In this document: positions 1 through 64,000 of the stretch, piece by piece
Layout of the letters: every line of letters starts with the position of its first letter
Position numbering within the stretch: position 1 is the first letter of the stretch
Assembly (NCBI GenBank): GCA_951406725.2
Contig: OX597821.1
Location: forward strand, 33,728,001-33,792,000
DNA: 64,000 nt
Source: Octopus vulgaris
Taxonomy: Eukaryota
Direction of reading: 5' to 3'
The notes under the pieces: model-generated
Seen by the model: only the letters and a program-made list of their open reading frames with translations
Told to the model about the DNA's origin: nothing
The model's database searches: none
Position numbers and translations under genes: made by a program

Positions 1-390
1 TTGTTTTTGGTGATAAGCTTGTGAGTGAGGAGAGCTTGGTGGAGAATCCACTTCTTCGCACTCCACAGATCCGGTCTCTTTCGCTGAATGTCTTCCCTCA
101 AACTCTTCAAAACGTTGCAATAGAATTCTTGATTGACGGTTTGGCCCAGGAGGATGAATTCTCAATGCACAATACCACATTTCCGGGCTTGATGCTTGTG
201 AAAGGTCTTCTAGATCACTCACTGTCTTCCAGGGACATTCTTCCACTTTTAAAGTGCCCATGTCACTCAAAACATTACTTCATCGCCATAAGCTTACCAA
301 AGCATGCTCAATGTCTTTGTAGCAGATTTTCCAAGTTTAACGCAAGATTTCATGTTGGCTCTTTGTTCCTGTCCATGACAAAATTGCAGA
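1..390 (-). mobile_element. Degenerate mariner transposase fragment
   Basis: EQRANMKSCVKLGKSATKTLSML.AYGDEVM (HTH) and IVH.EFI..GQTVNQEFYCNVLKSLRE.IQRKRPDLW (catalytic region). Confidence 0.75.
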
Positions 391-2707
391 CTACAGCATA
401 CATCATCATCATCATCATCATCATTGTTTAACATCCGCTTTCCATGCTAGCATGGGTTGGACGGTTTGACTGAGGACTGGCTGCACCAGGCTCTAATCTT
501 GATCTGGCAGAGTTTCTACAGCTGATTGCCCTTCCTAACGCCAACCACTCCGAGAGTGTAGTGGGTGCTTTTACTAGCCACCTGCACGGGGGCCTGTCAG
601 GGGTTACTGGCAACGGCCACGCTCAAATGGTGTTTTTTTACGTGCCAGCTGCACAAGAGCCAGTCCAGCAGCACTGGCAACGACCACGCTCGAATGTTTT
701 TTTACGTGCCTCCGGCACAAGTGCCAGTAAAGCGATGCTGGTAATGATCACGCTTGAATGGTACTGTTTACATGCCACCGGCCCATGTGATCGCAAAAAC
801 ACAAATTTCACAACTTGCGAAGTAAACACAGCGATGTCACTCAGTACATTGCCTCATGAAGGTCAATTCTCCCATTGCGCATGCAACTATAGAACTAGTC
901 CAGGAACTTTTCCATTCCGCCTTGTGCAAGTAACTGGAATCTTCCCAGTTTCTGAGTATAGTTGTTGGATGGATACAAAAACGTGACCAATGGTAGCCCA
1001 TAATCCTGTGAATCCTGTTACTGAAGGAATTTAGCCTAGGGAGGGGAGCCTAATAAATTTTTGATTAGAGAGGGTAAAAAGCCCTTCTCCATTTTACATT
1101 TCCAGTTTACATCACCATATGTTCAGAATGGTAGTAAACAAAGATAATAACACTAGGGAACACATATTTTAGTGAATGGTATCTGACACTTGATTCTAAG
1201 TAATTTGGGTGCACTGAATACGAATTTCAACTCGGCTTGGCTCTATCAGGTCCTGATTCTTGTCAACTTATGTGCCATTTTCTAGATTTTTCAAATTAGG
1301 ACTAAAAAATTAAGTCATGTGTTCAAATTTATTTTCAAGTTTCATAAATACAAGCTGTTCAAACTACTGTAAAATTGCTTTATAACAATAGAAATGACTT
1401 GAAATAAAATAAAAAAAAATAAAGAGATATGAAACGTTCACTCTGACAAAAATTTTCTTTTATAACACTTTCTAGTGTATTTGCTTGTTGTCTCTTTTCA
1501 AGCACCAACAATTATAATTATTGCATTATGTCCTTCAGTAAGATGTAGAACTTGTGATTGCTCTAGTTGGCAAACTGGGATAAGTCTTCATGACATGAGG
1601 AAAGAGAAAACATCCTGAAGTTACCAACGTCACTAGCAAAGCTGTTCGTTGGCTATACGACACTTTTTTAATGTTTATCATTGCACTGTCCTAAACATGA
1701 AAAAAAAAAAAAGAGTTCTTTGTCTGATGAAAAACTTTGCTTTTAACATCAAGATCCTTGTCTTCCTACAGCATTTATTCAAATTTGAGAACTTACCAAA
1801 TTACTTTCTACATTCAGTACATACTGTAAAGTGGTTGGCATTAGAAAGGGCATCCAGATGTAGAAAGCACACCAGACCTGATCCTGGAATATGATGCAGT
1901 ACTTGGACCCATCAGATCTAGTTAAGCCATTCAGCGATGTCAGCATAGAACATTGATGTTAAACAATGATGATAAATTATTTTTAGCCTTCTTGGATCCT
2001 GGTTTTTATTTGACTGTTTGACAAAATTTAGTTTTCATTTTTTAATTTACAGCTGAATATCAGATCAATTTGAGTTTTATAATGGAAATGGTGCAGATGA
2101 TAAGAAACTGTTTGGGAAATGGACTTCATTCATAATTCAAAGAGCCAACATTAAGGGCACAAGTGTTTATATGGAATACTCAGTTACTTCAGTGAGTTGG
2201 CAGTTCAGTTGATCAAACTATTGGAATGGGTGTTTAGCCCACATTATTCCATAAGGAGCATCGGGTTGGTTTCCTTGGTTTCCATGGAGTATATACTCCT
2301 CCCTGGACAGGATGCCAGTCCATCGTAGGATCACTCATTTTTACCAGCTGGGTGGACAGGAGCAATGTGAAATGAAGTGTTTTGTTCAAGAACACAGTGC
2401 ATTGCCTGATCCAGGAATCAAAAACCGCAATCCTACGATCATGAGTTGAACACCTTAACCACTAAACCACGCACCTCCACAGACAACTGGAATACTTACT
2501 ATTAAAACAGATGGAAATCCTCTTACTTAGATGATGAGGACAACAATGATGTTGATTTCTATTAATTTGAAGCTGAGGGCTTCAAATTCTGTGGGTGGAG
2601 TTATAGTTGGTTTTGTTGACTCTGCAAAGATGGGTTTAGAACTGAACATAAAAAGCCATGGCTAAATAATGCTCTCCTGATTCTGCTCCTCTAGTGGATG
2701 TAATAAT

Positions 2708-2907
2708 ATTGGTTCCAAATTCTGGTACAAGGCCAGCAATTCCAGGGGAAGGGATAAGTTGATTACATTGACCCTACTTATTTTATCGACCTCGAGAGAA
2801 TGAAAGGCAAAGTCAACCCTGGCAGAATTTGAACACAATTGCAGAGACGGATGAAATGCTGCTTAGTATTTTGCCTGGTATGCTAACAATTCTGGGAGCA
2901 TGCTGCC

Positions 2908-2951
<44 letters not shown>

Positions 2952-3700
2952 CCTTTTTATTATAGGCACAAGGCCTGAAATTTTGATGGCAGGGCCAGTC
3001 AATTAGATCAACCCCTGTACGCAACTGGTAACTTAATTTACTGACCCTGAAAAGATGAAAGGCAAAGTCAACCTTGGCGGAATTTGAACTCTGAATGTAC
3101 AGATGAACTAAATGTCGCTAAGCATTTTGCCCGCCATGCTAACGGTTCTGCCAGCTTGCTACCTTAGATAATAATAACAATAATCCTTTTTACTATAGGT
3201 ACAAGGCCTGAAATTTGGAGAAAGGGGATAGTCGATGACATTAACCCCAGCACTTAACTGTTACTTATTTTATCAACCTGAAAGGATGAAAGGCAAAGTC
3301 AACCTTGGCAGAGAGAAAGACAAAATGCCGCTTAGCATTTTGCCCACTGAGGTAATGATTCTGCCAGCTCACTGCCTTAATAATAATAATAATAGTAATA
3401 ATAATCCTTTCTACTATAGGCAAAAGACTTGAAATTTGGGGGAGGGGGATTAGTCAATTACATCGATCTCAGTACATAACTGGTACTTAACTTCATTGAC
3501 CCCAAAAGGATGGAAGGCAAAGTTGACCTTGGTGGAATTTGAACTCGGAATGTAGTGTCAGATGAAATAGTACTAAGCATTTTGCCTGATGCGCTAATGA
3601 TTTTGCCAGCTTCCTGCTTAATAATAATAAAAATGATAATAATAATAATGATAATACTAATCTTTTCTACTACAGGCACAAGGCCTGAAATTTGGAGTTG
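2708..3700 (-). mobile_element. Head-to-tail array of 4-5 family B SINEs separated by (AAT)n
   Basis: Repeated unit 'aataat-ccttt.tactataggcacaaggcctgaaattt...gatgaaaggcaaagtcaacc...ctgccagct', all in the same orientation. Confidence 0.85.
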
Positions 3701-5743
3701 GGGTTTGACTCACAGTTGGTAGGGTTAATAGGGTGCAGATGTACTTAACCAACTTAAATGTGCTCTGTTTGTACTGAGACATAGCACAGCGTTCCCGGTT
3801 GATTTACTGACACGTACCCTCACACTCTTTATATGCTTGAATGCAATACATTTTCAAATATAGAGTGACTTCCAGCTGTGGCCGTCCCATCTGTTGTTAT
3901 TCAAACTTTTGTATACCTAGGAATACATTAGACATGTCCTTTTGTAAGAGGACAGGTGCACGTGTGTGAGTTGAGGGAGATTTAGCTGCTATTTTTAGCA
4001 CATCAGAAGACTATTGACTTCTTTGTTTCTTGATGGCTCATCACTTAATATTCTTGTTCAGTTCCTGGCCAGCCCTCATCAAAGACACTTCAACTGTAGG
4101 ACCATCTAGTCACATCTAGAATTGCATTATGAAATGTATCCTTTTCCTTTTATAAGATAGTAAGGGAGATTTGACTGCTATATCTAGCAGGTCAGCAATC
4201 ACAGATGTTCTAGCATTGTTTTGTTTTACTTAGTAGTAGTAGTAGTAATGTGGTCTATTAATGTATATTTTAGGTAGGTGTTTGAAATGGTACATACATT
4301 ATTATTATTATAAAAGAATTAATTATTAAAAAAATAAAAGAATTAATTATTATTATTATTTAACCCAGTACCTTACCAGTACTCATTTTATCATTGAGGG
4401 TTTGATTAAATAAAGTTCAAGTACTAGGGTTTATATAATAGAATCTACCCTCCTGTCCCCACATTTTCAGACATCATAGAGTAGGGTAACATAAAATAAA
4501 ATAGTGTTAGGGCATGATATACAGCTGTGTGCGTGTGCACATACACGCGGGTACTGTCCAAATTTCCAACCAATCACATACAGCTAGCTGGCATTCAATT
4601 GCTATATCAAGTTTTGGGCATTTTGATTGGGTTTTGAATAGAAAACTCACAAAAAAGCCACTTCTATTGATTTTTTAATGGCTTTGCGGGGTGACTGGAG
4701 AAATGTAAAGATGTGCACGACCACCCTTGGACGGTTTGGAATGACCATAGAAAGTGTGTACCCTGTAACTGAAAAATTGTGGATTTGTATAAAGGACACA
4801 CACACACACAGACATTTTGCCGTTTATATATAGAGATAATGTGATTGACATAGTAAGGAAAGTTAAGGTAAGGACTTCGTTTAAGGTCTTAATATAATCC
4901 CATCTACTTACGACCGGATGGAATACCACACAGCCACATTTAATATCTTCATGGGTTGGACAGATTGACAGGAACTGGCAAAGCCAGGGGCTGCACTGGG
5001 TTCCATCCCTAGTCTGTTTTGGCTTGGTTTCTATGGCTGGATGCCATTCCCAATGCCAACCATTTTACAGAGTGTACTGGGTGCTTTTTATGTGGTACCA
5101 GCATCCACACCAATGGAACCTTTGTTTTAGGATCTCAGTTCTGTTGTGGTTGGCAGACCTTCTCAAGTACAGCAATGTGTCACATATCTTGGTCCTCTGT
5201 AGGCCTCCTTCCATTTCCATCTACCGATCCAGCCACAAGGCTTTGTTCTGCCCAAATCTATAGTAGGAGACATTTTCCCTTGATTCCACGCAGTGGGACT
5301 GAACCTGAAACCATGTGGTTGGGAAGCAAAGTTCTTACCACACAGCCACACTTGTGAATGGTGTTTTTTAATTTTTGTTTTACACAGTTGGGTGTAATTT
5401 GAAAGAGATTTAGCTATAATTTTTAGCAGGTCAAACAACCTTATAGGAGGCTGTCTTGTCTCAGCCAATTGTGTTTTTGTAGTTTGTGTGTAGGATGGTA
5501 TTTAGTTGTAGCAACTGTTGAAATTTTTTTCAAGTCCCCCCTACTGATAATTATTCCTCCCCACCTTCTGTTTTCCACAATACAATGACAGAAGTAAGTT
5601 TCAACCTATAAACCATATGGGTTGACTTGTAGGTCAGGATTGCTATAACTACTTAGCATTTTAATTATTCAAAAGCATAGTTTAGATATGGTTATTTCAA
5701 ACAACAATCTTTGTGAAATAAAATTTTGTAGGACAAGTCATGA

Positions 5744-5990
5744 CAAATTTTTCGAAAATTTTCACCGGAAATTTTACCCAAAAATTTTTGGAAAATTTTT
5801 GCAGAAAATTTTACCCAAAAATTTTCCGAAAATTTTCACCGAAAATCTTCCCCAAAAATTTTTCGAAAATTTTCCCCAAAATTTTTTCGAAAATCTTCCT
5901 CAAAAATTTTTTGAAAATTTTCACCAAAATTTTTTCGAAAATCTTCCTCAAAAATTTTTGAAAAATTTTCAGCAAAGATTTTCCCCCAAT
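5744..5990. repeat. A-tract/T-tract minisatellite (~12-bp subunits, e.g. aaaattttttcg aaaatcttcctc)
   Basis: About 20 imperfect copies of aaaa(t)4-6-NN; explains the FFENLPQK-repeat ORFs. Confidence 0.85.
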
Positions 5991-6027
5991 ATGTGAGCGT
6001 GTGTAGATTTTATATATGTGTATGTGA

Positions 6028-6090
<63 letters not shown>

Positions 6091-6872
6091 CCCGCGCACG
6101 CATATATGCGTGTATGTGCCCGAGTGTTGAATCTTAAAGGCCAGCTAAGGAGAATCATATGTGTAACCAACCATGAAGAATCAACAGTACAAAAAAATAA
6201 AATACCAATCTCTTTAAAACGGCAACCACTTTAAGGGTACGAGAATCACCATCCCACTACATTTACGTATTCAAAGCACTATGAATATGTAAATAGGCTT
6301 TGTGACTACTACTAAATTAAGGTCACAACAGAGAAATAGAATGTTCTTGAAGCTGAGGATTTTAAAACTGTAAATCAATCTTCCTCTATATTTGAGTAGT
6401 CAAAACATATACACCCAGTCATTCACACACACACACATACTCATACACCCACCCACACTCATATACACATAACATACACCAGATATGGAAAGAAATATGG
6501 AAATAGCATAAAAGGTAGAATAAAGTAGAAACAGAAGTTTTCTTGTTAAGAATAGATCAAATCTACATTTGTTTCTAGTTAGCTTCTTTTTTTATTTGTT
6601 CCTTACATTAAATATGGTAATGTTAACTGAACTATTGTTCATGTGGATGGTAGCTGAATTATTTTAATTTCTAAACAAACATTGGTGCCGATGTGGCTGT
6701 GTAGTTAAGAAGCTTGCTTCCTAACCATGTGGTCTTGGGTTCAGTCCCACTGTGCAGCACCTTAGGTAAGTGTCTTCTACTATAACCCAGGACCGACCAC
6801 GGCCTTGTTGGTGGATTTGGTTGATGGAAACTGCAAAGAAGCCATGTATGTATGTATGTCTGTATGCATGCA

Positions 6873-6933
<61 letters not shown>

Positions 6934-7208
6934 TTGTCTTGTTCTCCAATGCTTGACAGCTGGTGGTGATTCGTGTAAGCCCCCATAACTTAGTTGTTCA
7001 GCAAAAGAGACCAATATAATAAGTACCAGGCTTTAACAAAAAATGTGTTGGGGTTGATTTGTTCAATAAAAAATCCTTCAAGGTGGTGCCCAGCATGTCT
7101 GAAACAAGTAAATGGTGAAAGATAATTATATTTTTCTATGTCAACCTGTATGCATTTTTGCACATCTACTTAGTGATTCTATCATACCTGTTAATACAAT
7201 GAAGTCTA

Positions 7209-7253
7209 TGCTTTGCTGATGAGATCATAAGAAGGCCGAAACATGCCTGGAGT
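7209..7253 (+). ncRNA. Degenerate minimal hammerhead motif
   Basis: gctttg-CTGATGA-gatc ataagaa ggcc-GAAA-catgcc-tggagt. Both core boxes are intact; the stems and the GUC cleavage triplet are eroded by transitions. Confidence 0.4.
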
Positions 7254-8979
7254 TCTGGTATTTGCCAAACTTGTGTAAAATAATATTAATCAGTGACTAA
7301 TTTGTTTTAGTTCTAATTAGATTTTTACAATTGTCTGGATCAACTATGTGAAGACTAACTTCAAATATATTTACAATCACCACCTCTCTCTTTACTCTTT
7401 TACTTGTTTCAGTCATGCTGCGGCCATGCTGGAGCACCACCTTTAGTCAAACAAATCGACTCCAGGACTTATTCTTTGTAAGCCTAGTACTTAATCTATC
7501 GGTTTCTCTTTTGCCAAACTGCTAAGTTACGGAGATGTAAACACCAACATCGGTTGTCAAGCGAATTTGGAAGGACAAACACACACATATATAGATATAT
7601 ACATATATACGACAGGCTTCTTTCAGTTACCGTTTACCAAATCCACTCACAAGGCTTTGAGGCTATAGTAGAAGACACTTGCCCAAGGTGCCACGCAGTG
7701 GGACTGAACCCTGAACCATGTGGTTCATAAGCAAGCTACTTACCATGCAGCCACTCCAGCACCTCTGTTCATCATTCACTATATTTATTGTTATCCCCAC
7801 TCCCAGCCTTCTGTCACTCTCCAGTATACAAAGTTTAAATTTTTTAGTTACCTAGAAATTATGTTAAAAAACTGCCGTTCAAACCGAAAAGATCAGAACT
7901 CTGACCCTCAGTTATCTCCCCTTCCCAGTCCAGACGGTTTCCAAAAATTATTCAAAATAAATATGACAAGATACATCCAACCATATTTTAATATATTTGT
8001 TTTTATATATTTTTGGTACGTTTTTTTTTTTTCCGTGTTAGCATGATTTAGATAATCTTAATATGAGATATTTGCATATAAATATTATGTAAATTGGATA
8101 TTTGCATCGATTATTATTAAGGCAGATGCTGTTACTGTTGTCACTGTTAAAACGACATTTCTAACTTCCATTAATGAGTTTTAATGATAAAATTTGATGA
8201 AAATTAATTTGATCAAATTATCAAAATATTCTGAGATTGTGTGTCATCAATGGTACTTATGTGCATGATAGTGTGTGTGTATGTGGTCATATGTGAGTAT
8301 GCATGTGTGATAATGAGTGTGTGGCAATGTATATGCATGTATATATGTGTGTGGGAGTAAATAAGTATGTGTAGTTGTGAGTGTATGTGTATGTGTGTAC
8401 TTTGCCCTGTGTGTGTATGTGCTGTAATTTGTGTGTGGCACTGTGCTTATGTGTGTATGTGTGTGTGTGTGCATGCACGACAATGTGTATGCGTGTACGT
8501 GTGTGCTATGTCCTTGGCAAGATCTCTTGTTGCATTTCTCTGGCAGCAGAAACGGTAAATAATGGCTGTGTTGACATGCCAATGGTTGCAGCGATGTGGG
8601 TGTAGGGGCAGCGGTATTCACTTGTGGTAGTGGTGGTGGTAGTAGTAGAAGTAGTAGTATTTGTAGACATGGTGGTATTAGTGGTTGTGGTGGTGATAGT
8701 AGTAATATTGTAGTTACTAAAAGGTAGCTAACTGGCAGAAACGTTAGCACGCTGGGTGAAATGCTTAGCGGTATTTCATCTGTCTTTGTGTTCTGAGTTC
8801 AAATTCCGCCAAGGTCAACTTTGCCTTTCATCCTTTTGGGGTCGATAAATTAAATACCAGTTGCATATTGGGTTCGATCTAATCGACTGGCCCCCTCACA
8901 AAAAATTTCAGGCCTTGTGCCTAGAGTAGAAAAGAATATTGTAGTTATTATAATTTTGAAGGAATAAAAACAGCAACAT

Positions 8980-9352
8980 AGGTGCAGGAGTGGCTGTGTG
9001 GTAAGTAGCTTGCTAACCAACCACATGGTTCTGGGTTCAGTCCCACTGCGTGGATATCTTGGGCAAGTGTCTTCTGCTATAGCCCCGGGTCGACCAATGC
9101 CTTGTGAGTGGATTTGGTAGACAGAAACTCAAAGAAGCCCGTCGTATATATGTATATATATATATGTATGTGTCTGTGTTTGTCCCCCTAGCATTGCTTG
9201 ACAACCGATGCTGGTGTGTTTACGTCCCCGTCACTTAGCGGTTCGGCAAAAAGACCGATAAAATAAGTACTGGGCTTACAAAGAATAAGTCCCAGGGTCG
9301 ATTTGCACGACTAAAGGCGGTGCTCCAGCATGACTGAAACAAGTAAAAGAGA
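8980..9352 (+). mobile_element. SINE family C (tRNA-like head 'gtggctgtgtggtaag...ggttcagtccc', internal TA/TG microsatellite, AAAAG tail); many copies, e.g. ~6690-7110, 7390-7760, 12335-12660, 13140-13562, 23868-24249, 28144-28665, 29120-29470, 44716-45092
   Basis: A-box/B-box-like head and a highly repeated body on both strands. Confidence 0.85.
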
Positions 9353-9599
9353 GAGCAACGACTATTGTGCCAGGGTTGTAGGCATAATTGTGGTTGTGGT
9401 AGTTGTTTGTAGTGGTGATGTGGTAGTAAGGTATAGAGAATAGTTTTGCGATGGTGAGTGTAGTGAATGTAGTCTTGCAGTGGTGGTAGTAGCTGTAACA
9501 ATGTGATGGTAATTGTAGTGTTTTGGTAGTGGGTGTTGTGTGTGTGTGTGTGAATGTGCCTATGCATGTGTGTATATGTATGCGTGAATTGTAGTGTTT

Positions 9600-9639
9600 G
9601 GGTTGTACAGGTGTGTGTATGTATGTGAACGTGCATATG

Positions 9640-9678
<39 letters not shown>

Positions 9679-9931
9679 ACACATACACATATGTGGAAGT
9701 AGGTACAATTGTATGTATGCATGTATGTACATGTGTGCACATGTATATATGTACATGTGTGTACATATATATGTGTAAGTGTAGGTATGTACTTACACAT
9801 TAAATTGTATATACGTCAATGTGTGTGTATGTAAATATATATATACACACGTGAGTATATATATGTGTACATGTGTGTGAGTGTATATATATATATATAT
9901 ACATGCATATATATGTGTATATATGTATGTG

Positions 9932-9969
<38 letters not shown>

Positions 9970-10015
9970 CATATATACGTGAGTATATATATATGTGTGT
10001 ACATATGTGTGTATG

Positions 10016-10054
<39 letters not shown>

Positions 10055-10157
10055 GTGTGTATGTATGTATGCATATATATATATATACATGTGTGTATGT
10101 ATGTATGCATATATATATATACATATGTGTGTATGTATATATATATATATACATATG

Positions 10158-10202
<45 letters not shown>

Positions 10203-10548
10203 GTGTATATATATATATACATATGTATGTATGTATGTGTATATATATATATACATATGTATGTATGTATGTGTATATATATATACATATGTATGTATGT
10301 ATGTGTATATATATATATACATATGTATGTATGTGTATATATATATATATACATATGTATGTATGTATGTGTATATATATATATATATACATATGTATGT
10401 ATGTATGTGTATATATATATATATATACATATGTGTGTATGTATGTATATATATGAGTATATATGTGTACATATGTATTGTGAGTTCGTATATGTGCTTG
10501 TGTATGTATGTACAGGTGTGTGTGTATATGTATGTATGTATGTATGTA
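9600..10548. repeat. Compound (TA)n/(TATG)n/(TG)n microsatellite with a ~30-bp higher-order period
   Basis: Repeating (at)n-acat-(atgt)3-gt units; source of the YI/HT/CV-rich spurious ORFs. Confidence 0.95.
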
Positions 10549-10799
10549 AACCAATAGTCCACTGTAGTATTTACCTGTGGGGTTGGTCACTATTGAAAAG
10601 AAAGGAATTCTGCATTACAGAAAACACAATTCTATATCATAAGTGGTTGGGATAGATATATACCTGTTTCCATATCAATGAAACTCACCTTCAGTATTCA
10701 ATTAGTTTTGTGATATTTGATGATACTGTAATATTTTTATGTATATTACCAGGGGACACAGCTTGGCTATCTATGGCAATATGCATGTATGTATGTGTG

Positions 10800-10874
<75 letters not shown>

Positions 10875-11975
10875 ATGTATGTATGACTAACTAATGAAAT
10901 GTGCTATAGTAGTGGCTGTAACGTTAAGGAACAACAGGTGTTACATGTTCCTTAGGGCAAGGACTCTAAATAACACCGTTGTAATCTAGCAACAGAGCAG
11001 GTAAGTAATGTGTGTGTGATACAGCAATGATCATACTGTTAAGTACAAGAATCTGAAATGAAGACTTTCTAAGCAAGGATGATTAAAGAAGTAATGGCCA
11101 CATAGAACCAGTGTTGAGTGTAAGATGAAGAATTTTGCATCACAACTCTGTAATTCCATGTCTGGTCTGCTTTTGAAGCATTTTTGGCAAATATCTTCTA
11201 CGGTAACTTCGGATTGACTGATGTTTTGTAAGGGAAATTTGATTGATGGAAACCATGCCGAAGACCGTTTTATATCATCATCATCATCATCATTTAATAT
11301 TTGTGTTTCATGCTGGCATGAGTTGGATGGTTAAACAGGAGCTGGTAAGCCAGAGGACTGCATTGAACTTGTCTGCCTGCTTTTGGCATTGTTTCTATGG
11401 CTGGATGCCCTTCCTAATATCAACCACTTTAAAGAGTGTACTGGGTACTTTTTATGTAGTACTGTAAGTGTAGATATGTACTTACACATTAAATTGTATA
11501 TATGTTTGAATGTGTGTATGTATATATATATACACACACATGTGAGTATATATATGTGTACATATGTATGTGAATGTCATCATCATCATTGTTTAACATC
11601 CGTTCTCCATGCTAGCATGGGTTGGACGGTTCGACCGGGGATCTGGGAAGCCAGAAGGCTGCACTAGGCTCCGGTCTTATCTGGCAATGTTTCTACAGCT
11701 GGATGCCCTTCCTAACACCAACCACTCCGTGAGTGTAGTGGGTGCTTTTTACGTGCCACCTGCACTGGTGCCAGGCGAGGCTGGATCGGCCACGGTCGGA
11801 TTGGTGCATTTTATGTGCCACCTGCACAGAAGCCAGTCGAGGCGGCACTGGCTTTGGCCACAATCCTATATATATATATTATACATGAGTATATATATGT
11901 GTACATATGTGTGTGTATATATATATATACATACATACATATATACGTCAGTATATATATATATGTGTATATATG

Positions 11976-12022
<47 letters not shown>

Positions 12023-12432
12023 ATGATGATGATATATGAGTATATATGTGTACATATGTATTGTGAGTTTGTATATGCTGGTGTTTTATATATACAATTA
12101 GTACTGCATCATTACAGCTACCACCACCATTGTTTAATTATAATCACCACCTCACCACCACAAAACTAATCACTATAGCAAGTTCCCTCAGCTGTAAATA
12201 TGCCACCCTGTGACCGACTAGTTTTCCAACCAGGGGAATGCTGGTTTGCTTGCCTAGCCAGTGGGGTAGCACCATTCGAAACCTAAAACAATGCAAAGTA
12301 CATTGTGAACAGTGATATGTAACGTACAATAGCCTGGTCTTTTGCCGAACTGCTAAGTTATGGGGACATAAATAGACCAGCATCTGTTGTCAAGCAATAG
12401 TGGGGGGTTCAAACACAGACACACAAACATAT

Positions 12433-12498
<66 letters not shown>

Positions 12499-12776
12499 CA
12501 CGACCGGCTTCTTTCAGTTTGTCTACCAAATCCACTCACAAGGCTTTGGTCGGCCCAAGGCTATAGTAGTAGTAGACACTTGCCCAAGGTAGCATGCAGT
12601 GGGCCTGAACCCAGAAACATGTAGTTGATAAGCAAACTACTTACCACACAGCCACTCCTATGTCTAAAATTTATTATGACCCCAACGTAATTCAAACACG
12701 CATCCTTCTCATCCATGGTTAGATGCGTCACTGTTGCACCACATATCTATATCTATATACATACATACATACATTT

Positions 12777-12827
<51 letters not shown>

Positions 12828-14699
12828 TCATCCAAATGTGATTTTTGCATAATAAATTTTCTCTGTCTGATGAATTTCTCATAGGAAATTCCTTGTATGT
12901 CTATCTAACTGTCTAACATGTAAATCTTTGTAATTCCGATTAGCAAACGAAACATGAGTAATGGAGAATAAATAATGCCACAAAATTTCCACTTTCCTTT
13001 TATACATACATGTATATAAAACGGAGATGTATTTGCATAGCAAGTGTTTTGATCTGAGATCTTTTGTTGAAACCGAAGCCATTCCAGCATAGATGACATA
13101 AATTAATCATTCAGAAACACACAAAGACTGTCAACTTCATTCTTTTACTTGTTTCAGTCATCTGACTGCGGCCATGCTGGAGCACCGCCTTCAGTCGAGC
13201 AATTTGACCCCAGGACTTATTCTTTGGAAGCCTAGTACTTATTCTATCGGTGTATTTTGCCGAACCACTAAGTTACAGGAACGTAAACACACCAGCATCG
13301 GTTGTTAAGCGATGTTGGGGGGACAAACACAGACACACAAACATATACACACACACATATATATATATATATACATATATATATGACAGGATTCTTTCAG
13401 TTTCCGTCTACCAAATCCACTCACAAGGCTTTGGTTGGCCCGAGGCTATAGTAGAAGACACTTGCCCTAGTAGAAGCAACTTGCCCAAGGTGCCACACAG
13501 TGGGACTGAACCTAGAACCATGTGGTTGGTAAGCAAGTTACTTACCACACAACCACTCCTGCACGTATGTAAATATTTATTTATAACTAACAGAGATACC
13601 CAGCATTGCTCAGGATTTAAATGGCATAGTTTGTATATCTGGTACAGTTAAGTTGAAACATGACACACGGAAGTGTAGCATTGACAACAAAACATTTGTT
13701 GAGTAAATGAAGGGCTAATTCAGCAAAGTGACACGTCATGGTTCTGTTTGAAAGATTACAGGCCCTAACCTTGTCCTGGAAAAGTGGGTAGGAGTATGTG
13801 ATTTTTGAATGCACCAAAAATGCTCTCAATGGATATGCTCTCCTTTTGTGGCTGTTGGCGCTGCCACTACCATACTGAACAATCAGCAGACATAGGAACT
13901 ACATCTGTGTGATAAATTAAGCCTGTGGGCATGCTCAACAGCACCACGTAAGAGAAATCTATATGAAAGAGATGATGTGATAAGTGGGGCAGTTGGCAAG
14001 GAAGTGCATGTAAACAACACTATCATGCGATATTTTAGTTTCAAATCAATACTCGTGGCTCAACCATACACTCCTTCACGTAAACAGTGTGTGACCATTG
14101 CAAGGACAACTCAGCTCGACCAAAAATAATTTTGCATGCAGTGTCCAGGCACGCAAGGTCACAGTAAGGACATAGTCTCTAACTAACATGGTTGGGTCTT
14201 AGACACCATAAATTAACCCTTTAGTATTCGCATTATTCTGCCAAAATGAAATTTTTTTAATCCACATTGCTTTGAACTAATCAAGCATTATCTTGTAGCT
14301 ATGAGATTTTGATAAGGTAGCTGTTAATTTTTAAAACGATATTGTAGGGCTGGTGTGAGAAACCAGATCTGGCCAGTTTGAACATAAAACAGGCAGAATA
14401 CTTTTGGCCGGATATGGCCGGTTTAAATGCTAAAGGGTTAATAGGTTAATATACATGTGATATTTCGGTTTGTAATCAATAGCTGAAGAATATATGTACA
14501 GGCTTTGTCTATGCTTAGAAGGAAGTCTTTCATACCGACGCTACAAGAAAACAATTGAATAGTTCCTCAGGATTTAACATATTTTAGCATATATTTCATA
14601 ATAAACTTAATGCATTCCAAACGGTTTATTCCAACAAATTGCTACCTATGTCACTACAGGAACAGGCCATTATTGCTACTACTTCGACAACACAATTTG

Positions 14700-15010
14700 A
14701 AGTCTACATGGGTTCATCCATTTAATACAACTTACTGCTTTTTCCAGTTTGAGCAGAAGCAATGTGTAGACAATGCAGACGGTCATATGTATCCCAAGAT
14801 TTCCACACACATCTGCAATATTTTCTCAGTTCTGCTAGTTATGGGTTCTCCCAGAACATTCGTCAATATCGACATTTTTTTGGCCATCATGAAACATTTG
14901 TACACTTGTGTGTGACTCATACGCTCCTCTCCATATACTTTCAGCAACTTTGCATAGGCCTCTCAGCAGGTATCGTCATGACAACTTTCTCTGTCATGGT
15001 CAATGCGATG
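14700..15010 (-). mobile_element. Degenerate mariner transposase N-terminus
   Basis: EAYAKLLKVYGEERMSHTQVYK..FHDGQKNVDIDECSGR. Confidence 0.65.
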
Positions 15011-16882
15011 ATAACGCGCTACACACCTTCCTTCCAAGCACTGCTGTAAACAGCAGAAGTGAGCTAGAACGTTAAAACGTAGTGTGCATTCACAGCAGAG
15101 TTCAAAGTCAATCTGTGTCAAGTGGCTTCATTCTGCATGCATTAGCTTCGTTACTATGGCAACAGTCATCAGACCTTGTGTGTGTATAAAGCAGCAAGCT
15201 GGCAGAAACGTTAGCACACAGGGCGAAATGCTTAGCAGTATTCGTCTGCTGTTATGTTCTGAGTTCAAATTCCGCCGCGGTCGACTTTGCCTTTCATCCT
15301 TTCGGGGTCGATAAATTAAGTACCAGTTATGCACTGGGGTTGATGTAATCGATTTAATCCCTTTGTCTGTCCTTGTTTGTCCCCTCTATGTTTAGCCCCT
15401 TGTGAGCAATAAAGAAATAAGACCTTGTGTGTGTATGTATATATGTGTGTGCATGTATATATGTCTGTGTGTATATATGTATGTGTGTGTATAAAAAATG
15501 TGTGTACAAATAGATGTACAACTGCAATGGTCAAGTTTAGCACTCCATGTAGAGTGTCATAGTCCAGTCTGCTTCCAGTATAGTGGTTAAGCAACTGCTG
15601 TACTTAGTTGTATTACTTGTAATAGTATACAGAACAATCATATGAGAAATTATGATAAACACAAGTTTATATTAATTGTTCCCTACATGTGTTTAATAAT
15701 TTTGGTTGTTTGGAACTCTGCATTGGATTTGTGGAGGCACATGGCCTAGTGGTTAGAGCAGCAGACTCACGGTCGAGGGATCGCGGGTTCGAATCTCAGA
15801 CCAGGCAATGTGCGTGTTTATGAGCGAAACACCTAAGCTCCATGCACCCCCGGCAGAAGGTAATGTGAAACTTCTGCTGATTCTTTCGCTACAACTTTCT
15901 TTCACTCTTTCCTCCTGCATCTTGCAGCTCACCTGCGACGGACCAGCGTCCTGTCCGGGTGGGGAAACCTATACGCCAAGAAACCGAGAAACCGGCCCTT
16001 ATGAGCCGGGAATGGCTCGAGAAGGAACAAACAACAATTGGATGTGCCAAGTGCTGTTTGATGCTTAACAACAACAACGGATCATCAAAGAACACTAAGT
16101 TTTCAGTAACATAATTGAATAAAATGTTCCCTTGATGATCTGCAGCTGATAAAACTTCCAATTACACTCGGAAACATCCAGGGCAGTGTTCCAAACAAAT
16201 ACAATAGTGAAATGTGTGTCAGAACAAATATTATAAGCCTGTACTAGTAATTTCTTTTCTTTGTGTGTATGTGTGTATGTGTTTTGCTGGTGCCTATCAG
16301 TGAAAAGACTAAAATAAACTTATATATTTGAACATAAATACCTTGTGGTATTTATTGTGCCGGAGCTGTCCAGATAGTAATCCCTTGTAACACTTAACAT
16401 CAGAAATGCAGTCAACCAGTGATTGATCGATCCCATTGGGACCTGTAACTATTTACATTATTCACAAAATACAAGACACGGCAAATAACTGCCAAGAAAT
16501 ATTATCACTGTTGTTTGGCACTTGGCAATTTCAGATCAAATTAGCACAGTTTTGAGACAAGTGAATCAATCAGCTTCGTGGTGGTGGTAATGCTATGCAT
16601 GTGTCTCTTCTTTTTTAGTGTATACCGTATATACTTCCTTACTTTCTTCATTTTATTTTATGTTTTAATCATTTCATTAAATATAAACACCCATACTTTA
16701 TGTCTGTCTTTGTATTATCCCCTTCAACCTTTGCCCTTGTGGCAAATAAATGAAATCATCATTGTTATTAGTAGTAGTAATTTATTATTATTAGTAGTAG
16801 TTATAATTTAACCTTTAGCATTTAAACTGACCATATCAGAGCCCAATATCCTACCCGTTTTTATGTTCAAATTAGTCTCAAG

Positions 16883-17277
16883 GGATCTTTTCGGTTTGAA
16901 CAGCAGTTTTTTTCTAGCAGTGTCATATGAAATTGTCACCCATAATTATGACCCTAGTATCGATCTATTGCATTTCAATCTGTTTTAGGGTTAGGGTTAG
17001 TTTTCTTCACAAATGTAAATATACCCAATCTGTTTCTTAAACGAGGATATTATTCATACGGCACAGAATGTTTTTTAACTCAATGGACGTATTTGATTGG
17101 TTGAAATTGCAGAAATTGAAGAAAAAAACAACAAATATCTTACAAACTATAGAATTTTCTCAATAAAGTCAAGAGAAAAAGATGTTTTATTAACACATTC
17201 TACCCGTATATGAAGTTTAAAATTTTTTAGTTACCTAGAAATTATGTTAAAAACTGCCATTCAAACCGAAAAGATCC
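16883..17277. mobile_element. Second copy of the GGATC-TIR/TTAGGG element (a partial third copy lies at ~7822-7893)
   Basis: Same TIRs and body as 40050-40463; degenerate 8-bp TSD (gtctcaag / ttctcgag). Confidence 0.8.
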
Positions 17278-18024
17278 TTCTCGAGGTTTATGAAACAATG
17301 CATGCATAATTCAAAGCAATGTGAATAAGAGCACTTGGAGAGCACAAACCTCCACCAAGGCAACACCAACGTCCTCTCAATGATTAGCCAGAGATGATTT
17401 TTAAAGTGAGAATATCTGAAAAACTCGACTGCTCTCACAAAGGGAAATACTAGAAATGAACTCAACTGCTCTCAAAGATTAAGTAAAAAAAAAAAACAAG
17501 AAAAATAATTCAGAATCCTTGTCTGGTACCTGATCGATCCCAATGGAATGTGACAGTGGCTGTAGAAAACTTAGTAACAGTAATAAATAGTTTATCCTTG
17601 TCTAATACAAGCTAAAGTTAAATTCACCATTCAAAATAGTTACAGCCTAAAGGGAGATAATCAGAGAAAGACTTGACAGTGAACATAAGATTGTAATACT
17701 TCATGTAAAGTAAATATAACAAATAATCCAGAATCCTTGTCCAGTAATGGATCAATCCCAAAATCTAATCAGTTTGAGCTAGTCCTGAGGCCAAACATGC
17801 CTGAAAGTTTCATCCAAATCTATCCAGCGGTTCTTGAGATATCTTGTCCACGGACAAACAAACAAACGTGACTGAAAACAATACCTTCGCTAAGGCGGAA
17901 GTAATAAACAAAACATTACATTTGACAGAGTAATCTGAATGCTAATAGGTTAAATTGATAAAATTGCAACAAAAATTACAACTCAATAACTATTATTGTA
18001 ATATACCAAAAAAAAACCCCCAGC

Positions 18025-18054
18025 TTTTTTCATCTTTTTTTTTTTATTCTACAG
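18025..18054 (+). promoter_or_regulatory. 3' splice acceptor of the G-gamma coding exon (exon starts at 18055)
   Basis: Long polypyrimidine tract 'ttttttcatctttttttttttattctacAG' ending 37 nt before the ATG; implies an upstream non-coding 5' exon that I could not locate. Confidence 0.8.
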
Positions 18055-18091
18055 GTGACAAAGCTCTATTTACATATATATACTTTCCAAA

Positions 18092-18307
18092 ATGCCTTAC
18101 CCTAACCAACATACCATCCAGTCCCGGAAAGTTCTCAAGGAGGAGGTGCAGCTATTGAGAATGAACTACAAAATAGTTCGGAAAAATATGAGTCAAACAA
18201 TCTCAGCACTTGTCAAGTACTGTAATGAGAATGCACCCAATGACCCACTGATCCATCCGGTCAAGGAAAATCCATTTAAAGAAAAACGACTCTGCATAAT
18301 TTTGTGA
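18092..18307 (+). CDS. Heterotrimeric G-protein gamma subunit (GGL domain), 71 aa, single coding exon
   Basis: MPYPNQHTIQSRKVLKEEVQLLRMNYKIVRKNMSQTISALVKYCNENAPNDPLIHPVKENPFKEKRLCIIL has the G-gamma hallmarks: N-terminal helix, 'L..YC....DPL', 'ENPFKEK', and C-terminal CaaX box CIIL (geranylgeranylation type). Length is typical. A strong splice acceptor lies just upstream. The paralog cannot be assigned by eye. Confidence 0.93.
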   Translation: MPYPNQHTIQSRKVLKEEVQLLRMNYKIVRKNMSQTISALVKYCNENAPNDPLIHPVKENPFKEKRLCIIL

Positions 18308-20571
18308 ATGCGACACACATTTTGCACATTTTGTACGTATTATGTTTCTGTGTAATCTTTTTGTTTTAGTTATTGAGCTGTGGCCATGCATACATACATA
18401 TATATATTATGGGCTTCTTCTGGTTTCCTTCTACCAAATCCACTCATAAGGCTTTGGTCGGCGCGAGGCTACAGTAAAAGACACTTGCTCAAGGTGTCAC
18501 GCAGTGGACTGAACCCACAACTATGTGTTTTGGAAGTAAGATTCTTACCACACAGCCATGTCTGCGTCTTTTTTATGGTTTTTCTTTTTTACTTTTATTA
18601 TTATTTTTTAAAGTCTGGTACTTATTCTATTGGGCTTTTTTGCTGAACCACTAAGTTACAAACCAGTACCAGTTGTCAAGTGTTGGAGAAATGAGTGACA
18701 GACACATACACATAAACACACACACATACACATGTATATTTCGGTCTTCTACACAGTTCCATCTACCAAATTTAATCACAAGGCATTGGTTGACCTTGGG
18801 CTATAGTAGAAGACACTTGCCCAAGGTGTTGTGCAATGGGATTGAACCCAAAACTGTGGTTGCAAAACAAGCATTTTTTGTTGTTTTTTACTTAAAAGAT
18901 ACTCTTATATTGGTTTCAGCCTTTGACTGTGGCCATGCTGGAGCTCTGATATTAAGTGTTTAGTTATATCAGCACTAGGGTAAAGATTAACGACCTCTTT
19001 TACCATGACCGTGGGATTGCACCTAGAAAGTTCCCCTCCTAAGCACAAGTTCAGACAAGATTGCATATGGAAGACCAGTTGTCGCCCATGCATACCAGCC
19101 TCCTCTCACCATATTATCCAAGGGAAAGGCAAAGGGGCCGATACAGCTTGGCACCAGTGACCTCACAACTCATTTCTTCAGCTGAGTGAACTGGGGCTAC
19201 GTGAAATAAAGTGCTTTGCTCAAGAACACAACACACAGCCCAGTACAGGCATTGAACTCACTACCTTATGATGGTGAGCCTGATGCTCTTTAACAATTGA
19301 TCAATGCACCTTCACACACACACACAAAGAGTAAAGAACCCCTTTGGTCATGAATGACCATGGGATTGCACCTAGAAAGTTACCCCCTGAGGCACAAGTC
19401 TGGGCAAGGTTGTATATGGAAGACCAGCAGCTGCCCATGCATACCTATTTCTTTATTACCCACAAGGGGCTAAACATAGAGGAGACAAACAAGGCCAGTA
19501 ATAGGTATTAGGTCGATTACATTGACCCCAGTGCGTAACTGGTACTCATTTAATCGACCCCGAAAAGATGAAAGCAAAGTCGACCTCGGCGGAATTTGAA
19601 CTCAACGTAACGGCAGACGAAGTACCGCTAAGCATTTCGCCCGGCGTGCTAACGATTCTGCCAGCTCACTGCCCATGCATACCACCCTTCCCTCATCATC
19701 CCACCGATGTTATCCAAGAGTAAGGCAAAGGGACCGATACAGCTTGGTACCAGTGATGTTGCAACTCATTTCTACAGCTGAGTTTACTGGAGTAGCATGA
19801 AATAAAGTGTCTTGCTCAAGAAAACACATAGCCAAGTCCTGCAATTGAACTCACTACTTCATGATGGTGAGCTTGATGCTCTAACCACTGAGTCATGCAC
19901 TCAGGTATATCAACACTAGCATTCAGTCTGGTTTTATTTTACCAATTTCTATTTATCAAGTCATTAAGAACTATATAACAGACACTAATTTGGAGGAAAA
20001 TTAGATGCGAGAAATTTTCAGTTGATTAAATTCTTCAATTTAGTTTTGATTAATGAATTGCTTGTTCCTGTAATAACTGTTTAGAATGTTGTAGCAGTAC
20101 CGAATGATGCGGAGTGGTCAGGGTACTATCTATTGTGCATTAGTACTGTTGCTGCTGCTGCCAGTACTGCTACTGCTATTAGTGGTGGTGGTGGTGGTGG
20201 TGGTGGTGGTGGCAGTATTGGCCAAGGTTGCTGTATTTGGAGCATCATTGCTGCAGTGGAGTCACATGGCTTAGTGGTTAGTGTCGGACTCATGATTGTA
20301 AAATTGTGGTTTCGATTCCTGGACTGGGTGACACATTGTGTTGTTGACGAAAGCATTTCATTTCATGTTGCTCCAGTCCACTCAGCTGGCAAAAAAGAAA
20401 ATCAGTAACCCTGTGATGGACCGGCATCCCATCTGGAATCTAAATTTCATGGAAACCAGGAAACTGACCCCTTATGAGTCAGCGTGACTTGAGAACGTAA
20501 CTTGACTACTTGCTTTACATCATTGCTACTGCTACTACTACTACAACTATTACTACCAGTATTAGCTAGGG

Positions 20572-20796
20572 CAGTGGTTTTCAACCAGGGTTCCGTGGAA
20601 CCTTAGGGTTCTGCCAGTACAGTACAGTCCAGGGGTTACGCAAGAAGTTACAAAAATGCTAAAATCGACAGTAATTTTTAATTCTCCTGTGCAGATATGT
20701 GTGCATAAGACAATTAAATTATTGCACAGGGGTTCCTCGAGCCAGTGAAATGTTTTCTTGGGGTTCCGCTCCAGCAAAAAAGGTTGAAAAGCACTG
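20572..20796. mobile_element. hAT-type MITE
   Basis: TIR cagtggttttcaacc / ggttgaaaagcactg; perfect 8-bp TSD agctaggg (20564-20571 / 20797-20804). Confidence 0.85.
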
Positions 20797-20866
20797 AGCT
20801 AGGGTGTTACTGATGGCGATGGTATTGGCAAAGGATGATACATCTGGGGCATCATTGCTGCTGCTG

Positions 20867-20914
<48 letters not shown>

Positions 20915-21139
20915 AGGCAGCAAGCTGATAGAATTGTTATTGTGCCAAGCAAAATACTGAGGGGCATTTCATCTGTCTTGATGTTCTGAGGTCAAATTCT
21001 GCTAAGGTTGACATAGCTTTACATCCTTTACAAAAGGATGTAAATAAGTACCAGTTGAGCACTGAGTCGATGTAGTTTATTCGCCTTTTCCCCACTTTAA
21101 GACCTTATGCTTATGGCAGGAACAACAACAACAACAACA

Positions 21140-21173
<34 letters not shown>

Positions 21174-21329
21174 TTAGCTTAAATAACAAATATCAGTTTC
21201 TGATTATTGTGATGAGGATGATAGCACTAGACTTTGGTGAATCAGTCATCTGTGACTTTTTTTTTCTCCATCTGGAATCATTAAATCTGCCTTTGCAGCA
21301 TGATTTAGTACAATACATATGTAACATTC

Positions 21330-21622
21330 GGTACTAGTATCATAGACTGGTCCCAGACGTAGGCAGTCGATCCTACGAGCTGACTGGCGCATGCACGATA
21401 TATACTTGTATCGATATATACGATATATAATTGTATACGATATATACTTGTATCGCACGTCCCCGATACAAGTATATATCGTGCGCGAATCGGGGACGTG
21501 CGATACAAGTATATATCGTGCATGCGCCAGTCAGCTCGTAAGATCGACTGCCTACGTCTGGCTAGCACGGATGCGCGTCTGCGCGTGTGTGCAAACCGGG
21601 ACCAGTCTACGCTACTAGTACC
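21330..21622. mobile_element. CpG-rich palindromic MITE-like element with nested inverted repeats
   Basis: Terminal IR ggtactagtatcatagactggtccc / gggaccagtctacgctactagtacc; inner ~60-bp IR (21353-21411 / 21501-21561); repeated cgatatatacttgtatcg modules in both orientations. Confidence 0.75.
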
Positions 21623-21683
21623 ATAACATTCTAACTTGCAGACATTTTCCCATTCATACACTTGATGCCAAAAAGAAACACAT

Positions 21684-21720
<37 letters not shown>

Positions 21721-22992
21721 TATGTTTTGGCAAAGGAGACAGGATCTACAAATGTTGGGACTTACAGGGAACTGAGACGCCTGGCAGTTTGCCATGCTTG
21801 AAAAGAGACATGTTGAGCTAAATAAAGTGTGGTTGCCCTTGCATTCAGATTCGTCCCTTGCAACCCACTCCAGCTGAACATCCTTTATCTTGCAGGCATC
21901 ATAAGTACTGATGCCATGTAAAAAGCACCTGTACTGGTGCTATGTAAAGGCACCCAGTACACTCTGCTAGGAAGGGCATCCAGCTGTAGAAACCATGCCA
22001 AATCAGACATGGAGCCTGAACAGCCCTTCAGTTGGTCAGCTTCTGTCAGACCGTCCTACTCATGCCAGCATGGAAAACAGACATTAAATGATGATGATGT
22101 ATTAACCAAGTTATGTGATCCATCATTACCACATTTCTGATAAAATACGCTGCCTTAATTTCACTTAATTTTCAAAATAATGAAGAATTTGGTAAACTGG
22201 TGTTTAAGGCAGTGAGCTGGTAGAATTGTTAGCACGTTGGGCAAAATGCTTAGTGATATTTCGTCCACCTTTACATTCGAGTTCAAACTTCTCCAAGGTC
22301 GACTTTACTTTTCATCCTCCCAGGATTGATAAAATATAAGTATCAGTGATGTACTGGTGTCAATATAATCAACTTACCCCACCTCTACAAAAAAAAAAAA
22401 AGAAGCTGTTAGCTCTATGACTGCTTTAACCAGTATGTGCTTAAAACGATAAAATAAAATGGTAGTTGTGGTTTGAGGGTAATTTGACTGCTATTTCTAA
22501 AACAGCTTGAGCAACCACAGAGACTCGTCCATCTAAGTTTTTCTGATCTGATATATTGTCAAGTCAAATTCGGTACGTTGAGATTTTCGTTATTCTGTCT
22601 AATCTATTAAAATGCCTGGTTCATCTGATAAGATGCAACATTGAATACTTAAAAATCAAAGAAACAATTCTGCGAGGTTTAATGAGCTGTTGTTTACCAG
22701 GTTTCCTTATCATGTGTAAATGGAGAATTGAAATCTTGTCCAGTGTTTCATGGAAAGCATGTCCTTTCCTTTGCAAAGGTACATAACTCTGTTTACCTCA
22801 ACTTACTGCCTGACAGCAATGAACATTACACCTTATTAATCTTATTACCAGTAAATGTAATTGTTCTATAAAATCAATACAGAAAAACATGGGAAAGACA
22901 AAATAAGTTAATTAGAGATACACGTCTTTAGTAAAATAGATTTCTAGCCACACAGTAAGAATTTCGTTGAGGTACTCCTGGATTATTTCTAA

Positions 22993-23389
22993 CTAGCAGT
23001 ATCGCCCGGCGTTGCTCGGGTTTGTAAGAGAAATAACTATATAAGCATTTTTAGAGAGTTATAGCCAAAAAGTAGCAAAAAAATGCATTAAGAATGGAAA
23101 AAAAATTATGGTAAATTTTTTTAAAATCGTTGACTCATCGTAGACATTTTTAGAGAGTTACTTCCCTTATATAATAGCGAAAAAATGCATTAAAATGGAA
23201 AAAAAATGATGGTAAATTTTTTTAAAATCGTAGACTCATCGTAGACGCGTGCTAATACCCAGAAGGGCTCGATATGAATCACGACTATAAGATACCCGGT
23301 TTTGATTAAACTGCACTGCAAAATGTGGGAGTAGTTAGGAATCTAAATCGTAGGAGACAGACACACAACTTGACTTTTATATATAAAGA
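22993..23389 (-). mobile_element. Non-autonomous Helitron
   Basis: On the - strand: A|TC 5' end (tctttatatataaaag), 3' GC hairpin cccgagcaacgccggg followed by CTAG|T; no TSD. Confidence 0.8.
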
Positions 23390-25285
23390 TTAGGTAATCT
23401 GATTAATGTATTCAAAATATCTTCACATTAAATTATTAAACCAGTGACTAAAGGGGGCTAGAAATAGCAACTGAATCACTCTCAAATCTGCATCACTACC
23501 TTTAAAATAGAGGAACGATACATTTAATGAAGTAGTCCCAGATAACTCCAAGAATTCAGGATAGTCAAGGTTGGAATGCCTATTCTGTCAGGATTGATCT
23601 GGAGCTGAACAACAACAACCAGTGTCAACAAAGGATCCTTATGTTGTTGCTTGACCTGCTAGAAATAGCAGTCAAAACTCTCTTAAACCTTGTTTGGAAA
23701 AAAATTTTAAGATAATTTTAGGTGCAAGAGTGGCTGTGTGGTAAGTCGCTTGCTTACCAACCACATAGCAGTCTTCACGTCCTTAACTCAGTACTCCACA
23801 ACCTTTTTCCCCTTGTGGTACACTTATATTCTTTTCAAAATTCAGCAGCACACCTCAACTAAAAATGGAGTGGCTGTGTGGTAAGTAGCTTGCTTACGAA
23901 CCACATGGTTCCGGGTTCAGTCCCACTGTGTGGCATCTTGGGCAAGTGTCTTCTACTATAGCCTCAGGCCAACCAAAGCCTTGTGAGTGGATTTGGTAGA
24001 CGGAAACTGAAAGAAGCCCATCGTATATATGTATGTGTGTGTATGTTTGTGTGTCTGCGTTTGTCCCCCTAGCATTGCTTGACAGCCGATGCTGGTGTGT
24101 TTACATCCCCGTAACTTAGCTGTTCAGCAAAATAGACCGATAGAATAAGTACTGGGCTTACAAAGAATAAGTCCTGGGGTCGATTTGCTTGACTAAAGGC
24201 GATGCTCCAGCATGGCCACAGTCAAATGACTGAAACAAGTAAAAGAGTAAAGGAGGAGGTGCAGCTATTGAGAATGAACTACAAAATAGTTTGGAAATGA
24301 CTGAAATGTATAGGGAAAAAAATTAGACACCTAGCATTGTCTCATGGCACACCAGTGTGCCACGGCATACCAGTTGCAGAGCACTGCCTTAACTTGATAT
24401 TCAGTGTCTTCCACAAGTTGTTTGATATGTCCTCTTCATGGTCTGCTGATAGATGTAAATCCATGCATGAGTTTTCAGTTAAGGAAATTGCTGGATATTT
24501 CATTGCAATCACATGGAGTACATAATCACGTGATCGACCAGGCTATCAGATGTTGCTACACATCGGTGGTCACAATGCGCTTCACATTGTTTTAGCCTTC
24601 AAATGATGCCACCCCGCTGGCTAAGCGAGCAGGGATCGTCACTACCCCCCTGCCGGAGCCTCGTGCAGCATTAGGTGTTTTCGCTCAATAAACACTCACA
24701 ACGCCTGGTCTGGGAATCGAAACCACGATGCTATGACCGCGAGTCCGCTGCCCTAGCCACTGGGCCATTGCACCTCCACGGAGTACATCATACCTAGGTA
24801 AAATATGGAATGGCCATAAATGGAATAGTGGAAGTGCATGGCTTAGTGGTTAGGGTGTTGGATTTATCTCGTAAGATTATGGTTTTGATTCATGGACCAG
24901 GCATTGTTGCAGCCCACTCATCTGGTAAGAATGCATTATTCTGTGACAGACTTGTATTCTGTCCCAGGGTGAATATAAATACACCAGGAAAACTTGGAAA
25001 CCAACCCTATACTTGTTATGGGGTAATGTGGACTGACCATGGCTGGAATGCTTTAGATCACTAGTCTACTTCTTCAGGGCTGACATAAGGTCAAACAACA
25101 GCAAAATCTGGTGCTGCTACTCAAATCAGCAACGTTTCTTAACATTTTAGTTGTTCGTTATCAACATTAATTTATATGCAGATGTATTTCTACAGTCAAT
25201 AAGTTTAATTTGATAATAATTAAATTATGTCAGTTCTGTCTTCGTTATATAATCAACTAATTTCTTTTGTCTTTTCTTTTCACAG

Positions 25286-25680
25286 ATCAAGATGTTTTTT
25301 TTTTTTCTAAATTTATTTTTGGTCCCACGAACTTGGTCTTTTAGTACCATTGCTACTCTACCACCGCCATATGGGGGGGAAAAATTTCTTTCCATATACT
25401 ACATCCTCTTTTGAGGAAATTCTAACAAACACACACACACACACATACAATATATATGTAAAAAAAATTTTCTTTCTCTTTTTTTATATTCTTGTACTAA
25501 AAATAAAAATATTGAAATGAATTTTTTTTAAAAATTTTAATTATTATATTGATTATAAAAGCAATCATGAAAAACATGTAATAAACACACATACAAAAAA
25601 ATAAATAAAAACGGAAAGATATTCTTTCAAGAAGTTCAAACAATGAAAATAAATCATTAAAATTAGATGAATTATATTTT
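25286..25680 (+). other. Putative terminal non-coding (3'UTR) exon of the G-gamma gene
   Basis: Acceptor 'tttcttttgtcttttcttttcacAG' (AG at 25284-25285), AU-rich unique sequence, several AATAAA (~25502, ~25600-25609, ~25648) and a downstream U/GU-rich tract. Candidate donor GTACGT at 18333. Confidence 0.45.
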
Positions 25681-26007
25681 GGCTTTCTTGTTTTCTTTTA
25701 ATAACAGCAATTTTTTTTAAATTAAAAAAAAAATTAGATTTTTTGACAAGGTATTTTTGCTAATTTCTTATTAGTTCTTGCCAGTTTCATGGTAGTACCA
25801 GCTTGTTATTTGTTTGGTGTGGCTCTGTGGTTAAGAAGCTTGATTTCTAACCACTTCATCTCAGGTTCAGTCCCACTGTGGAGCACCTTGGGCAAGTGTC
25901 CTCTACTATAGACCTGAGGCAGTCAAAGCCTTGTGAGTGAATTTGGTTGATGGAAATTGAAAGAAGCTCATCCTGTGTGTGTGTGTATATATCCTTGTCT
26001 AGATATC

Positions 26008-26451
26008 CTTCAATCACCTCTGTCTACGCCGCATCCTTCGTGTCCGATGGCATCACTTTGTCTCCAACAATTCTGTCCGACACCAGTGCAGAATCACCTC
26101 CCTCCGACAAGTCATCCTAACGAGATGTCTGTGTTAGCTGGGTCATGCCCTCCATCGTCAACCAGGAGAATTCATCTACGAGGCAATTGCCCCAGCTCTC
26201 CTTCAGGGTTGGCGAAAGCGATGTGGTGGACAACGAAAAACCTGGCTGATGACAGTCAAGGCTGATCTGGAACCCAACCTAGGCCCCCATATCTACGGCG
26301 TTCGCCACTGGAATAAGGAGTGGTTGGAGATCACGTGGTCGTTAGCCTCAAATTGCCAGGCCTGGTCGGCGTTTGTGTTTGATGCAGCATTGAGGATAAA
26401 TAAAGCCAGCTCAACTCACCCCGGGTAAATGCTCTCAAGTCAAGTCAAGTC
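26008..26451 (+). mobile_element. 5'-truncated RTE-type LINE 3' end with (CAAGT)n tail
   Basis: HLCLRRILRVRWHHFVSN..LGHALHR..GWRKR.GGQRKTW..VKADL; TSD agatatc (26001-26007 / 26452-26458). Confidence 0.78.
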
Positions 26452-26770
26452 AGATATCATGTGATGGTCATACAAGCAAGATTGTTTATTTTTAGCCTGC
26501 TATGAAAACCATGTTTGGATATGAGGAAGTATTACCTTGCTTGGAAACAAGTGAGAGTTGGTGACAAGAAAGGCATTTATCTGGCTGTATAAAATTTGTT
26601 TCAACAAATTCTGCCTGAAAAAGGCAACAAAACCTGAAACATCATTTAAGCTTTTACTTAAAAAAACAAGTAAGGGTTAGTGACAGGATGAGCATCTGGC
26701 CATAAAAAAAATATGCCTCACTAATAAGTATTCATCTAATCCAGTGGTTCCCAAAGGTGGTACTGGGGGT

Positions 26771-26997
26771 CGGAGCTGGCAGAATCGTTAGCACGCCAGG
26801 CGAAATGCGTAGCCGTATTTCGTCTGTCGTTACGTTGTGAGTTCAAATTCCGCCGAGGTGGACTTTGCCTTTCATCCTTTCGGGGTCGATAAATTAAGTA
26901 CCAGTTACGCACTGGGGTCGATGTAATCGACTTAATACCTATGTCTGTCCTTGTTTGTCCCCTCTGTGTTTAGCCCCTTGTGGGTAATAAAGAAATA
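26771..26997 (+). mobile_element. SINE family B, young subfamily (tRNA-like head, conserved 'gcctttcatcctttcggggtcgataaa' core resembling the Nin/Sauria domain, LINE-like tail)
   Basis: B-box-like gagttcaaattcc; 12-bp TSD ggtactgggggt. Near-identical copies at 15188-15419, 19446-19668, 43718-43977, 47347-47550, 53514-53733 and 54390-54615. Confidence 0.85.
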
Positions 26998-28770
26998 GGT
27001 ACTGGGGGTTGGTGAACATATTAGGGTGACAGACCTTTCAATATTCTGGGGTCCGTAGAGCGGCTAACTGGCTTCCATGCCAGTGGCATTTAACCCTTTC
27101 GTTACTATACCAGCATCGCCTTACTGGCACTTGTGCCCATGCTAGTTGGGCACCAAGAGCACCATCCCAGTGTGATCGTTGCCATAACAGCCAACTGGCT
27201 TCCGTGCCAGTGGCACATAAAAGGGCACCATTCGAGCGTGATCGTTACCAAAGTCGCCTCACTGGCACCTGTGCTGGTGGCATGTGTAAAAGGATTTGAG
27301 TGAAGTCATTGTCAGTACCGCCTGACTGGCCCCTGTGCCGGTGGCACATAAAAAAGCACCCACTACACTCTCGGAGTGGTTGGCGTTAGGAAGGGCATCC
27401 AGCTGTAGAAACTCTGCCAAATCAAGATTGGAGACTGGTGTAACCATCTGGTTTGCCAGCCCTCAGTCAAAATCGTCCAACCCATGCTAGCATGGAAAGC
27501 GGACGTTAAACAATGATGATGGGTACATGGTAGTGAAAATTTGGGAACTGATCTAACCTATACTAGCTTGGAAGGAACAAGTGTGAAATTATACACACAC
27601 ACACTCAGAATATGTGTGTACTCCCTTTTCTAATGTTTGTGTACACTTTGAAGAAGGAAGACAAACATTTGGGGCAGACAGGCATTGCTGAATTTGATAA
27701 TTACATTTGAAACTGGCTTATTATATTTACCATACATAGTTCTTGATCAAAATTTGGTTTTTAACATAAAATTGCTGCAGAGATCAGTAGGTTAAAAACA
27801 GTCTCATATATTTCATTAAGTTACCAATTACATAATTAAATAACAGGATGCTTTAAAAAGCTAATTACAAACTGTGAGGAAAAGATATTATTAGTCAATG
27901 ACTAGAGTTTTTTTTTTTTATTGTTATTATTATTTCAACAAGTATTCCATGCTAGCATGGTTCAACCGATGTCAGCATGGAAAATGGACGTTAAGAAGTA
28001 AAGGAGACCCTTCAGGACATATTTTGGTATTATCAAACCTTCTTTACAAACCACAGACTTTACTGTAGTTGTTGAAATTGTGATGAAGGTATCATTAAGT
28101 AAATCTCCTGCCTGTCTCTCTCTCTCTGTTAAAAATACTTAAACTGTGTGGTAAGTAGCTTGCTAACCAACCACATGGTTCCGGGTTCAGTCCCACTGCG
28201 TGGCATCTTGGGCAAGTGTCTTCTGCTATAGCCCCGGGCCGACGAATGCCTTGTGAGTGGATTTGGTAGACGGAAACTGAAAGAAGCCTGTCGTATATAT
28301 GTATATATATATATATGTAGCGTTAGGAAGGGCATCCAGCCGTAGAAACACTGCCAGATCTGACTGGGCCTGATGAAGCCTTCCAGCTTCACAGACCCCA
28401 GTTGACCCGTCCAACCCATGCTAGCATGGAAAGCGGACGCTAAATAATGATGATGTGTGTGTTTGTGTGTCTGTGTTTGTCCCCCTAGCATTGCTTGACA
28501 ACCGATGCTGGTGTGTTTACGTCCCTGTCACTTAGCAGTTTGGCAAAAGAGACCGATAGAATAAGTACTGGGCTTACAAAAGAATAAGTCCCGGGGTCGA
28601 GTTGCTCGATTAAAAGTGGTGCTCCAGTATGGCCGCAGTCAAATGACTGAAACAAGTAAAAGAGTATAATACATAGGGTAATAATAAATTATTATTACCA
28701 GTGGCCTAGCGAATTAGTTATTAGACTATATATAAAACGAATTAGTCATTAGACTATATATTATTCATAT

Positions 28771-28997
28771 AGAAATACAATAAGAGGCTTCCAAATAGGA
28801 AAGCGTTGTGCTAGAAAGAGCAGTAGAAATCTCAAAAACCACAAAATGGATAAATTCTCAAAAGGAATGTAGTTGAGATGGTAAACGTTTTTAATTTTCA
28901 TTCCTTTCGAGAATTTATCCTTTTTGTGGTTTTTGAGATTTCTACTGCTCTTTCTAGCAGAACGCTTTCCTATTTGGAAGCCTCTTATTGTATTTCT
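28771..28997. repeat. Near-perfect 99-bp inverted repeat with a 29-nt loop
   Basis: Arms 28771-28869 and 28899-28997 differ at only 3 positions by manual comparison. Confidence 0.92.
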
Positions 28998-29256
28998 GTT
29001 AAAAATACAATAACTCAGTGATTGGCTCATTGGAAACCTCCACTGAATGACACAATCGCAGCATAAAAATAAGCTAATTCTCTGAGTCATTTATTCCCTA
29101 ATGTATTTCATTTACATACTCTCTTTTACTTGTTTCGGTCATTTGACTGTGGCCATGCTTTGTAAGCCTAGTACTTATTCTATCGGTCTCTTTTGCTGAA
29201 CAGCTAAGTTACGGGGACGTAAACACACCACCATTGGCTGTCAAGCAATGTTGGGG

Positions 29257-29314
<58 letters not shown>

Positions 29315-29689
29315 CAATGGCTTCTTTCAGTTTCCGTCTACCAAATCCACTCACAAGGCTTTGGTCGACCCAAGGCTATAGTAGAAGGCACTTGCCCAAG
29401 GTGCCACGCAGTGGGACTGAATCCGGAACCATGTGGTTGGTAAACAAGCTACTTACCACACAGCCACTCCTATGTGTAACAATGAAATATTGATTTTGTA
29501 GACAGATAGGGCATCCAGCTGTAAAAATCACACCAAAGCAGACACAGACAGTAGAGTTTGGCACAGTCGTCTGACTTGCTGCCTCTTGTCAAACCGTCCA
29601 ACCCATGCCAGCATGGAAAGCAGACATTAAATGATGATGATGATACACTATCATTGTCAATGTTCTAAGATGTAACTGAGAGCATGTAT

Positions 29690-29898
29690 GGTAAGTTCAC
29701 CACAGGGATAGCTCACCATCTTCAATTCACCACTGGGAAAGTTCACTGTCCTCAATTCACCTCTTTTTCAATAGAATAGTTTTTAACTATTAACGGTGAG
29801 AGACTATGGATATATTTTTTTCAGTAAACTTTCCTTGCGTTGAACTTTCCTCGTGGTAAATTTTCTTCATGTTGAACTTTCCCTGCAGTGAACTTACC
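29690..29898. mobile_element. Small fold-back element with ~15-bp subrepeats in its arms
   Basis: ggtaagttcacc...gtgaacttacc termini; repeated 'ttcacc' modules on the left and 'gaactttcc' modules on the right. Confidence 0.55.
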
Positions 29899-32800
29899 TG
29901 TAATTGGCTGTGAGATCATCACCTGTGAGGAAGATTGATACTTTGGGCTTGATTATCCAGATGTGGATAAGACTGAAATGTTATAGAGAAGGCTGGTATG
30001 GAATCAGTCATATGGTAACCGTACAAAAGGTGGCAAAGGTGGAAGAATCATTAACCCTTTCAATACCGTATTTATTTTGAGATGTTCTGTGTTTCCTTCA
30101 ATTATTTTAGATATAACAAAGAATTTAGTAAAATAACTTCGTTATCATTAAACTAGTATTAGGAACATAAATTGTGACTAAGGTTTGGCGGAAGATTTTA
30201 ATTCAAAATTTATAATAACAAGACATTTGTACTACAGAGCCAGAGCCGGTTTCAGCCGGGTTGGTAACGAAAGGGTTAAAGCATCAGAGAAAACGCCTAA
30301 TAGTGTTTCTGGTTCTCTTTTTTATTTATCTTGAAAGTGTGGAAAGCAAATTTGACTTCAGTGGGATTTCAACAAAGAACGTAAAATACCAACCGTATAC
30401 TGAGCTTGATGTAACTGTCTATGCCTCTTAAAATTGTTGGCCATATGCATCATCACCATTTAGTGTCTGTTTTCCATGCTGGTAAGAGTTAGACAATGCA
30501 TCTGGAACTGGTAAGTCAGAGAGCTGCACTAGGCTCTAGTCTATTTTAGCATGGTTTCTACAGCCTGATGCCCTTCCTAATGCCAACCACATTAGTGTGT
30601 ACTGGGTGCCTTTTACATATCACTGGCATGGGTGCTTTCAGTTTGTCACTGGTATGGACACAAAACTCTACTTGTGAAGACTTGTTGAGGCAAGTGAAAA
30701 TCAAAATCAAAATCGATCAACATCAATGGAATTTGTAGCTGTGATACCAGTGCCGGTGGCACGTAAAAAGCACCATCCAATCATGGCCGTTTGCCAGCCT
30801 CGTCTGGCACCTGTGCCGGTGGCACATAAAAAGCACCCACTACACTCATGGAGTGGTTGGCGTTAGGAAGGGCATCCAGCTGTAGAAACACTGCCAGATC
30901 AGACTGGGCCTGGTGCAGCCTTCTGGCTTCCCAGACCCCAGTTGAACCGTCCAACCCATGCTAGCATGGAAAGCGGACGTTAAACAATGATGATGATGGG
31001 TGCCTTCAACATGTTACTGGCATATGCTTTAATTATAACCATACAGTGGTTGTTGTTTAACCCCAGGTCAACCCTGATTGAGGAAATCTGTGATCAAGAG
31101 CATTCTAGTCATAACCATCTTATCTTTTATTTATATATCAGACTACATTATACAATATATTCCTCTCTATTTAGGCTGGTAATATTTAATTTGAATGAGA
31201 TTTGGTTTATTATTTCTAGCAACTCAAATGACCATATATGGGTTTGTTTAAAGCAGTGATTTTTCTATCATTTTAATTTGGTGGTGCACTGGAGATTAAA
31301 TTTTAAAAAAAAATTATTGATGTATTTGAAATTCAATAAAAACATTGCTAGCACATTTTGCTTGGAAAGTTGGAGAAAACTGTTTTACTGTTAAAACTTG
31401 AGAAAAGAAAGATATAGAAAATTGTTTTGTTTTATTAATCCTATTTGTGTATAACAAAATTATGAATGACAAATTTGTTCGACACATCCAAGTATTAGTA
31501 TTAATTTTCTGAAAGATTAAATTATATTTAAACAAAGAAATAGAAATCCACAGTGTACTTAGGTACCCCCTGCTGTATCACATTAGATTAGGATGATACT
31601 ATTCAAAATGATTTAACATCTGTTTCTCGTTTCTCATGCTAGCATGGGTTGGATGGCTTGACAATTTGACAAGCCAGAGAACTAAGTTTGATGTGTCTCC
31701 TCAAGCACAGCAGATCGCCAACAACCTCAGTCACTTGTCATTACCTCCATGTGGCTCAGCATTCAAAGATCATATTTTAGCATCTCATTCCATGTCCCTC
31801 TGGGCCTACCTCTTCCACAGGTTCCCCTCCACAGTTAGAGATTGGCACTTCTGTACACAGCTGTCCTCATCAAGCTTAGTGGAATTGTAGTTGTAGCTGG
31901 TACCAGTGATGTGTTAAAGGCACCCAGTACACTCTTTAGAGTAGTTGGTGTTAGGAAGGGCATCCAGCTGTAGAAACCAAACGAAAACAGACTGGAGCTT
32001 GGTGCTGCTCTCTGGCTTTCCAGTTCCACTCAAACCATCTCATCCATGCCAGCATGGAAAATGGACTCTAAATAATGATGAGAGAACTGTGTTGAGTTTC
32101 ATTGTCTTCCTCAGTGTGGATGCCCTCCCTAATGCCAACCACTTTACAAACGTTACTGGATGCTATTTTTTGTGGCACTGGCACTTAGGCCACAAAACTA
32201 GATCCCTTGTCTGAGTAGCGATGCAGTCTTGAGGGAGGTGGCTTTGTGCCAGATGTTGACAAGACTAAAGTATGATACCAAGATAGGAACAGGTGTCTGG
32301 GTGTAGAGGAGATATGTGGCTATACCCGCATTATATAAATGAATAAATAAACTAATTTGCTATTCGTGTTCTCCTTTTAGCATGTAAGGTGTCCTGTTAA
32401 GCTCATATCTTTTGTGTGTTGAAATCAAATTCGGTGACTGGCATCCGTTGCTAATGGAGCGCTAAGAGTACCATACGAGTGAGATCATTACCAGAGCAAC
32501 AAGCTGTCCTCCGTGCCGATGGCACGTTAAGCACACCATTCAAGTGTGATCATTACGGCATTGCCCTACCAGCACTTGTGCTGGTGGCATGTGAAATATT
32601 CGAGCGAGGTCGTCGCCAGTGCCGCTGGACTGGCTCCTGTGCAGGTGGCACGTAAAAAGCACCATTTGGGCGTGGCCGTTGCCAGTACCACCAAACTGGC
32701 CATCCTGCCGGTGGCACGTAAAAGCACCTACTACACTCTCGGGGCATCCAGATGTAGAAACTCTGCCAGATCAGATTGGAGTCTGGTTCGCCAGACCTCA

Positions 32801-33619
32801 GTCAAATTGTCCAACCCATACTAGCATTTAAAGCGGACGTTAAATGATGATGATGATGATGATGTACACTAATTTTATATGAAAAATATGTTGTCTTTTG
32901 ACTAGTTTATGCATACTGGTCACTGGTAGAAAATTTCTCTAATTTTTCTACCTTATATTGTTAATATAACTTTCATAATTTTGAAAAAAGTTGGAACATA
33001 TATTTTCATTTGCTGTCAACTATAACTGCACTTGCGTGATGGACTTGAAAAATTACAATGTATAAAGATGAGACGTGCTGTCTATTTGTCCCATAATTAT
33101 ATGTTAATCATAGCACCCATGCTGAAGAGAAAGAACATGGATAGCAAATTAGTTTATTTGTTCATTGATGTTTGAACCCTAGGTACATGTGGTAACTACT
33201 GAAAGTATGTTTATTTTTCATCCCCTTCGAAATTACTCTTAACTGTGGTTTGGGCTTTGACTGCTCCTTTTAGCATGTAAGGTGCCCTGTTAGGGTCACC
33301 TCTTTTGTGTATAAATGTACACTAATTTTATATATATACACAATACATATATATATATACACAATATATATATATATATATACATTATGTGTGCGTGTGT
33401 ATATATATATATATATACACACACACACAGTATATATATATATATACATATACATTATGTGTGTGTGTGTATATATATATGTATATATTGTATATGTATA
33501 TATATATATATGTATACACAATGAGATAATTTTTGCCTGTTTTTATGGAGACAAAATGGTTTATAAGACTGCGAAAAAGAAATGCTCAAATGTAATTGGG
33601 ACAGAGATAAAAAAAAAAG

Positions 33620-34418
33620 CATTGATCAGAGAATAAACATCAAATTTGAGTCAACGACTTTCTACATAACATCACGCCTCCAAAATATTTGATCGTATGT
33701 AAATATTACCATGGCCTTTCAACATATAAAGAATACATGTATAAAAAACACAGAAGGTAAGAAATATATATGCAAATAAAAATACGTTTATATATATAAC
33801 GGCCTATCAATAAGGTATATACAATTGACTAAAAATTCTAAAACGTGTCATGTGACTGAAAATCTAAATAAAGTAAAATATCAATTTACTAAAAAGATTT
33901 TTCACACTCCCCTCAAACAAAAAAATAATTTTTTGACATCCCTGTTCAATCTGATGAGGGTGTCACTGCAGCGATGCACCTTAACTCGTAATAGAAATGT
34001 GGCAGTGAATTCCCAAAATGGCTGTAGATGTGTTTGACTTGATTTTGTGAAATTCTTTTACGCTCCTTGACTCCAACCATGGTTTTTATGAAATGAACTT
34101 TTTTTGACATATATTTTTTTGTTTGAGGTGAGTATGAAAAATCTTTTTAGTCAATTGGTGTTGCATTTTATTTAGATTTTTAGTCACATGACACATTTTA
34201 GAATTTTTAGTCGATTCTGCATACCTTCTTGATAGGCCGTTCTATGTATCTGTATTTTTATTTGCATTTATATTTTTTACCTTCTGTGTTTTTTATATAT
34301 ATATATTCGTTATATGTTGAAAGGCTCTGGTAATATTTATATACGATCAAATGTTTGGAGGTGTGGTGTTATGTATAAAGTTGTTGACTCAAATTTGATG
34401 TTTGTTCTCTGACCAATG
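33620..34418. repeat. Fold-back element: ~310-bp diverged inverted arms around a ~185-bp spacer containing a decayed hammerhead motif
   Basis: 33620-33927 is the diverged reverse complement of 34112-34418. The spacer has CTGATGA (33951), stem gggtgtcactgc/gcagtgaattccc, then aaaa-tggct-gta. Flanked by (TA)/(TG) tracts. Confidence 0.85.
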
Positions 34419-36180
34419 TTTTTATATATATATATATATATACACACACACATATACAATATATATATATGTGTGTGTGTGTATATGTATATATATATAT
34501 GTATATATACATACACACATACATATATATATACACACAATATTGGATATCCCACCCCTGCGAACAACCAGGCTGGTAAGGATAGGGATGCTAAGGGAGC
34601 AACAACCAGAAGTCCCTGTGTGCCAGTGGTCCTGCACAGGAACAGTGTCCTCACTCCACTGGACAGCCAGAGGAATGCAAGTGCTACCACCAGAAAAGGA
34701 AGGAAAGAACACAAGTACAAACATAAAGAATGAAGGGGACAAAAATGTAATAACTAAAACCAAAATCCCAAACCACCAAACAAAAAACAGAAAACTGAAA
34801 TATGGAGGCTCCGATGGAAACCGAAACCCTAGCGAAGAAATTTGGAGTGAATTCAAGGACCTGCAAATTTTACCTGTAAGGCAAATGTTTGCAGTGGGAA
34901 GATGGTACAAACTGCTAGTTTGTTCACCCGAGATCCCGCCAAAACTAGAGGGGTCTTAAGGAGAAATACTTCCCTGGAGAAAGGCACCAGTTGCCTCCAA
35001 AGAAAAACCGTACAAATGCAGTCCGCTCTTCAGATGTTATGCACAAGGCACTTTGGGCAAGTGTCTTCTACTATAGCCTCGGGCCAACCAAAGCTATGTG
35101 AGTGGATTTGGTTGACGGAAACTGAAAGAAGCCATCGCATATATGTGTGTGTGTGTATGTTTGTGTGTTTGTCCCTACAACATCACTTGACAACCGATGG
35201 TGGTGTGTTTATGACCCTGTAATAAGTACTAGGCTTACAAAGAAAAAGTCGTGGGGTTTGATTTGCTTGACCAAAGATGGTGCTCCAGCATGGCCACAGT
35301 CAAGTGACTGAAAAAAGTAAAAGAATATTTTTGCCTTGCATGTAAACAATTCTGCCAATTCGCTGCCTTCACATACACACCAACCTACTTACAGACTCAC
35401 ACATAAAGAGAGAATTATACCAAGCAATAAACATCCACATAGTTGCTTGGCTTGCTAGAAATAGAAACAAAACAACCCTCAGATCACATCACACAGTCTT
35501 AAGAATGGAACCCATGGGCCAGTAAAGTACTATATATACAATCAGACTGCATGGTCATAACTGGAACACTTTTAATCAAGGGTTTACATCATCAGAACCT
35601 ACCTGGAATGGTCAAGGATTGAATATCTTTGATAAGTTTGCTTGACCAGGGATGACCTGGGTTTAAATGACAACGTAAAAGTAATTACTCAAATATCTTC
35701 ATCCTTGGTAACCAAACAATAAATAACTATTAATCCTGGATTATCTCTTTAATCCACGTTTAAAATATTAGAATGTAAATAAGGATTATCTGTAATGCAA
35801 ACAAAGGAATTATTAACAAGTGTTTATTTGTCAGTGAAGATAGCCAAGTCAGCAGTACACCTACGAGGAGTTCTTTTATAGTCGTGTGATATGCTAGAAA
35901 TAGCAGCAAAATTTCCCTACTGTCTTAAAAAATGGTGGATTGAATAATGTAGTCTGGGGTACCGTATTTGTAAAACAACAAAAACAAACAGGATGGTCAT
36001 GGCCAGAATGCCTTTGATCATAAATTTACTTGATCAGGACTGATTTGGTGCTAAACAACCACTTGGTAGACTTAATATGTAGACTTCAGGTTTAACATTT
36101 TCACTTGACCCCTGTGTGGTTTTGATGAAGTACAAATGTTACCATTTTGATATCAGCATGTCTGCAACCAGTTCTGGTCC

Positions 36181-36501
36181 ATCAAAATCTCTCGTGGAGG
36201 CGCCATCCAACCAAAATGCAAATATATGGGAAACTACCACCTGTGTCATCTCTTGTGAAAGGTAGGAGAGTCCAGTTTGCTGGACATTGTTGTAGAGCTG
36301 AAAAAGAGGTAATTTCTACTCTTCTCCTCTGGAAGCCATCTACTCGCAATACCAGAGGGCGCACACTCTCCTACCCTGATGTAATCTCCAGGATACAGGC
36401 ATCCAGCAACAGGACCTCTGTCATGCCGTGATGGACCGTGAAGTCTGGCGTAGCATGGTAAATTTCATTGTCTTGACCACGTTCGAACAATGATGATGAG
36501 A
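36181..36501 (+). mobile_element. 5'-truncated RTE-type LINE 3' end with (TGA)n tail
   Basis: QNLSWRRHPTKMQIYGKLPPVSSLVKGRRVQFAGHCCRA..LLLWKP..GR..MDREVWR; 8-bp target-site duplication tctggtcc (36173-36180 / 36502-36509). Confidence 0.8.
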
Positions 36502-39284
36502 TCTGGTCCTATGCTACAAACCCATTGGCATTTAGGTTATTCTGCCAAATGCAATGCTTAATTAATTATTTTGTTTTGAATTAATCATGCATTATCTCAT
36601 AGCTTTGAAATTTTAATGATGTGATTGCATATTTTTAGTATGATATTGTAGAGTAGATGGGGGAGGCCAAATCTGGCTAGTTTGAGCATAAAACAGGTAG
36701 AATATTTAGGCTGGATATAGTTGGTTTAACCCTTTAGTATTTAAACCGGCCATATCCAGCCTAAATAGTTAATCTGTTTTATGTTCAAACTGACCAGATC
36801 CAGGCTCTCACACCTACCCTACAATGTTATTCTACATTATGTAATTACACCATCAAGATCTTGAAGATATGAGATAATGCATGATTAATTTAAATCAATG
36901 GGAATCAATAGGCATTATGTTTGATTGAATAATCTGAACACTAAAGAGTTAAAGTGACCTAAATTAAAATTCCACAAAATGTCATATTAATTAATGTTCC
37001 AAGCACCTCTACTTAAAAGCACAAGGCCTGAGATTTTGAGGGATTAGGGTCTAATTGATTACATCAACCCCAGTGCTCAACTAGTACTTATTCTGTTGCC
37101 CACTGAAAGAATAAAAGGCAGAGCAGACTTCAACAGAATTTGATCTCAGAACAAAAAGAGCCGGAAGAAATGTTGTTAAGCATTTTGTCTGTGCTACCAA
37201 CTCTGGGATTTTGCTGACAGCTCAACTCTTTAGCATTCAGATTATTCTGTTAATTGCAATGCTTATTTATTCACATCATCATCGTCGTCGTTTAACGTCC
37301 GCTTTCCATGCTAGCATGGGTGGGCCGGTTTGACTGTGGGCTGGCGAACCAGATTGCTGCACCAAGCTCCAGTCTTGATCTGGCAGAGTTTCTACAGCTG
37401 GATGCCCTTCCTAATGCCAACCACTCCGAGAGTGTAGTGGGTGCTTTTTACGTGCCACCGGCATGGGGGCCAGTCAGGCGGTACTGGAAATGACTTCGCT
37501 CGAATTTTTACACATGGGCCAGTCAGGCGGTACTGGCAATGACCTCGCTTGAATTTTTACACACGGGCCAGTCAGGCGGTACTGGCAACGACCTCGCTCG
37601 AATTTTTTACACATGCCAATGGCACAGGTGCCAGTAAGGTGATGCTGGTAATGATCCCGCTCAAATGGTGCCTCCTACATGCCACCGGCATGGAAGCCAG
37701 TTAGCTGCTCTGGCAATGATTACGCTCATATAGTGCTCTTAGTACCCTCTCATAGCTTTGAGATTTATATAATGTGACTATTTTTAGAATGACATTGTAG
37801 AGTAAGTGTGAGAGGTTGGATGTGGTCAGTTTCAATATAAAACAGGTTGAAAATTTTGGTCGGATATGGCTGTTTTAAAAGCTAAAGGCTTAATAATGAC
37901 AAAGGTCCTGTGATCATGTGACTGACCAGGACGTGAAATGTTACCTGTTGTTGGTCACAATGTGCTTCTTGCATTGTTTTAGCCTTCAAATGACACCACC
38001 CTGCTGGCTAGGTGAGCAGGCCAACATTTCCCTCTGACTGAAAAGGGGACTGGAGCAATGTGAAATGAAATGTTTTGCTCAAGAAGACAACACACCGCCA
38101 AGTCAGGGAACTGAACCCAAAATTTAGCAATTGCGAGTGCAACACCTTCACATATGACAAAGGTATTTTACTTAATTCTTTATTATTTTCAAAATTAACT
38201 GTTGCAAAAGCAGCATGTTTCAACAGAAATATGGTAACAAGGGGATTAAGCCAGGTCTCTGGCTAACCATAACCCAATCCCTGTTTTTTCTCACCAGTCT
38301 CGGAGGCCCTGAAGAAGATTTTATACTCCTCCACTCTGAATTCTAACACAGCAGGAATTTAGTTTTTAACAGTGATCCTTCTTTTGTTTAATATTTATAT
38401 TGAACACACTATAGGGACAAGTGTGGCTGTGTGGTTAGAAGCTTGCTTCCCAACCACATGGTTTCAGGTTCAGTCCTACTGTGTGGCACTTTGAGCAAGT
38501 GTCTTTTACTATAGTCTTGGGAAAACCAGAGCCTTGTGAGTGGACTTGGTAGACAGAAACTGAAAAAAGCCTGTCATCATCATCATCATCATCATTTAAC
38601 GTCTGCTTTCCATGCTGGCATGGGTTGGATGGTTTGACTGAAAACTAGTAAGCTGGGTGGGGGTGAGGGGCTGTAGCAAGTTCCAATCTCATTTGGCAAG
38701 GTTTCTATGGTTGGATGACCTTCCTATTGCCAACCACTCCGAGAGTGTAGGGGTGCTTTTTACAAGCCACTGGCATATCTGCCATTGACCTGACACCAGC
38801 ATCAGTCATGACTACGGTCTCACTTGGCTTGACAGGTCAACACAAGCATGGTATATGACCAAGGGTCTCGGTCACCTGTCACTGCCGCCATGAGGCCCAA
38901 CGCTTGAATAGTGCTTTCCAGCATCAGCACTGGCGTCGGCACTGGCATAGGCAACAACCACAGCTTTGCTTGGCTCGACAGGCCTTCCTTCACAAGCACA
39001 GCATATTGCCCAACAATTGGAGGGTGCTTTTAATGAGCCAGTTATGTGACACTGGCATTGGCCATGACTACAATCTCACTTGGCTTGATGTCACTGCCTC
39101 CATGAGACCCAACACATGAACAGTGCTTTTTAGGTGCCACGAGCACAGGTACTAGTCAGATGGCTCTGGCATCAGCCACGACTATGATTTCACTCAGTTC
39201 AACAGGTCTTCACAAGCACTGAATATTGTCCTATGACTGAAGGATGCTTTTAACGAGCCAGTTATGTGACACTGCCATCAGTCA

Positions 39285-39602
39285 CGACTGCGGAAAGTGT
39301 AACCTCTCGAAAGAGCTGTTCTTCACTCCTGCTCCAGAGTGTTGGCTGCGGGGTCACTTCGAAAAGCTCTATCTGCGACGATTTCATCTCAATCGAAGGA
39401 GAGGGGCTTTCTCCGTTCGGGTTGCGGAATAAGCTGCCGGACGAGATAGTGAAGATGCCGACAACCGCTTGGTTCAAAGTCTCTCTTGACCAGAAATGGC
39501 CTGAACTCTTTGCATGAACACCCTCCCTGTACATAACTCCATGTCCCCCTACATGGCCTTGCTTTTTGCTTTTTGAGCCAAAAAATTAAATTAACTTAAC
39601 TT
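39285..39602 (+). mobile_element. CR1-type LINE 3' end
   Basis: ELFFTPAP..LRGHFEKLYLRRFHLNRRRGAFSVRV / NKLPDEIVKMPTTAWFKVSLD is a CR1/L2-like C-terminus; short repeat tail (ttaac). Confidence 0.75.
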
Positions 39603-40049
39603 GGTGTGACGTCACTGCCCTCATGAGGTCCAAGATATGAACGGTGCATTTTACGCGACAGTTACGCGACACTGGCAACAACCACAACTACAATTTCATT
39701 TGGCATGGTTGGTCTTCTCAAGTGTGGCATATCTCCAAAGGCTTTGGTTGCATGTCATTGTCTCTGTGAGGCTCAACATTCGAGAAACGTGCTTCACCAC
39801 CTCATCCCATGTCTTCCTGGGTCTATATATGTGTGTATGTGTGTGTGTGTAGCTGTTCCCCCATCATTGCTTGGCTATTAGTGTTGGTGTGTTTATGTCC
39901 CCATAACTTAGCAGCTTGGCAAAAGAGACCAATAGAATAAGTACTAGACTTTAAAAAATAAGTCCTGTGGTCGATTTGTTCTACTAAAATCCTTCAAGGC
40001 AGTGCTCACCATGGCCGCAGTCAAATGACTGAAACAAATAAAAGAAATA

Positions 40050-40463
40050 GGATCTTTTCGGTTTGATGGCAGTTTTTTCTAGCGGTGTCATATGAAATTG
40101 TCACCCATAATTATGACCCTAGTATCGATCTATTGCATTTCTATTGCTTTTAGGGTTAGGGTTAGGGGTGGGGGAAGGGTATCTTTTTTTCTTCACAAAT
40201 GTAAATAAACCCAAACTGTTTCTTAAACGAGGGACATATTCATACAGCACAGAATGCTTTTTAACTCAATAGACGTCACTGATTGGTTGCAATTGCAGAA
40301 ATTGAAGAAAAACAACAACAAATATCTTACAAACTATAGAATTTTCTCAATAAAGCCAAGAGAAAAAGATGTTTTATAAACACATTCTATCAATATATGA
40401 TGTTTAAAATTTTTTAGTTACCTAGAAATTATATTAAAAACTGCCGTCAAACCGAAAAGATCC
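40050..40463. mobile_element. Non-autonomous DNA transposon with GGATC TIRs carrying internal TTAGGG repeats
   Basis: TIR ggatcttttcggtttga; perfect 8-bp TSD aagaaata; internal ttagggttagggttagggg. Confidence 0.85.
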
Positions 40464-41204
40464 AAGAAATATTCTCCTTGGAAGGTTGCCTTTACTGTCT
40501 ATTTGAAAGAAATATAAATATTTCATTCATAGACACAAGGCCAGGAATTTGGGAGGTGAAAACAACAGATTTTATTGACTCCAGGCAAATGACTCATTAC
40601 ATTATAAACAAAGCTGTACTGTACATACACATATGAGGACTTTGTATATTTAAGAGAACAAAGTCTTTTCCTGTTTCTGTTTTCGCAAATTCGGTGTATA
40701 TTCTGCCCCTACAGTTTTGTAACTTATCTGTGTAATGTTACCTCCACCCCCGCCTCATCTGCTGCATTTTTCTTTTTTTTTATGAATTATTATTATTATT
40801 ATTATTATTCTTATTTCTGTTTCCTTTTTGTATTCGTTTTCTCTGCAAAGTTCTTATTTAATGTAATTTCATTTATTTAAAGAAATGTTGTGGTTTGGGA
40901 GGATCAGTATACCAATAAAAATGCACACTGGTTATCATTCACTTCTTTATTATTTTCTTTTATTCTTTTACTTGCTTCAATCATAAGACTGTGGCCATGC
41001 TGGGGCACTGGCATGGAGAATTTTAGTCAAACAAATTGACCTCAGTACTTATTTTTCTTTGTTTGAAGCCTGGTACCTATTCTACCACTCACTTTTGCTT
41101 AACAACTAAGTTATGGAGACACACACCAACACCAGTTGTCAAATGTTGATGGGTGACAGACACAAAGACACACACATACATACACATATACATACATGCA
41201 TATA

Positions 41205-41567
41205 TTGAAATCAAAATCGATCAAAAATCAATGGAAATTGTAGTTGTGATACCAGTGCCAGTGGCATGTAAAAGAACCATCTAAATGTGGCCGTTGCCAG
41301 CGCCGCCTCGACTGGCCTCCGTGCCAGTGGCATGTAAAAAGCACCAACCGATCGTGGCCATTGCCAGCCTTGCCTGGTACCTGTGCCAGTGGCACATAAA
41401 AAGCACCCACTACACTCACGGAGTGGTTGGGGTTAGGAAGGGCATCCAGCTGTAAAAACACTACCAGGTCAGACTGGACCTGGTGCAGCCTCCTGGCTTC
41501 CCAGACCCCGGTCGAACTGTCCAACCCATGCTAGCATGGAAAGTGGACGTTAAATGATGATGATGAT
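41205..41567 (+). mobile_element. Family A retroposon (SINE or LINE-tail-like) with internal ~45-bp tandem modules and (GAT)n tail; copies e.g. ~401-790, 11577-11862, 27060-27520, 30700-30997, 32420-32864, 37275-37745, 45834-46120, 62477-62882
   Basis: Shared 'ggaagggcatccagctgtagaaa...aacccatgctagcatggaaagcggacgttaaa-(gat)n' with a variable number of 'gccagtggcacgtaaaaagcacc' repeats. Confidence 0.8.
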
Positions 41568-42169
41568 TATATATATATAGAGAGAGTACAGTTCTGTGAG
41601 GGTAAGATCAACAAAAACAAAAATATATTAATTGAAAGAAAATGATGTGGAAAGGGCCCTTGCCCTGGTAGTCAGTGTTTCCCACTTCTGAATTACTCAT
41701 CGTTAGAATTTATTTTCCCTTGTTTTTCAATATTTTATATGCCTCTTTATGTAACCCACATTGTATTGTCTAGTACTGTCCCCAATGTTTTTTTTGTTTT
41801 GTAAATCCTTAATGGTGAAGAAAGAAAACATCTTCATCATCATCATCATTATTATTATTATTATTATTTGTAGTAGTAGTGTTCCACTAAGGTTTACTTT
41901 GCCTTTCAGGGTAGTTAAATTAAGAAGCACTCTGCCGGTAACGACAATGAGGGTTCCGGTTGATCCGAATCAATGGAACAGCCTGCTCGTAAAATTAATG
42001 TGTAAGTGGCTGAGCACTCCACAGACACGTGTACCCTTAACGTAGTTCTCGGGGATATTCAGCGTGACACAGAGAGTGACAAGGCCAGCCCCTTGAAATA
42101 CAGGTACAACAGAAACAGGAAGTAAGAGTGAGAGAAAGTTGTGGTGAAAGAGTACAGAAGGGATCACCA

Positions 42170-42306
42170 CCATCCCCTGCCGGAGCCTCGTGGAGCTTTT
42201 AGGTGTTTTTGCTCAATAAACACTCACAACGCCCGGTCTGGGAATCGAAACCATGATCCTATGACCGCAAGTCCGCTGCCCTAACCACTGGACCATTGCG
42301 CCTCCA
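42170..42306 (-). mobile_element. SINE family D tRNA-derived head; related copies near 15733-16030 (+) and 24635-24778 (-)
   Basis: ggaggcgcaatggtccagtggttagggcagcggact...ggtttcgattccc: A and B boxes followed by a non-tRNA body. Confidence 0.7.
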
Positions 42307-42654
42307 CGCTTGTAGTTAAATAAGTACCAGTTGATCACTGTGGGTTGATGTAAATGATTTACCCTGCCTCCAAAATTGCTGGCTTTTGTGCCAATATTTG
42401 AAACCATTATTATTTATCAGCATCATCATCATCTGATTTGTTATTGATTTATAATTAATTATGGATAGATGTTGTCACACTCCAAGATCAATCAACAATC
42501 GACAAATGCCATATTTCTGTTAGTCTTGGGATTGGTTGCATCAATACTCTGTATATAGTAGTGTGTGTGTGTTCTAGTTTCCATCTACCAAATCTACTCA
42601 CAAGGTTTTTTGTTAGCCCAGGGCTGCAATACTCTGTATACCAATACTGTGTAC

Positions 42655-43333
42655 ATTCACCAAATCTTTTGATCCAGTAGCCTTGAATTCCATCTGGTCC
42701 CAGGGCCTTCCAGTTGCCCATTTTGTTGCTGATTTCTTTCACATCCCTAACTGAAATGACTAGTTCTGCCTGTTTTGGACAGATTTCTGTTTGTTCCATT
42801 TCTTGCAACCATTCAGCATCCTTCTTGTGCTCCTTGTCTTTGCTCCAGATGTTACTCCAAAACCTTTGACTTTTGACGTTATCCGGTATCAACATTTCAT
42901 CTGTACACTCTCCATTTATTTCTTTGTAGAATCTCTTTTGATCTACTCTAAATAATCTATTCTGGTGATAACCCTTCATTCTTTGGTCGTATCTTACTAT
43001 CTTTGCTTTCTTTTCAACGAGGTACTGTTTCAGTTCCTCCATTACCACTTTCAGGCCCTTTCTTTCAATATCATACTTCCTGTTCAGTGCCCTGTATTTT
43101 GTTCATTTTTAAGCTCCCCTTTCTCTTTTTGATCTAACACAGAAAAGTTCTTTGAGAGCATATCTAATCCTGCCCATATTCTTCTTTCCCACTATGGATC
43201 TTTTCTTTTGTCGTTCCCATTATTGTTCTTTTTCTTGACATCAACACCCACAGTTTTTGCTACAACAATACTTGCTGCCTTGATCAAATTATTTGTTTCT
43301 GTGATGTTTTTTGTTCTGATGTATTTTAGAATG

Positions 43334-43335
<2 letters not shown>
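42655..43335 (-). mobile_element. R4/Dong-clade non-LTR retrotransposon fragment (N-terminal/pre-RT region)
   Basis: TNNLIKAASIVV..KDP*W, EELKQ..RY....QNRLF..DQKRFY, FWSNIWS, NWKALGPDGIQGYWIKRF are typical of R4/Dong ORFs. Confidence 0.8.
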
Positions 43336-43372
<37 letters not shown>

Positions 43373-44158
43373 GTCGTCACAATTGCCATCATAATACTAA
43401 TAATAATGATGATAATAATAATAATAATAATAATAATAATATAAGGCAGCAAGTTGGCAGAATTATTTGCATGCCGGACAAAATGCTTAGTGGTGTTTCA
43501 TCTGTTGCTATGTTTGGAGTTCAAATTCTGCTGAGGTCGACATTGCTTTTTATCCTTTCAGGGTTGATAAAATAAGTACCAGTTAAACACTGGAAGTGAT
43601 GTAATCGACTGATTCCCTCCCCAACATTGCAGTCCTTGAAATTATTATTATTATTATTATGTGAAGGGCTGGTAGAATCATTAGCACACTTGATGAAATG
43701 CTTAGCGGTATTTTGCTAAGATGGCGAGCTATAGGTGCCGAGCTATAGGCGGCGAGCTGGCAGAAACGTTAGCACGCGGGGCGAAATGCTTTGCGGTACT
43801 TCGTCTGCGTTACGTTGTGAGTTTAAATTCCGCCGAGGTCGACTTTGCCTTTCATCCTTTCGGGGTCGATAAATTAAGTACCAGTTACGCACTGGGGTCG
43901 ATGTAATCGACTTAATACCTATGTCTGTCCTTGTTTGTCCCCTCTGTGTTTAGCCCCTTGTGGGTAATAAAGAAATAGGTATTTTGCTTATTGCTATATT
44001 CTGAGTTCAAATTCCACCAAAGTCGACTTTACTTTTCATCCATTTGGGCTCGATAAATTAAGTACCAGTGAAACACTGGGGTTGATGTAATCAACTAGTT
44101 CTCTCCCCCAAAATTTCAGGTGTTGTGCCTTTAGTAGAAAAGATTATTATTATTATTA

Positions 44159-44690
44159 TGAAGCTAATACAGGTTAATTCAATTAGCAAGGATTTTATCT
44201 TGAGGTTTGGTGACAAGTCTCCTCAAATCTTAAGAATCTTCGTTAGGACCCTTGTAGACTATAGGATGGTACTTTTTCCACAGGTCGATAATGCAAGTTT
44301 CAACTCCAGTCTCTTTCGGTCTTCATGGTAGCATTTTGGACTTTGTGCCAAGTACACCAACTACTACAGGCGTAATAGTTGTTTTAGTTTTGCATGGTTT
44401 CTTTGACTCTCTTGCTAAATCCTAAGATTTCTCAATTTTTTCAGTCTGTTTGGTATCACCTCTGCTATCATAGGGAATTTCAAAATCATCTTGCAGCACT
44501 CCTAGGTATCTGTATCCTCATTATTCCACAATGATCTAACGATGTAGTTATATGCTAATTTTATACCATCAGAGTTTATCTTCCGGCTTCTCTTCCTAAT
44601 TAGCACTTAATTATCCCCAAACAACTTTCCAGTATCTTTACTGATTACTTTCAATGTTTAGATCAAGAAATCTTGGTCTTTCTCTTTTTT
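44159..44690 (-). mobile_element. Internally deleted R4/Dong 3' fragment (RT end plus restriction-like endonuclease) ending in (TAA)n
   Basis: Manual translation gives GYRYLGVLQD, FEIPYDSR..K..EKIEK..DLARE, TPVVVGVLG, RVLTKIL. The 3' end runs into (TAA)n on its own strand (44143-44158). Confidence 0.7.
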
Positions 44691-47600
44691 TTTTTTTGTA
44701 TATAGTACTCTTAATCTTTTACTTGTTTCAGTCATTTGACTGTGGACATGCTGGAGCACCGCCTTTAGTCGAGCAATTCGACCCCAGGACTTATTCTTTG
44801 TAAGCCTAGGACTTATTCTATCAGTCTCTTAGGTCGAACCGCTAAGTTACGGGGACGTAAACACACCAGCATCGATTGTCAAGCGATGTTGGGAGGACAA
44901 ATACATACACACACATACATTTATATACATGTGTACGATGGGCTTCTTTCAGTTTCCGTCTACCAAATCCACTCACAAGGCTTTGGTCGGCCCGAGGCTA
45001 TAGTAGAAGACACTTGTCCAAGGTGCCACGCAGTGGGACTGAACCCAGAACCATGTGGTTGGTAAGCAAGCTACTTACCACACAACCACTCCTGTGCCTA
45101 TGGTTTGAAGTTCTCAGTATACTTGTCAGAGGGGTTAATGCAATGACAAAGAGAGTAACAGAGAGAGAGATTCTCCCTGGAAAGTGCCCCCGTATATCTT
45201 TACGTTTCCTAGTGATTCATTTGCCCATGTCAGTTCTACTTCTCACACTCTCATTGCTTTTTCCAAAAAGTTGTTTATCTCCTCATCAAATCCAAGCACC
45301 CTCAGACACTCCAAGAGCCACCTGTGTGGTACATTGTTATAAGCCTTCCTGTAATCTATCCATCCAATGGCTAAGGTTGTTGGGTACATTACACAAAGGA
45401 AGATAGGATGGAAATCACTGCTATAGAACTGTGTTATCCAATGTGTCCTTCCTCTTTTTAAGAACTATGTGACACGAGAAGATTTAGTTGCTATTTTTAG
45501 CAAGTCTAATGACCTCAAACGACCTCCCTATAGAATCTTGGATTGAAGTGTGAAGTGGGGTGGCTATTGTTGCTGTAAGTCAGTTCATCTTAAAGTAGAC
45601 CAATGATATACCTTTAAAATATATGACAGAGAGAAATCTAGTACAGGAGATTTGGCTGCCATGTTTAGCATGTTGTTGCTTATCCCTGGGTCAACACTGA
45701 TTGAGAAGACCTACTATCAAAACCATTCCAGCCATGACCATCCTGTCTTTTTTTTGTTTGAGAAATTCTTACTTAATGAGCCATTCTTTTCTTTTAAGAT
45801 GGTACAATGTGCTTTGAAGGAGATTCAGATGTTCATCATCATCATCATCGTCGTTTAACATCCACTTTCCATGCTAGCATGGTTGGACGGTTTGACTGTG
45901 GGCTGGCAAACCAGATGGCTGCACCAAGATCCAGTCTTGATCTGGCAGAGTTTCTACAGCTGGATGCCCTTCCTAATGCCAACCACTCCAAGAGTGTAGT
46001 GGGTGCTTTTACGTGCCACCAGCACAGGGGCCAGTCAGGTGGTACTGGCAACGACTTCGCTTGAATTTTTACACATGGGCCAGTCATGCGGTACTGGCAA
46101 CGACCTCGCTCGAATTTTTTTAGAAAATCAAATGTCCACATATAGACTCTTCCAATGATTTATATCAAATGACTATATAGAGGCTTCTTTGGTGAAATAG
46201 ACACCGAGTTCAATGCTAACCTGAGAATGTGTGTGTGTGTATGTGTGCATGAATATAGCACTTAAAGATGACTGGAAAAGTTACTAAGTGAAAATTACTA
46301 AAGATGCTGGCATACAGTATGAGATTTCCAATCCTGAAAAGGTCACATACACAGTATATTATTGATTGTTTTCTTCCTGAAATTATTGTCTAAGTTAATT
46401 ATCGGTGCTGCTACAGTAAAGGATTTTTTTAAAAACCAGATTAGAGAGGAAAAAGAAAAATGAGCAATGTTCTTCTTTATTAGCCACAAGGACAAGACAG
46501 ACAGTTATTAAAGACTGATAGTAATTAAATATATATATGTGTACACACATACACACGCACACACACACACGCACAAACACATGCACTCACACACATATAT
46601 GTATGTATATATTTAAAAGGATTATGACACAAAAAGAAGAAAAAGGAAATAAAAAGAATAAAGAAGAACAACAAAATCTTTGTGACACAACTTTAATTAA
46701 AGACCAGAAGTAAATTAAATTGATAATTAGAAAACAGGAAAAAATGTCATTCTCCTCCTCATATTCAATACTGCCACCCACACCACCACTGCCGTCACCA
46801 CCACCACCACCACCACTAGCTGCAGCAGTATGACTATTATTATCCTATCATCATAACTACAGCGAGTGTTACCACCATTATTAACTCCCGCTTAACAACT
46901 GTTTTCCATGTTGCTAAGTGTTATTTTTTTGAAATTTATTTTATACATCTAATTTTTGTACACAACAGCATCTCTGGTTACAGGTTTCCAATACAGCAAT
47001 CATTGGTTTGCAGCAACGACAATGGTAAGAGCGACATGGGAGTGTCCATGTAATTCAGGCTGAACAAATACCACAAGAGGTATTTTTGTTTTGAAAGCAC
47101 CAGCTTATTGGATTTCTCACAAATCGTTATATCTTTCCATGAAAGATATAACTATCAACTCACTGTTTAAATATTAATGAAGCTATAAATAACCCTTTCT
47201 ATTATATGCATGGGCCCTGAAATTTGTGGGGGGGGAGCTGGTCAATTACAATGGTACTTATTTCATTGATCCCAAAAGGATGAAAGGTAAAGCTGACCTT
47301 GATAGAATTTGAACTCACCGTGTAAACAGCCAAAAGAAATACTGTTTAAGGCAGCAAGCTGGCAGAAACATTAGCACGCCGGGTGAAATGCGTAGCCGTA
47401 TTTCGTCTGCCGTTACGTTCTGAGTTCAAATTCCGTCACGGTCGACTTTGCCTTTCATCCTTTCAGGGTCGATAAATTAAGTACCAGTTACGCACTGGGG
47501 GCGATGTAATCAACTTAATACCTATGTCTGCCCTTGTTTGTCCCTTCTATGCATACCATTCTCCTCTCTCCATGCTCACCGATGATATCCAAGAGAAAGG

Positions 47601-47704
47601 TAAAGCTGAGTGAACTGGAGCAAGGTAAACTAAAGCAAGACACTCAAAAACACAATACGCAGCCTGGTCCAGGAATTGAACTCACTACCTCATGATCGTG
47701 AGCC

Positions 47705-48250
47705 TGACATGAGCGAAATGATCAACATATTTGATGGAGAAGCAATCACATAGCATCGATTTCTGAAATGATGAAGCCACTCACTACCATTATCCAATGG
47801 AGTTCCTAAAAGACTGTTACTTTTGAGAAGTACATTCTCTACTTTGGCCTCAAGGAAGGAACGAGTCGTAATGCTACTGTAAAACTTAAATAATGCTAAT
47901 GGACTTTACAAAAGCTGAATGGAACAAAAATGTGAATAACCGACTTCCATGAATGCATGATTGAAGGCAACATTGTTATTGAAGGCGAACATTATAGAAA
48001 ACCAAGAATATTGAACCAAGAATTAAACTGAGACCTTCTGACACCACTCTACGAGTGCTTCCACTTTGAGTGACTTTCACAATGACAGTCAACAAATCTG
48101 AATGCCAATCATTCAGTAAAACCAGGTCTGTTCTTTCTGAGTCGTTTTGTGCATGGACAATGGTGTGTGTAGCTCTCAGGGTACAGCAGAGAGAGTGACA
48201 ATATGAAACGAATCACCCAATATGGTGAACGCTATAAGTTTCCAATGTTA
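47705..48250 (+). pseudogene. Decayed Helitron PIF1-like helicase C-terminal region
   Basis: YPMEFL...LKEG..VMLL*NLNNANGL and FPL*VTFTMTVNKSECQSF...HGQ...ALS.RV resemble the Helitron helicase motifs FAMTINKSQGQ / HGQLYVALSRV. Confidence 0.7.
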
Positions 48251-48428
48251 AAAACTTTACAAAACTTTTATATATTATCTAGATATTTAATTCATACACA
48301 TACATACAAATTCATATGTACATGTTTTGGTACTTATTTTATTATTTTGTTATCCTTGTTTTCTGAAACCATCAGCATTAATCAGTGGTAATAATTGCTG
48401 CTGAATAAAGGGGAATCAACACATTCAG

Positions 48429-48498
<70 letters not shown>

Positions 48499-48545
48499 AA
48501 AGAGACGACACTGGAAAAACCAAATGTTACATAATGAACTTCATT

Positions 48546-48626
48546 AGCTTACAGCTGTTTCAGTTACAAGATGTGGTAAACCCTTGGTTGAATACTGGGA
48601 TAACATCATATAGCTTCATCAGAGCC
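48546..48626 (-). ncRNA. Minimal type I hammerhead ribozyme (Penelope/retrozyme type) with intact catalytic core
   Basis: The - strand reads GGCU-CUGAUGA-[AGCUAUAUGAUGU...ACAUCUUGUAACU, long stem II]-GAAA-C-AGCU-G-UA^-AGCU. Stem I is GGCU/AGCU, stem III has a palindromic loop (ACAGCUGU), and the predicted cleavage follows GUA at 48550. Confidence 0.75.
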
Positions 48627-48716
48627 CTGTCTACAAAGTGCACTAAAGGCATTATGAGTGAGAAAGTTTAAGTCGATGGCTATAGAAAGTTCTATCCCAA
48701 GAACCTAAGTGAAATA

Positions 48717-48747
<31 letters not shown>

Positions 48748-48783
48748 TATGTATGTATGTATATATATATGTATGTATGTGTG

Positions 48784-48884
<101 letters not shown>

Positions 48885-49688
48885 GTGTGTATATATATAT
48901 ATATATATACAAGCAAAATGGCCCCCGTCCAATGGATTGAGCTGAGTTGTCAATCTTTTAAACCAAATTTTCTCAAAACAACTTGTCTGACCGTCCGAAA
49001 GGCCTCCCCTTCGAGAAACACTGATATAACCTAAATTTGAGACACCAGCAAAAGAGGAAATAAAGATAGACTTTTTTCTATTCCAAAGAAAAACGATTTT
49101 ATTCACACAAATATGCAACCGAAGAATTTAAAGTACCAGTAATGATAAGGCTGTTGACAGGGAGAACACAAACATGGTTTAAACAGTAAGCTTGGCAGGA
49201 AAGAAACGTGCCTTTAAGTAGTACAAAAACAACAAAAAATGGAAGGTGCAGTTATGTACAAGTTGATGGAAGAAAAGCAGGACAAAAATGATGCATGCAA
49301 ATGGGCAAGCTGGAGGTAAATCTAGATGGAAAAGCACGATTTTTTTGCGCAAACTGCACGTGCATTTTTCTCGTGTACACGTAGTATCAATCACAACAGC
49401 AGATGTACTTGCACGTACAAATGCACGTTCCCACGGCTTTATCGATCGCATTCTCACCTGGAATCGATTTTTGTAATTTTTTCAAAACTTATATACATGC
49501 CTTGATACTGTCGGTATCTACATATCGAATTTGAGCTCAATCGGATGGATGATGCCCGAGATCCTAGAAAACACACACACACACAGACAGACAGAACGGA
49601 TTTTATATAATAGATACATATATCTTTCAGTCTTTGCCTTTCCTTTATTTCTATGTATATATATTCTGTAAATCAAACTCATTGTCTT

Positions 49689-49719
<31 letters not shown>

Positions 49720-50231
49720 ATATATATGCATACATATATATCCTATTATAAATTTGAGTGATGTTTGTTAACTCCTCCTTGACTGTTGGTGCAAGGACAA
49801 TGAAACTCAAACCAACAACTCCCCTAATCCCAAGGAATGTCCTAAGGGGGCCTATTTTTTTTTTAACACAATGGGAAGCCCAAATGGCAGGAAGGAATCA
49901 GACAACTAAATACATGGTATTGGTGACCAAACTAGAGCAATGATAATGAATTTCATCCCATGAACACCCAAGGGGTATAGTAAGAAGGTTCAAATTCTGA
50001 AAAGCTGCTCAAATGGGACCCCACTGATCTCCCTATTTTTACTGCATTTACCTCGCTCCTACACTTATTTATTAAACTATGATCAGCATCATTGTTTTGC
50101 ACATTTGCAGAAATAAGCTTGGGTATTCTAAATACCTTCACATACATTCAAATCGAGATAAAGAGTTATAACAGGTATGTTTCAAGTGTAGTAGTGTGGA
50201 TATTTATATTCTGTAGTTTATGAAATTTATG

Positions 50232-50530
50232 TATATAAAATACAAAATGGAACAAGAACACAAAACATCCAGACAACTAGGTGATGCAAAAAGGGACAAC
50301 AAAACATCTAGATAGACGATACAAAAAAAACACAACAATGGGTGATTAATCTTATAGATTAATCAACCAAAATTGCGAGGATGGTCCGGTTCTTGACTGA
50401 GGATAGAAAGCTTTGACTGACCCGTCCTTGTGTTTTTTTGTATTGTCTATCTGGATGATTTGTTGTCCCTTTTTGTATCACCTAGTTGTCCGGATGTTTT
50501 GCGTTCTTGTCCCATTTTGTATTATATATA
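50232..50530. repeat. Fold-back element with ~110-bp inverted arms
   Basis: 50232-50343 vs 50420-50530 are reverse complements. The spacer holds a small hairpin (gattaatct tat agattaatc) and CTGAGGA. TA-rich flanks. Confidence 0.8.
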
Positions 50531-50659
50531 TATATAGCGGCATACGTACACTCACCGGTAAAATTTCCACTTATTTCTTATTTTTATTTTCCTAAAATTT
50601 TCGTTGTGTCTTGCAACCTTTTCAATAGTCTTATCTCTGTCCGTTATTTACACTGCGTT

Positions 50660-51075
50660 CCTTTTTGTTTGTTTGTGCGCATGTGTGTGAGTCAGTGTGT
50701 GTGTGTGTGCCTATGCATGCATGCATGTACATATGCATGTATGTGTGTATGTATGCATATGCATATGTATATATTTATGTATGTGTGTGCATCTGTATAT
50801 ATTCTGCATATTCATGTGCTTGCATGTCTGTATTTGTGTATTTTCTATGTATGTGTACGTGTGTGAGCGTGTGTTTGGATATGTATGCACCTCTGTCTCC
50901 TTGTGTGTGCATGTCTGTGTGTGTGTGTGTGTTTTGCAACTATGTACCACGTTTGTATGTATGGATGTGCATCTCTATATGTGTGGACCTGTGTCTCCAT
51001 ATGCGCCCTTGTGTGGAGTAAAGTGTGTGTGTGTATATGGTCATGTGTTTCAGTCTCCATTTGCGTATGTGTGCT
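50660..51075. repeat. Degenerate (TG)n-rich low-complexity tract
   Basis: Interrupted tg/tatg repeats. Confidence 0.85.
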
Positions 51076-51282
51076 TGTTTGTTCTTATAACCTATGTACC
51101 TAACCGTCTGTATGTTGATCTGTTTATATTCATATCCATATGCTTACATACAAAAAAAAAATGTGCATACACACCCACTTGCATCCACCCACACACATAC
51201 ATACATACATCTATCTACATAACAGCCCACTAACTATTCTACTCTACCTGTGTAAACTGTGGGTATGGAGTTATGATATCTA

Positions 51283-51659
51283 CTATGTATATTTCCTATT
51301 TAGTATTGGGGAAGTTTCATTTATAAGGACGTACTCCTGTATTTGTCTGAGTGTTGGGTCTTTTGGGTGCTTGGATAAGATGCGGATGTCAAGTTGACCC
51401 AAGTTGCCTCCATGGTGGTCTTTGGCATGTTGGTAGAGTATGGAGGACTGTTTTTTGTCGTCATATTATCTCAAATGTTCATTTATCCGTTCCACAATGC
51501 TCCTAGATGTTTCCCCTATGTAATGTTCATGTCTTTACAAGCACCTTCTATGCATCTTATGCTGTAAACTACATTTCGAGATCTACAGTTAATGCCAGGG
51601 CTAATCCTACATACCATGCAGTTATCATTGGTGCATTTGGTATTCTCAAAGGGGTATGT
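51283..51659 (-). pseudogene. Degenerate GIY-YIG endonuclease of a Penelope-like retroelement (not in the ORF track)
   Basis: Manual translation of the - strand: TYPFENTKCTNDNCMVCRISPGINCRSRNVVYSIRCIEGAC.. / HYIGETSRSIVERINEHLR*YDDKKQSSILYQHAKDHH...RQIQEYVLINETSPILNRKYT*. One frameshift and one internal stop. Confidence 0.85.
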
Positions 51660-51792
51660 CCTACATAGTGTGTGATCTGACGGATTTATATATTATAAAG
51701 TTAATCCAAACATGAAAACACAAAGAGAAAACACAACAACGTGAGGACGTGGAACAAGTTTAGTATTATTGGACGCTCAGGAAAGAAGGAAG

Positions 51793-51827
51793 GTTTAATG
51801 TTTCAAGTGGAGCTCTTTGTCAGAAAC
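51793..51827 (-). ncRNA. Degenerate minimal hammerhead ribozyme upstream of the GIY-YIG remnant
   Basis: The - strand reads GUUU-CUGACAA-AGAGCUCCACUU-GAAACAUUA-AAC. Reversing CpG-type transitions restores GUUU CUGACGA AGAGC UCC GCUC GAAACGUUA AAC. Confidence 0.5.
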
Positions 51828-51929
51828 ATAGGAAAATGAAAGATCCAATGGTACACACGTGGTCTATATATATACATACACACATACATATATTTTATAT
51901 ATACATACATACTTATATGTATCAGGGGA

Positions 51930-52780
51930 ATATAATCCAGGTCTGCTAAATGTGGGCTGCACACCCATCGAAAACACTCATCCTGGTTAGGAAAACTTTC
52001 AAGAAAACCATTGGATCTGCCTCAAACAATGTCAGATTTTCCCATGATGTGATCAGCCTGATACGGTTTTGATGAGGTGTCAGACCCACTAAGCAGAAAC
52101 TTTTGTCATGCCTGGTTCACTCTGCAGAATATTCTCAGCCATCTCATGGGATATTCTAATAACATTGGCTATTTGATTTATAGTCCATTACCTGTCATCC
52201 ATTACCATGTGGTGAACATGCTCAATCAGTGGTGGCAGTTGCAGGACGTCCAAACCCTGGGTCATCTTAACCCTTTCGTTATTGTATTTATTTTGAGATG
52301 CTTTGTGTTTCTTTCAATTAATTTTAAATATAACAAAGAATTTAGTAAAATAACTTGGTTACCATTCAGCTAGTGTTTGGGACATAAATTGTGACTAAGG
52401 TTTGGTGGAAGATTTTAATTCAAAACTTATGAAAACAAGACATTTGTACCACAGAGCCAGAGCCGGTTTCAGCCGGGTTGGTAACGAAAGGGTTAAAGAT
52501 GGAGCATAATCCCCTAATGTAGTAACCATGTCAGCATGCATGTCTTTGGTGGCTAAGCCCTTTTTCTGCAGGTACTTGATAACACTATGATGCCAAATTT
52601 TGTCCATTTTCAAGAGAAGTCATGACTAGTTACTTTTGAAGTCTCCTTTGATTGATCAGATGTGGGTTTGCCTGGAAACAAGCCACACAGTTATTAAATA
52701 AGAGTTGAACGTAATGCATTTCACAGTTTTAACATCACTCCTTCATTGTCAGCCTATGAATTTTTCACCCTACCCTCGTA
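51930..52780 (-). mobile_element. Degenerate mariner element interrupted by a TTAA MITE; left boundary approximate
   Basis: TACGAGGG-type end at 52780; MDKIWHHSVIKYLQKKGLATKDMHADMVTTLGDYAPS HTH region. Confidence 0.7.
52267..52496. mobile_element. piggyBac-like MITE (TTAA target, CCC termini); related copies near 14213-14440, 30051-30279, 36727-36952
   Basis: ttaaCCCTTTCGTTA...TAACGAAAGGGttaa. Confidence 0.75.
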
Positions 52781-53325
52781 TGTGAATGTGTGTGTGTGTG
52801 TGTGTGTGTTTATGCGTATGTTGTTAAGTCTTACAAGTTAGTATCTGACGAAAATAAGTACCAATTTGAGATAAGTAATGATGCTGATGAGATCAACTAA
52901 AGCCATAGAATGTGCTGCCCCAGCACAACCATCATCCCATGACTGCAAAACAATAAAAGGATATAAGTGTCATAAAAATCATTTGCAACCATCTATGTAG
53001 ATCAAATCAATTCAATATATTCCTCATTAGTAATGTGAAGGAATTCTCAATTATTCTAGAAATGAACTGACTCAATGGACTAAATTAATTATTCTATTAT
53101 AAAGGAAAGACCAGATTTGCTTTTAGCACTTTCTCTCTTGACTAGTGTTACATGCAGTCTTGTGATAATAGAGGAAGCCATTCATGAGATTTCACCAACA
53201 TTGCTGGTTTTTGTTGTATGAATGTAGTTATTTGTGCGCTTTCTGTGCTACAGGATGTTATATTGTTACTTAGTTTTATGTTGAATGAAGCCTTTGGATA
53301 AGGTCTCTCAATTGCATAACAATAT

Positions 53326-54351
53326 ATAATAATAATAATAATAATAATCCTTTCTACTATAGGCACAAGAACTGAAATTTTGGGGAGGGGACTAGTCGGT
53401 TATATTGACCCCAGTGTTTCACTGGTACCTAATTTATCAACCCCCGAAAGGATGAAAGGCAAAATTAACTTCAGCAGAATTTGAACTCAGAATGCAGCAA
53501 CAGGTGGAATACCTATTTCTTTACTGCCCACAAGGGGCTAAACACAGAGAGGACAAAAAAGGGCAGACAAACGGATTAAGTCGATTACATCGAGCCCAGA
53601 GCGTAACTGGTACTTAATTTATCGACCCCGAAAGGATGAAAGGCAAAGTCGGCCTCGGCGGAATTTGAACTCAGAAGTAATGGCAGACGAAATACGGCTA
53701 CATATTTCGCCCAGCGTGCTAACGTTTCTGCCACCACTAAGCATTTCATCCAGTGTGCTAACAGTTCTGCCAGCTTGCCGCCTTCATAACAACAACAACA
53801 ATAATAATAATAATCCTTTCTACCATAGGTACAAGGCCTGAAACTTTGGGGGAGGGGGCTAGTTGATTACTTCGATCCAGGGGATGAACTGGTACTTATT
53901 TTATCAGCCCCTAAAGGATGAACGGCAAAGTCAATTTCAGCAGAATTTGAACTTTGGGGGAAAAAAGACAGACAAAATGCTTAGCAGACAAAGTGCTGCT
54001 AAGCATTTTGTCTGGCATGCTAATGATTCTGCCAGCTGACTGCCTTATTAATAATAATAATCCTTTCTACTGGAGGCACAAGGCCCTAAATTTGGGAGGT
54101 GGGAAGGGGACTAGTTGATTACATTGCCCCCCAGTGTTTCACTGGTACTTAATTTATCGATCCCAAAAGGATGAAAGGTAAAGTTGACCTCGGTGGAATT
54201 TGAACTCAGAACATAGCAGCAGATGAAATACCATTGCACCCAGTGTGCTAACGATTCTGCCAGCTTGCTGCCTTCTTGATAATGATGATAATAATAATAA
54301 TAATAATAATGCATTGATGGCATGCACTGCTCTCACTCAATAATGATGATG

Positions 54352-54393
<42 letters not shown>

Positions 54394-54782
54394 TTTTTTT
54401 ATTTCTTTATTACCCACAGGGGACTAAACATAGAGAGGACAAACAAGGGGATTAAGTCGATTATATCGACCCCTGTGCGTAACTGGTACTTATTTAATTA
54501 ACCCTGAAAGGATGAAAGGCAAAGTCGACCTCGGCGGAATTTGAACTCAGAATGTAACGGCAGATGAAATACAGCTAGGCATTTCGTCTGGCGTGCTAAC
54601 GATTCTGCCAGCTCAATAATAATAATAATAATAATGGTTTCAAATTTTTGCACATGGTCAGCAAGTTTAGTGAAATTTGTAAGTTGATTACATCGATCCC
54701 ACTGCTCCGTTGATACTTATTTTTTGACCCTGAAAGGATGAAAGGCAAAGTTGACCTCAGTGCAATTTGAACTCGGAACATA
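53326..54782 (-). mobile_element. Head-to-tail array of ~6 family B SINEs separated by (AAT)n
   Basis: Same unit and polarity as 2708-3700; includes a nested young copy at 53514-53733. Confidence 0.85.
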
Positions 54783-54796
54783 AAGTGATACTAATA

Positions 54797-54833
<37 letters not shown>

Positions 54834-54858
54834 TGATGATGATGATGATGATAATATT

Positions 54859-55682
54859 AGTCAAGATGAAGAGCACGATTCGATTGTATGATATTTTATT
54901 AATTGAAAAATATTTCAACAGTACGTCTGTCTTTGTCAAGTTCGAAATGAACAAGAGAGGTAAGCCCTGTTCATTGTGCAACAACATGAGTGAAGTGAAT
55001 TATATCAGAAATCATAACAGAAATGTTATGATTTATATAGAAGGTGGAACATTTAAAGATTCCCATGTACGCTGCAGAATGCACGAAACACAACTTAATT
55101 TATGTTGGTTGTACAACAGAACAATTAAACAAAAGGTTTAATGGGCACAGATTCAACGTCAGGCACAATAACAGTAGTTCGACAGAACTTGCTGAACATT
55201 TCGTTTCAAGCAGCTGCAATTTTGAAGAAGACTTGAAAGTACATATTCTCAGAAAATATTCTGAATCTGCTTCACTTTCACTTCTCAGAATGTATGAGGA
55301 GAAATATGTTTGCTGGTTATTAACATCATGCCCTGGAGGAATGAATAAGATGGCAGGAGAATATCATCAAATTTATACAAAACTGTTTGATTAAATATCC
55401 TTTTTTCTATCTTTTACTTTCCTTTTTTTTCTGTCGTCTTCTTTTTACTGTTTTTTTGTCTTTTTCTTTTTGTCTGTTATAAAATTGTAACTTAAAAACT
55501 GATGATGTCATTCCGTCAACATGTGGACGCTGGTTGCTCTCGTTCATACTTTACGTTTAAATTTCTGTAATTTTGAATTTTTACCACTTCTTATTTTGAA
55601 CTTGAGAAAGACAGACGTACTAATGAAATATTGTTCAGCTAATAAAATATCTTATAATCAAATCGTGCTCTTCGTCTTGACT
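54859..55682 (+). mobile_element. Penelope-like element fragment: frameshifted GIY-YIG endonuclease flanked by ~95-bp inverted repeats
   Basis: Joining two frames gives 'KPCSLC...GGTFKDSHV / YAAECTKHNLIYVGCTTEQLNKRFNGHR...ELAEHF...YEEKY...PGGMN'. Arms 54859-54955 and ~55587-55682 are diverged reverse complements. CTGATGA at 55499-55505 in the 3' region. Confidence 0.8.
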
Positions 55683-56020
55683 GTTTACCTTTGTGAAGAG
55701 TTATGTCAATCCTTTTAAAATAACAATAATAATAATAATAATAATCAATTCTTTTTTATTGGCCACAAGGGCTGACACGCATGATTACATAAAGGGACAA
55801 GACAGGACGAAAGGTTACAAAGGGTTTTGCCGTTTTTAAAAACATCGAGTAAAAATCTTTATAACAACTTATAAAATTCAACAATGAAAAACTCCCAAAA
55901 GGGGGAGACGTCTCGAAAGGTTCCTGGTGGAAAAAACCCTACAAAAGCCAACGGGAGCCTGGTCTAAAAAGGGGGTGTAGAGAGTCCCCTTTCTTCTCCT
56001 TTTGTATTACCTTTTTGAAA

Positions 56021-58357
56021 TCACAGGCGAAACCTGAGAACTGGTCCATTTATACAGGCCAGTCTCGCACAATTCACCCACCTGTCATAAAACTTGCTAT
56101 CGGACAGCACTTTCCTCTCTAACCTCATCTTCCTTTTCAAGTGAAACTTGAAAAAGTTGATGAGGCCTTGACCAAAGAGGAAAGTGTCTGTCTTTAGCCC
56201 TTTCAAACGAGTCCACCACACCACCTCTTTCGCCACAGCCACTAGGCACAAGAAAACGGCCTCGCCCTCCTTGTTAAAGGAGGTCGGCGGGGCAATCTTC
56301 ACTATGGATTCGGCCGATAGTCGGATCCGTCCTACACGTGACAGTAGCTGTTCGACATAAACCCATATTTCAGCAATACTCGGGCACTGGACGAGTGCAT
56401 GCAGAACGGTTTCGTCGTCCTGGCAACACCTCGGGCAGGCCCGGCTGACGGCACTTCCGTGCCGGTAGAGTTTATCCCGAACAGGCAGAGCCCCTCGGTA
56501 GCACTGCCAAGCGAGAGACCTCTGGAAATTATCCATCGGCCCCGGCCCGAAAGTCCTCCCGAACAGACCGCTCAGTTCGTCGTCTTCAACGCCTAGAGTT
56601 TCCCCGAGAACGTCGTCGCATTTTTCCTCCACTAACCCTCTATAGAACGCTAGAGTGGAGCTGTAACCGATCGCATTGCCCGCCTGGCGGAGGGCGGAGA
56701 GAGCTTGACGGCACTCGAGGTGCCAAGCGCCCTTTCTCGGTCTACGTTTGATCCAGGTCTGCAGCTCCGTCAAAGAGACGAGCTGCGGAAAATCGCGTCT
56801 GACAAAAGACGACCACACCTGTTCACCGTCTAGGAAGCGCTTGAGATGCCGCAGCCTGAGCGCATGTCTGCGCAACAGCAACCACGGCATTCCAAGGCCT
56901 CCGTTCAGCGGTCGTTGACAGCAGATGGATTGCCTGACCAGTGGCACCTGACCCTTCCACAAAAAGTCGAAGAGCAGACGTACCAGCTTGGCCAACCAGC
57001 GGTCGGGACAAGGGACAACGGTCAAGCGGTAATAGATGACGGATGCGATGTACGCATTCGCCACCTCCGCTCGACCTTTCAGGGACAGCTTCCTCTCGGC
57101 CCATTTCTGGGTGAGACGTGCCACCCTGCTCGTCACCTCTTCCCAGTTCTTATCCACCTGGAGGTCCGGACCGAACCAGACCCCGAGCAGTTTAACGGGT
57201 CCGTCTGTCCAGCGCCCTACGACGCTGTTGGACGGCATGGGCTTGCCTCTCCAGGTGCCCAGTTGCAAGCCCACAGACTTTTCCGCGTTAATCTTTGCTC
57301 CTGTCACCGCTTCGTACTGGTTTAGCGTCTCGCCAATCAGGCCAATGTGCCTGTGGCTCGACACCACCACGGTGACGTCGTCGGCATAGGCAGACACGCT
57401 GTTTCCGCCTCCTAGATCGCGCGGGATACCCCTCAAAGCCTCCAACTTGCGCAGTAATGGCTCGAGAGTCAAAATGTACAAGAGGGAGGAGAGAGGGCAT
57501 CCTTGGCGGACCGAACGCGAGATGTCGAACGGTTCCGAAAGGTGACCGTTCACCCGTATCACCGAGCAGATGTTGCTGTATAAAGCAGCGATCCACCCGC
57601 GGAAGACTGGACCGAAGCCGGCTGCCCTGAGGACAGCTGCCAGGTACCGATGGTCGACTCTATCGAAGGCTTTACTCTGATCCAAGTTGATCAAAACCCC
57701 ACCCGCGCCAGCGTCGTTACCCACCCTCTCTATGATGTAGCGCATGAGATGGAGGTTGTCGTGTATCGACCTGGTCGGCACGGCGCATGTCTGCGTCTTG
57801 CCGACCAGCTTGTCCACGACAAGCGCCAATCTCTTGGCTAGCACCTTGGCCAAAATCTTCAACTCTGCATTGAGCAGAGTGATGGGCCGGAAATTCCCTA
57901 TAACGTCCCCCTTGTTTGGGTCCTTCTTTAGCAAAGCCACCACCCCTCGACAGACAAAAGCAGGAATTCTCCCGTTTTGCTGCCAGTTGCAGTAGACGTT
58001 TGCCAACAGGTCCGCAAACAAGTCTGGCATTGAAAAGTAAAGCTCGTAGGGCAGACCATCCAAACCCGGCGATCTACCTCTCGTGCAACTCTTCATCGCT
58101 TCCTGTACTTCCCAGGCAGATATCGGTCCTTCGCAGCACTCTGCCTCGCTGTCCGAGAGTTGCGGCAGTCCGTCCAGGTACACACCGAAGTCTGTACCGT
58201 TGGTGTCCGTTCCACCGCTCGTCCCAAACAGTTGAGCAAAGTGCCGCTGAAGCACCGTACACATCTGCTTCGGTTGGGTAACCCGCGCCCGTTCTGGTCC
58301 ACCAAAGACCGAATGGTTGCTCTGTTGCCTCGCTTCGCCTCCGCCACGCGGGCCCAT
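56021..58357 (-). CDS. LINE ORF2 C-terminal half: reverse transcriptase and C-terminal zinc finger (homology begins ~58285)
   Basis: Motifs RSPGLDGLPYE, FRPITLLNAELKILAK, LINLDQSKAFDRVDH, VRQGCPLS, AYADD, KLLGV, GGLG, and CPRC..DETVLHALVQC. Confidence 0.95.
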   Translation of the reverse strand: MGPRGGGEARQQSNHSVFGGPERARVTQPKQMCTVLQRHFAQLFGTSGGTDTNGTDFGVYLDGLPQLSDSEAECCEGPISAWEVQEAMKSCTRGRSPGLDGLPYELYFSMPDLFADLLANVYCNWQQNGRIPAFVCRGVVALLKKDPNKGDVIGNFRPITLLNAELKILAKVLAKRLALVVDKLVGKTQTCAVPTRSIHDNLHLMRYIIERVGNDAGAGGVLINLDQSKAFDRVDHRYLAAVLRAAGFGPVFRGWIAALYSNICSVIRVNGHLSEPFDISRSVRQGCPLSSLLYILTLEPLLRKLEALRGIPRDLGGGNSVSAYADDVTVVVSSHRHIGLIGETLNQYEAVTGAKINAEKSVGLQLGTWRGKPMPSNSVVGRWTDGPVKLLGVWFGPDLQVDKNWEEVTSRVARLTQKWAERKLSLKGRAEVANAYIASVIYYRLTVVPCPDRWLAKLVRLLFDFLWKGQVPLVRQSICCQRPLNGGLGMPWLLLRRHALRLRHLKRFLDGEQVWSSFVRRDFPQLVSLTELQTWIKRRPRKGAWHLECRQALSALRQAGNAIGYSSTLAFYRGLVEEKCDDVLGETLGVEDDELSGLFGRTFGPGPMDNFQRSLAWQCYRGALPVRDKLYRHGSAVSRACPRCCQDDETVLHALVQCPSIAEIWVYVEQLLSRVGRIRLSAESIVKIAPPTSFNKEGEAVFLCLVAVAKEVVWWTRLKGLKTDTFLFGQGLINFFKFHLKRKMRLERKVLSDSKFYDRWVNCARLACINGPVLRFRL

Positions 58358-59454
58358 CGAGCGGCTCTAGTCCCCTCCCCGCTTAGCGAGCGTGCCTTAG
58401 CTCTGACAACGCAGCCCTCGTGTTTGGCGTCGAAGTGTTGGTCGAGGGCCAACCTTGCCGCCAACACGTCGGTCGCGATGCCAGTGTCAAGAGCCTCGTC
58501 TAGTTTCTTAACTAAATCCCGCTCTCTCTTCCTACGTTCAATAGCTAGAGTCTTACTATACCTAATCGACTCTACTCTAATTGCTCTCTTGAGGGCAAAC
58601 CACCAGTTGTTGTTGATGATTGCCCCCGTGAGCGCCCGCTTAACTAGTAAACTAATCCGGTCTCTGTAAGCTTTGCACGCCGTTAACGACGCGTTCAGCT
58701 TCCAGTAGCCGGGTCCCTGTCTATGTAGCCTATCTAAGTCGACCGTACAGATCACTAATTTGTGGTCCGTATATTCGACTAGGTGGAATTGTGGACACCC
58801 TACGCTGTCCTTATCCGCTGGCCTACAAAACACTCTATCTAAGTACGATCTAGACGACCCGATGCGGTTTGTCCAAGTCCACATTGGCACATTCGGGTTG
58901 TCTAGTCGAAACCTGTCGGACAGCTGAAAGCGGCCGAGTAGGTTGGCGAGGCTCTTGCACCCTCCCCCTCTCCTATCAGACGCTCCCCTGCCCACCCGAT
59001 CGAAACGTTCGTCTAAGACAGCGTTCCAATCCCCAACTAGCACTAGAGTGCGTGACGTTCCCAGGAAAACTTCCAGACGTTTGAAATAATCCGACTGCCC
59101 TGCTCCTGTCGGAGCGTAGGCAGCCAGCAGTCTGAAAGCACCGCCGTCACTACCGTCGACGTCGAGGACCACCAACTTACCTTCCGGATCCAAGAAGACT
59201 GTCCTTATTTTCAGGTCCAGGCCCTTCCGAAACAACACCGCAGTACCACCACCGCCCGCTCCCGGCCGACACGGAGATAGAAATATCTCGTATCCGCCGA
59301 AAAGGGCTGCGAGTTCCTGCGGGTCGGAGAGCCTGGTTTCACTGATGGCTGCTACATCCACATCATGAAACCTCAGGTCGTTTAACAGGTGACCCTGTTT
59401 CCAAGGTGACCCGAGGCCTCTCACATTCAAGCAACCGATTCTAAGATTTGCCAT
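58093..59454 (-). CDS. LINE ORF2 N-terminal half: apurinic-like (APE) endonuclease plus linker; homology ends at ~58285 (frameshift)
   Basis: Motifs LNVRGL, ISETR, YAPT, LVGDWNAV, SYLDRVF, TDHKLV, and GPGYWKLNASL (typical of L1/Tx1). Confidence 0.92.
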   Translation of the reverse strand: MANLRIGCLNVRGLGSPWKQGHLLNDLRFHDVDVAAISETRLSDPQELAALFGGYEIFLSPCRPGAGGGGTAVLFRKGLDLKIRTVFLDPEGKLVVLDVDGSDGGAFRLLAAYAPTGAGQSDYFKRLEVFLGTSRTLVLVGDWNAVLDERFDRVGRGASDRRGGGCKSLANLLGRFQLSDRFRLDNPNVPMWTWTNRIGSSRSYLDRVFCRPADKDSVGCPQFHLVEYTDHKLVICTVDLDRLHRQGPGYWKLNASLTACKAYRDRISLLVKRALTGAIINNNWWFALKRAIRVESIRYSKTLAIERRKRERDLVKKLDEALDTGIATDVLAARLALDQHFDAKHEGCVVRAKARSLSGEGTRAARWARVAEAKRGNRATIRSLVDQNGRGLPNRSRCVRCFSGTLLNCLGRAVERTPTVQTSVCTWTDCRNSRTARQSAAKDRYLPGKYRKR

Positions 59455-59494
59455 GTTTCAAAAGTTAGGGGAAAAAAAAAGGAGAAAAAAGGCT

Positions 59495-61000
59495 CTACTT
59501 ACTGTTGTTGGTGGTGGGGGTGGCTCCCTTGTGCTTTTGCACGGGTGCTTCCACAATGTTTTTGTAAAGTTTCTTCGAGAAACTTTTCCCTAGCGATCCC
59601 ACATCGTTAGGGAATATTTGTTTGATTTCATCATATGTTTTTGCATTTATTTTTATTGTGAGAATGTGTGCTGGTGGTGTGTTTTGTGTTGGTATGATGA
59701 AATCGGTTATATTTGTACTAGTTTTGTTTTTTAAGTACTCCACTAGTTTTTGGTTCTTTGTGTTTATTGATGTAATTGTGTCTGTGTGTGTTTGTGTGTG
59801 TGGCAGTGGCAGTAGTGGTGTCGAAAGTGTTGTTGTTGTTTGTTGTTGTGAGTGTGTGTTGTTGTTGTTGTTGTTGTTGATGTTGGGAAGCACTATTTGT
59901 TCGTGCTTCCCCTGTAAATCTTTTTGTTTCTTCCTCCTTTTCTTCTTTGGAGGCACTATACTCCATTCTCCTTTGTTGGAATCAGAGCTCGCACAATCCG
60001 ACTCTTCATCCGGCAAAGGAATGGTTGAGGGGTCTGCTTCAGTAGCAGGACGAAAAGTTTCTGGTTCCACCGGTATCGGTGGTGCCGCTGCTCCTGTTAC
60101 TGTTGATGTCGCTGCTGTCGACCTTCGAGGTACTGGTGTCGGTGTTGGTTTGGTGGTGGTTGTCGGTGTTGGTTTGGTGGTGGTTGTTGTTGTTGGAGGT
60201 GGTGTTGTTCGTCTTGGTGCTGGTGTTGGTGATGGTGTTGGTGGTGTGGCAGCCTTTGGTTTTTCTTGCTGTTTTTGTTGTTTCTGTTGTTGTTGCTTGT
60301 GTTGTTGTTGTTGTTGTTGTTGTTGTTGCTGCTGCCTCTTGCTATACTCCTCCATTCTCTTTTTTTGAATGGGGCAGTCCCTTTTTAGGTGGCTTTCGCT
60401 ACTGCAGAGGAAACATTTTGGCTTTCGCCCCTCTACAATAACATTTAGCCTGGTCCCATCCAGCAAGATGACAAAGTCAGGTATGGCATTGATGTTTTCC
60501 TGCTGGATCTGTACCAGCAGTTGAATACCCATGCCTGACCAGTTCTTTTCTCGTACCCTCCGAACATTCAGAATAGTGGCAGTGTCCTCTATGCCATAGA
60601 GGACAGCCGCCACTAGCCATGAGATTTTCTGTTCGGGGGGTATTGTGCTTATAGTTATTTTTTGTACCTTACGCCCGAGGTACGTCGGGACGAAGAACAA
60701 ATGTTCATTTTGCAAGGGCGAAATGGCGTTCGCCCTTGCAAGCTCCTCTGTTGGGAAGCGAACCTCCACGGTTCCAAATCGCTTCCCTCTTGTCACATAG
60801 CTCTTCTGGCCCCAAATGGGCTTCAGAGCCATCTCCAACTGTTGTGGTGTGGCGTTAAACAATCTTTTAGTTTTCTTTTCGAAGACTTTATAAAAGATTG
60901 TTCTTTTGCTTGTCTCTTGTGTGAGTTGTTGAGGTGTGTTGAGGAAAACACTGTTCCCCTCCTTTCTCAACAAATCTTGTGCCATTTTTATGTCCTCCAT
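59495..61000 (-). CDS. LINE ORF1p (RNA-binding/chaperone) with CX2CX4HX4C zinc knuckle; true start may be upstream at 61360
   Basis: CFLCSSESHLKRDC knuckle, RRM-like 'RFGTVEVRF', NLS-like PPKKKRRKK, polyQ, Pro/Thr-rich and polyN low-complexity tail; directly upstream of the APE ORF. Confidence 0.85.
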   Translation of the reverse strand: MEDIKMAQDLLRKEGNSVFLNTPQQLTQETSKRTIFYKVFEKKTKRLFNATPQQLEMALKPIWGQKSYVTRGKRFGTVEVRFPTEELARANAISPLQNEHLFFVPTYLGRKVQKITISTIPPEQKISWLVAAVLYGIEDTATILNVRRVREKNWSGMGIQLLVQIQQENINAIPDFVILLDGTRLNVIVEGRKPKCFLCSSESHLKRDCPIQKKRMEEYSKRQQQQQQQQQQQHKQQQQKQQKQQEKPKAATPPTPSPTPAPRRTTPPPTTTTTTKPTPTTTTKPTPTPVPRRSTAATSTVTGAAAPPIPVEPETFRPATEADPSTIPLPDEESDCASSDSNKGEWSIVPPKKKRRKKQKDLQGKHEQIVLPNINNNNNNNTHSQQQTTTTLSTPLLPLPHTQTHTDTITSINTKNQKLVEYLKNKTSTNITDFIIPTQNTPPAHILTIKINAKTYDEIKQIFPNDVGSLGKSFSKKLYKNIVEAPVQKHKGATPTTNNSK

Positions 61001-61612
61001 TGTAATTTCTACATCTTCCGAAATTTGCTTCGCAGCAGAAGCAAAATCGTTAGAAGCTTTTACAGTTTTTTGTTGGTTCTTGTCTGTGTTTGTGTCTGTT
61101 ATAATTTTCTTTACCTCCCCCTTCGGTACAGCATCACTTGTTGAAGGCAGAGGGGGAAATCAAGAGTGACGTCGAACGCGACGTCCTGGCATGCATTCTC
61201 CTTTTGAACCGAGCGCGTGCTCTCCGGTTCGGAAGGAGGAGCTTTGTTGCCTTTTACGGCCTGAAATGGGTTGTACGTAACCCGTGACGTTATTTTTTTT
61301 TGTTCTTGTAGGGGGTGTTGCAAGAAGGAGGGAAGAGCCAGCAGCTCGTTTCAGTGCCATTTTGTAATGTGTGTGTGCAAAAAATGTCAATTTCAAAAGG
61401 ATAGACAGTAATTTCACCCCGAATGGGGCAAAATTTCGCCCAACCGACGAGCTCCGCAAGAAGCCGGTCGGTTTGGCTACAAAAATATTTAAAAATATTC
61501 AAACTTATCAAATGAATTCCAATGAAATTGGTGTCAAATTCACGGAGCTGATTCACGTACGTCCATCGGCGTCGGAAAGAATAATAATAATAATAATAAT
61601 AATAATTACAAT

Positions 61613-62313
61613 AATCTTTTCTAATCTAGGCACAAGGCCCAAAATTTTTTTGGGAGGAATTAAGTTGACTAGATCAACCCCAGTGCGCAACTAGTACTTA
61701 ATTTATTTATCCCAAAAGGATGAAAGGTAAAGTCGACCTCGGCAGAATTTGAATAATTATAATAATCCTTCCTACTATAGGCACAAGGCCTTGAATTTGG
61801 AGGGAGAGGTCAGTCAATTATATCGACCCCTGTATGCAACTGGTACTTAATTTATTGACCCTGAAAGGATGAAAGGCAAAGTTGACCTCAGCAGAATTTG
61901 AATAATAATAATAATCCTTCCTACTATAGGCACAAGGCCTTGAATTTGGGGGAAGAGGCCAGTCAATTAGATCGACCCCTATATGCAACTGGTACTTAAT
62001 TTATTGACCCCGAAAGGATGAAAGGTAAAGTTGACCTCAGATTAATTTGAACTTGGAACATAAAGACAGATGAAATGCTGCAAATACTGATAATAATAAC
62101 GAAGATGATGATAATGTTGATAATAATTATAATAATAATCCTTTGTACTATTGGGACAAGGCCTGAAATTTGCGAGGGTGGGGTAAGTCGATCACATTGA
62201 TTTCAGTGCTCATCTGGGACTTATTGACCCTGAAAGAATGAAAGGCAAAGCTGACCTCAGTGTAATTTGAACCCAGAACGTAAAGACAGATGGAATGCCG
62301 CTAAGTACTTCGC
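61613..62313 (-). mobile_element. Head-to-tail array of 4 family B SINEs adjoining the LINE 5' end
   Basis: Same unit and polarity as the other arrays; (AAT)n spacers. Confidence 0.85.
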
Positions 62314-62314
62314 T

Positions 62315-63085
62315 CAGCAGATGAGGAATGGAGTCAGTGTGTTCCATTGGATGTGCAACATCAGTGCATCAGTGTGCATGTACAACAAAGCACAAATGTA
62401 TTCTAAGAAAAGTTGGACATAAGAAGAAACGAATGCAGCATGCAAGAGAGAAGACTATGTTGGTTTAGACATATGATCATCATCATCGTTTAACGTCCGC
62501 TTTCCATGCTAGCATGGGTTGGACGATTTTGACTGAAGGCTGGCAAACCAGATGGCTGCACCAGGCTCCAGTCCTGATCTGGCAGAGTTTCTACAGCTGG
62601 ATGCCCTTCCTAACGCCAACCACTCCGAGAGTGTAGTGGGTGTTTTTTACGTGCCACCGGCACGGGGGCCAGTCAGGCGGCACTGGCAACGACCTCACTC
62701 GAATCTTTTTACACGTGCCACCAGCACAGATGCCAGTGAAGTAACGTTGGTAACGATCACATTCAAATGGAGCCCTTTTACGTGCCACAGGTACGGAAGC
62801 CAGTTGGCTGCTCTGGCAACGATCACGCTCGGATGGTGCTCTTGGCACCCTACTAGCACAGGCATAAGTGCCAGTAAGGCAATGATGATTCATGATACAT
62901 ATGAATAAAAAACAGCTGTATAAAGAAGTGTTAGTCACTGAAAGTGGATGGTACCTGTGGAAGAGGGAGACCCAGGAAGACATGGAATGAAGTGGTGAGA
63001 ACCGATGTAGGGATGCTGGGGCTTATAAAGGAAATGACAATGAACCAAGGTGTCTGGTGATAGGTTCTAGAAGCACTGGGTGTTC
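62315..63085 (+). mobile_element. Decayed RTE-type LINE 3' portion interrupted by a family A element
   Basis: WMCNIS..EKLDI..MQERRLCWF.H, then after the 62477-62882 insertion VDGTCGRGRPRKTWNEVV..D. Confidence 0.65.
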
Positions 63086-63621
63086 CATCTGCATGTAACA
63101 ATAAAACTTTTCCTACATCCTACCCCAACAAACCAAACTGCATCTCTTCTCTTCCTCAGATTTCTTCTTTTATGTGTTATGATTCTCTCACACCCCAATC
63201 CTGTCCTCACTGCACTGTTCACTGTACCATTGCTATCCTGTAGTCCTCCACCCCCTCTTTTTACCCAGGTTCTCACCAGTCACTATTCCCCACCCCCTAC
63301 TCACTACTCATACTTCTTTGGCAATACCCTGTCACTTATGACCTTATGTTGAGAGTATGCCCTGGCACTTGCCACCACTGATCTCTCTATCCCCATTCCA
63401 TGTGAGTATTCTTGGTACTTTGCCACCATCTCTTTCCATCTATCTTTTGCTCTTCCTTCTGGCTGAGTAACCCTAACCTCTTCTACAACAAGACAACTGT
63501 TGACAGTTGTGAAGATGCTGAGACATCAGATGTCTCATCAACAAGAAGAGAAACAAACTTAGCTTGCTTGATTTCATTTTGCATCTCATTCAACATAACT
63601 TTATAAATTGCTTTGATCAAG

Positions 63622-64000
63622 TCATTTTGAATTCTGTTTGACAGACCCGGTGAAGATAGAAGCTGTATCTAGATGACTTTCCATTCTTTTGTCGTATTTA
63701 CTGATCAAATATACGAGTTCTTTATAATTTCCACGATAATTAGAGCCTTCAGATTCAAAATGTTCCTGAAACGATAATTCCTGGAGGCCTAAAAAAATAA
63801 CAACATCGATCAATCGTTGCAGAATGGATCTGTTTCGTCTAACTTTCTCATTATGATGTTGTATGCTTTGATTTTTTACATGCATCTAATTGTAAGTCTA
63901 TGCGAACATTCCTGAATATTTTAAGATCTATCAAACGTTTTATATGCCTTTGAGAAGGCTCGTGCTTTAGCATAGCCATATGTAAATTATTTAAATCATC
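63622..64000 (-). pseudogene. hAT (ZMYM1/DUF4371-like) transposase fragment, runs off the window
   Basis: HNEKVRRNRSILQRLIDVVIFLGLQELSF..H.ESEGSNYRGNYKELV. Confidence 0.75.

What the first reader, a model, noticed from the sequence alone, without database searches (positions are those of the whole stretch)
53326..62313. Self-amplifying, polarised retroelement 'landing pads' built on (AAT)n
Seen: about ten family B SINEs plus the LINE lie head-to-tail on the same (-) strand, each separated by (AAT)n; the same pattern recurs at 2708-3700. Each SINE both starts after and ends in ATT repeats. Inference: every insertion creates a new target repeat for the same endonuclease, a positive-feedback loop that could co-expand AAT microsatellites and SINE arrays.
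Basis: partly seen in the sequence, partly recalled or inferred. Interest (0 to 1): 0.7.

Follow-up and report, generated by a model that had tools for sequence, protein, structure and literature searches.

The report
Octopus jumping genes stacking on (ATT)n
In this octopus-type DNA, short mobile elements sit nose-to-tail in ATT repeats, mostly as separate insertions rather than copies of their neighbours, likely because each insertion duplicates its own landing site as human Alu/L1 clusters do, and their tails share a predicted hairpin with an L1-type retrotransposon that likely mobilises them.

Summary
Largely real, but the loop itself is a known principle. Ten SINE copies and a 5.8-kb L1-clade (Tx1-like) LINE share the minus strand in 53326-62315. 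In the whole window 15 of 16 close neighbours are co-oriented, against 5 of 12 distant ones. Ten of 11 adjacent pairs are 69-82% identical (background 73%), so they are separate insertions; one unit is a tandem duplicate.

Corrections: a Penelope-like piece interrupts the run, and 'family B' has three tails. B1a/B1b sit in (ATT)n. The younger B2 has no ATT tail, is followed by GGTA in 4 of 6 complete copies, has 10-17-bp target duplications in 4, and twice nested at one site in a B1 head. So 'same endonuclease, same target' fails for B2.

Target regeneration with orientation bias is published for human Alu/L1 (CLIQUEs), and serial tandem insertion for crocodilian SINEU. The new part is a CUUGU-loop hairpin 16-22 nt from the 3' end, with compensatory stem changes, shared by B1, B2 and the LINE. 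It suggests a stringent L1/Tx1-SINE partnership whose tail swaps switched targets. This rests on one window and one LINE copy.

The parts
53326..53346 (-). (ATT)n run at the 3' end of the array
53345..53786 (-). B1a SINE, split by the nested B2; TTGTTATG recurs at both flanks (probable target duplication)
53514..53733 (-). B2 SINE nested in the head of the B1a copy at the GGTA site; 3-nt duplication GGT; no ATT flanks
53811..54048 (-). B1a SINE, full length
54058..54277 (-). B1a SINE, full length
54278..54399 (.). two ATT/ATC runs around a 28-bp unique spacer, plus the A-run of the next B2
54400..54614 (-). B2 SINE lying in (ATT)n, the only one of 7 B2 copies that does
54633..54790 (-). B1b SINE, 5'-truncated
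54860..55700 (+). Penelope-like fragment: GIY-YIG ORF piece (55041-55394) between ~96-bp inverted ends, 86% identical
   Evidence: (PF01541, E 5.7e-5, 23.8 bits against cut-off 22.6)
55742..61579 (-). L1-clade, Tx1-like LINE: ORF1 with zinc knuckle and one in-frame stop; ORF2 APE-RT-zf-RVT with one frameshift near 58290; (ATT)n on both sides
55757..55777 (-). LINE 3' hairpin, GCC-CTTGT-GGC, followed by AATAAA
61612..61753 (-). B1a SINE, 5'-truncated at the B-box-like motif
61763..61911 (-). 149-bp tandem duplicate: junction like the 61612 unit, body like the 61912 copy
61912..62090 (-). B1a SINE, 5'-truncated
62136..62315 (-). B1a SINE, 5'-truncated; unique DNA upstream
2705..3705 (-). second array: one B1b and four B1a copies separated by ATT runs
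43443..44146 (+). third array: two B1 copies; the second has an 18-nt target duplication and a nested B2 (43718-43977, 11-nt duplication starting GGTA)
15188..15419 (+). solo B2, 17-nt target duplication that does not start with GGTA
19446..19673 (-). solo B2, 10-nt duplication starting GGTA
26773..26997 (+). solo B2, 12-nt duplication starting GGTA
8721..8938 (+). solo B1a in a degenerate GTA/ATT repeat, 13-nt duplication, no ATT tail of its own
20914..21125 (+). solo old B1 flanked by (ACT)n on both sides
16728..16795 (+). orphan LINE-type 3' end (same hairpin plus AATAAA) followed by ATT-like repeats
46470..46498 (-). second orphan LINE-type 3' end, not followed by ATT repeats

Best explanation
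The run is a stack of mostly separate, same-strand SINE and LINE insertions in ATT repeats, likely built by target-primed reverse transcription driven by L1/Tx1-type enzymes that are predicted to recognise a shared 3' hairpin. Shown: the copies are dispersed retroposons with a fixed 3' end, variable 5' truncation and target duplications. Neighbours are no closer to each other than to distant copies. One unit arose by local duplication. B2 uses a different target. Inferred: the endonuclease nicks the AAT-reading strand, and the RNA's 3' end (…GGAUU for B1a) pairs with the freed AAT end, which fixes orientation. Inferred, weaker: B1a, B1b and B2 are one head and core with tails taken from different members of an octopod L1/Tx1 radiation. 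The partner of B2 prefers RGY^GGTA, which happens to occur in the B head, so B2 nests there. The Penelope-like piece is an unrelated passenger.
For: Orientation 15 of 16 close pairs against 5 of 12 far pairs, and clustering far above random. Adjacent identity 0.69-0.82 in 10 of 11 pairs against 0.730+-0.055 between arrays (n=152). In the tree of 26 copies the only starred sister pair inside an array is 61763/61912; B2 (100/100) and B1b (95/92) group across arrays. The 18-nt duplication at 43662 carries the unique flank of the ATT run. Family A SINEs with (GAT)n tails barely stack: 1 of 12 tails is followed by another copy, against my tally of 12 of 20 B1 tails, Fisher p=0.008. So a triplet tail alone is not enough. 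The LINE has APE, RT and zf-RVT domains, and its closest solved relative is L1 ORF2p (149 bits against 86 for R2). All 6 complete B2 tails score z 3.0-6.3 against the last 100 nt of the LINE. Hairpin on 27 tails: 85% of cells paired, covariation 0.556 against 0.214 shuffled, 0 of 500 shuffles as high, all slid registers lower. The stem reads GGC/GCC in B1, CCC/GGG in B2 and GCC/GGC in the LINE. GGTA follows 4 of 6 complete B2 ends, at a site frequency of 0.003. Precedent for the steps: PMC3215922, PMC4494074, PMC4176376 (passages read).
Against: One window, one LINE copy, and effectively 3-4 arrays. No further loci: two genome-contig scans were empty. B1 primary similarity to the LINE end is patchy: 5 of 21 copies not classed B2 reach z>3, and the one B1 copy run against other LINE windows scored higher there (24) than at the true end (21). 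The B1b tails do not score at all. The LINE tail resembles B2 more than B1, yet the LINE sits in (ATT)n while B2 mostly does not. The hairpin is only 3-4 bp, is the MFE fold in only some copies, and its covariation comes from about 3 lineage-level changes, which the shuffle control over-credits. The smaller test on B2 plus LINE-type ends was weak (17 of 500). 43443 has reverse polarity upstream, and one close pair is head-to-head (47190/47348). An R4/Dong-like fragment is in the window, and Dong elements are listed as TAA-targeting (PMC3812793).
Confidence: 0.65

Rival explanations
1. Same serial stacking, but B1 is driven by an R4/Dong element (TAA-targeting, restriction-like endonuclease) or another triplet-tailed clade. 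Only B2 depends on L1/Tx1, and the LINE landed in the ATT run independently.
For: A decayed RT fragment at 42488-43330 has full-length relatives with RT only and no APE domain. One of them ends in a CCHC and PD..D motif (read by eye; the R4/Dong label is recalled). Dong targets TAA (PMC3812793 passage), and Dong-R4 has 1129 recent insertions in O. vulgaris (PMC13282606, Table 1). B1-to-LINE tail similarity is weak.
Against: B1 shares the CTTGT loop, the paired stem and a similar loop-to-end distance with the LINE and B2. No Dong 3' end was available to compare.
Confidence: 0.17
2. Insertion is only weakly AT-biased; arrays and polarity come from later loss of inverted neighbours and tolerance of insertions in junk-rich spots.
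For: Inverted Alu pairs are depleted by deletion in human (PMC3215922, abstract and passages).
Against: This does not explain junctions landing exactly in ATT runs (12 of 20 against 1.2%), the 18-nt duplication, the lack of stacking in family A, or the surviving head-to-head pair at 47348.
Confidence: 0.08
3. Arrays are old tandem duplications (an incipient SINE-derived satellite) that have since diverged.
For: TRF finds a 149-bp period at 61601-62051. Unit 61763 is a hybrid: 20 of its first 21 nt match the 61612 unit, and 122 of the next 129 nt match 61912.
Against: This holds for 1 of 11 adjacent pairs only. The other units differ in tail subfamily, in 5' truncation point and in nearest relative.
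Confidence: 0.04
4. No special endonuclease preference: the RNA's own 3' bases (AUU repeats for B1, GGUA for B2) pick targets by annealing at sites nicked with low specificity.
For: It explains polarity and the tail-linked target switch equally well; GGTA after B2 could be templated by the RNA.
Against: Family A with (GAT)n tails does not stack. The B1 copy at 8721 has no ATT tail beyond its target duplication. One B2 ends at the same base without GGTA.
Confidence: 0.2

Closest known systems
[quoted passage not shown] 2011, PMC3215922; abstract and passages read)
   Same: Closely spaced SINE/LINE clusters with one-direction bias, explained by target duplications and tails that add new target sites.
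   Different: Here the target is a triplet microsatellite rather than TTTT/AA and poly(A). The bias is stronger in this small sample (1 inverted of 16, against I:D 0.38). Subfamilies differ in target.
Crocodilian SINEU and Tx1-Mar (Kojima 2015, PMC4494074; passages read)
   Same: A SINE inferred to use Tx1 machinery, target-biased, with tandem copies from sequential insertion around a target duplication.
   Different: SINEU has snRNA heads and poly(A) tails, targets a Mariner, and no LINE sharing the SINEU-1 3' end was found. Here the tails do resemble the LINE end.
Microsatellite-targeting non-LTR elements Kibi (TC), Koshi (TTC), Waldo (ACAY), Mino (AC), Dong (TAA) (PMC3812793, PMC4494074; passages read)
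   Same: Insertion into a simple repeat that then flanks both ends.
   Different: An L1/Tx1-type element in (ATT)n is not among those listed in the passages seen; specificity of this LINE is untested (one copy).
Stringent SINE/LINE pairs with a 3' stem-loop: ZfL2/UnaL2, monocot L1 with ZmSINE2/3, Chlamydomonas L1-1 with SINEX-3 (PMC4176376, PMC3747384; passages read)
   Same: Conserved loop on a variable, compensating stem near the 3' end; tail swapping on a shared head and core, as in MetaSINEs (PMC4824008).
   Different: The 2013 review counts only 3 SINEs with L1-clade tails, from plants and an alga. This would be an animal case, with a much shorter stem.
Alu-into-Alu insertion hotspot (Levy et al., PMC2836564; passages read)
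   Same: A younger SINE inserts at one position of an older relative, in sense orientation.
   Different: Here n=2, and the site is GGTA in the head rather than the A-rich linker.

Membership tests
tRNA-derived SINE | short, non-coding, dispersed on both strands | tested here: met
   29 insertions of up to about 260 bp on both strands
tRNA-derived SINE | fixed 3' end, variable 5' truncation, target duplications | tested here: met
tRNA-derived SINE | tRNA-derived head with A and B boxes | tested here: inconclusive
   B-box-like GTTCAAAT seen by eye (motif recalled); ARAGORN found 0 genes, Rfam no tRNA match
CORE/Meta/V/Ceph SINE superfamilies, octopus OR1/OR2 | shared central domain | tested here: inconclusive
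   three short B motifs absent from the supplements searched in two mollusc SINE papers (one file unreadable); OR1/OR2 and Repbase sequences not available
L1 clade non-LTR retrotransposon | ORF1 nucleic-acid binder plus ORF2 with APE, RT and C-terminal zinc motif | tested here: met
   best PDB matches are L1 ORF2p for both domains, though the only other clade among the matches was R2
Tx1 group | RT phylogeny with named Tx1 elements | not testable with these tools
   no named Tx1 reference among the homologues; the label rests on recalled architecture (RRM-like plus CCHC ORF1, ~1150-aa ORF2)
Tx1 group | target specificity (over 20% of copies in one target, criterion of PMC4494074) | tested here: inconclusive
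   1 full copy in (ATT)n; of 2 orphan LINE-type ends, 1 is followed by ATT-like repeats
CLIQUE-like serial cluster | catenated elements with orientation bias | tested here: met
CLIQUE-like serial cluster | insertion regenerates target sites | tested here: met
   18-nt duplication of the ATT run plus flank at 43662; one clear case
CLIQUE-like serial cluster | all members use one endonuclease and target | tested here: not met
   B2 target GGTA against B1 (ATT)n
SINE-derived satellite | units are each other's closest relatives | tested here: not met
   1 of 11 adjacent pairs
Stringent SINE/LINE pair | shared 3' sequence with the LINE (B2) | tested here: met
   6 of 6 complete B2 tails z 3.0-6.3; alignment
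Stringent SINE/LINE pair | shared 3' sequence with the LINE (B1a/B1b) | tested here: inconclusive
   5 of 21 copies not classed B2 reach z>3; within-LINE control not beaten
Stringent SINE/LINE pair | 3' stem-loop with compensatory changes | tested here: met
   with few independent events; 2 of 29 tails (42313, 47190) left out because the loop was not in register
Stringent SINE/LINE pair | stem-loop needed for retrotransposition or bound by ORF2p | not testable with these tools
   needs a cell or binding assay

The most novel reading that the evidence does not exclude
Octopods carry a stringent-type L1/Tx1 radiation that reads a CUUGU hairpin. One SINE chassis has hopped between its members by tail swapping, and each swap changed where the SINE lands: (ATT)n, giving self-seeding polarised arrays, or RGY^GGTA, giving a younger subfamily that parasitises the head of its own ancestors. 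It would be an animal SINE with an L1-clade-derived structured tail, and a natural tail-swap experiment on target choice.
Probability: 0.4. Interest if true: 0.62.

Novelty: new variant of a known kind. Interest (0 to 1): 0.4.

Why it matters
SINEs and LINEs make up about a quarter of the O. vulgaris genome and nearly all recently active SINE families there are unclassified (PMC13282606). A tail-and-target code would assign partners and explain part of the AAT-rich clustering. The feedback loop itself is textbook-level. What a specialist would want is the hairpin: L1-clade elements are thought to rarely donate tails to SINEs (3 cases in PMC3747384), so an animal example with target switching would bear on how stringent recognition was kept or lost in L1.

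Tried and rejected
Pure tandem duplication: rejected except for one unit. One family with one target: rejected. tRNA or Rfam identity of the head: nothing found. More loci: the SINE-core pattern and the ORF2 query found nothing in the bacterial/archaeal genome collection; metagenome and viral contig collections stayed unchecked, and no octopus assembly was on hand. Naming the SINE from supplements: no motif match. One of 8 supplementary files of PMC9115989 was searched for Dong or tail sequences, without result. The repeat library of PMC13282606 is on Zenodo and could not be seen; it may already hold these families. Named Tx1 homologues: none. Other copies of this LINE or of the Penelope piece in the window: none. 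Ten literature searches listed no paper describing octopus SINE arrays on (ATT)n or this hairpin; subscription papers and Repbase Reports are outside that library. No structure or complex prediction was run, as the claim does not depend on one.
Full report
Source. The window is octopod. LINE ORF1 is 75% identical to an Octopus sinensis protein and 57% to an O. bimaculoides one, and ORF2 is 67% identical to an Argonauta protein. The species was not determined.

Map. BLAST and an HMM built from the copies give 38 hits. 31 of them form 29 insertions (two hosts are split); 7 weak hits were left out. Ten insertions lie in the finding, all on the minus strand, as does a 5.8-kb LINE. The LINE has ORF1 with a zinc knuckle and one stop, and ORF2 with APE, RT and zf-RVT and one frameshift. 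Its closest solved relative is L1 ORF2p. Tx1 is my label from recalled architecture and is not tested by phylogeny. Between 54790 and the LINE sits a GIY-YIG fragment with 96-bp inverted ends and its ORF on the plus strand, so the run is not uninterrupted.

Is it more than chance? Yes. 15 of 16 neighbours within 150 bp are co-oriented, against 5 of 12 distant pairs. 15 close SINE pairs were seen against 2.2 expected. 17 of 22 AAT/ATT tracts lie in arrays covering 8% of the window. (ATT)2+ precedes 12 of 20 B1 copies in sense, against 1.2% background; 1 copy has the reverse polarity and 7 have neither. In arrays that upstream run is usually the previous copy's tail, so it is not independent of the clustering. 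Family A SINEs with (GAT)n tails stack in 1 of 12 cases, against my tally of 12 of 20 for B1.

Insertion or duplication? Ten of 11 adjacent pairs are 69-82% identical in head and core, against 73.0+-5.5% between arrays. The tree of 26 copies (2 short fragments, 3658 and 42313, left out; support rough) groups by tail type, not by array. The exception is 61763/61912 (93%). Unit 61763 has the spacer and truncation junction of the 61612 unit (20 of 21 nt) and the body of 61912 (122 of 129 nt), which is the signature of an unequal exchange between neighbours. Direct evidence of serial targeting comes from the array at 43.4 kb: the copy at 43662 is flanked by an 18-nt repeat, (ATT)5 plus the unique ATG that ends the run.

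Family B is three subfamilies on one head and core. B1a and B1b are old (74-89% to the majority, a figure that is tilted towards B2) and end against ATT. B2 is younger (pairwise 90%). All 6 complete B2 copies end at the same base, with no ATT tail. Four are followed by GGTA (site frequency 0.003), one by an A-run in (ATT)n, one by AGAC. Duplications of 17, 10, 12 and 11 nt flank four copies, and of 3 nt a fifth. Two B2 copies sit at the same GGTA site in a B1 head, in sense, at independent loci. Solo B1 copies lie in (ACT)n (20914) and in a degenerate GTA/ATT repeat with a 13-nt duplication and no ATT tail (8721). So much of the '(ATT)n tail' is likely duplicated target, and the preference is looser than (AAT)n.

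Link to the LINE. All 6 complete B2 tails align to the last 100 nt of the LINE (z 3.0-6.3). B1 tails do so in 5 of 21 copies not classed B2, and the B1 copy used as a control scored no better than other LINE windows. What all share is a CTTGT pentamer 16-22 nt from the end, closed by GGC/GCC (B1), CCC/GGG (B2) or GCC/GGC (LINE and an orphan end at 16736). Of 193 CTTGT pentamers in the window, 16 have a 3-bp Watson-Crick stem (about 3 expected), and 13 of those 16 are element ends. On 27 of 29 tails the 4-bp stem is 85% paired with covariation above all 500 shuffles and all slid registers. The caveat is that this reflects about three lineage-level changes, and the B2-plus-LINE-only test was weak (17 of 500). 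An awkward point: the LINE tail is closer to B2, but its target is that of B1. I therefore infer several related drivers rather than this copy's family for all; O. vulgaris has 13 recently active L1-Tx1 families (PMC13282606, Table 1).

Mechanism. Shown: separate retroposition events, polarity, target duplication, one tandem duplicate, two target types. Inferred from established target-primed reverse transcription: a nick on the AAT strand, pairing with the RNA end, orientation fixed, target doubled. Inferred and untested: hairpin recognition by L1/Tx1 ORF2p, and tail swaps switching the target. The main rivals are a Dong-type driver for B1 (a decayed R4/Dong-like fragment lies at 42488-43330) and annealing-only target choice.

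Comparison. Kojima 2015 (PMC4494074) reports tandem SINEU-3 from sequential insertion, and Tx1 families in (TC)n, (TTC)n and (TTCC)n. Grandi and An 2013 (PMC3812793) list microsatellite-targeting elements, including Dong in TAA. Ohshima 2013 (PMC3747384) counts 3 SINEs with L1-clade tails. For these four I saw term-matched passages. I saw parts 1-2 of 3 of PMC13282606; passages of PMC4758252, PMC4824008, PMC5804259, PMC9115989, PMC4176376, PMC2836564 and PMC9004415; and supplement searches for PMC4824008, PMC4758252 and one file of PMC9115989. Ohshima and Okada 1994 (octopus OR1/OR2) and Kojima and Fujiwara 2004 were seen only as citations. These SINEs may already be catalogued in Repbase or in the Zenodo library, which I could not see.

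Verdict. The arrangement is real and mostly as interpreted, but it works like a known system. The tail-target anatomy is the part worth following up: interest 0.4, new variant of a known kind.

Noticed in passing
window 47190-47560: A tailless B2 (plus strand) abuts a 5'-truncated B1 (minus strand) head-to-head near the same head site, and GGTA lies on the opposite strand at its broken end; possibly an inversion.
   Followed up: partly
window 43718-43760: The nested B2 starts with three 14-bp copies of its own 5' end.
   Followed up: no
window 42488-43441: Decayed R4/Dong-like RT fragment, bounded by (CAT)n/(AAT)n and by two B copies pointing away from or against it.
   Followed up: partly
window 54860-55700: Penelope-like GIY-YIG fragment with 96-bp inverted ends; no other copy in the window.
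   Followed up: partly
window 61612 and 61763 junctions (61753, 61902): Truncation falls inside the B-box-like motif, where ATT merges into TTCAAAT, suggesting 5' microhomology with the target.
   Followed up: no
window 4386-4471 and 41882-41929: Weak, uncounted B-like hits are also preceded by (ATT)n in sense.
   Followed up: no
B2 target sites 19446, 26998, 43978, 53513: The RGY^GGTA motif resembles the tRNA D-loop sequence (recalled), so the B2 driver might be a tRNA-gene-targeting element.
   Followed up: no
window 401-785, 27140-27520, 37295-37748, 45833-46120, 62476-62860: Family A SINEs with (GAT)n tails carry internal 49- or 64-bp tandem subrepeats of variable number.
   Followed up: no
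window 5745-5982: A 12/13-bp-unit minisatellite reads as an open frame on both strands.
   Followed up: no
window 59770-60330: LINE ORF1 holds poly-Gln, poly-Thr and poly-Asn tracts encoded by CAA/ACA/AAC repeats.
   Followed up: no
window 15731-15922, 24628-24907, 42110-42310: A third SINE family with a more typical tRNA-like head.
   Followed up: no

Follow-up and report, generated by a model that had tools for sequence, protein, structure and literature searches.

A frameshifted Tx1-like retrotransposon between ATT repeats in Octopus vulgaris, and a plausible preference of its family for such sites

The element and its domains

The stretch of Octopus vulgaris DNA analysed here, 64 kb in length and called the window below, contains a single copy of a full-length, 5834-bp Tx1-like non-LTR retrotransposon on the minus strand (55746..61579). 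All of its parts lie on that strand: a CpG-rich 5' UTR that starts immediately after an (ATT)9 repeat (61361..61579), ORF1 (59495..61360, ATG at 61360), ORF2 in two pieces, and a 3' UTR (55746..56020). The first ORF2 piece (58283..59454, ORF2 start at 59454) encodes an APE endonuclease (PF03372) and a linker, and the second, in a different frame (56021..58282), the reverse transcriptase (RT) and a C-terminal CCHC finger (PF00078, PF13966). A Pfam scan of ORF2 returned Exo_endo_phos at 7.8e-18, RVT_1 at 1.2e-30 and zf-RVT at 9e-09, and the best PDB matches of the first piece are L1 endonuclease and APE1 structures. The APE residues N10, E39, Y113, D142, N144, D206 and H231, to which the L1 endonuclease gives catalytic roles, are all found, as are the C-terminal finger and the RT motifs, YADD (57388) among them. 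ORF1 has a Q/T/P-rich C-terminal half and a single CCHC knuckle at 60415, which falls under the Pfam cut-off here (E 0.076) and above it in 3/9 homologues or relatives scanned. An ORF2 that begins with an APE domain, continues with RT and closes with a CCHC finger, next to a separate ORF1 with a nucleic-acid-binding motif, agrees with the L1 group (L1/Tx1).

The 3' UTR terminates in GCC-CTTGT-GGC, predicted to form a GCC-CUUGU-GGC hairpin (55772-55762), then AATAAA (55760-55755) and AAAGAATTG. Only three further A and GAATTG separate AATAAA from the adjoining repeat, in agreement with an earlier, sequence-only reading of this DNA that had reported the absence of poly(A). The same reading took the retained CpGs as a mark of youth. 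CpG observed/expected is indeed high, at 0.97 in ORF2 and 0.89 over the whole element, compared with 0.46 and 0.44 for the flanks, but we do not use it as a clock: CpG content would depend on the methylation state, and identity to family contigs is better evidence (0 substitutions between these contigs and the window over 61022-61433).

A nested array of repeats

The element is part of one nested array (53340-62320) in which SINEs of two types (A and B), a Penelope-like piece and the element all border ATT tracts. On the sense (minus) strand the order is SINE tail, (ATT)9, element, (ATT)7 and degenerate units. In forward coordinates, the tract before the 5' end (61580..61615, minus strand) consists of a perfect (AAT)9 at 61580-61606 and then TAC AAT AAT up to 61615, whereas the tract after the 3' end (55719..55745, minus strand), which may be a target duplication, a tail or both, opens with AAT AAC at 55719 and continues as a perfect (AAT)7 over 55725-55745. 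Both ends thus abut the repeat, as first reported, but the upstream perfect tract ends at 61606 and not at 61602; the proposed polarity, ATT-element-ATT on the sense strand, is confirmed by flanks reading (ATT)9 and (ATT)7. A measurable target-site duplication was dropped from consideration, since the insertion falls inside a repeat.

The initial reading overlooked both the origin of the upstream repeat, which belongs to a SINE as its tail, and the surrounding nest of different element types. The SINE in question (61616-61753) is the last of four type A copies (61616..62313, minus strand), all 5'-truncated and separated by ATT-rich tracts, and its 3' tail supplies the upstream (ATT)9. On the other side lies a remnant on the plus strand (54858..55718), with a GIY-YIG frame at 55041-55394 (PF01541, 5.7e-05), inverted repeats at about 54858-54902 and 55641-55683, and ATT/ATC tracts on both sides; we call it Penelope-like because a GIY-YIG domain is a feature of such retroelements. 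Beyond it, more ATT tracts and SINEs follow out to 53340, among them a SINE B copy (54391..54615, minus strand) that is oriented like the Tx1 element and lies between an upstream (ATT)7 and a downstream (ATT)13.

The window holds 22 runs of at least four AAT/ATT units, many of them adjoining SINEs. Over both strands of the rest of the window, nine ATT units lie directly upstream of 40/115,966 positions (~0.03%) and three units lie on both sides of 106/115,966 (~0.09%), figures that take no account of the locus having been chosen for its striking look. Two isolated 3'-motif matches elsewhere (16733-16750, within a match at 16733-16790 that runs on into degenerate ATT/ATC/AGT repeats, and 46470-46491) were rejected as copies of the element because they have no upstream similarity to it; they are possibly old tails of related families. 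A tandem array at 5745-5982, with a 12-13 bp AAATTTTCCCGA-like unit, differs from the window's other simple repeats. There was no Rfam match in the window.

Frameshifts and copy number

This copy carries three frameshifts, one in ORF2 near 58283 and two in ORF1 near 61310 and 61155, which the description "near-intact" passes over. The ORF2 frameshift places the endonuclease and the RT in separate frames; the claim that all catalytic motifs are present therefore holds for the APE, RT and CCHC finger motifs themselves, which are now divided between two frames. The APE domain, made up of the first 235 residues, is itself intact in this copy. Both ORF2 pieces align to one continuous protein of a relative (P0121). 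Compared with Octopus sinensis XP_036364761.1 (79% identity), ORF1 is shifted twice at its start, with a stop between the shifts. At each of the three sites, contigs of one sequencing run (X5) are of another length than the window (at 58283, five contigs disagree with the window length, depth 6424/8853), in a comparison that left out 16 loose ends and two joints at ATT repeats. On these contig sequences, therefore, the reading frames of the family are likely open at the three sites. Both ORF1 shifts fall within G/C runs and could be assembly errors; the ORF2 shift extends no run.

Among the 24 runs listed, 18 contain at least half of the words that make up the element, and some of its sequence occurs in 20 runs belonging to seven studies; the raw reads recovered for the element numbered 7, 10 and 6 from three runs. 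Four X5 contigs, 145-220 nt long and carrying 0-1 substitutions, reach depths of 1153-3639, and joints found in single contigs lie mostly at depth 35-52. This depth ratio would suggest, very roughly, some tens of close copies; summed contig depth was not taken as copy number. Scans with close relatives yielded no second copy of the family in genome, viral or metagenome contigs, and a broader alignment search of viral contigs gave no match. Exact searches for the 3'-end pattern returned 1 and 4 matches, all judged to be chance, with RT absent nearby.

Kinship with Tx1-like elements

The best protein matches of the element are 67-80% identical to it, one of them named Argonauta hians, and the longer matches include a protein named Transposon TX1. 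In an RT tree (42/42 rows kept), the element falls in a group of 4 (support 100/100) inside a group of 18 (100/100) that contains Argonauta and cuttlefish proteins. It is nested among animal elements, with a Keno-like element inserted at a U2 gene (locus L045) and the protein named TX1 (28 rows at 91/83; 33 rows at 96/91), apart from plant and algal L1. Because vertebrate L1 and Repbase Tx1 references are absent from this tree, Tx1 membership is likely, not proven. The first reading was right on the type of element; its placement among Tx1-like elements is moderately supported by the RT tree, and its sequence likely represents a cephalopod lineage among them, with protein matches that indicate an octopod host.

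Locus L045 (757-4236, 4686-4859, 5078-5241, 6157-6275) is a Keno-like element joined at its 3' end to a U2 snRNA gene, near U1 and 5S genes; its contig is labelled Anaerolineae and represents eukaryotic contamination. Like Keno, the U2 snRNA-specific Tx1 element, it has an RNA gene as target, and it is only ~28-33% identical to the octopus element, with which it shares the 28-row RT group.

The RBD models PF23057 and PF23058 mark the ORF1 of Tx1 elements. They were seen in fish and frog relatives and gave no match in the ORF1 of the element or in nine other ORF1s; they may not reach cephalopods. Octopus annotations take the ORF1 of this lineage for host genes or merge it with gene models (P0286, P0288, P0289, P0341).

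SINE tails and flanks

SINE A and SINE B have a common head and core and different tails. The SINE A tail reads GGC-CTTGT-GCC and then ATT repeats; the SINE B tail reads GCCC-CTTGT-GGG(C/T) and then AATAAAGAAATA. When the element is compared with four copies each of SINE A and SINE B, the loop proves near-constant and the stem pairs of the predicted hairpin change with compensation; with three families involved, this amounts to two or three events and not to nine. In tail comparisons whose windows were centred on the shared motif, a choice that favours a match, SINE A tails matched the 3' UTR of one sister element (L016, see below) over ~30 nt in 8/8 copies (0/500 shuffles each). They matched another sister (L004) less evenly (3/8 copies at <=1/500 shuffles) and the octopus element in 3/8 copies at <=2/500. 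SINE B tails matched the octopus element weakly, in 4/5 copies at <=1/500 shuffles and at 26/2000 in another test. Pattern searches of sequence collections with the SINE tails gave no matches, and SINE B was not detected in the genome that holds the sister elements (G001).

Within 30 nt upstream, 10/20 SINE A copies have at least four ATT units in sense polarity and 1/20 has them in opposite polarity, against a background of 1370/116,146 windows (1.2%); the copy at 61753 was dropped from this count as a tandem duplicate of 61902, and head-only matches went uncounted. Two of the copies counted are 5'-truncated at different points. Because the ATT-flanked copies fall into four clusters, they cannot be counted as ten independent samples. 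Diverged SINE A copies form chains, each copy beginning in its predecessor's ATT tail, at 2730-3700, 43400-44150, 53340-54830 and 61616-62313. One SINE copy (20867-21172) has (CTA)n/(ACT)n on both sides in place of (ATT)n.

SINE B shows another pattern. The same upstream ATT flank is present at 1/7 copies. Six copies retain a tail: one has ATT on both sides, one an unrelated 17-bp duplication, and four (26773-26997, 19446-19673, 43748-43977, 53514-53733) are followed by GGTA(C/T), three of these with clear target duplications of ~11-15 bp. The GGTA(C/T)-flanked copies carry R-G-Y just ahead of the duplicated target, and two of them sit inside another SINE at the same position. These flanks suggest a second sequence-preferring endonuclease. 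Since SINE B tails resemble the 3' end of the octopus element, an R-G-Y/GGTAY site could be that element's main target and the ATT site a minority event. The resemblance is short, however, at 17/20 nt, and relatives exist at 67-80% protein identity, one of which could be the real partner of SINE B; we regard this reading as improbable.

Sister elements in head-to-tail arrays

A broad search found 46 related loci; 40 of these, which overlap, come from host DNA within a single metagenome-assembled genome (MAG), G001. This GTDB genome is labelled uncultured Arenicella, and many of its contigs are animal host DNA (L001-L038, L040, L044), so that it is a contaminated MAG. Its Tx1-like elements, mostly open-frame and of several mixed families, form tandem units of 6.4-6.9 kb, head-to-tail. 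They resemble the octopus element in belonging to the same 100/100 clade, in a homologous ORF1 (E 6e-16) and in their 3' motif, and differ from it in ORF2 (42-44% identity), in the tandem arrangement and in the flanks: an ATT/AAT run of five units occurs at 0/46 related loci. The arrays represent an unexplained Tx1 lineage in tandem, possibly self-targeting.

All 34 distinct 3' contexts printed show a CTYGT-loop motif (CUYGU in RNA) and AATAAA(A)G with at most one extra A, and none shows poly(A) or a repeat tail. We therefore rejected the missing poly(A) as a sign of ATT targeting: the argument drawn from it was weak, the trait being clade-wide and common to sister elements that lie outside ATT. 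The same 3' ends bear on whether the element RNA carries its own (AUU)n tail, which would anneal to AAT ends, so that landing would depend on priming and not on a specific endonuclease. A 3' end reading GAATTG and then ATT repeats, the nearly universal ATT ending of SINE A, and a junction that cannot be placed within the repeat would all agree with such a tail. The sister elements lack any repeat tail, and SINE B copies outside ATT lack an ATT tail, which makes this quite an unlikely account. Judging from the sister sequences, the ATT behind the octopus element is more likely target DNA than tail.

A probable preference for ATT repeats

What sits in the (ATT)n tail of a SINE here is a complete but frameshifted member of a multi-copy Tx1-like family of cephalopods. 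We think it probable, with considerable reserve, that this family prefers (ATT)n landing sites. At its 3' junction the element, like most SINE A copies, shows G followed by ATT, consistent with one register, and the SINE B copy within the array has the same ATT-element-ATT layout. Further points in favour are the rarity of such sites, the 3' ends of the sister elements, the tails and upstream flanks of SINE A, and the Tx1 precedents given below. Against such a preference, only one insertion site of the family has been read, SINE B, whose tail fits the element best, is in ATT in a single copy, the sister arrays are without ATT, and the Penelope-like piece lies in the same tract system. Since the SINE nearest the element mostly avoids ATT and the ATT-favouring SINE is nearer a sister, the SINE data reveal ATT-seeking machinery in this genome but do not link it to this exact family.

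The variety of elements bordering ATT tracts in the array could also mean that these tracts are a general sink, with a loose T-A or AT-rich preference and a tract system that collects any insertion. One SINE A copy in (CTA)n, one in opposite polarity, and a locus picked because it looked unusual fit this view. Yet SINE A polarity is consistent (10 sense versus 1 antisense), and (TA)n/(CA)n runs, though far longer in the window, lie upstream of 0/20 SINE A and 0/7 SINE B copies. We hold a general sink to be unlikely.

Under a preference of the family for (ATT)n, the APE domain would nick the (AAT)n strand at a T-A step, and the freed DNA end would prime reverse transcription of an RNA ending just past the CUUGU-loop hairpin and AAUAAA. 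Insertion would divide the ATT tract and duplicate part of it, so that the element would have ATT at either end. SINEs with Tx1-like 3' ends would likely use the machinery of the same lineage, and this sharing would explain the local chains in which each SINE sits in the previous ATT tail. The family-wide preference, the nick position, the function of the hairpin and the SINE-LINE partnership are what we infer here.

Comparison with known systems and significance

Microsatellite targeting has precedents among Tx1 elements: Kibi in (TC)n, Koshi in (TTC)n, and Tx1 families of crocodilians in (TTCC)n/(TTTC)n (PMC4494074). The teleost elements Kibi and Koshi and the crocodilian Tx1 share with the octopus element a Tx1-type APE and microsatellite flanks (PMC4494074; PMC3812793). 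Compared by description, the octopus element differs from Kibi and Koshi in its cephalopod host and in flanks that are (ATT)n and not the TC-rich (TC)n or (TTC)n. The specificity of Kibi, Koshi and crocodilian Tx1 rests on many copies and that of the octopus element on one; a family has been called target-specific where >20% of copies have a common flank type (PMC4494074). In the text of that source covered here, (ATT)n is not one of the Tx1 targets, and its supplement may list more. In the literature searched, mostly non-subscription, we found no description of an (ATT)n-targeting Tx1 or of a Tx1 partner for octopus SINEs.

The same repeat class is the target of Dong, an R4-clade element that inserts into TAA microsatellites (PMC3812793). 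Dong-R4 elements are abundant and recently active in O. vulgaris (PMC13282606), and could be an alternative driver of SINE placement. R4-clade elements encode a restriction-like endonuclease (PMC4640811). The octopus element, with two ORFs and an N-terminal APE in place of such a nuclease, falls outside Dong/R4. The sense strand of Dong ends in (TAA)n, a polarity opposite to that of the element.

A link between SINEs and Tx1 has been drawn in crocodilians, where Tx1-Mar and SINEU share a target preference and the SINEs are inferred to have been moved by Tx1 (PMC4494074). There, as far as the available text goes, the link consists of common target, age and snRNA-derived heads, whereas in the octopus it consists of a common 3' hairpin and tail, with a microsatellite as target. 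SINEs make up 11.6% of the O. vulgaris genome (PMC13282606), and we found no partner LINE named for them in the literature searched. The L1-Tx1 families listed for this species number 80 (PMC13282606).

Since microsatellite-targeting Tx1 elements are already known, one more target is a modest addition, and we regard the element as one of ordinary type with a plausible new target that is unproven at family level. If true, (ATT)n targeting would give this repeat class an APE solution, where Dong relies on a different nuclease. The SINE link is of wider value, and the resemblance between SINE tails and the 3' ends of Tx1 elements may be the more novel result. As a tentative extension, which we think rather doubtful as a whole, octopus SINEs may be passengers of a cephalopod Tx1 radiation, each taking its CUUGU-loop 3' hairpin and its target from one Tx1 family, with an (ATT)n-specific family, such as that of the present element, giving rise to the chains of SINEs and the AAT microsatellites of which octopus genomes are full. 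Related Tx1 families with differing targets and endonuclease loops would offer a natural series for the study of how APE specificity changes.

What the first reader, a model, noticed from the sequence alone, without database searches (positions are those of the whole stretch)
55746..55825. The Tx1-like LINE shares its 3' tail with the local SINE family B: a candidate LINE-SINE partnership
Seen: on the - strand the LINE ends '...gtcctgtcttgtccctttatgt-(short insert)-cagcccttgtggccAATAAAaaagaattg(att)n'. Young family B SINEs end '...gtccttgtttgtcccctctatgtttagccccttgtgggtAATAAAgaaata', and the older subfamily ends 'caggccttgtgcctatagtagaaagg(att)n'. Established: SINEs borrow the 3' end of a 'stringent' partner LINE (CR1, L2, RTE examples), whereas mammalian L1 is 'relaxed' and recognises poly(A). 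Inference: this L1/Tx1-clade element is the autonomous driver of one of the most abundant SINEs here and uses sequence- or structure-specific 3' recognition.
Basis: partly seen in the sequence, partly recalled or inferred. Interest (0 to 1): 0.85.

Follow-up and report, generated by a model that had tools for sequence, protein, structure and literature searches.

The report
Octopus LINE and SINE share tail
A young, nearly intact L1/Tx1-type jumping gene in what is likely an octopus genome ends in the same short sequence and predicted hairpin as an abundant short repeat (SINE), which likely means this retrotransposon lineage copies the SINE by recognising that tail, a mode so far reported for L1-group elements only in grasses and a green alga in the papers searched.

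Summary
A 5.8-kb L1/Tx1-group LINE (61579-55746, minus strand; one ORF2 frameshift) ends in a tail matching the young SINE-B subfamily: 38 of 46 aligned bases, 0 of 2000 shuffles as good. The tail is a family feature: tail-matching contigs occur in 4 of 4 public runs. New here: LINE, both SINE subfamilies and two orphan tail stubs end in a predicted C-[CUUGU]-G hairpin whose stems differ by paired changes. Limits: the upstream part of the match is low-complexity and aligns in two registers; without AATAAA the match falls to about p 0.014; the old subfamily's match is weak (p about 0.03); an orphan stub at 16691-16758 matches the young SINE better than this LINE; and 4 of 6 young SINEs sit at GGTA sites while this LINE sits in an (ATT)n run. 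Best reading: partnership at lineage level, probably through a sister family, with stringent hairpin recognition inferred, not shown. Stringent L1-clade pairs (maize, Chlamydomonas) and Tx1-moved SINEs (crocodilian SINEU, by target only) are known; an animal L1/Tx1 pair with a shared structured tail was not found in 10 searches.

The parts
55746..61579 (-). Full-length L1/Tx1-group LINE, inserted in the (ATT)n tail of an old SINE-B copy
59495..61159 (-). ORF1 open frame (554 codons) with one CCHC knuckle and low-complexity Q/T/P-rich tail
   Evidence: zf-CCHC E 0.067, below cut-off; CCHC/ZCCHC3-like clusters 0.89-0.91
56021..59454 (-). ORF2: APE endonuclease, RT, C-terminal zinc-binding motif; one frameshift near 58.3 kb, no in-frame stop in either piece
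   Evidence: PF03372, PF00078, PF13966; tblastn frame change; best named relative Argonauta hians 67%
55746..56020 (-). 3' UTR, 275 nt
   Evidence: contig of run X3 covers 55800-56055 with 4 substitutions and 6 gaps
55752..55808 (-). Tail shared with the young SINE-B subfamily (pyrimidine/GT-rich block, hairpin, AATAAA, A-rich end)
55762..55772 (-). Predicted 3-bp hairpin with CUUGU loop
   Evidence: pair probability 0.60-0.67 in context
55728..55745 (-). (ATT)n run at the 3' junction: tail, target or target duplication, not separable
61580..62312 (-). Head-to-tail old-subfamily SINE-B copies joined through ATT runs; the last ATT run flanks the LINE 5' end
26770..26997 (+). Young SINE-B copy (tRNA-like A/B boxes, central domain, shared tail), 12-bp target duplication starting GGTA
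19446..19672 (-). Young SINE-B copy, 15-bp target duplication starting GGTA
15194..15419 (+). Young SINE-B copy, 17-bp target duplication
43750..43977 (+). Young SINE-B copy inserted into the head of an older SINE-B, followed by GGTA
53514..53733 (-). Young SINE-B copy inserted at the same site of an older SINE-B head, followed by GGTA
54399..54616 (-). Young SINE-B copy in the ATT tail of an older copy
16691..16758 (+). Orphan tail stub without SINE core: 6-bp CUUGU hairpin, AATAAA; closest match to the young SINE tail; T-rich sequence upstream; likely 3' stub of a sister LINE family or an older truncated SINE
46468..46534 (-). Second orphan tail stub (CUUGU loop, weak stem, AATAAA)

Best explanation
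The LINE and the young SINE-B subfamily end in the same roughly 55-base tail with a predicted CUUGU-loop hairpin, and the SINE likely captured this tail from a member of this L1/Tx1-group lineage (probably a sister family rather than this exact one), whose ORF2 protein would grip the hairpin and reverse-transcribe the SINE RNA at a nicked target. Shown: tail similarity above chance, tail present across the LINE family, hairpin-compatible paired changes, 12-17-bp target duplications around three young SINEs, both elements young. Inferred: direction of capture (LINE to SINE, by template switch), binding of the hairpin by ORF2, and that the orphan stubs are ends of sister LINE families. The old (ATT)n-ended subfamily keeps only the hairpin and may have used an earlier or ATT-targeting relative; that link is weaker.
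For: Tail match 38 of 46, 0 of 2000 shuffles. Terminal motif 9 times versus 0.10 expected, all at element ends. Hairpin pattern 17 times versus mean 1.2 in 30 shuffles, 16 of 17 at SINE-B, LINE or stub ends; RNAalifold finds the same hairpin; two consensus-level double changes separate LINE (GCC/GGC), young SINE (CCC/GGG) and old SINE (GGC/GCC); pair probability 0.60-0.67 in the LINE UTR and 0.45-0.79 in three full young SINEs. Contigs at least 80% alike cover 55764-55831 in 4 of 4 runs from 4 studies and 4 organism labels, with the spacer covered and far less cover just upstream in 3 of the 4 (X1: about 20,000 versus 237), so the tail is more conserved than the adjoining UTR; the majority variant at 55801 (56-71% of depth) is the SINE-like base. 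Age: 20 runs in 10 studies hold 66-80% of the LINE's sampled 31-mers; young SINEs are 92-99% identical to their consensus, old ones 71-89%. Published bivalve SINE/LINE tails span 35-61 bp at 72-95% (PMC11481361), the range this match falls in if the gap is not counted.
Against: Upstream block is low-complexity and aligns in two registers; identity counting gaps is 38 of 59 columns. Without AATAAA, 28 of 2000 shuffles reach the score. Whole tails fold no better than shuffles (z 0.78 LINE, -0.60 young SINE); the LINE stem is only 3 bp (-2.8 kcal/mol). The covariation alignment was largely chosen by the hairpin scan (15 of 17 rows), so 96.8% pairing is inflated; unbiased, 14 of 27 SINE-B copies keep all three inner pairs, 5 of 6 among young copies with full tails. 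CCTTGTG also recurs, unpaired, in another SINE family of the window. Young SINEs are followed by GGTA in 4 of 6 cases, this LINE by an ATT run. No listed contig spans ORF2 to the hairpin. No other LINE tails of this genome could be compared.
Confidence: 0.6

Rival explanations
1. The tail is homologous, but what is conserved is a 3'-end-formation module (UGU-rich upstream element plus AATAAA); the L1/Tx1 enzyme is relaxed and reads only the A-rich end, the SINE having inherited the tail by a template switch.
For: Much of the score comes from AATAAA and the A-rich end (z falls from 5.2 to 2.8); hairpin is marginal; the Tx1-moved SINEU shares no tail with its driver and ends in poly(A) (PMC4494074).
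Against: Invariant CUUGU loop with paired stem changes across five tail types; a pol III SINE has no obvious use for AATAAA (general knowledge); neither element shows a long poly(A) in 5 of 6 young copies or the LINE.
Confidence: 0.15
2. The real partner is a LINE of another clade (Dong-R4, CR1 or RTE, all abundant and recently active in octopus), and this L1/Tx1 family took the tail from it or from the SINE.
For: Orphan 16691-16758 matches the young SINE better than the LINE and has no coding sequence to place it; O. vulgaris has more recent Dong-R4 (1129) and CR1 (787) than L1-Tx1 (421) insertions (PMC13282606); mollusc SINE partners known so far are CR1, CR1-Zenon, L2 and Nimb; target signatures differ.
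Against: The tail is fixed across the LINE family and conserved above the adjoining UTR; the stub shares the LINE's GCC/GGC stem rather than the SINE's; AATAAA plus 12-17-bp duplications fits L1-group elements (recalled).
Confidence: 0.15
3. The resemblance is convergent or chance: two pyrimidine-rich ends with a poly(A) signal and a common 7-mer.
For: Two alignment registers; CCTTGTG occurs 40 times in the window, many in an unrelated SINE; the comparison was chosen after seeing the match.
Against: 0 of 2000 shuffles; only tail stubs beat it among 2242 windows; the 16-base motif lies at the very end of both elements.
Confidence: 0.1

Closest known systems
Stringent L1-clade pairs: maize/sorghum LINE1-1_ZM with ZmSINE2/3; Chlamydomonas L1-1_CR with SINEX-3_CR (PMC3472496, first third of the text read; PMC3747384, passages and one section)
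   Same: L1-group LINE sharing a short 3' end with a tRNA-type SINE; hairpin with conserved loop and variable, compensated stem.
   Different: Here an animal; stem only 3-6 bp; loop CUUGU rather than UCU; no long poly(A) or poly(T) end; match weaker than the about 80-nt algal one.
Crocodilian SINEU moved by Tx1-Mar (PMC4494074, passages)
   Same: A SINE assigned to Tx1-clade machinery; insertion into other repeats at a preferred site (two young SINE-B copies sit at one site of older SINE-B heads).
   Different: SINEU has snRNA heads and poly(A); no LINE sharing its 3' end was found, the link rests on target preference. Here the link is the tail.
Eel UnaL2/UnaSINE1 and zebrafish ZfL2-1/2-2 stringent L2 elements (PMC4176376, passages)
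   Same: Mechanistic model: ORF2 binds a 3' stem-loop, loop gives specificity; related LINEs share one stem-loop.
   Different: L2 clade, experimentally proven, longer stems; nothing is tested here.
Bivalve tRNA-SINE/LINE partnerships (PMC11481361, passages; PMC4824008, passages and supplement parts)
   Same: Molluscan SINEs swapping tails on a constant central domain; 35-61-bp tail homology.
   Different: Partners are CR1, CR1-Zenon, L2, Nimb; 'L1-Tx1' and 'octopus' do not occur in the main text of PMC11481361. SINE-B's core does not resemble the Meta domain shown in the supplement (by eye).
Octopus tRNA-derived SINEs OK/OR1/OR2 (Ohshima and Okada 1994; seen only as a citation) and the tRNA-Deu/tRNA-Core classes (PMC8967140, passages)
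   Same: SINE-B is probably the OK / tRNA-Deu type family (recalled, not tested).
   Different: No partner LINE is listed for any octopus SINE in the 58-pair table (word 'octopus' absent from PMC3747384).

Membership tests
L1 group (L1/Tx1) non-LTR retrotransposon | ORF1 plus ORF2 with N-terminal APE endonuclease, RT and C-terminal cysteine/histidine motif | tested here: met
   PF03372, PF00078, PF13966; ORF1 CCHC knuckle
L1 group (L1/Tx1) non-LTR retrotransposon | ORF2 closer to L1 than to other clades | tested here: inconclusive
   PDB profile search: human L1 ORF2p E 1e-110 over 857 positions versus R2 1e-36; no CR1, L2 or RTE references among the hits
Tx1 clade | RT phylogeny grouping with Tx1L, Keno, Kibi, Koshi | not testable with these tools
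   no named Tx1 protein among 240 listed hits or in the Atlas; assignment rests on recalled motifs
Tx1 clade | Target-site preference | tested here: inconclusive
   one copy, in an ATT run (perfect ATT/AAT runs cover 0.66% of the window); junction loose ends were dropped at the repeat
Stringent SINE/LINE pair | Significant shared 3'-terminal sequence | tested here: met
   young subfamily 0 of 2000 shuffles; old subfamily marginal, 54 of 2000
Stringent SINE/LINE pair | Tail belongs to the LINE family, not one copy | tested here: met
   4 of 4 runs, with the caveat that no listed contig spans ORF2 to hairpin
Stringent SINE/LINE pair | Conserved stem-loop with compensatory changes | tested here: inconclusive
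   two consensus-level double changes, invariant loop; stem 3-4 bp, whole tail no more stable than shuffles
Stringent SINE/LINE pair | This LINE is the best tail match among all LINE families of the genome | not testable with these tools
   no genome held; an unplaced stub matches better
Stringent SINE/LINE pair | Same terminal repeat and insertion signature | tested here: not met
   young SINE: no ATT tail, 4 of 6 at GGTA; LINE: ATT run, as in many old SINE copies; one LINE copy only
Stringent SINE/LINE pair | Tail needed for mobilisation | not testable with these tools
   needs a retrotransposition or binding assay
tRNA-derived SINE | A and B boxes, 100-700 bp, target duplications, no ORF | tested here: met
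   about 230 bp, A/B-box-like motifs read from the sequence, duplications of 12-17 bp in 3 of 6 by script; ARAGORN and Rfam call no tRNA
MetaSINE | 66-bp Meta domain after the head | tested here: not met
   compared by eye with BivaMeta-SINE1 in the supplement of PMC4824008

The most novel reading that the evidence does not exclude
Octopod L1/Tx1-group LINEs are stringent: one lineage recognises a tiny CUUGU-loop hairpin, and the dominant octopus SINE has re-captured that hairpin from successive target-preferring relatives (an ATT-seeking one for the old subfamily, a GGTA-seeking one for the young). This would be the first animal L1/Tx1-SINE pair joined by a structured tail, and an animal outgroup showing that poly(A)-only recognition by mammalian L1 is derived.
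Probability: 0.35. Interest if true: 0.75.

Novelty: new variant of a known kind. Interest (0 to 1): 0.55.

Why it matters
SINEs make up about 11.6% of the Octopus vulgaris genome (PMC13282606) and no partner LINE for them was found in print. [quoted passage not shown] An animal L1/Tx1 pair with a structured tail gives a direct test of whether stringent recognition is ancestral in the L1 group, and an unusually small RNA handle for binding studies. The principle itself (SINE borrows LINE tail) is textbook.

Tried and rejected
No whole genome is held. Scans for related DNA found nothing usable: JGI metagenomes with the ORF2 alignment and with the tail pattern (120 loci, none with LINE or SINE homology beyond the pattern), GTDB genomes, viral contigs. 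No RNA holder listed among the runs. My first guess that SINE-B carries the Meta domain was rejected; a Deu/Nin-type domain is recalled, not tested (searches gave no reference). A large conserved secondary structure was rejected: whole tails fold no better than shuffles. 'SINE remnant unique to this copy' was rejected. A rival LINE 3' end in the window was sought: Pfam scan of 111 of 192 short frames (frames beyond 44.3 kb and some in repeats not scanned) found no RT or endonuclease; tblastn with 9 ORF2 relatives hit only the LINE; the Dong/R4-like fragment at 42488-43260 (recalled resemblance) lacks its 3' end. A covariance model of the tail found no further stubs; old tails scored 18 bits or less. 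An intronless G-protein gamma frame was checked as a possible retrocopy and rejected: it follows a splice acceptor. Tx1 clade could not be confirmed by name. Earlier scan notes had nothing on this genome.

Full report
Setting. The window is animal DNA rich in microsatellites and SINEs. The host is inferred to be an octopod: the best named relative of ORF2 is an Argonauta hians protein at 67% identity. No whole genome is held.

The LINE. On the minus strand 61579-55746 lie a 554-codon ORF1 frame with a CCHC knuckle and an ORF2 with APE endonuclease, RT and zinc-binding motif, split by one frameshift near 58.3 kb and without in-frame stops. CpG is not depleted in ORF2 (o/e 0.97 against 0.53 for the window), and 20 public runs from 10 studies hold 66-80% of its sampled 31-mers, so the family is young. 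A profile search of the PDB ranks human L1 ORF2p far above R2, which supports the L1 group; Tx1 proper could not be tested, as no named Tx1 appeared. The copy sits in the (ATT)n tail of an old SINE-B copy and has ATT runs on both sides.

The SINE. 27 copies of the SINE-B core were found. Six 'young' copies with full tails are 92-99% identical to their consensus, end in AATAAAGAAATA with no ATT tail, and three have target duplications of 12-17 bp; 15 'old' copies are 71-89% identical and mostly end in GAAAGG(ATT)n, often head to tail. The remaining six are a 3'-truncated young copy, three with a third tail variant and two decayed copies.

Is the match real? The LINE's last 100 nt against the young tail give 38 identities in 46 aligned bases (59 columns), z 5.2, 0 of 2000 shuffles; among 2242 other 100-nt windows only three score higher, all within two orphan stubs. 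Removing AATAAA leaves 28 of 2000; the old tail gives 54 of 2000. The terminal 16-base motif occurs 9 times against 0.10 expected. The upstream block is repetitive and MAFFT places it in another register without the 'insert', so the secure part is the last 25 or so bases.

Is the tail part of the family? Contigs of runs X1, X16, X19 and X3 (four studies, four organism labels; 4 of the 24 runs listed) were laid on 55560-56560 at 80% likeness. All four cover 55764-55831; summed depth there is about 20,000 in X1 against 237 in the next bin upstream and 8,500-35,000 further up the UTR, with a similar dip in X16 and X19 and a smaller one in X3. The spacer is covered and no 11-nt deletion is among the 12 gap rows shown (8 not shown), so these are LINE-type, not SINE-type, tails. 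At 55801 the majority base (56-71% of depth in all four) is the SINE-like one. One X3 contig covers 55800-56055 with 4 substitutions and 6 gaps, joining the ORF2 stop to the edge of the tail; no listed contig spans ORF2 to the hairpin. Depth over the ORF2 end reaches 1.3 million in X1, which points to many sister families with other UTRs. Summed depth is no copy number.

A shared hairpin. The pattern stem-C[CTTGT]G-stem (3 bp or more) occurs 17 times against a mean of 1.2 in 30 shuffles; 16 lie at the ends of SINE-B copies, the LINE or stubs. Stems differ by paired changes: LINE GCC/GGC, young GCCC/GGGU, old AGGC/GCCU, third variant UGGC/GCCA, stubs UUUGCC/GGCAAA and GUC/GGC. RNAalifold predicts it unprompted and covariation beats 500 of 500 shuffles and all slid controls, but 15 of those 17 rows were picked by the scan and copies are related: the honest count is two independent double changes. 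Unbiased, 14 of 27 copies keep all three inner pairs, 9 keep two. In context the pairs form with probability 0.60-0.67 (LINE), 0.45-0.79 (three young), 0.06-0.39 (three old), 0.96-1.0 and 0.05-0.14 (stubs). Whole tails fold no better than shuffles, and CCTTGTG recurs without a stem in another SINE family.

Which LINE? The stub at 16691-16758 matches the young tail colinearly (46 of 56, z 10), better than the LINE; the stub at 46468-46534 matches with deletions. Neither has a SINE core or coding remnant upstream. They are read as 3' ends of sister families, which is inference. Four of six young SINEs are followed by GGTA, two of them at one site in older SINE heads, whereas this LINE and many old SINEs sit in ATT runs. 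Age links this LINE to the young subfamily, target links it to the old one, and the hairpin links it to both. The simplest reading is a lineage of related L1/Tx1 families with one tail design and different targets, from which SINE-B took tails more than once.

Mechanism. By analogy with zebrafish and eel L2, where ORF2 binds the 3' stem-loop and the loop sets specificity (PMC4176376, passages), the pol III SINE RNA would present the hairpin to ORF2, whose endonuclease nicks the target for target-primed reverse transcription. Recognition is untested (confidence 0.6 for lineage-level stringent partnership; rivals: relaxed reading of an inherited end 0.15, another clade 0.15, chance 0.1).

Known cases. 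Stringent L1-clade pairs with hairpins exist in maize/sorghum and Chlamydomonas, the only three L1-tail SINEs in a survey of 58 pairs (PMC3472496, first third read; PMC3747384, passages and section 1.4). Crocodilian SINEU is assigned to Tx1 by target preference, with no LINE sharing the SINEU-1 3' end (PMC4494074, passages). Bivalve partners are CR1, CR1-Zenon, L2 and Nimb (PMC11481361, passages; PMC4824008, passages and supplement parts; PMC4758252, passages). The 2026 O. vulgaris annotation lists 13 recently active L1-Tx1 families and names no SINE partners in the two thirds read (PMC13282606; its supplement was listed, not read, and its library is off-line); PMC8967140, PMC5804259, PMC3531059 and PMC5381603 were seen as passages. 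Ten searches found no octopus SINE/LINE pair and no Tx1 pair with a shared tail. Repbase and Dfam entries, subscription papers (Ohshima and Okada 1994, 2005) and unseen supplements may hold one. The names OK, Deu/Nin and Dong-R4 for elements of this window are recalled, not tested. Earlier scan notes concerned other genomes and did not bear on the result.

Verdict.

Noticed in passing
window 19446, 26997, 43977, 53514 (3' junctions of young SINE-B): Four of six young copies are followed by GGTA; in two the duplication begins with it on both sides, and two sit at the same site inside older SINE-B heads: a candidate target preference, as known for Tx1-clade elements.
   Followed up: partly
window 2775-3700, 53330-54800, 61580-62312: Old SINE-B copies stack head to tail through (ATT)n runs, suggesting insertion into ATT microsatellites, including each other's tails.
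   Followed up: partly
window 18092-18307 +: Host gene exon: G-protein gamma subunit (PF00631, E 4e-13) ending in a CaaX motif, whole coding part in one exon behind a splice acceptor.
   Followed up: partly
window 42488-43260 -: Decayed internal fragment resembling a Dong/R4-type LINE (recalled motifs, no Pfam support); 3' end absent.
   Followed up: partly
window 7653, 9101, 12542, 13427, 23980, 28250, 29357, 44979 and others: A second abundant SINE family (probably the CORE-type OR1/OR2, recalled) also contains GCCTTGTG near its end but without the stem.
   Followed up: no
window 2833-, 42268+, 54771- (core anchors): A third SINE-B tail variant ending ...GAAACC(ATT)n with UGGC/GCCA stem around the same loop.
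   Followed up: partly
window 55560-55695: The LINE's 3' flank is itself a diverged copy of another high-copy repeat, unclassified.
   Followed up: no
protein P0005: A 69%-identical ORF2 fragment is filed under a bacterial metagenome-assembled genome on a 1.8-kb contig, most likely host contamination.
   Followed up: partly
window 61360-61160 -: An in-frame ATG 120 codons upstream of the first ORF1 methionine is cut off by a stop near 61160; the true ORF1 start is unresolved.
   Followed up: no
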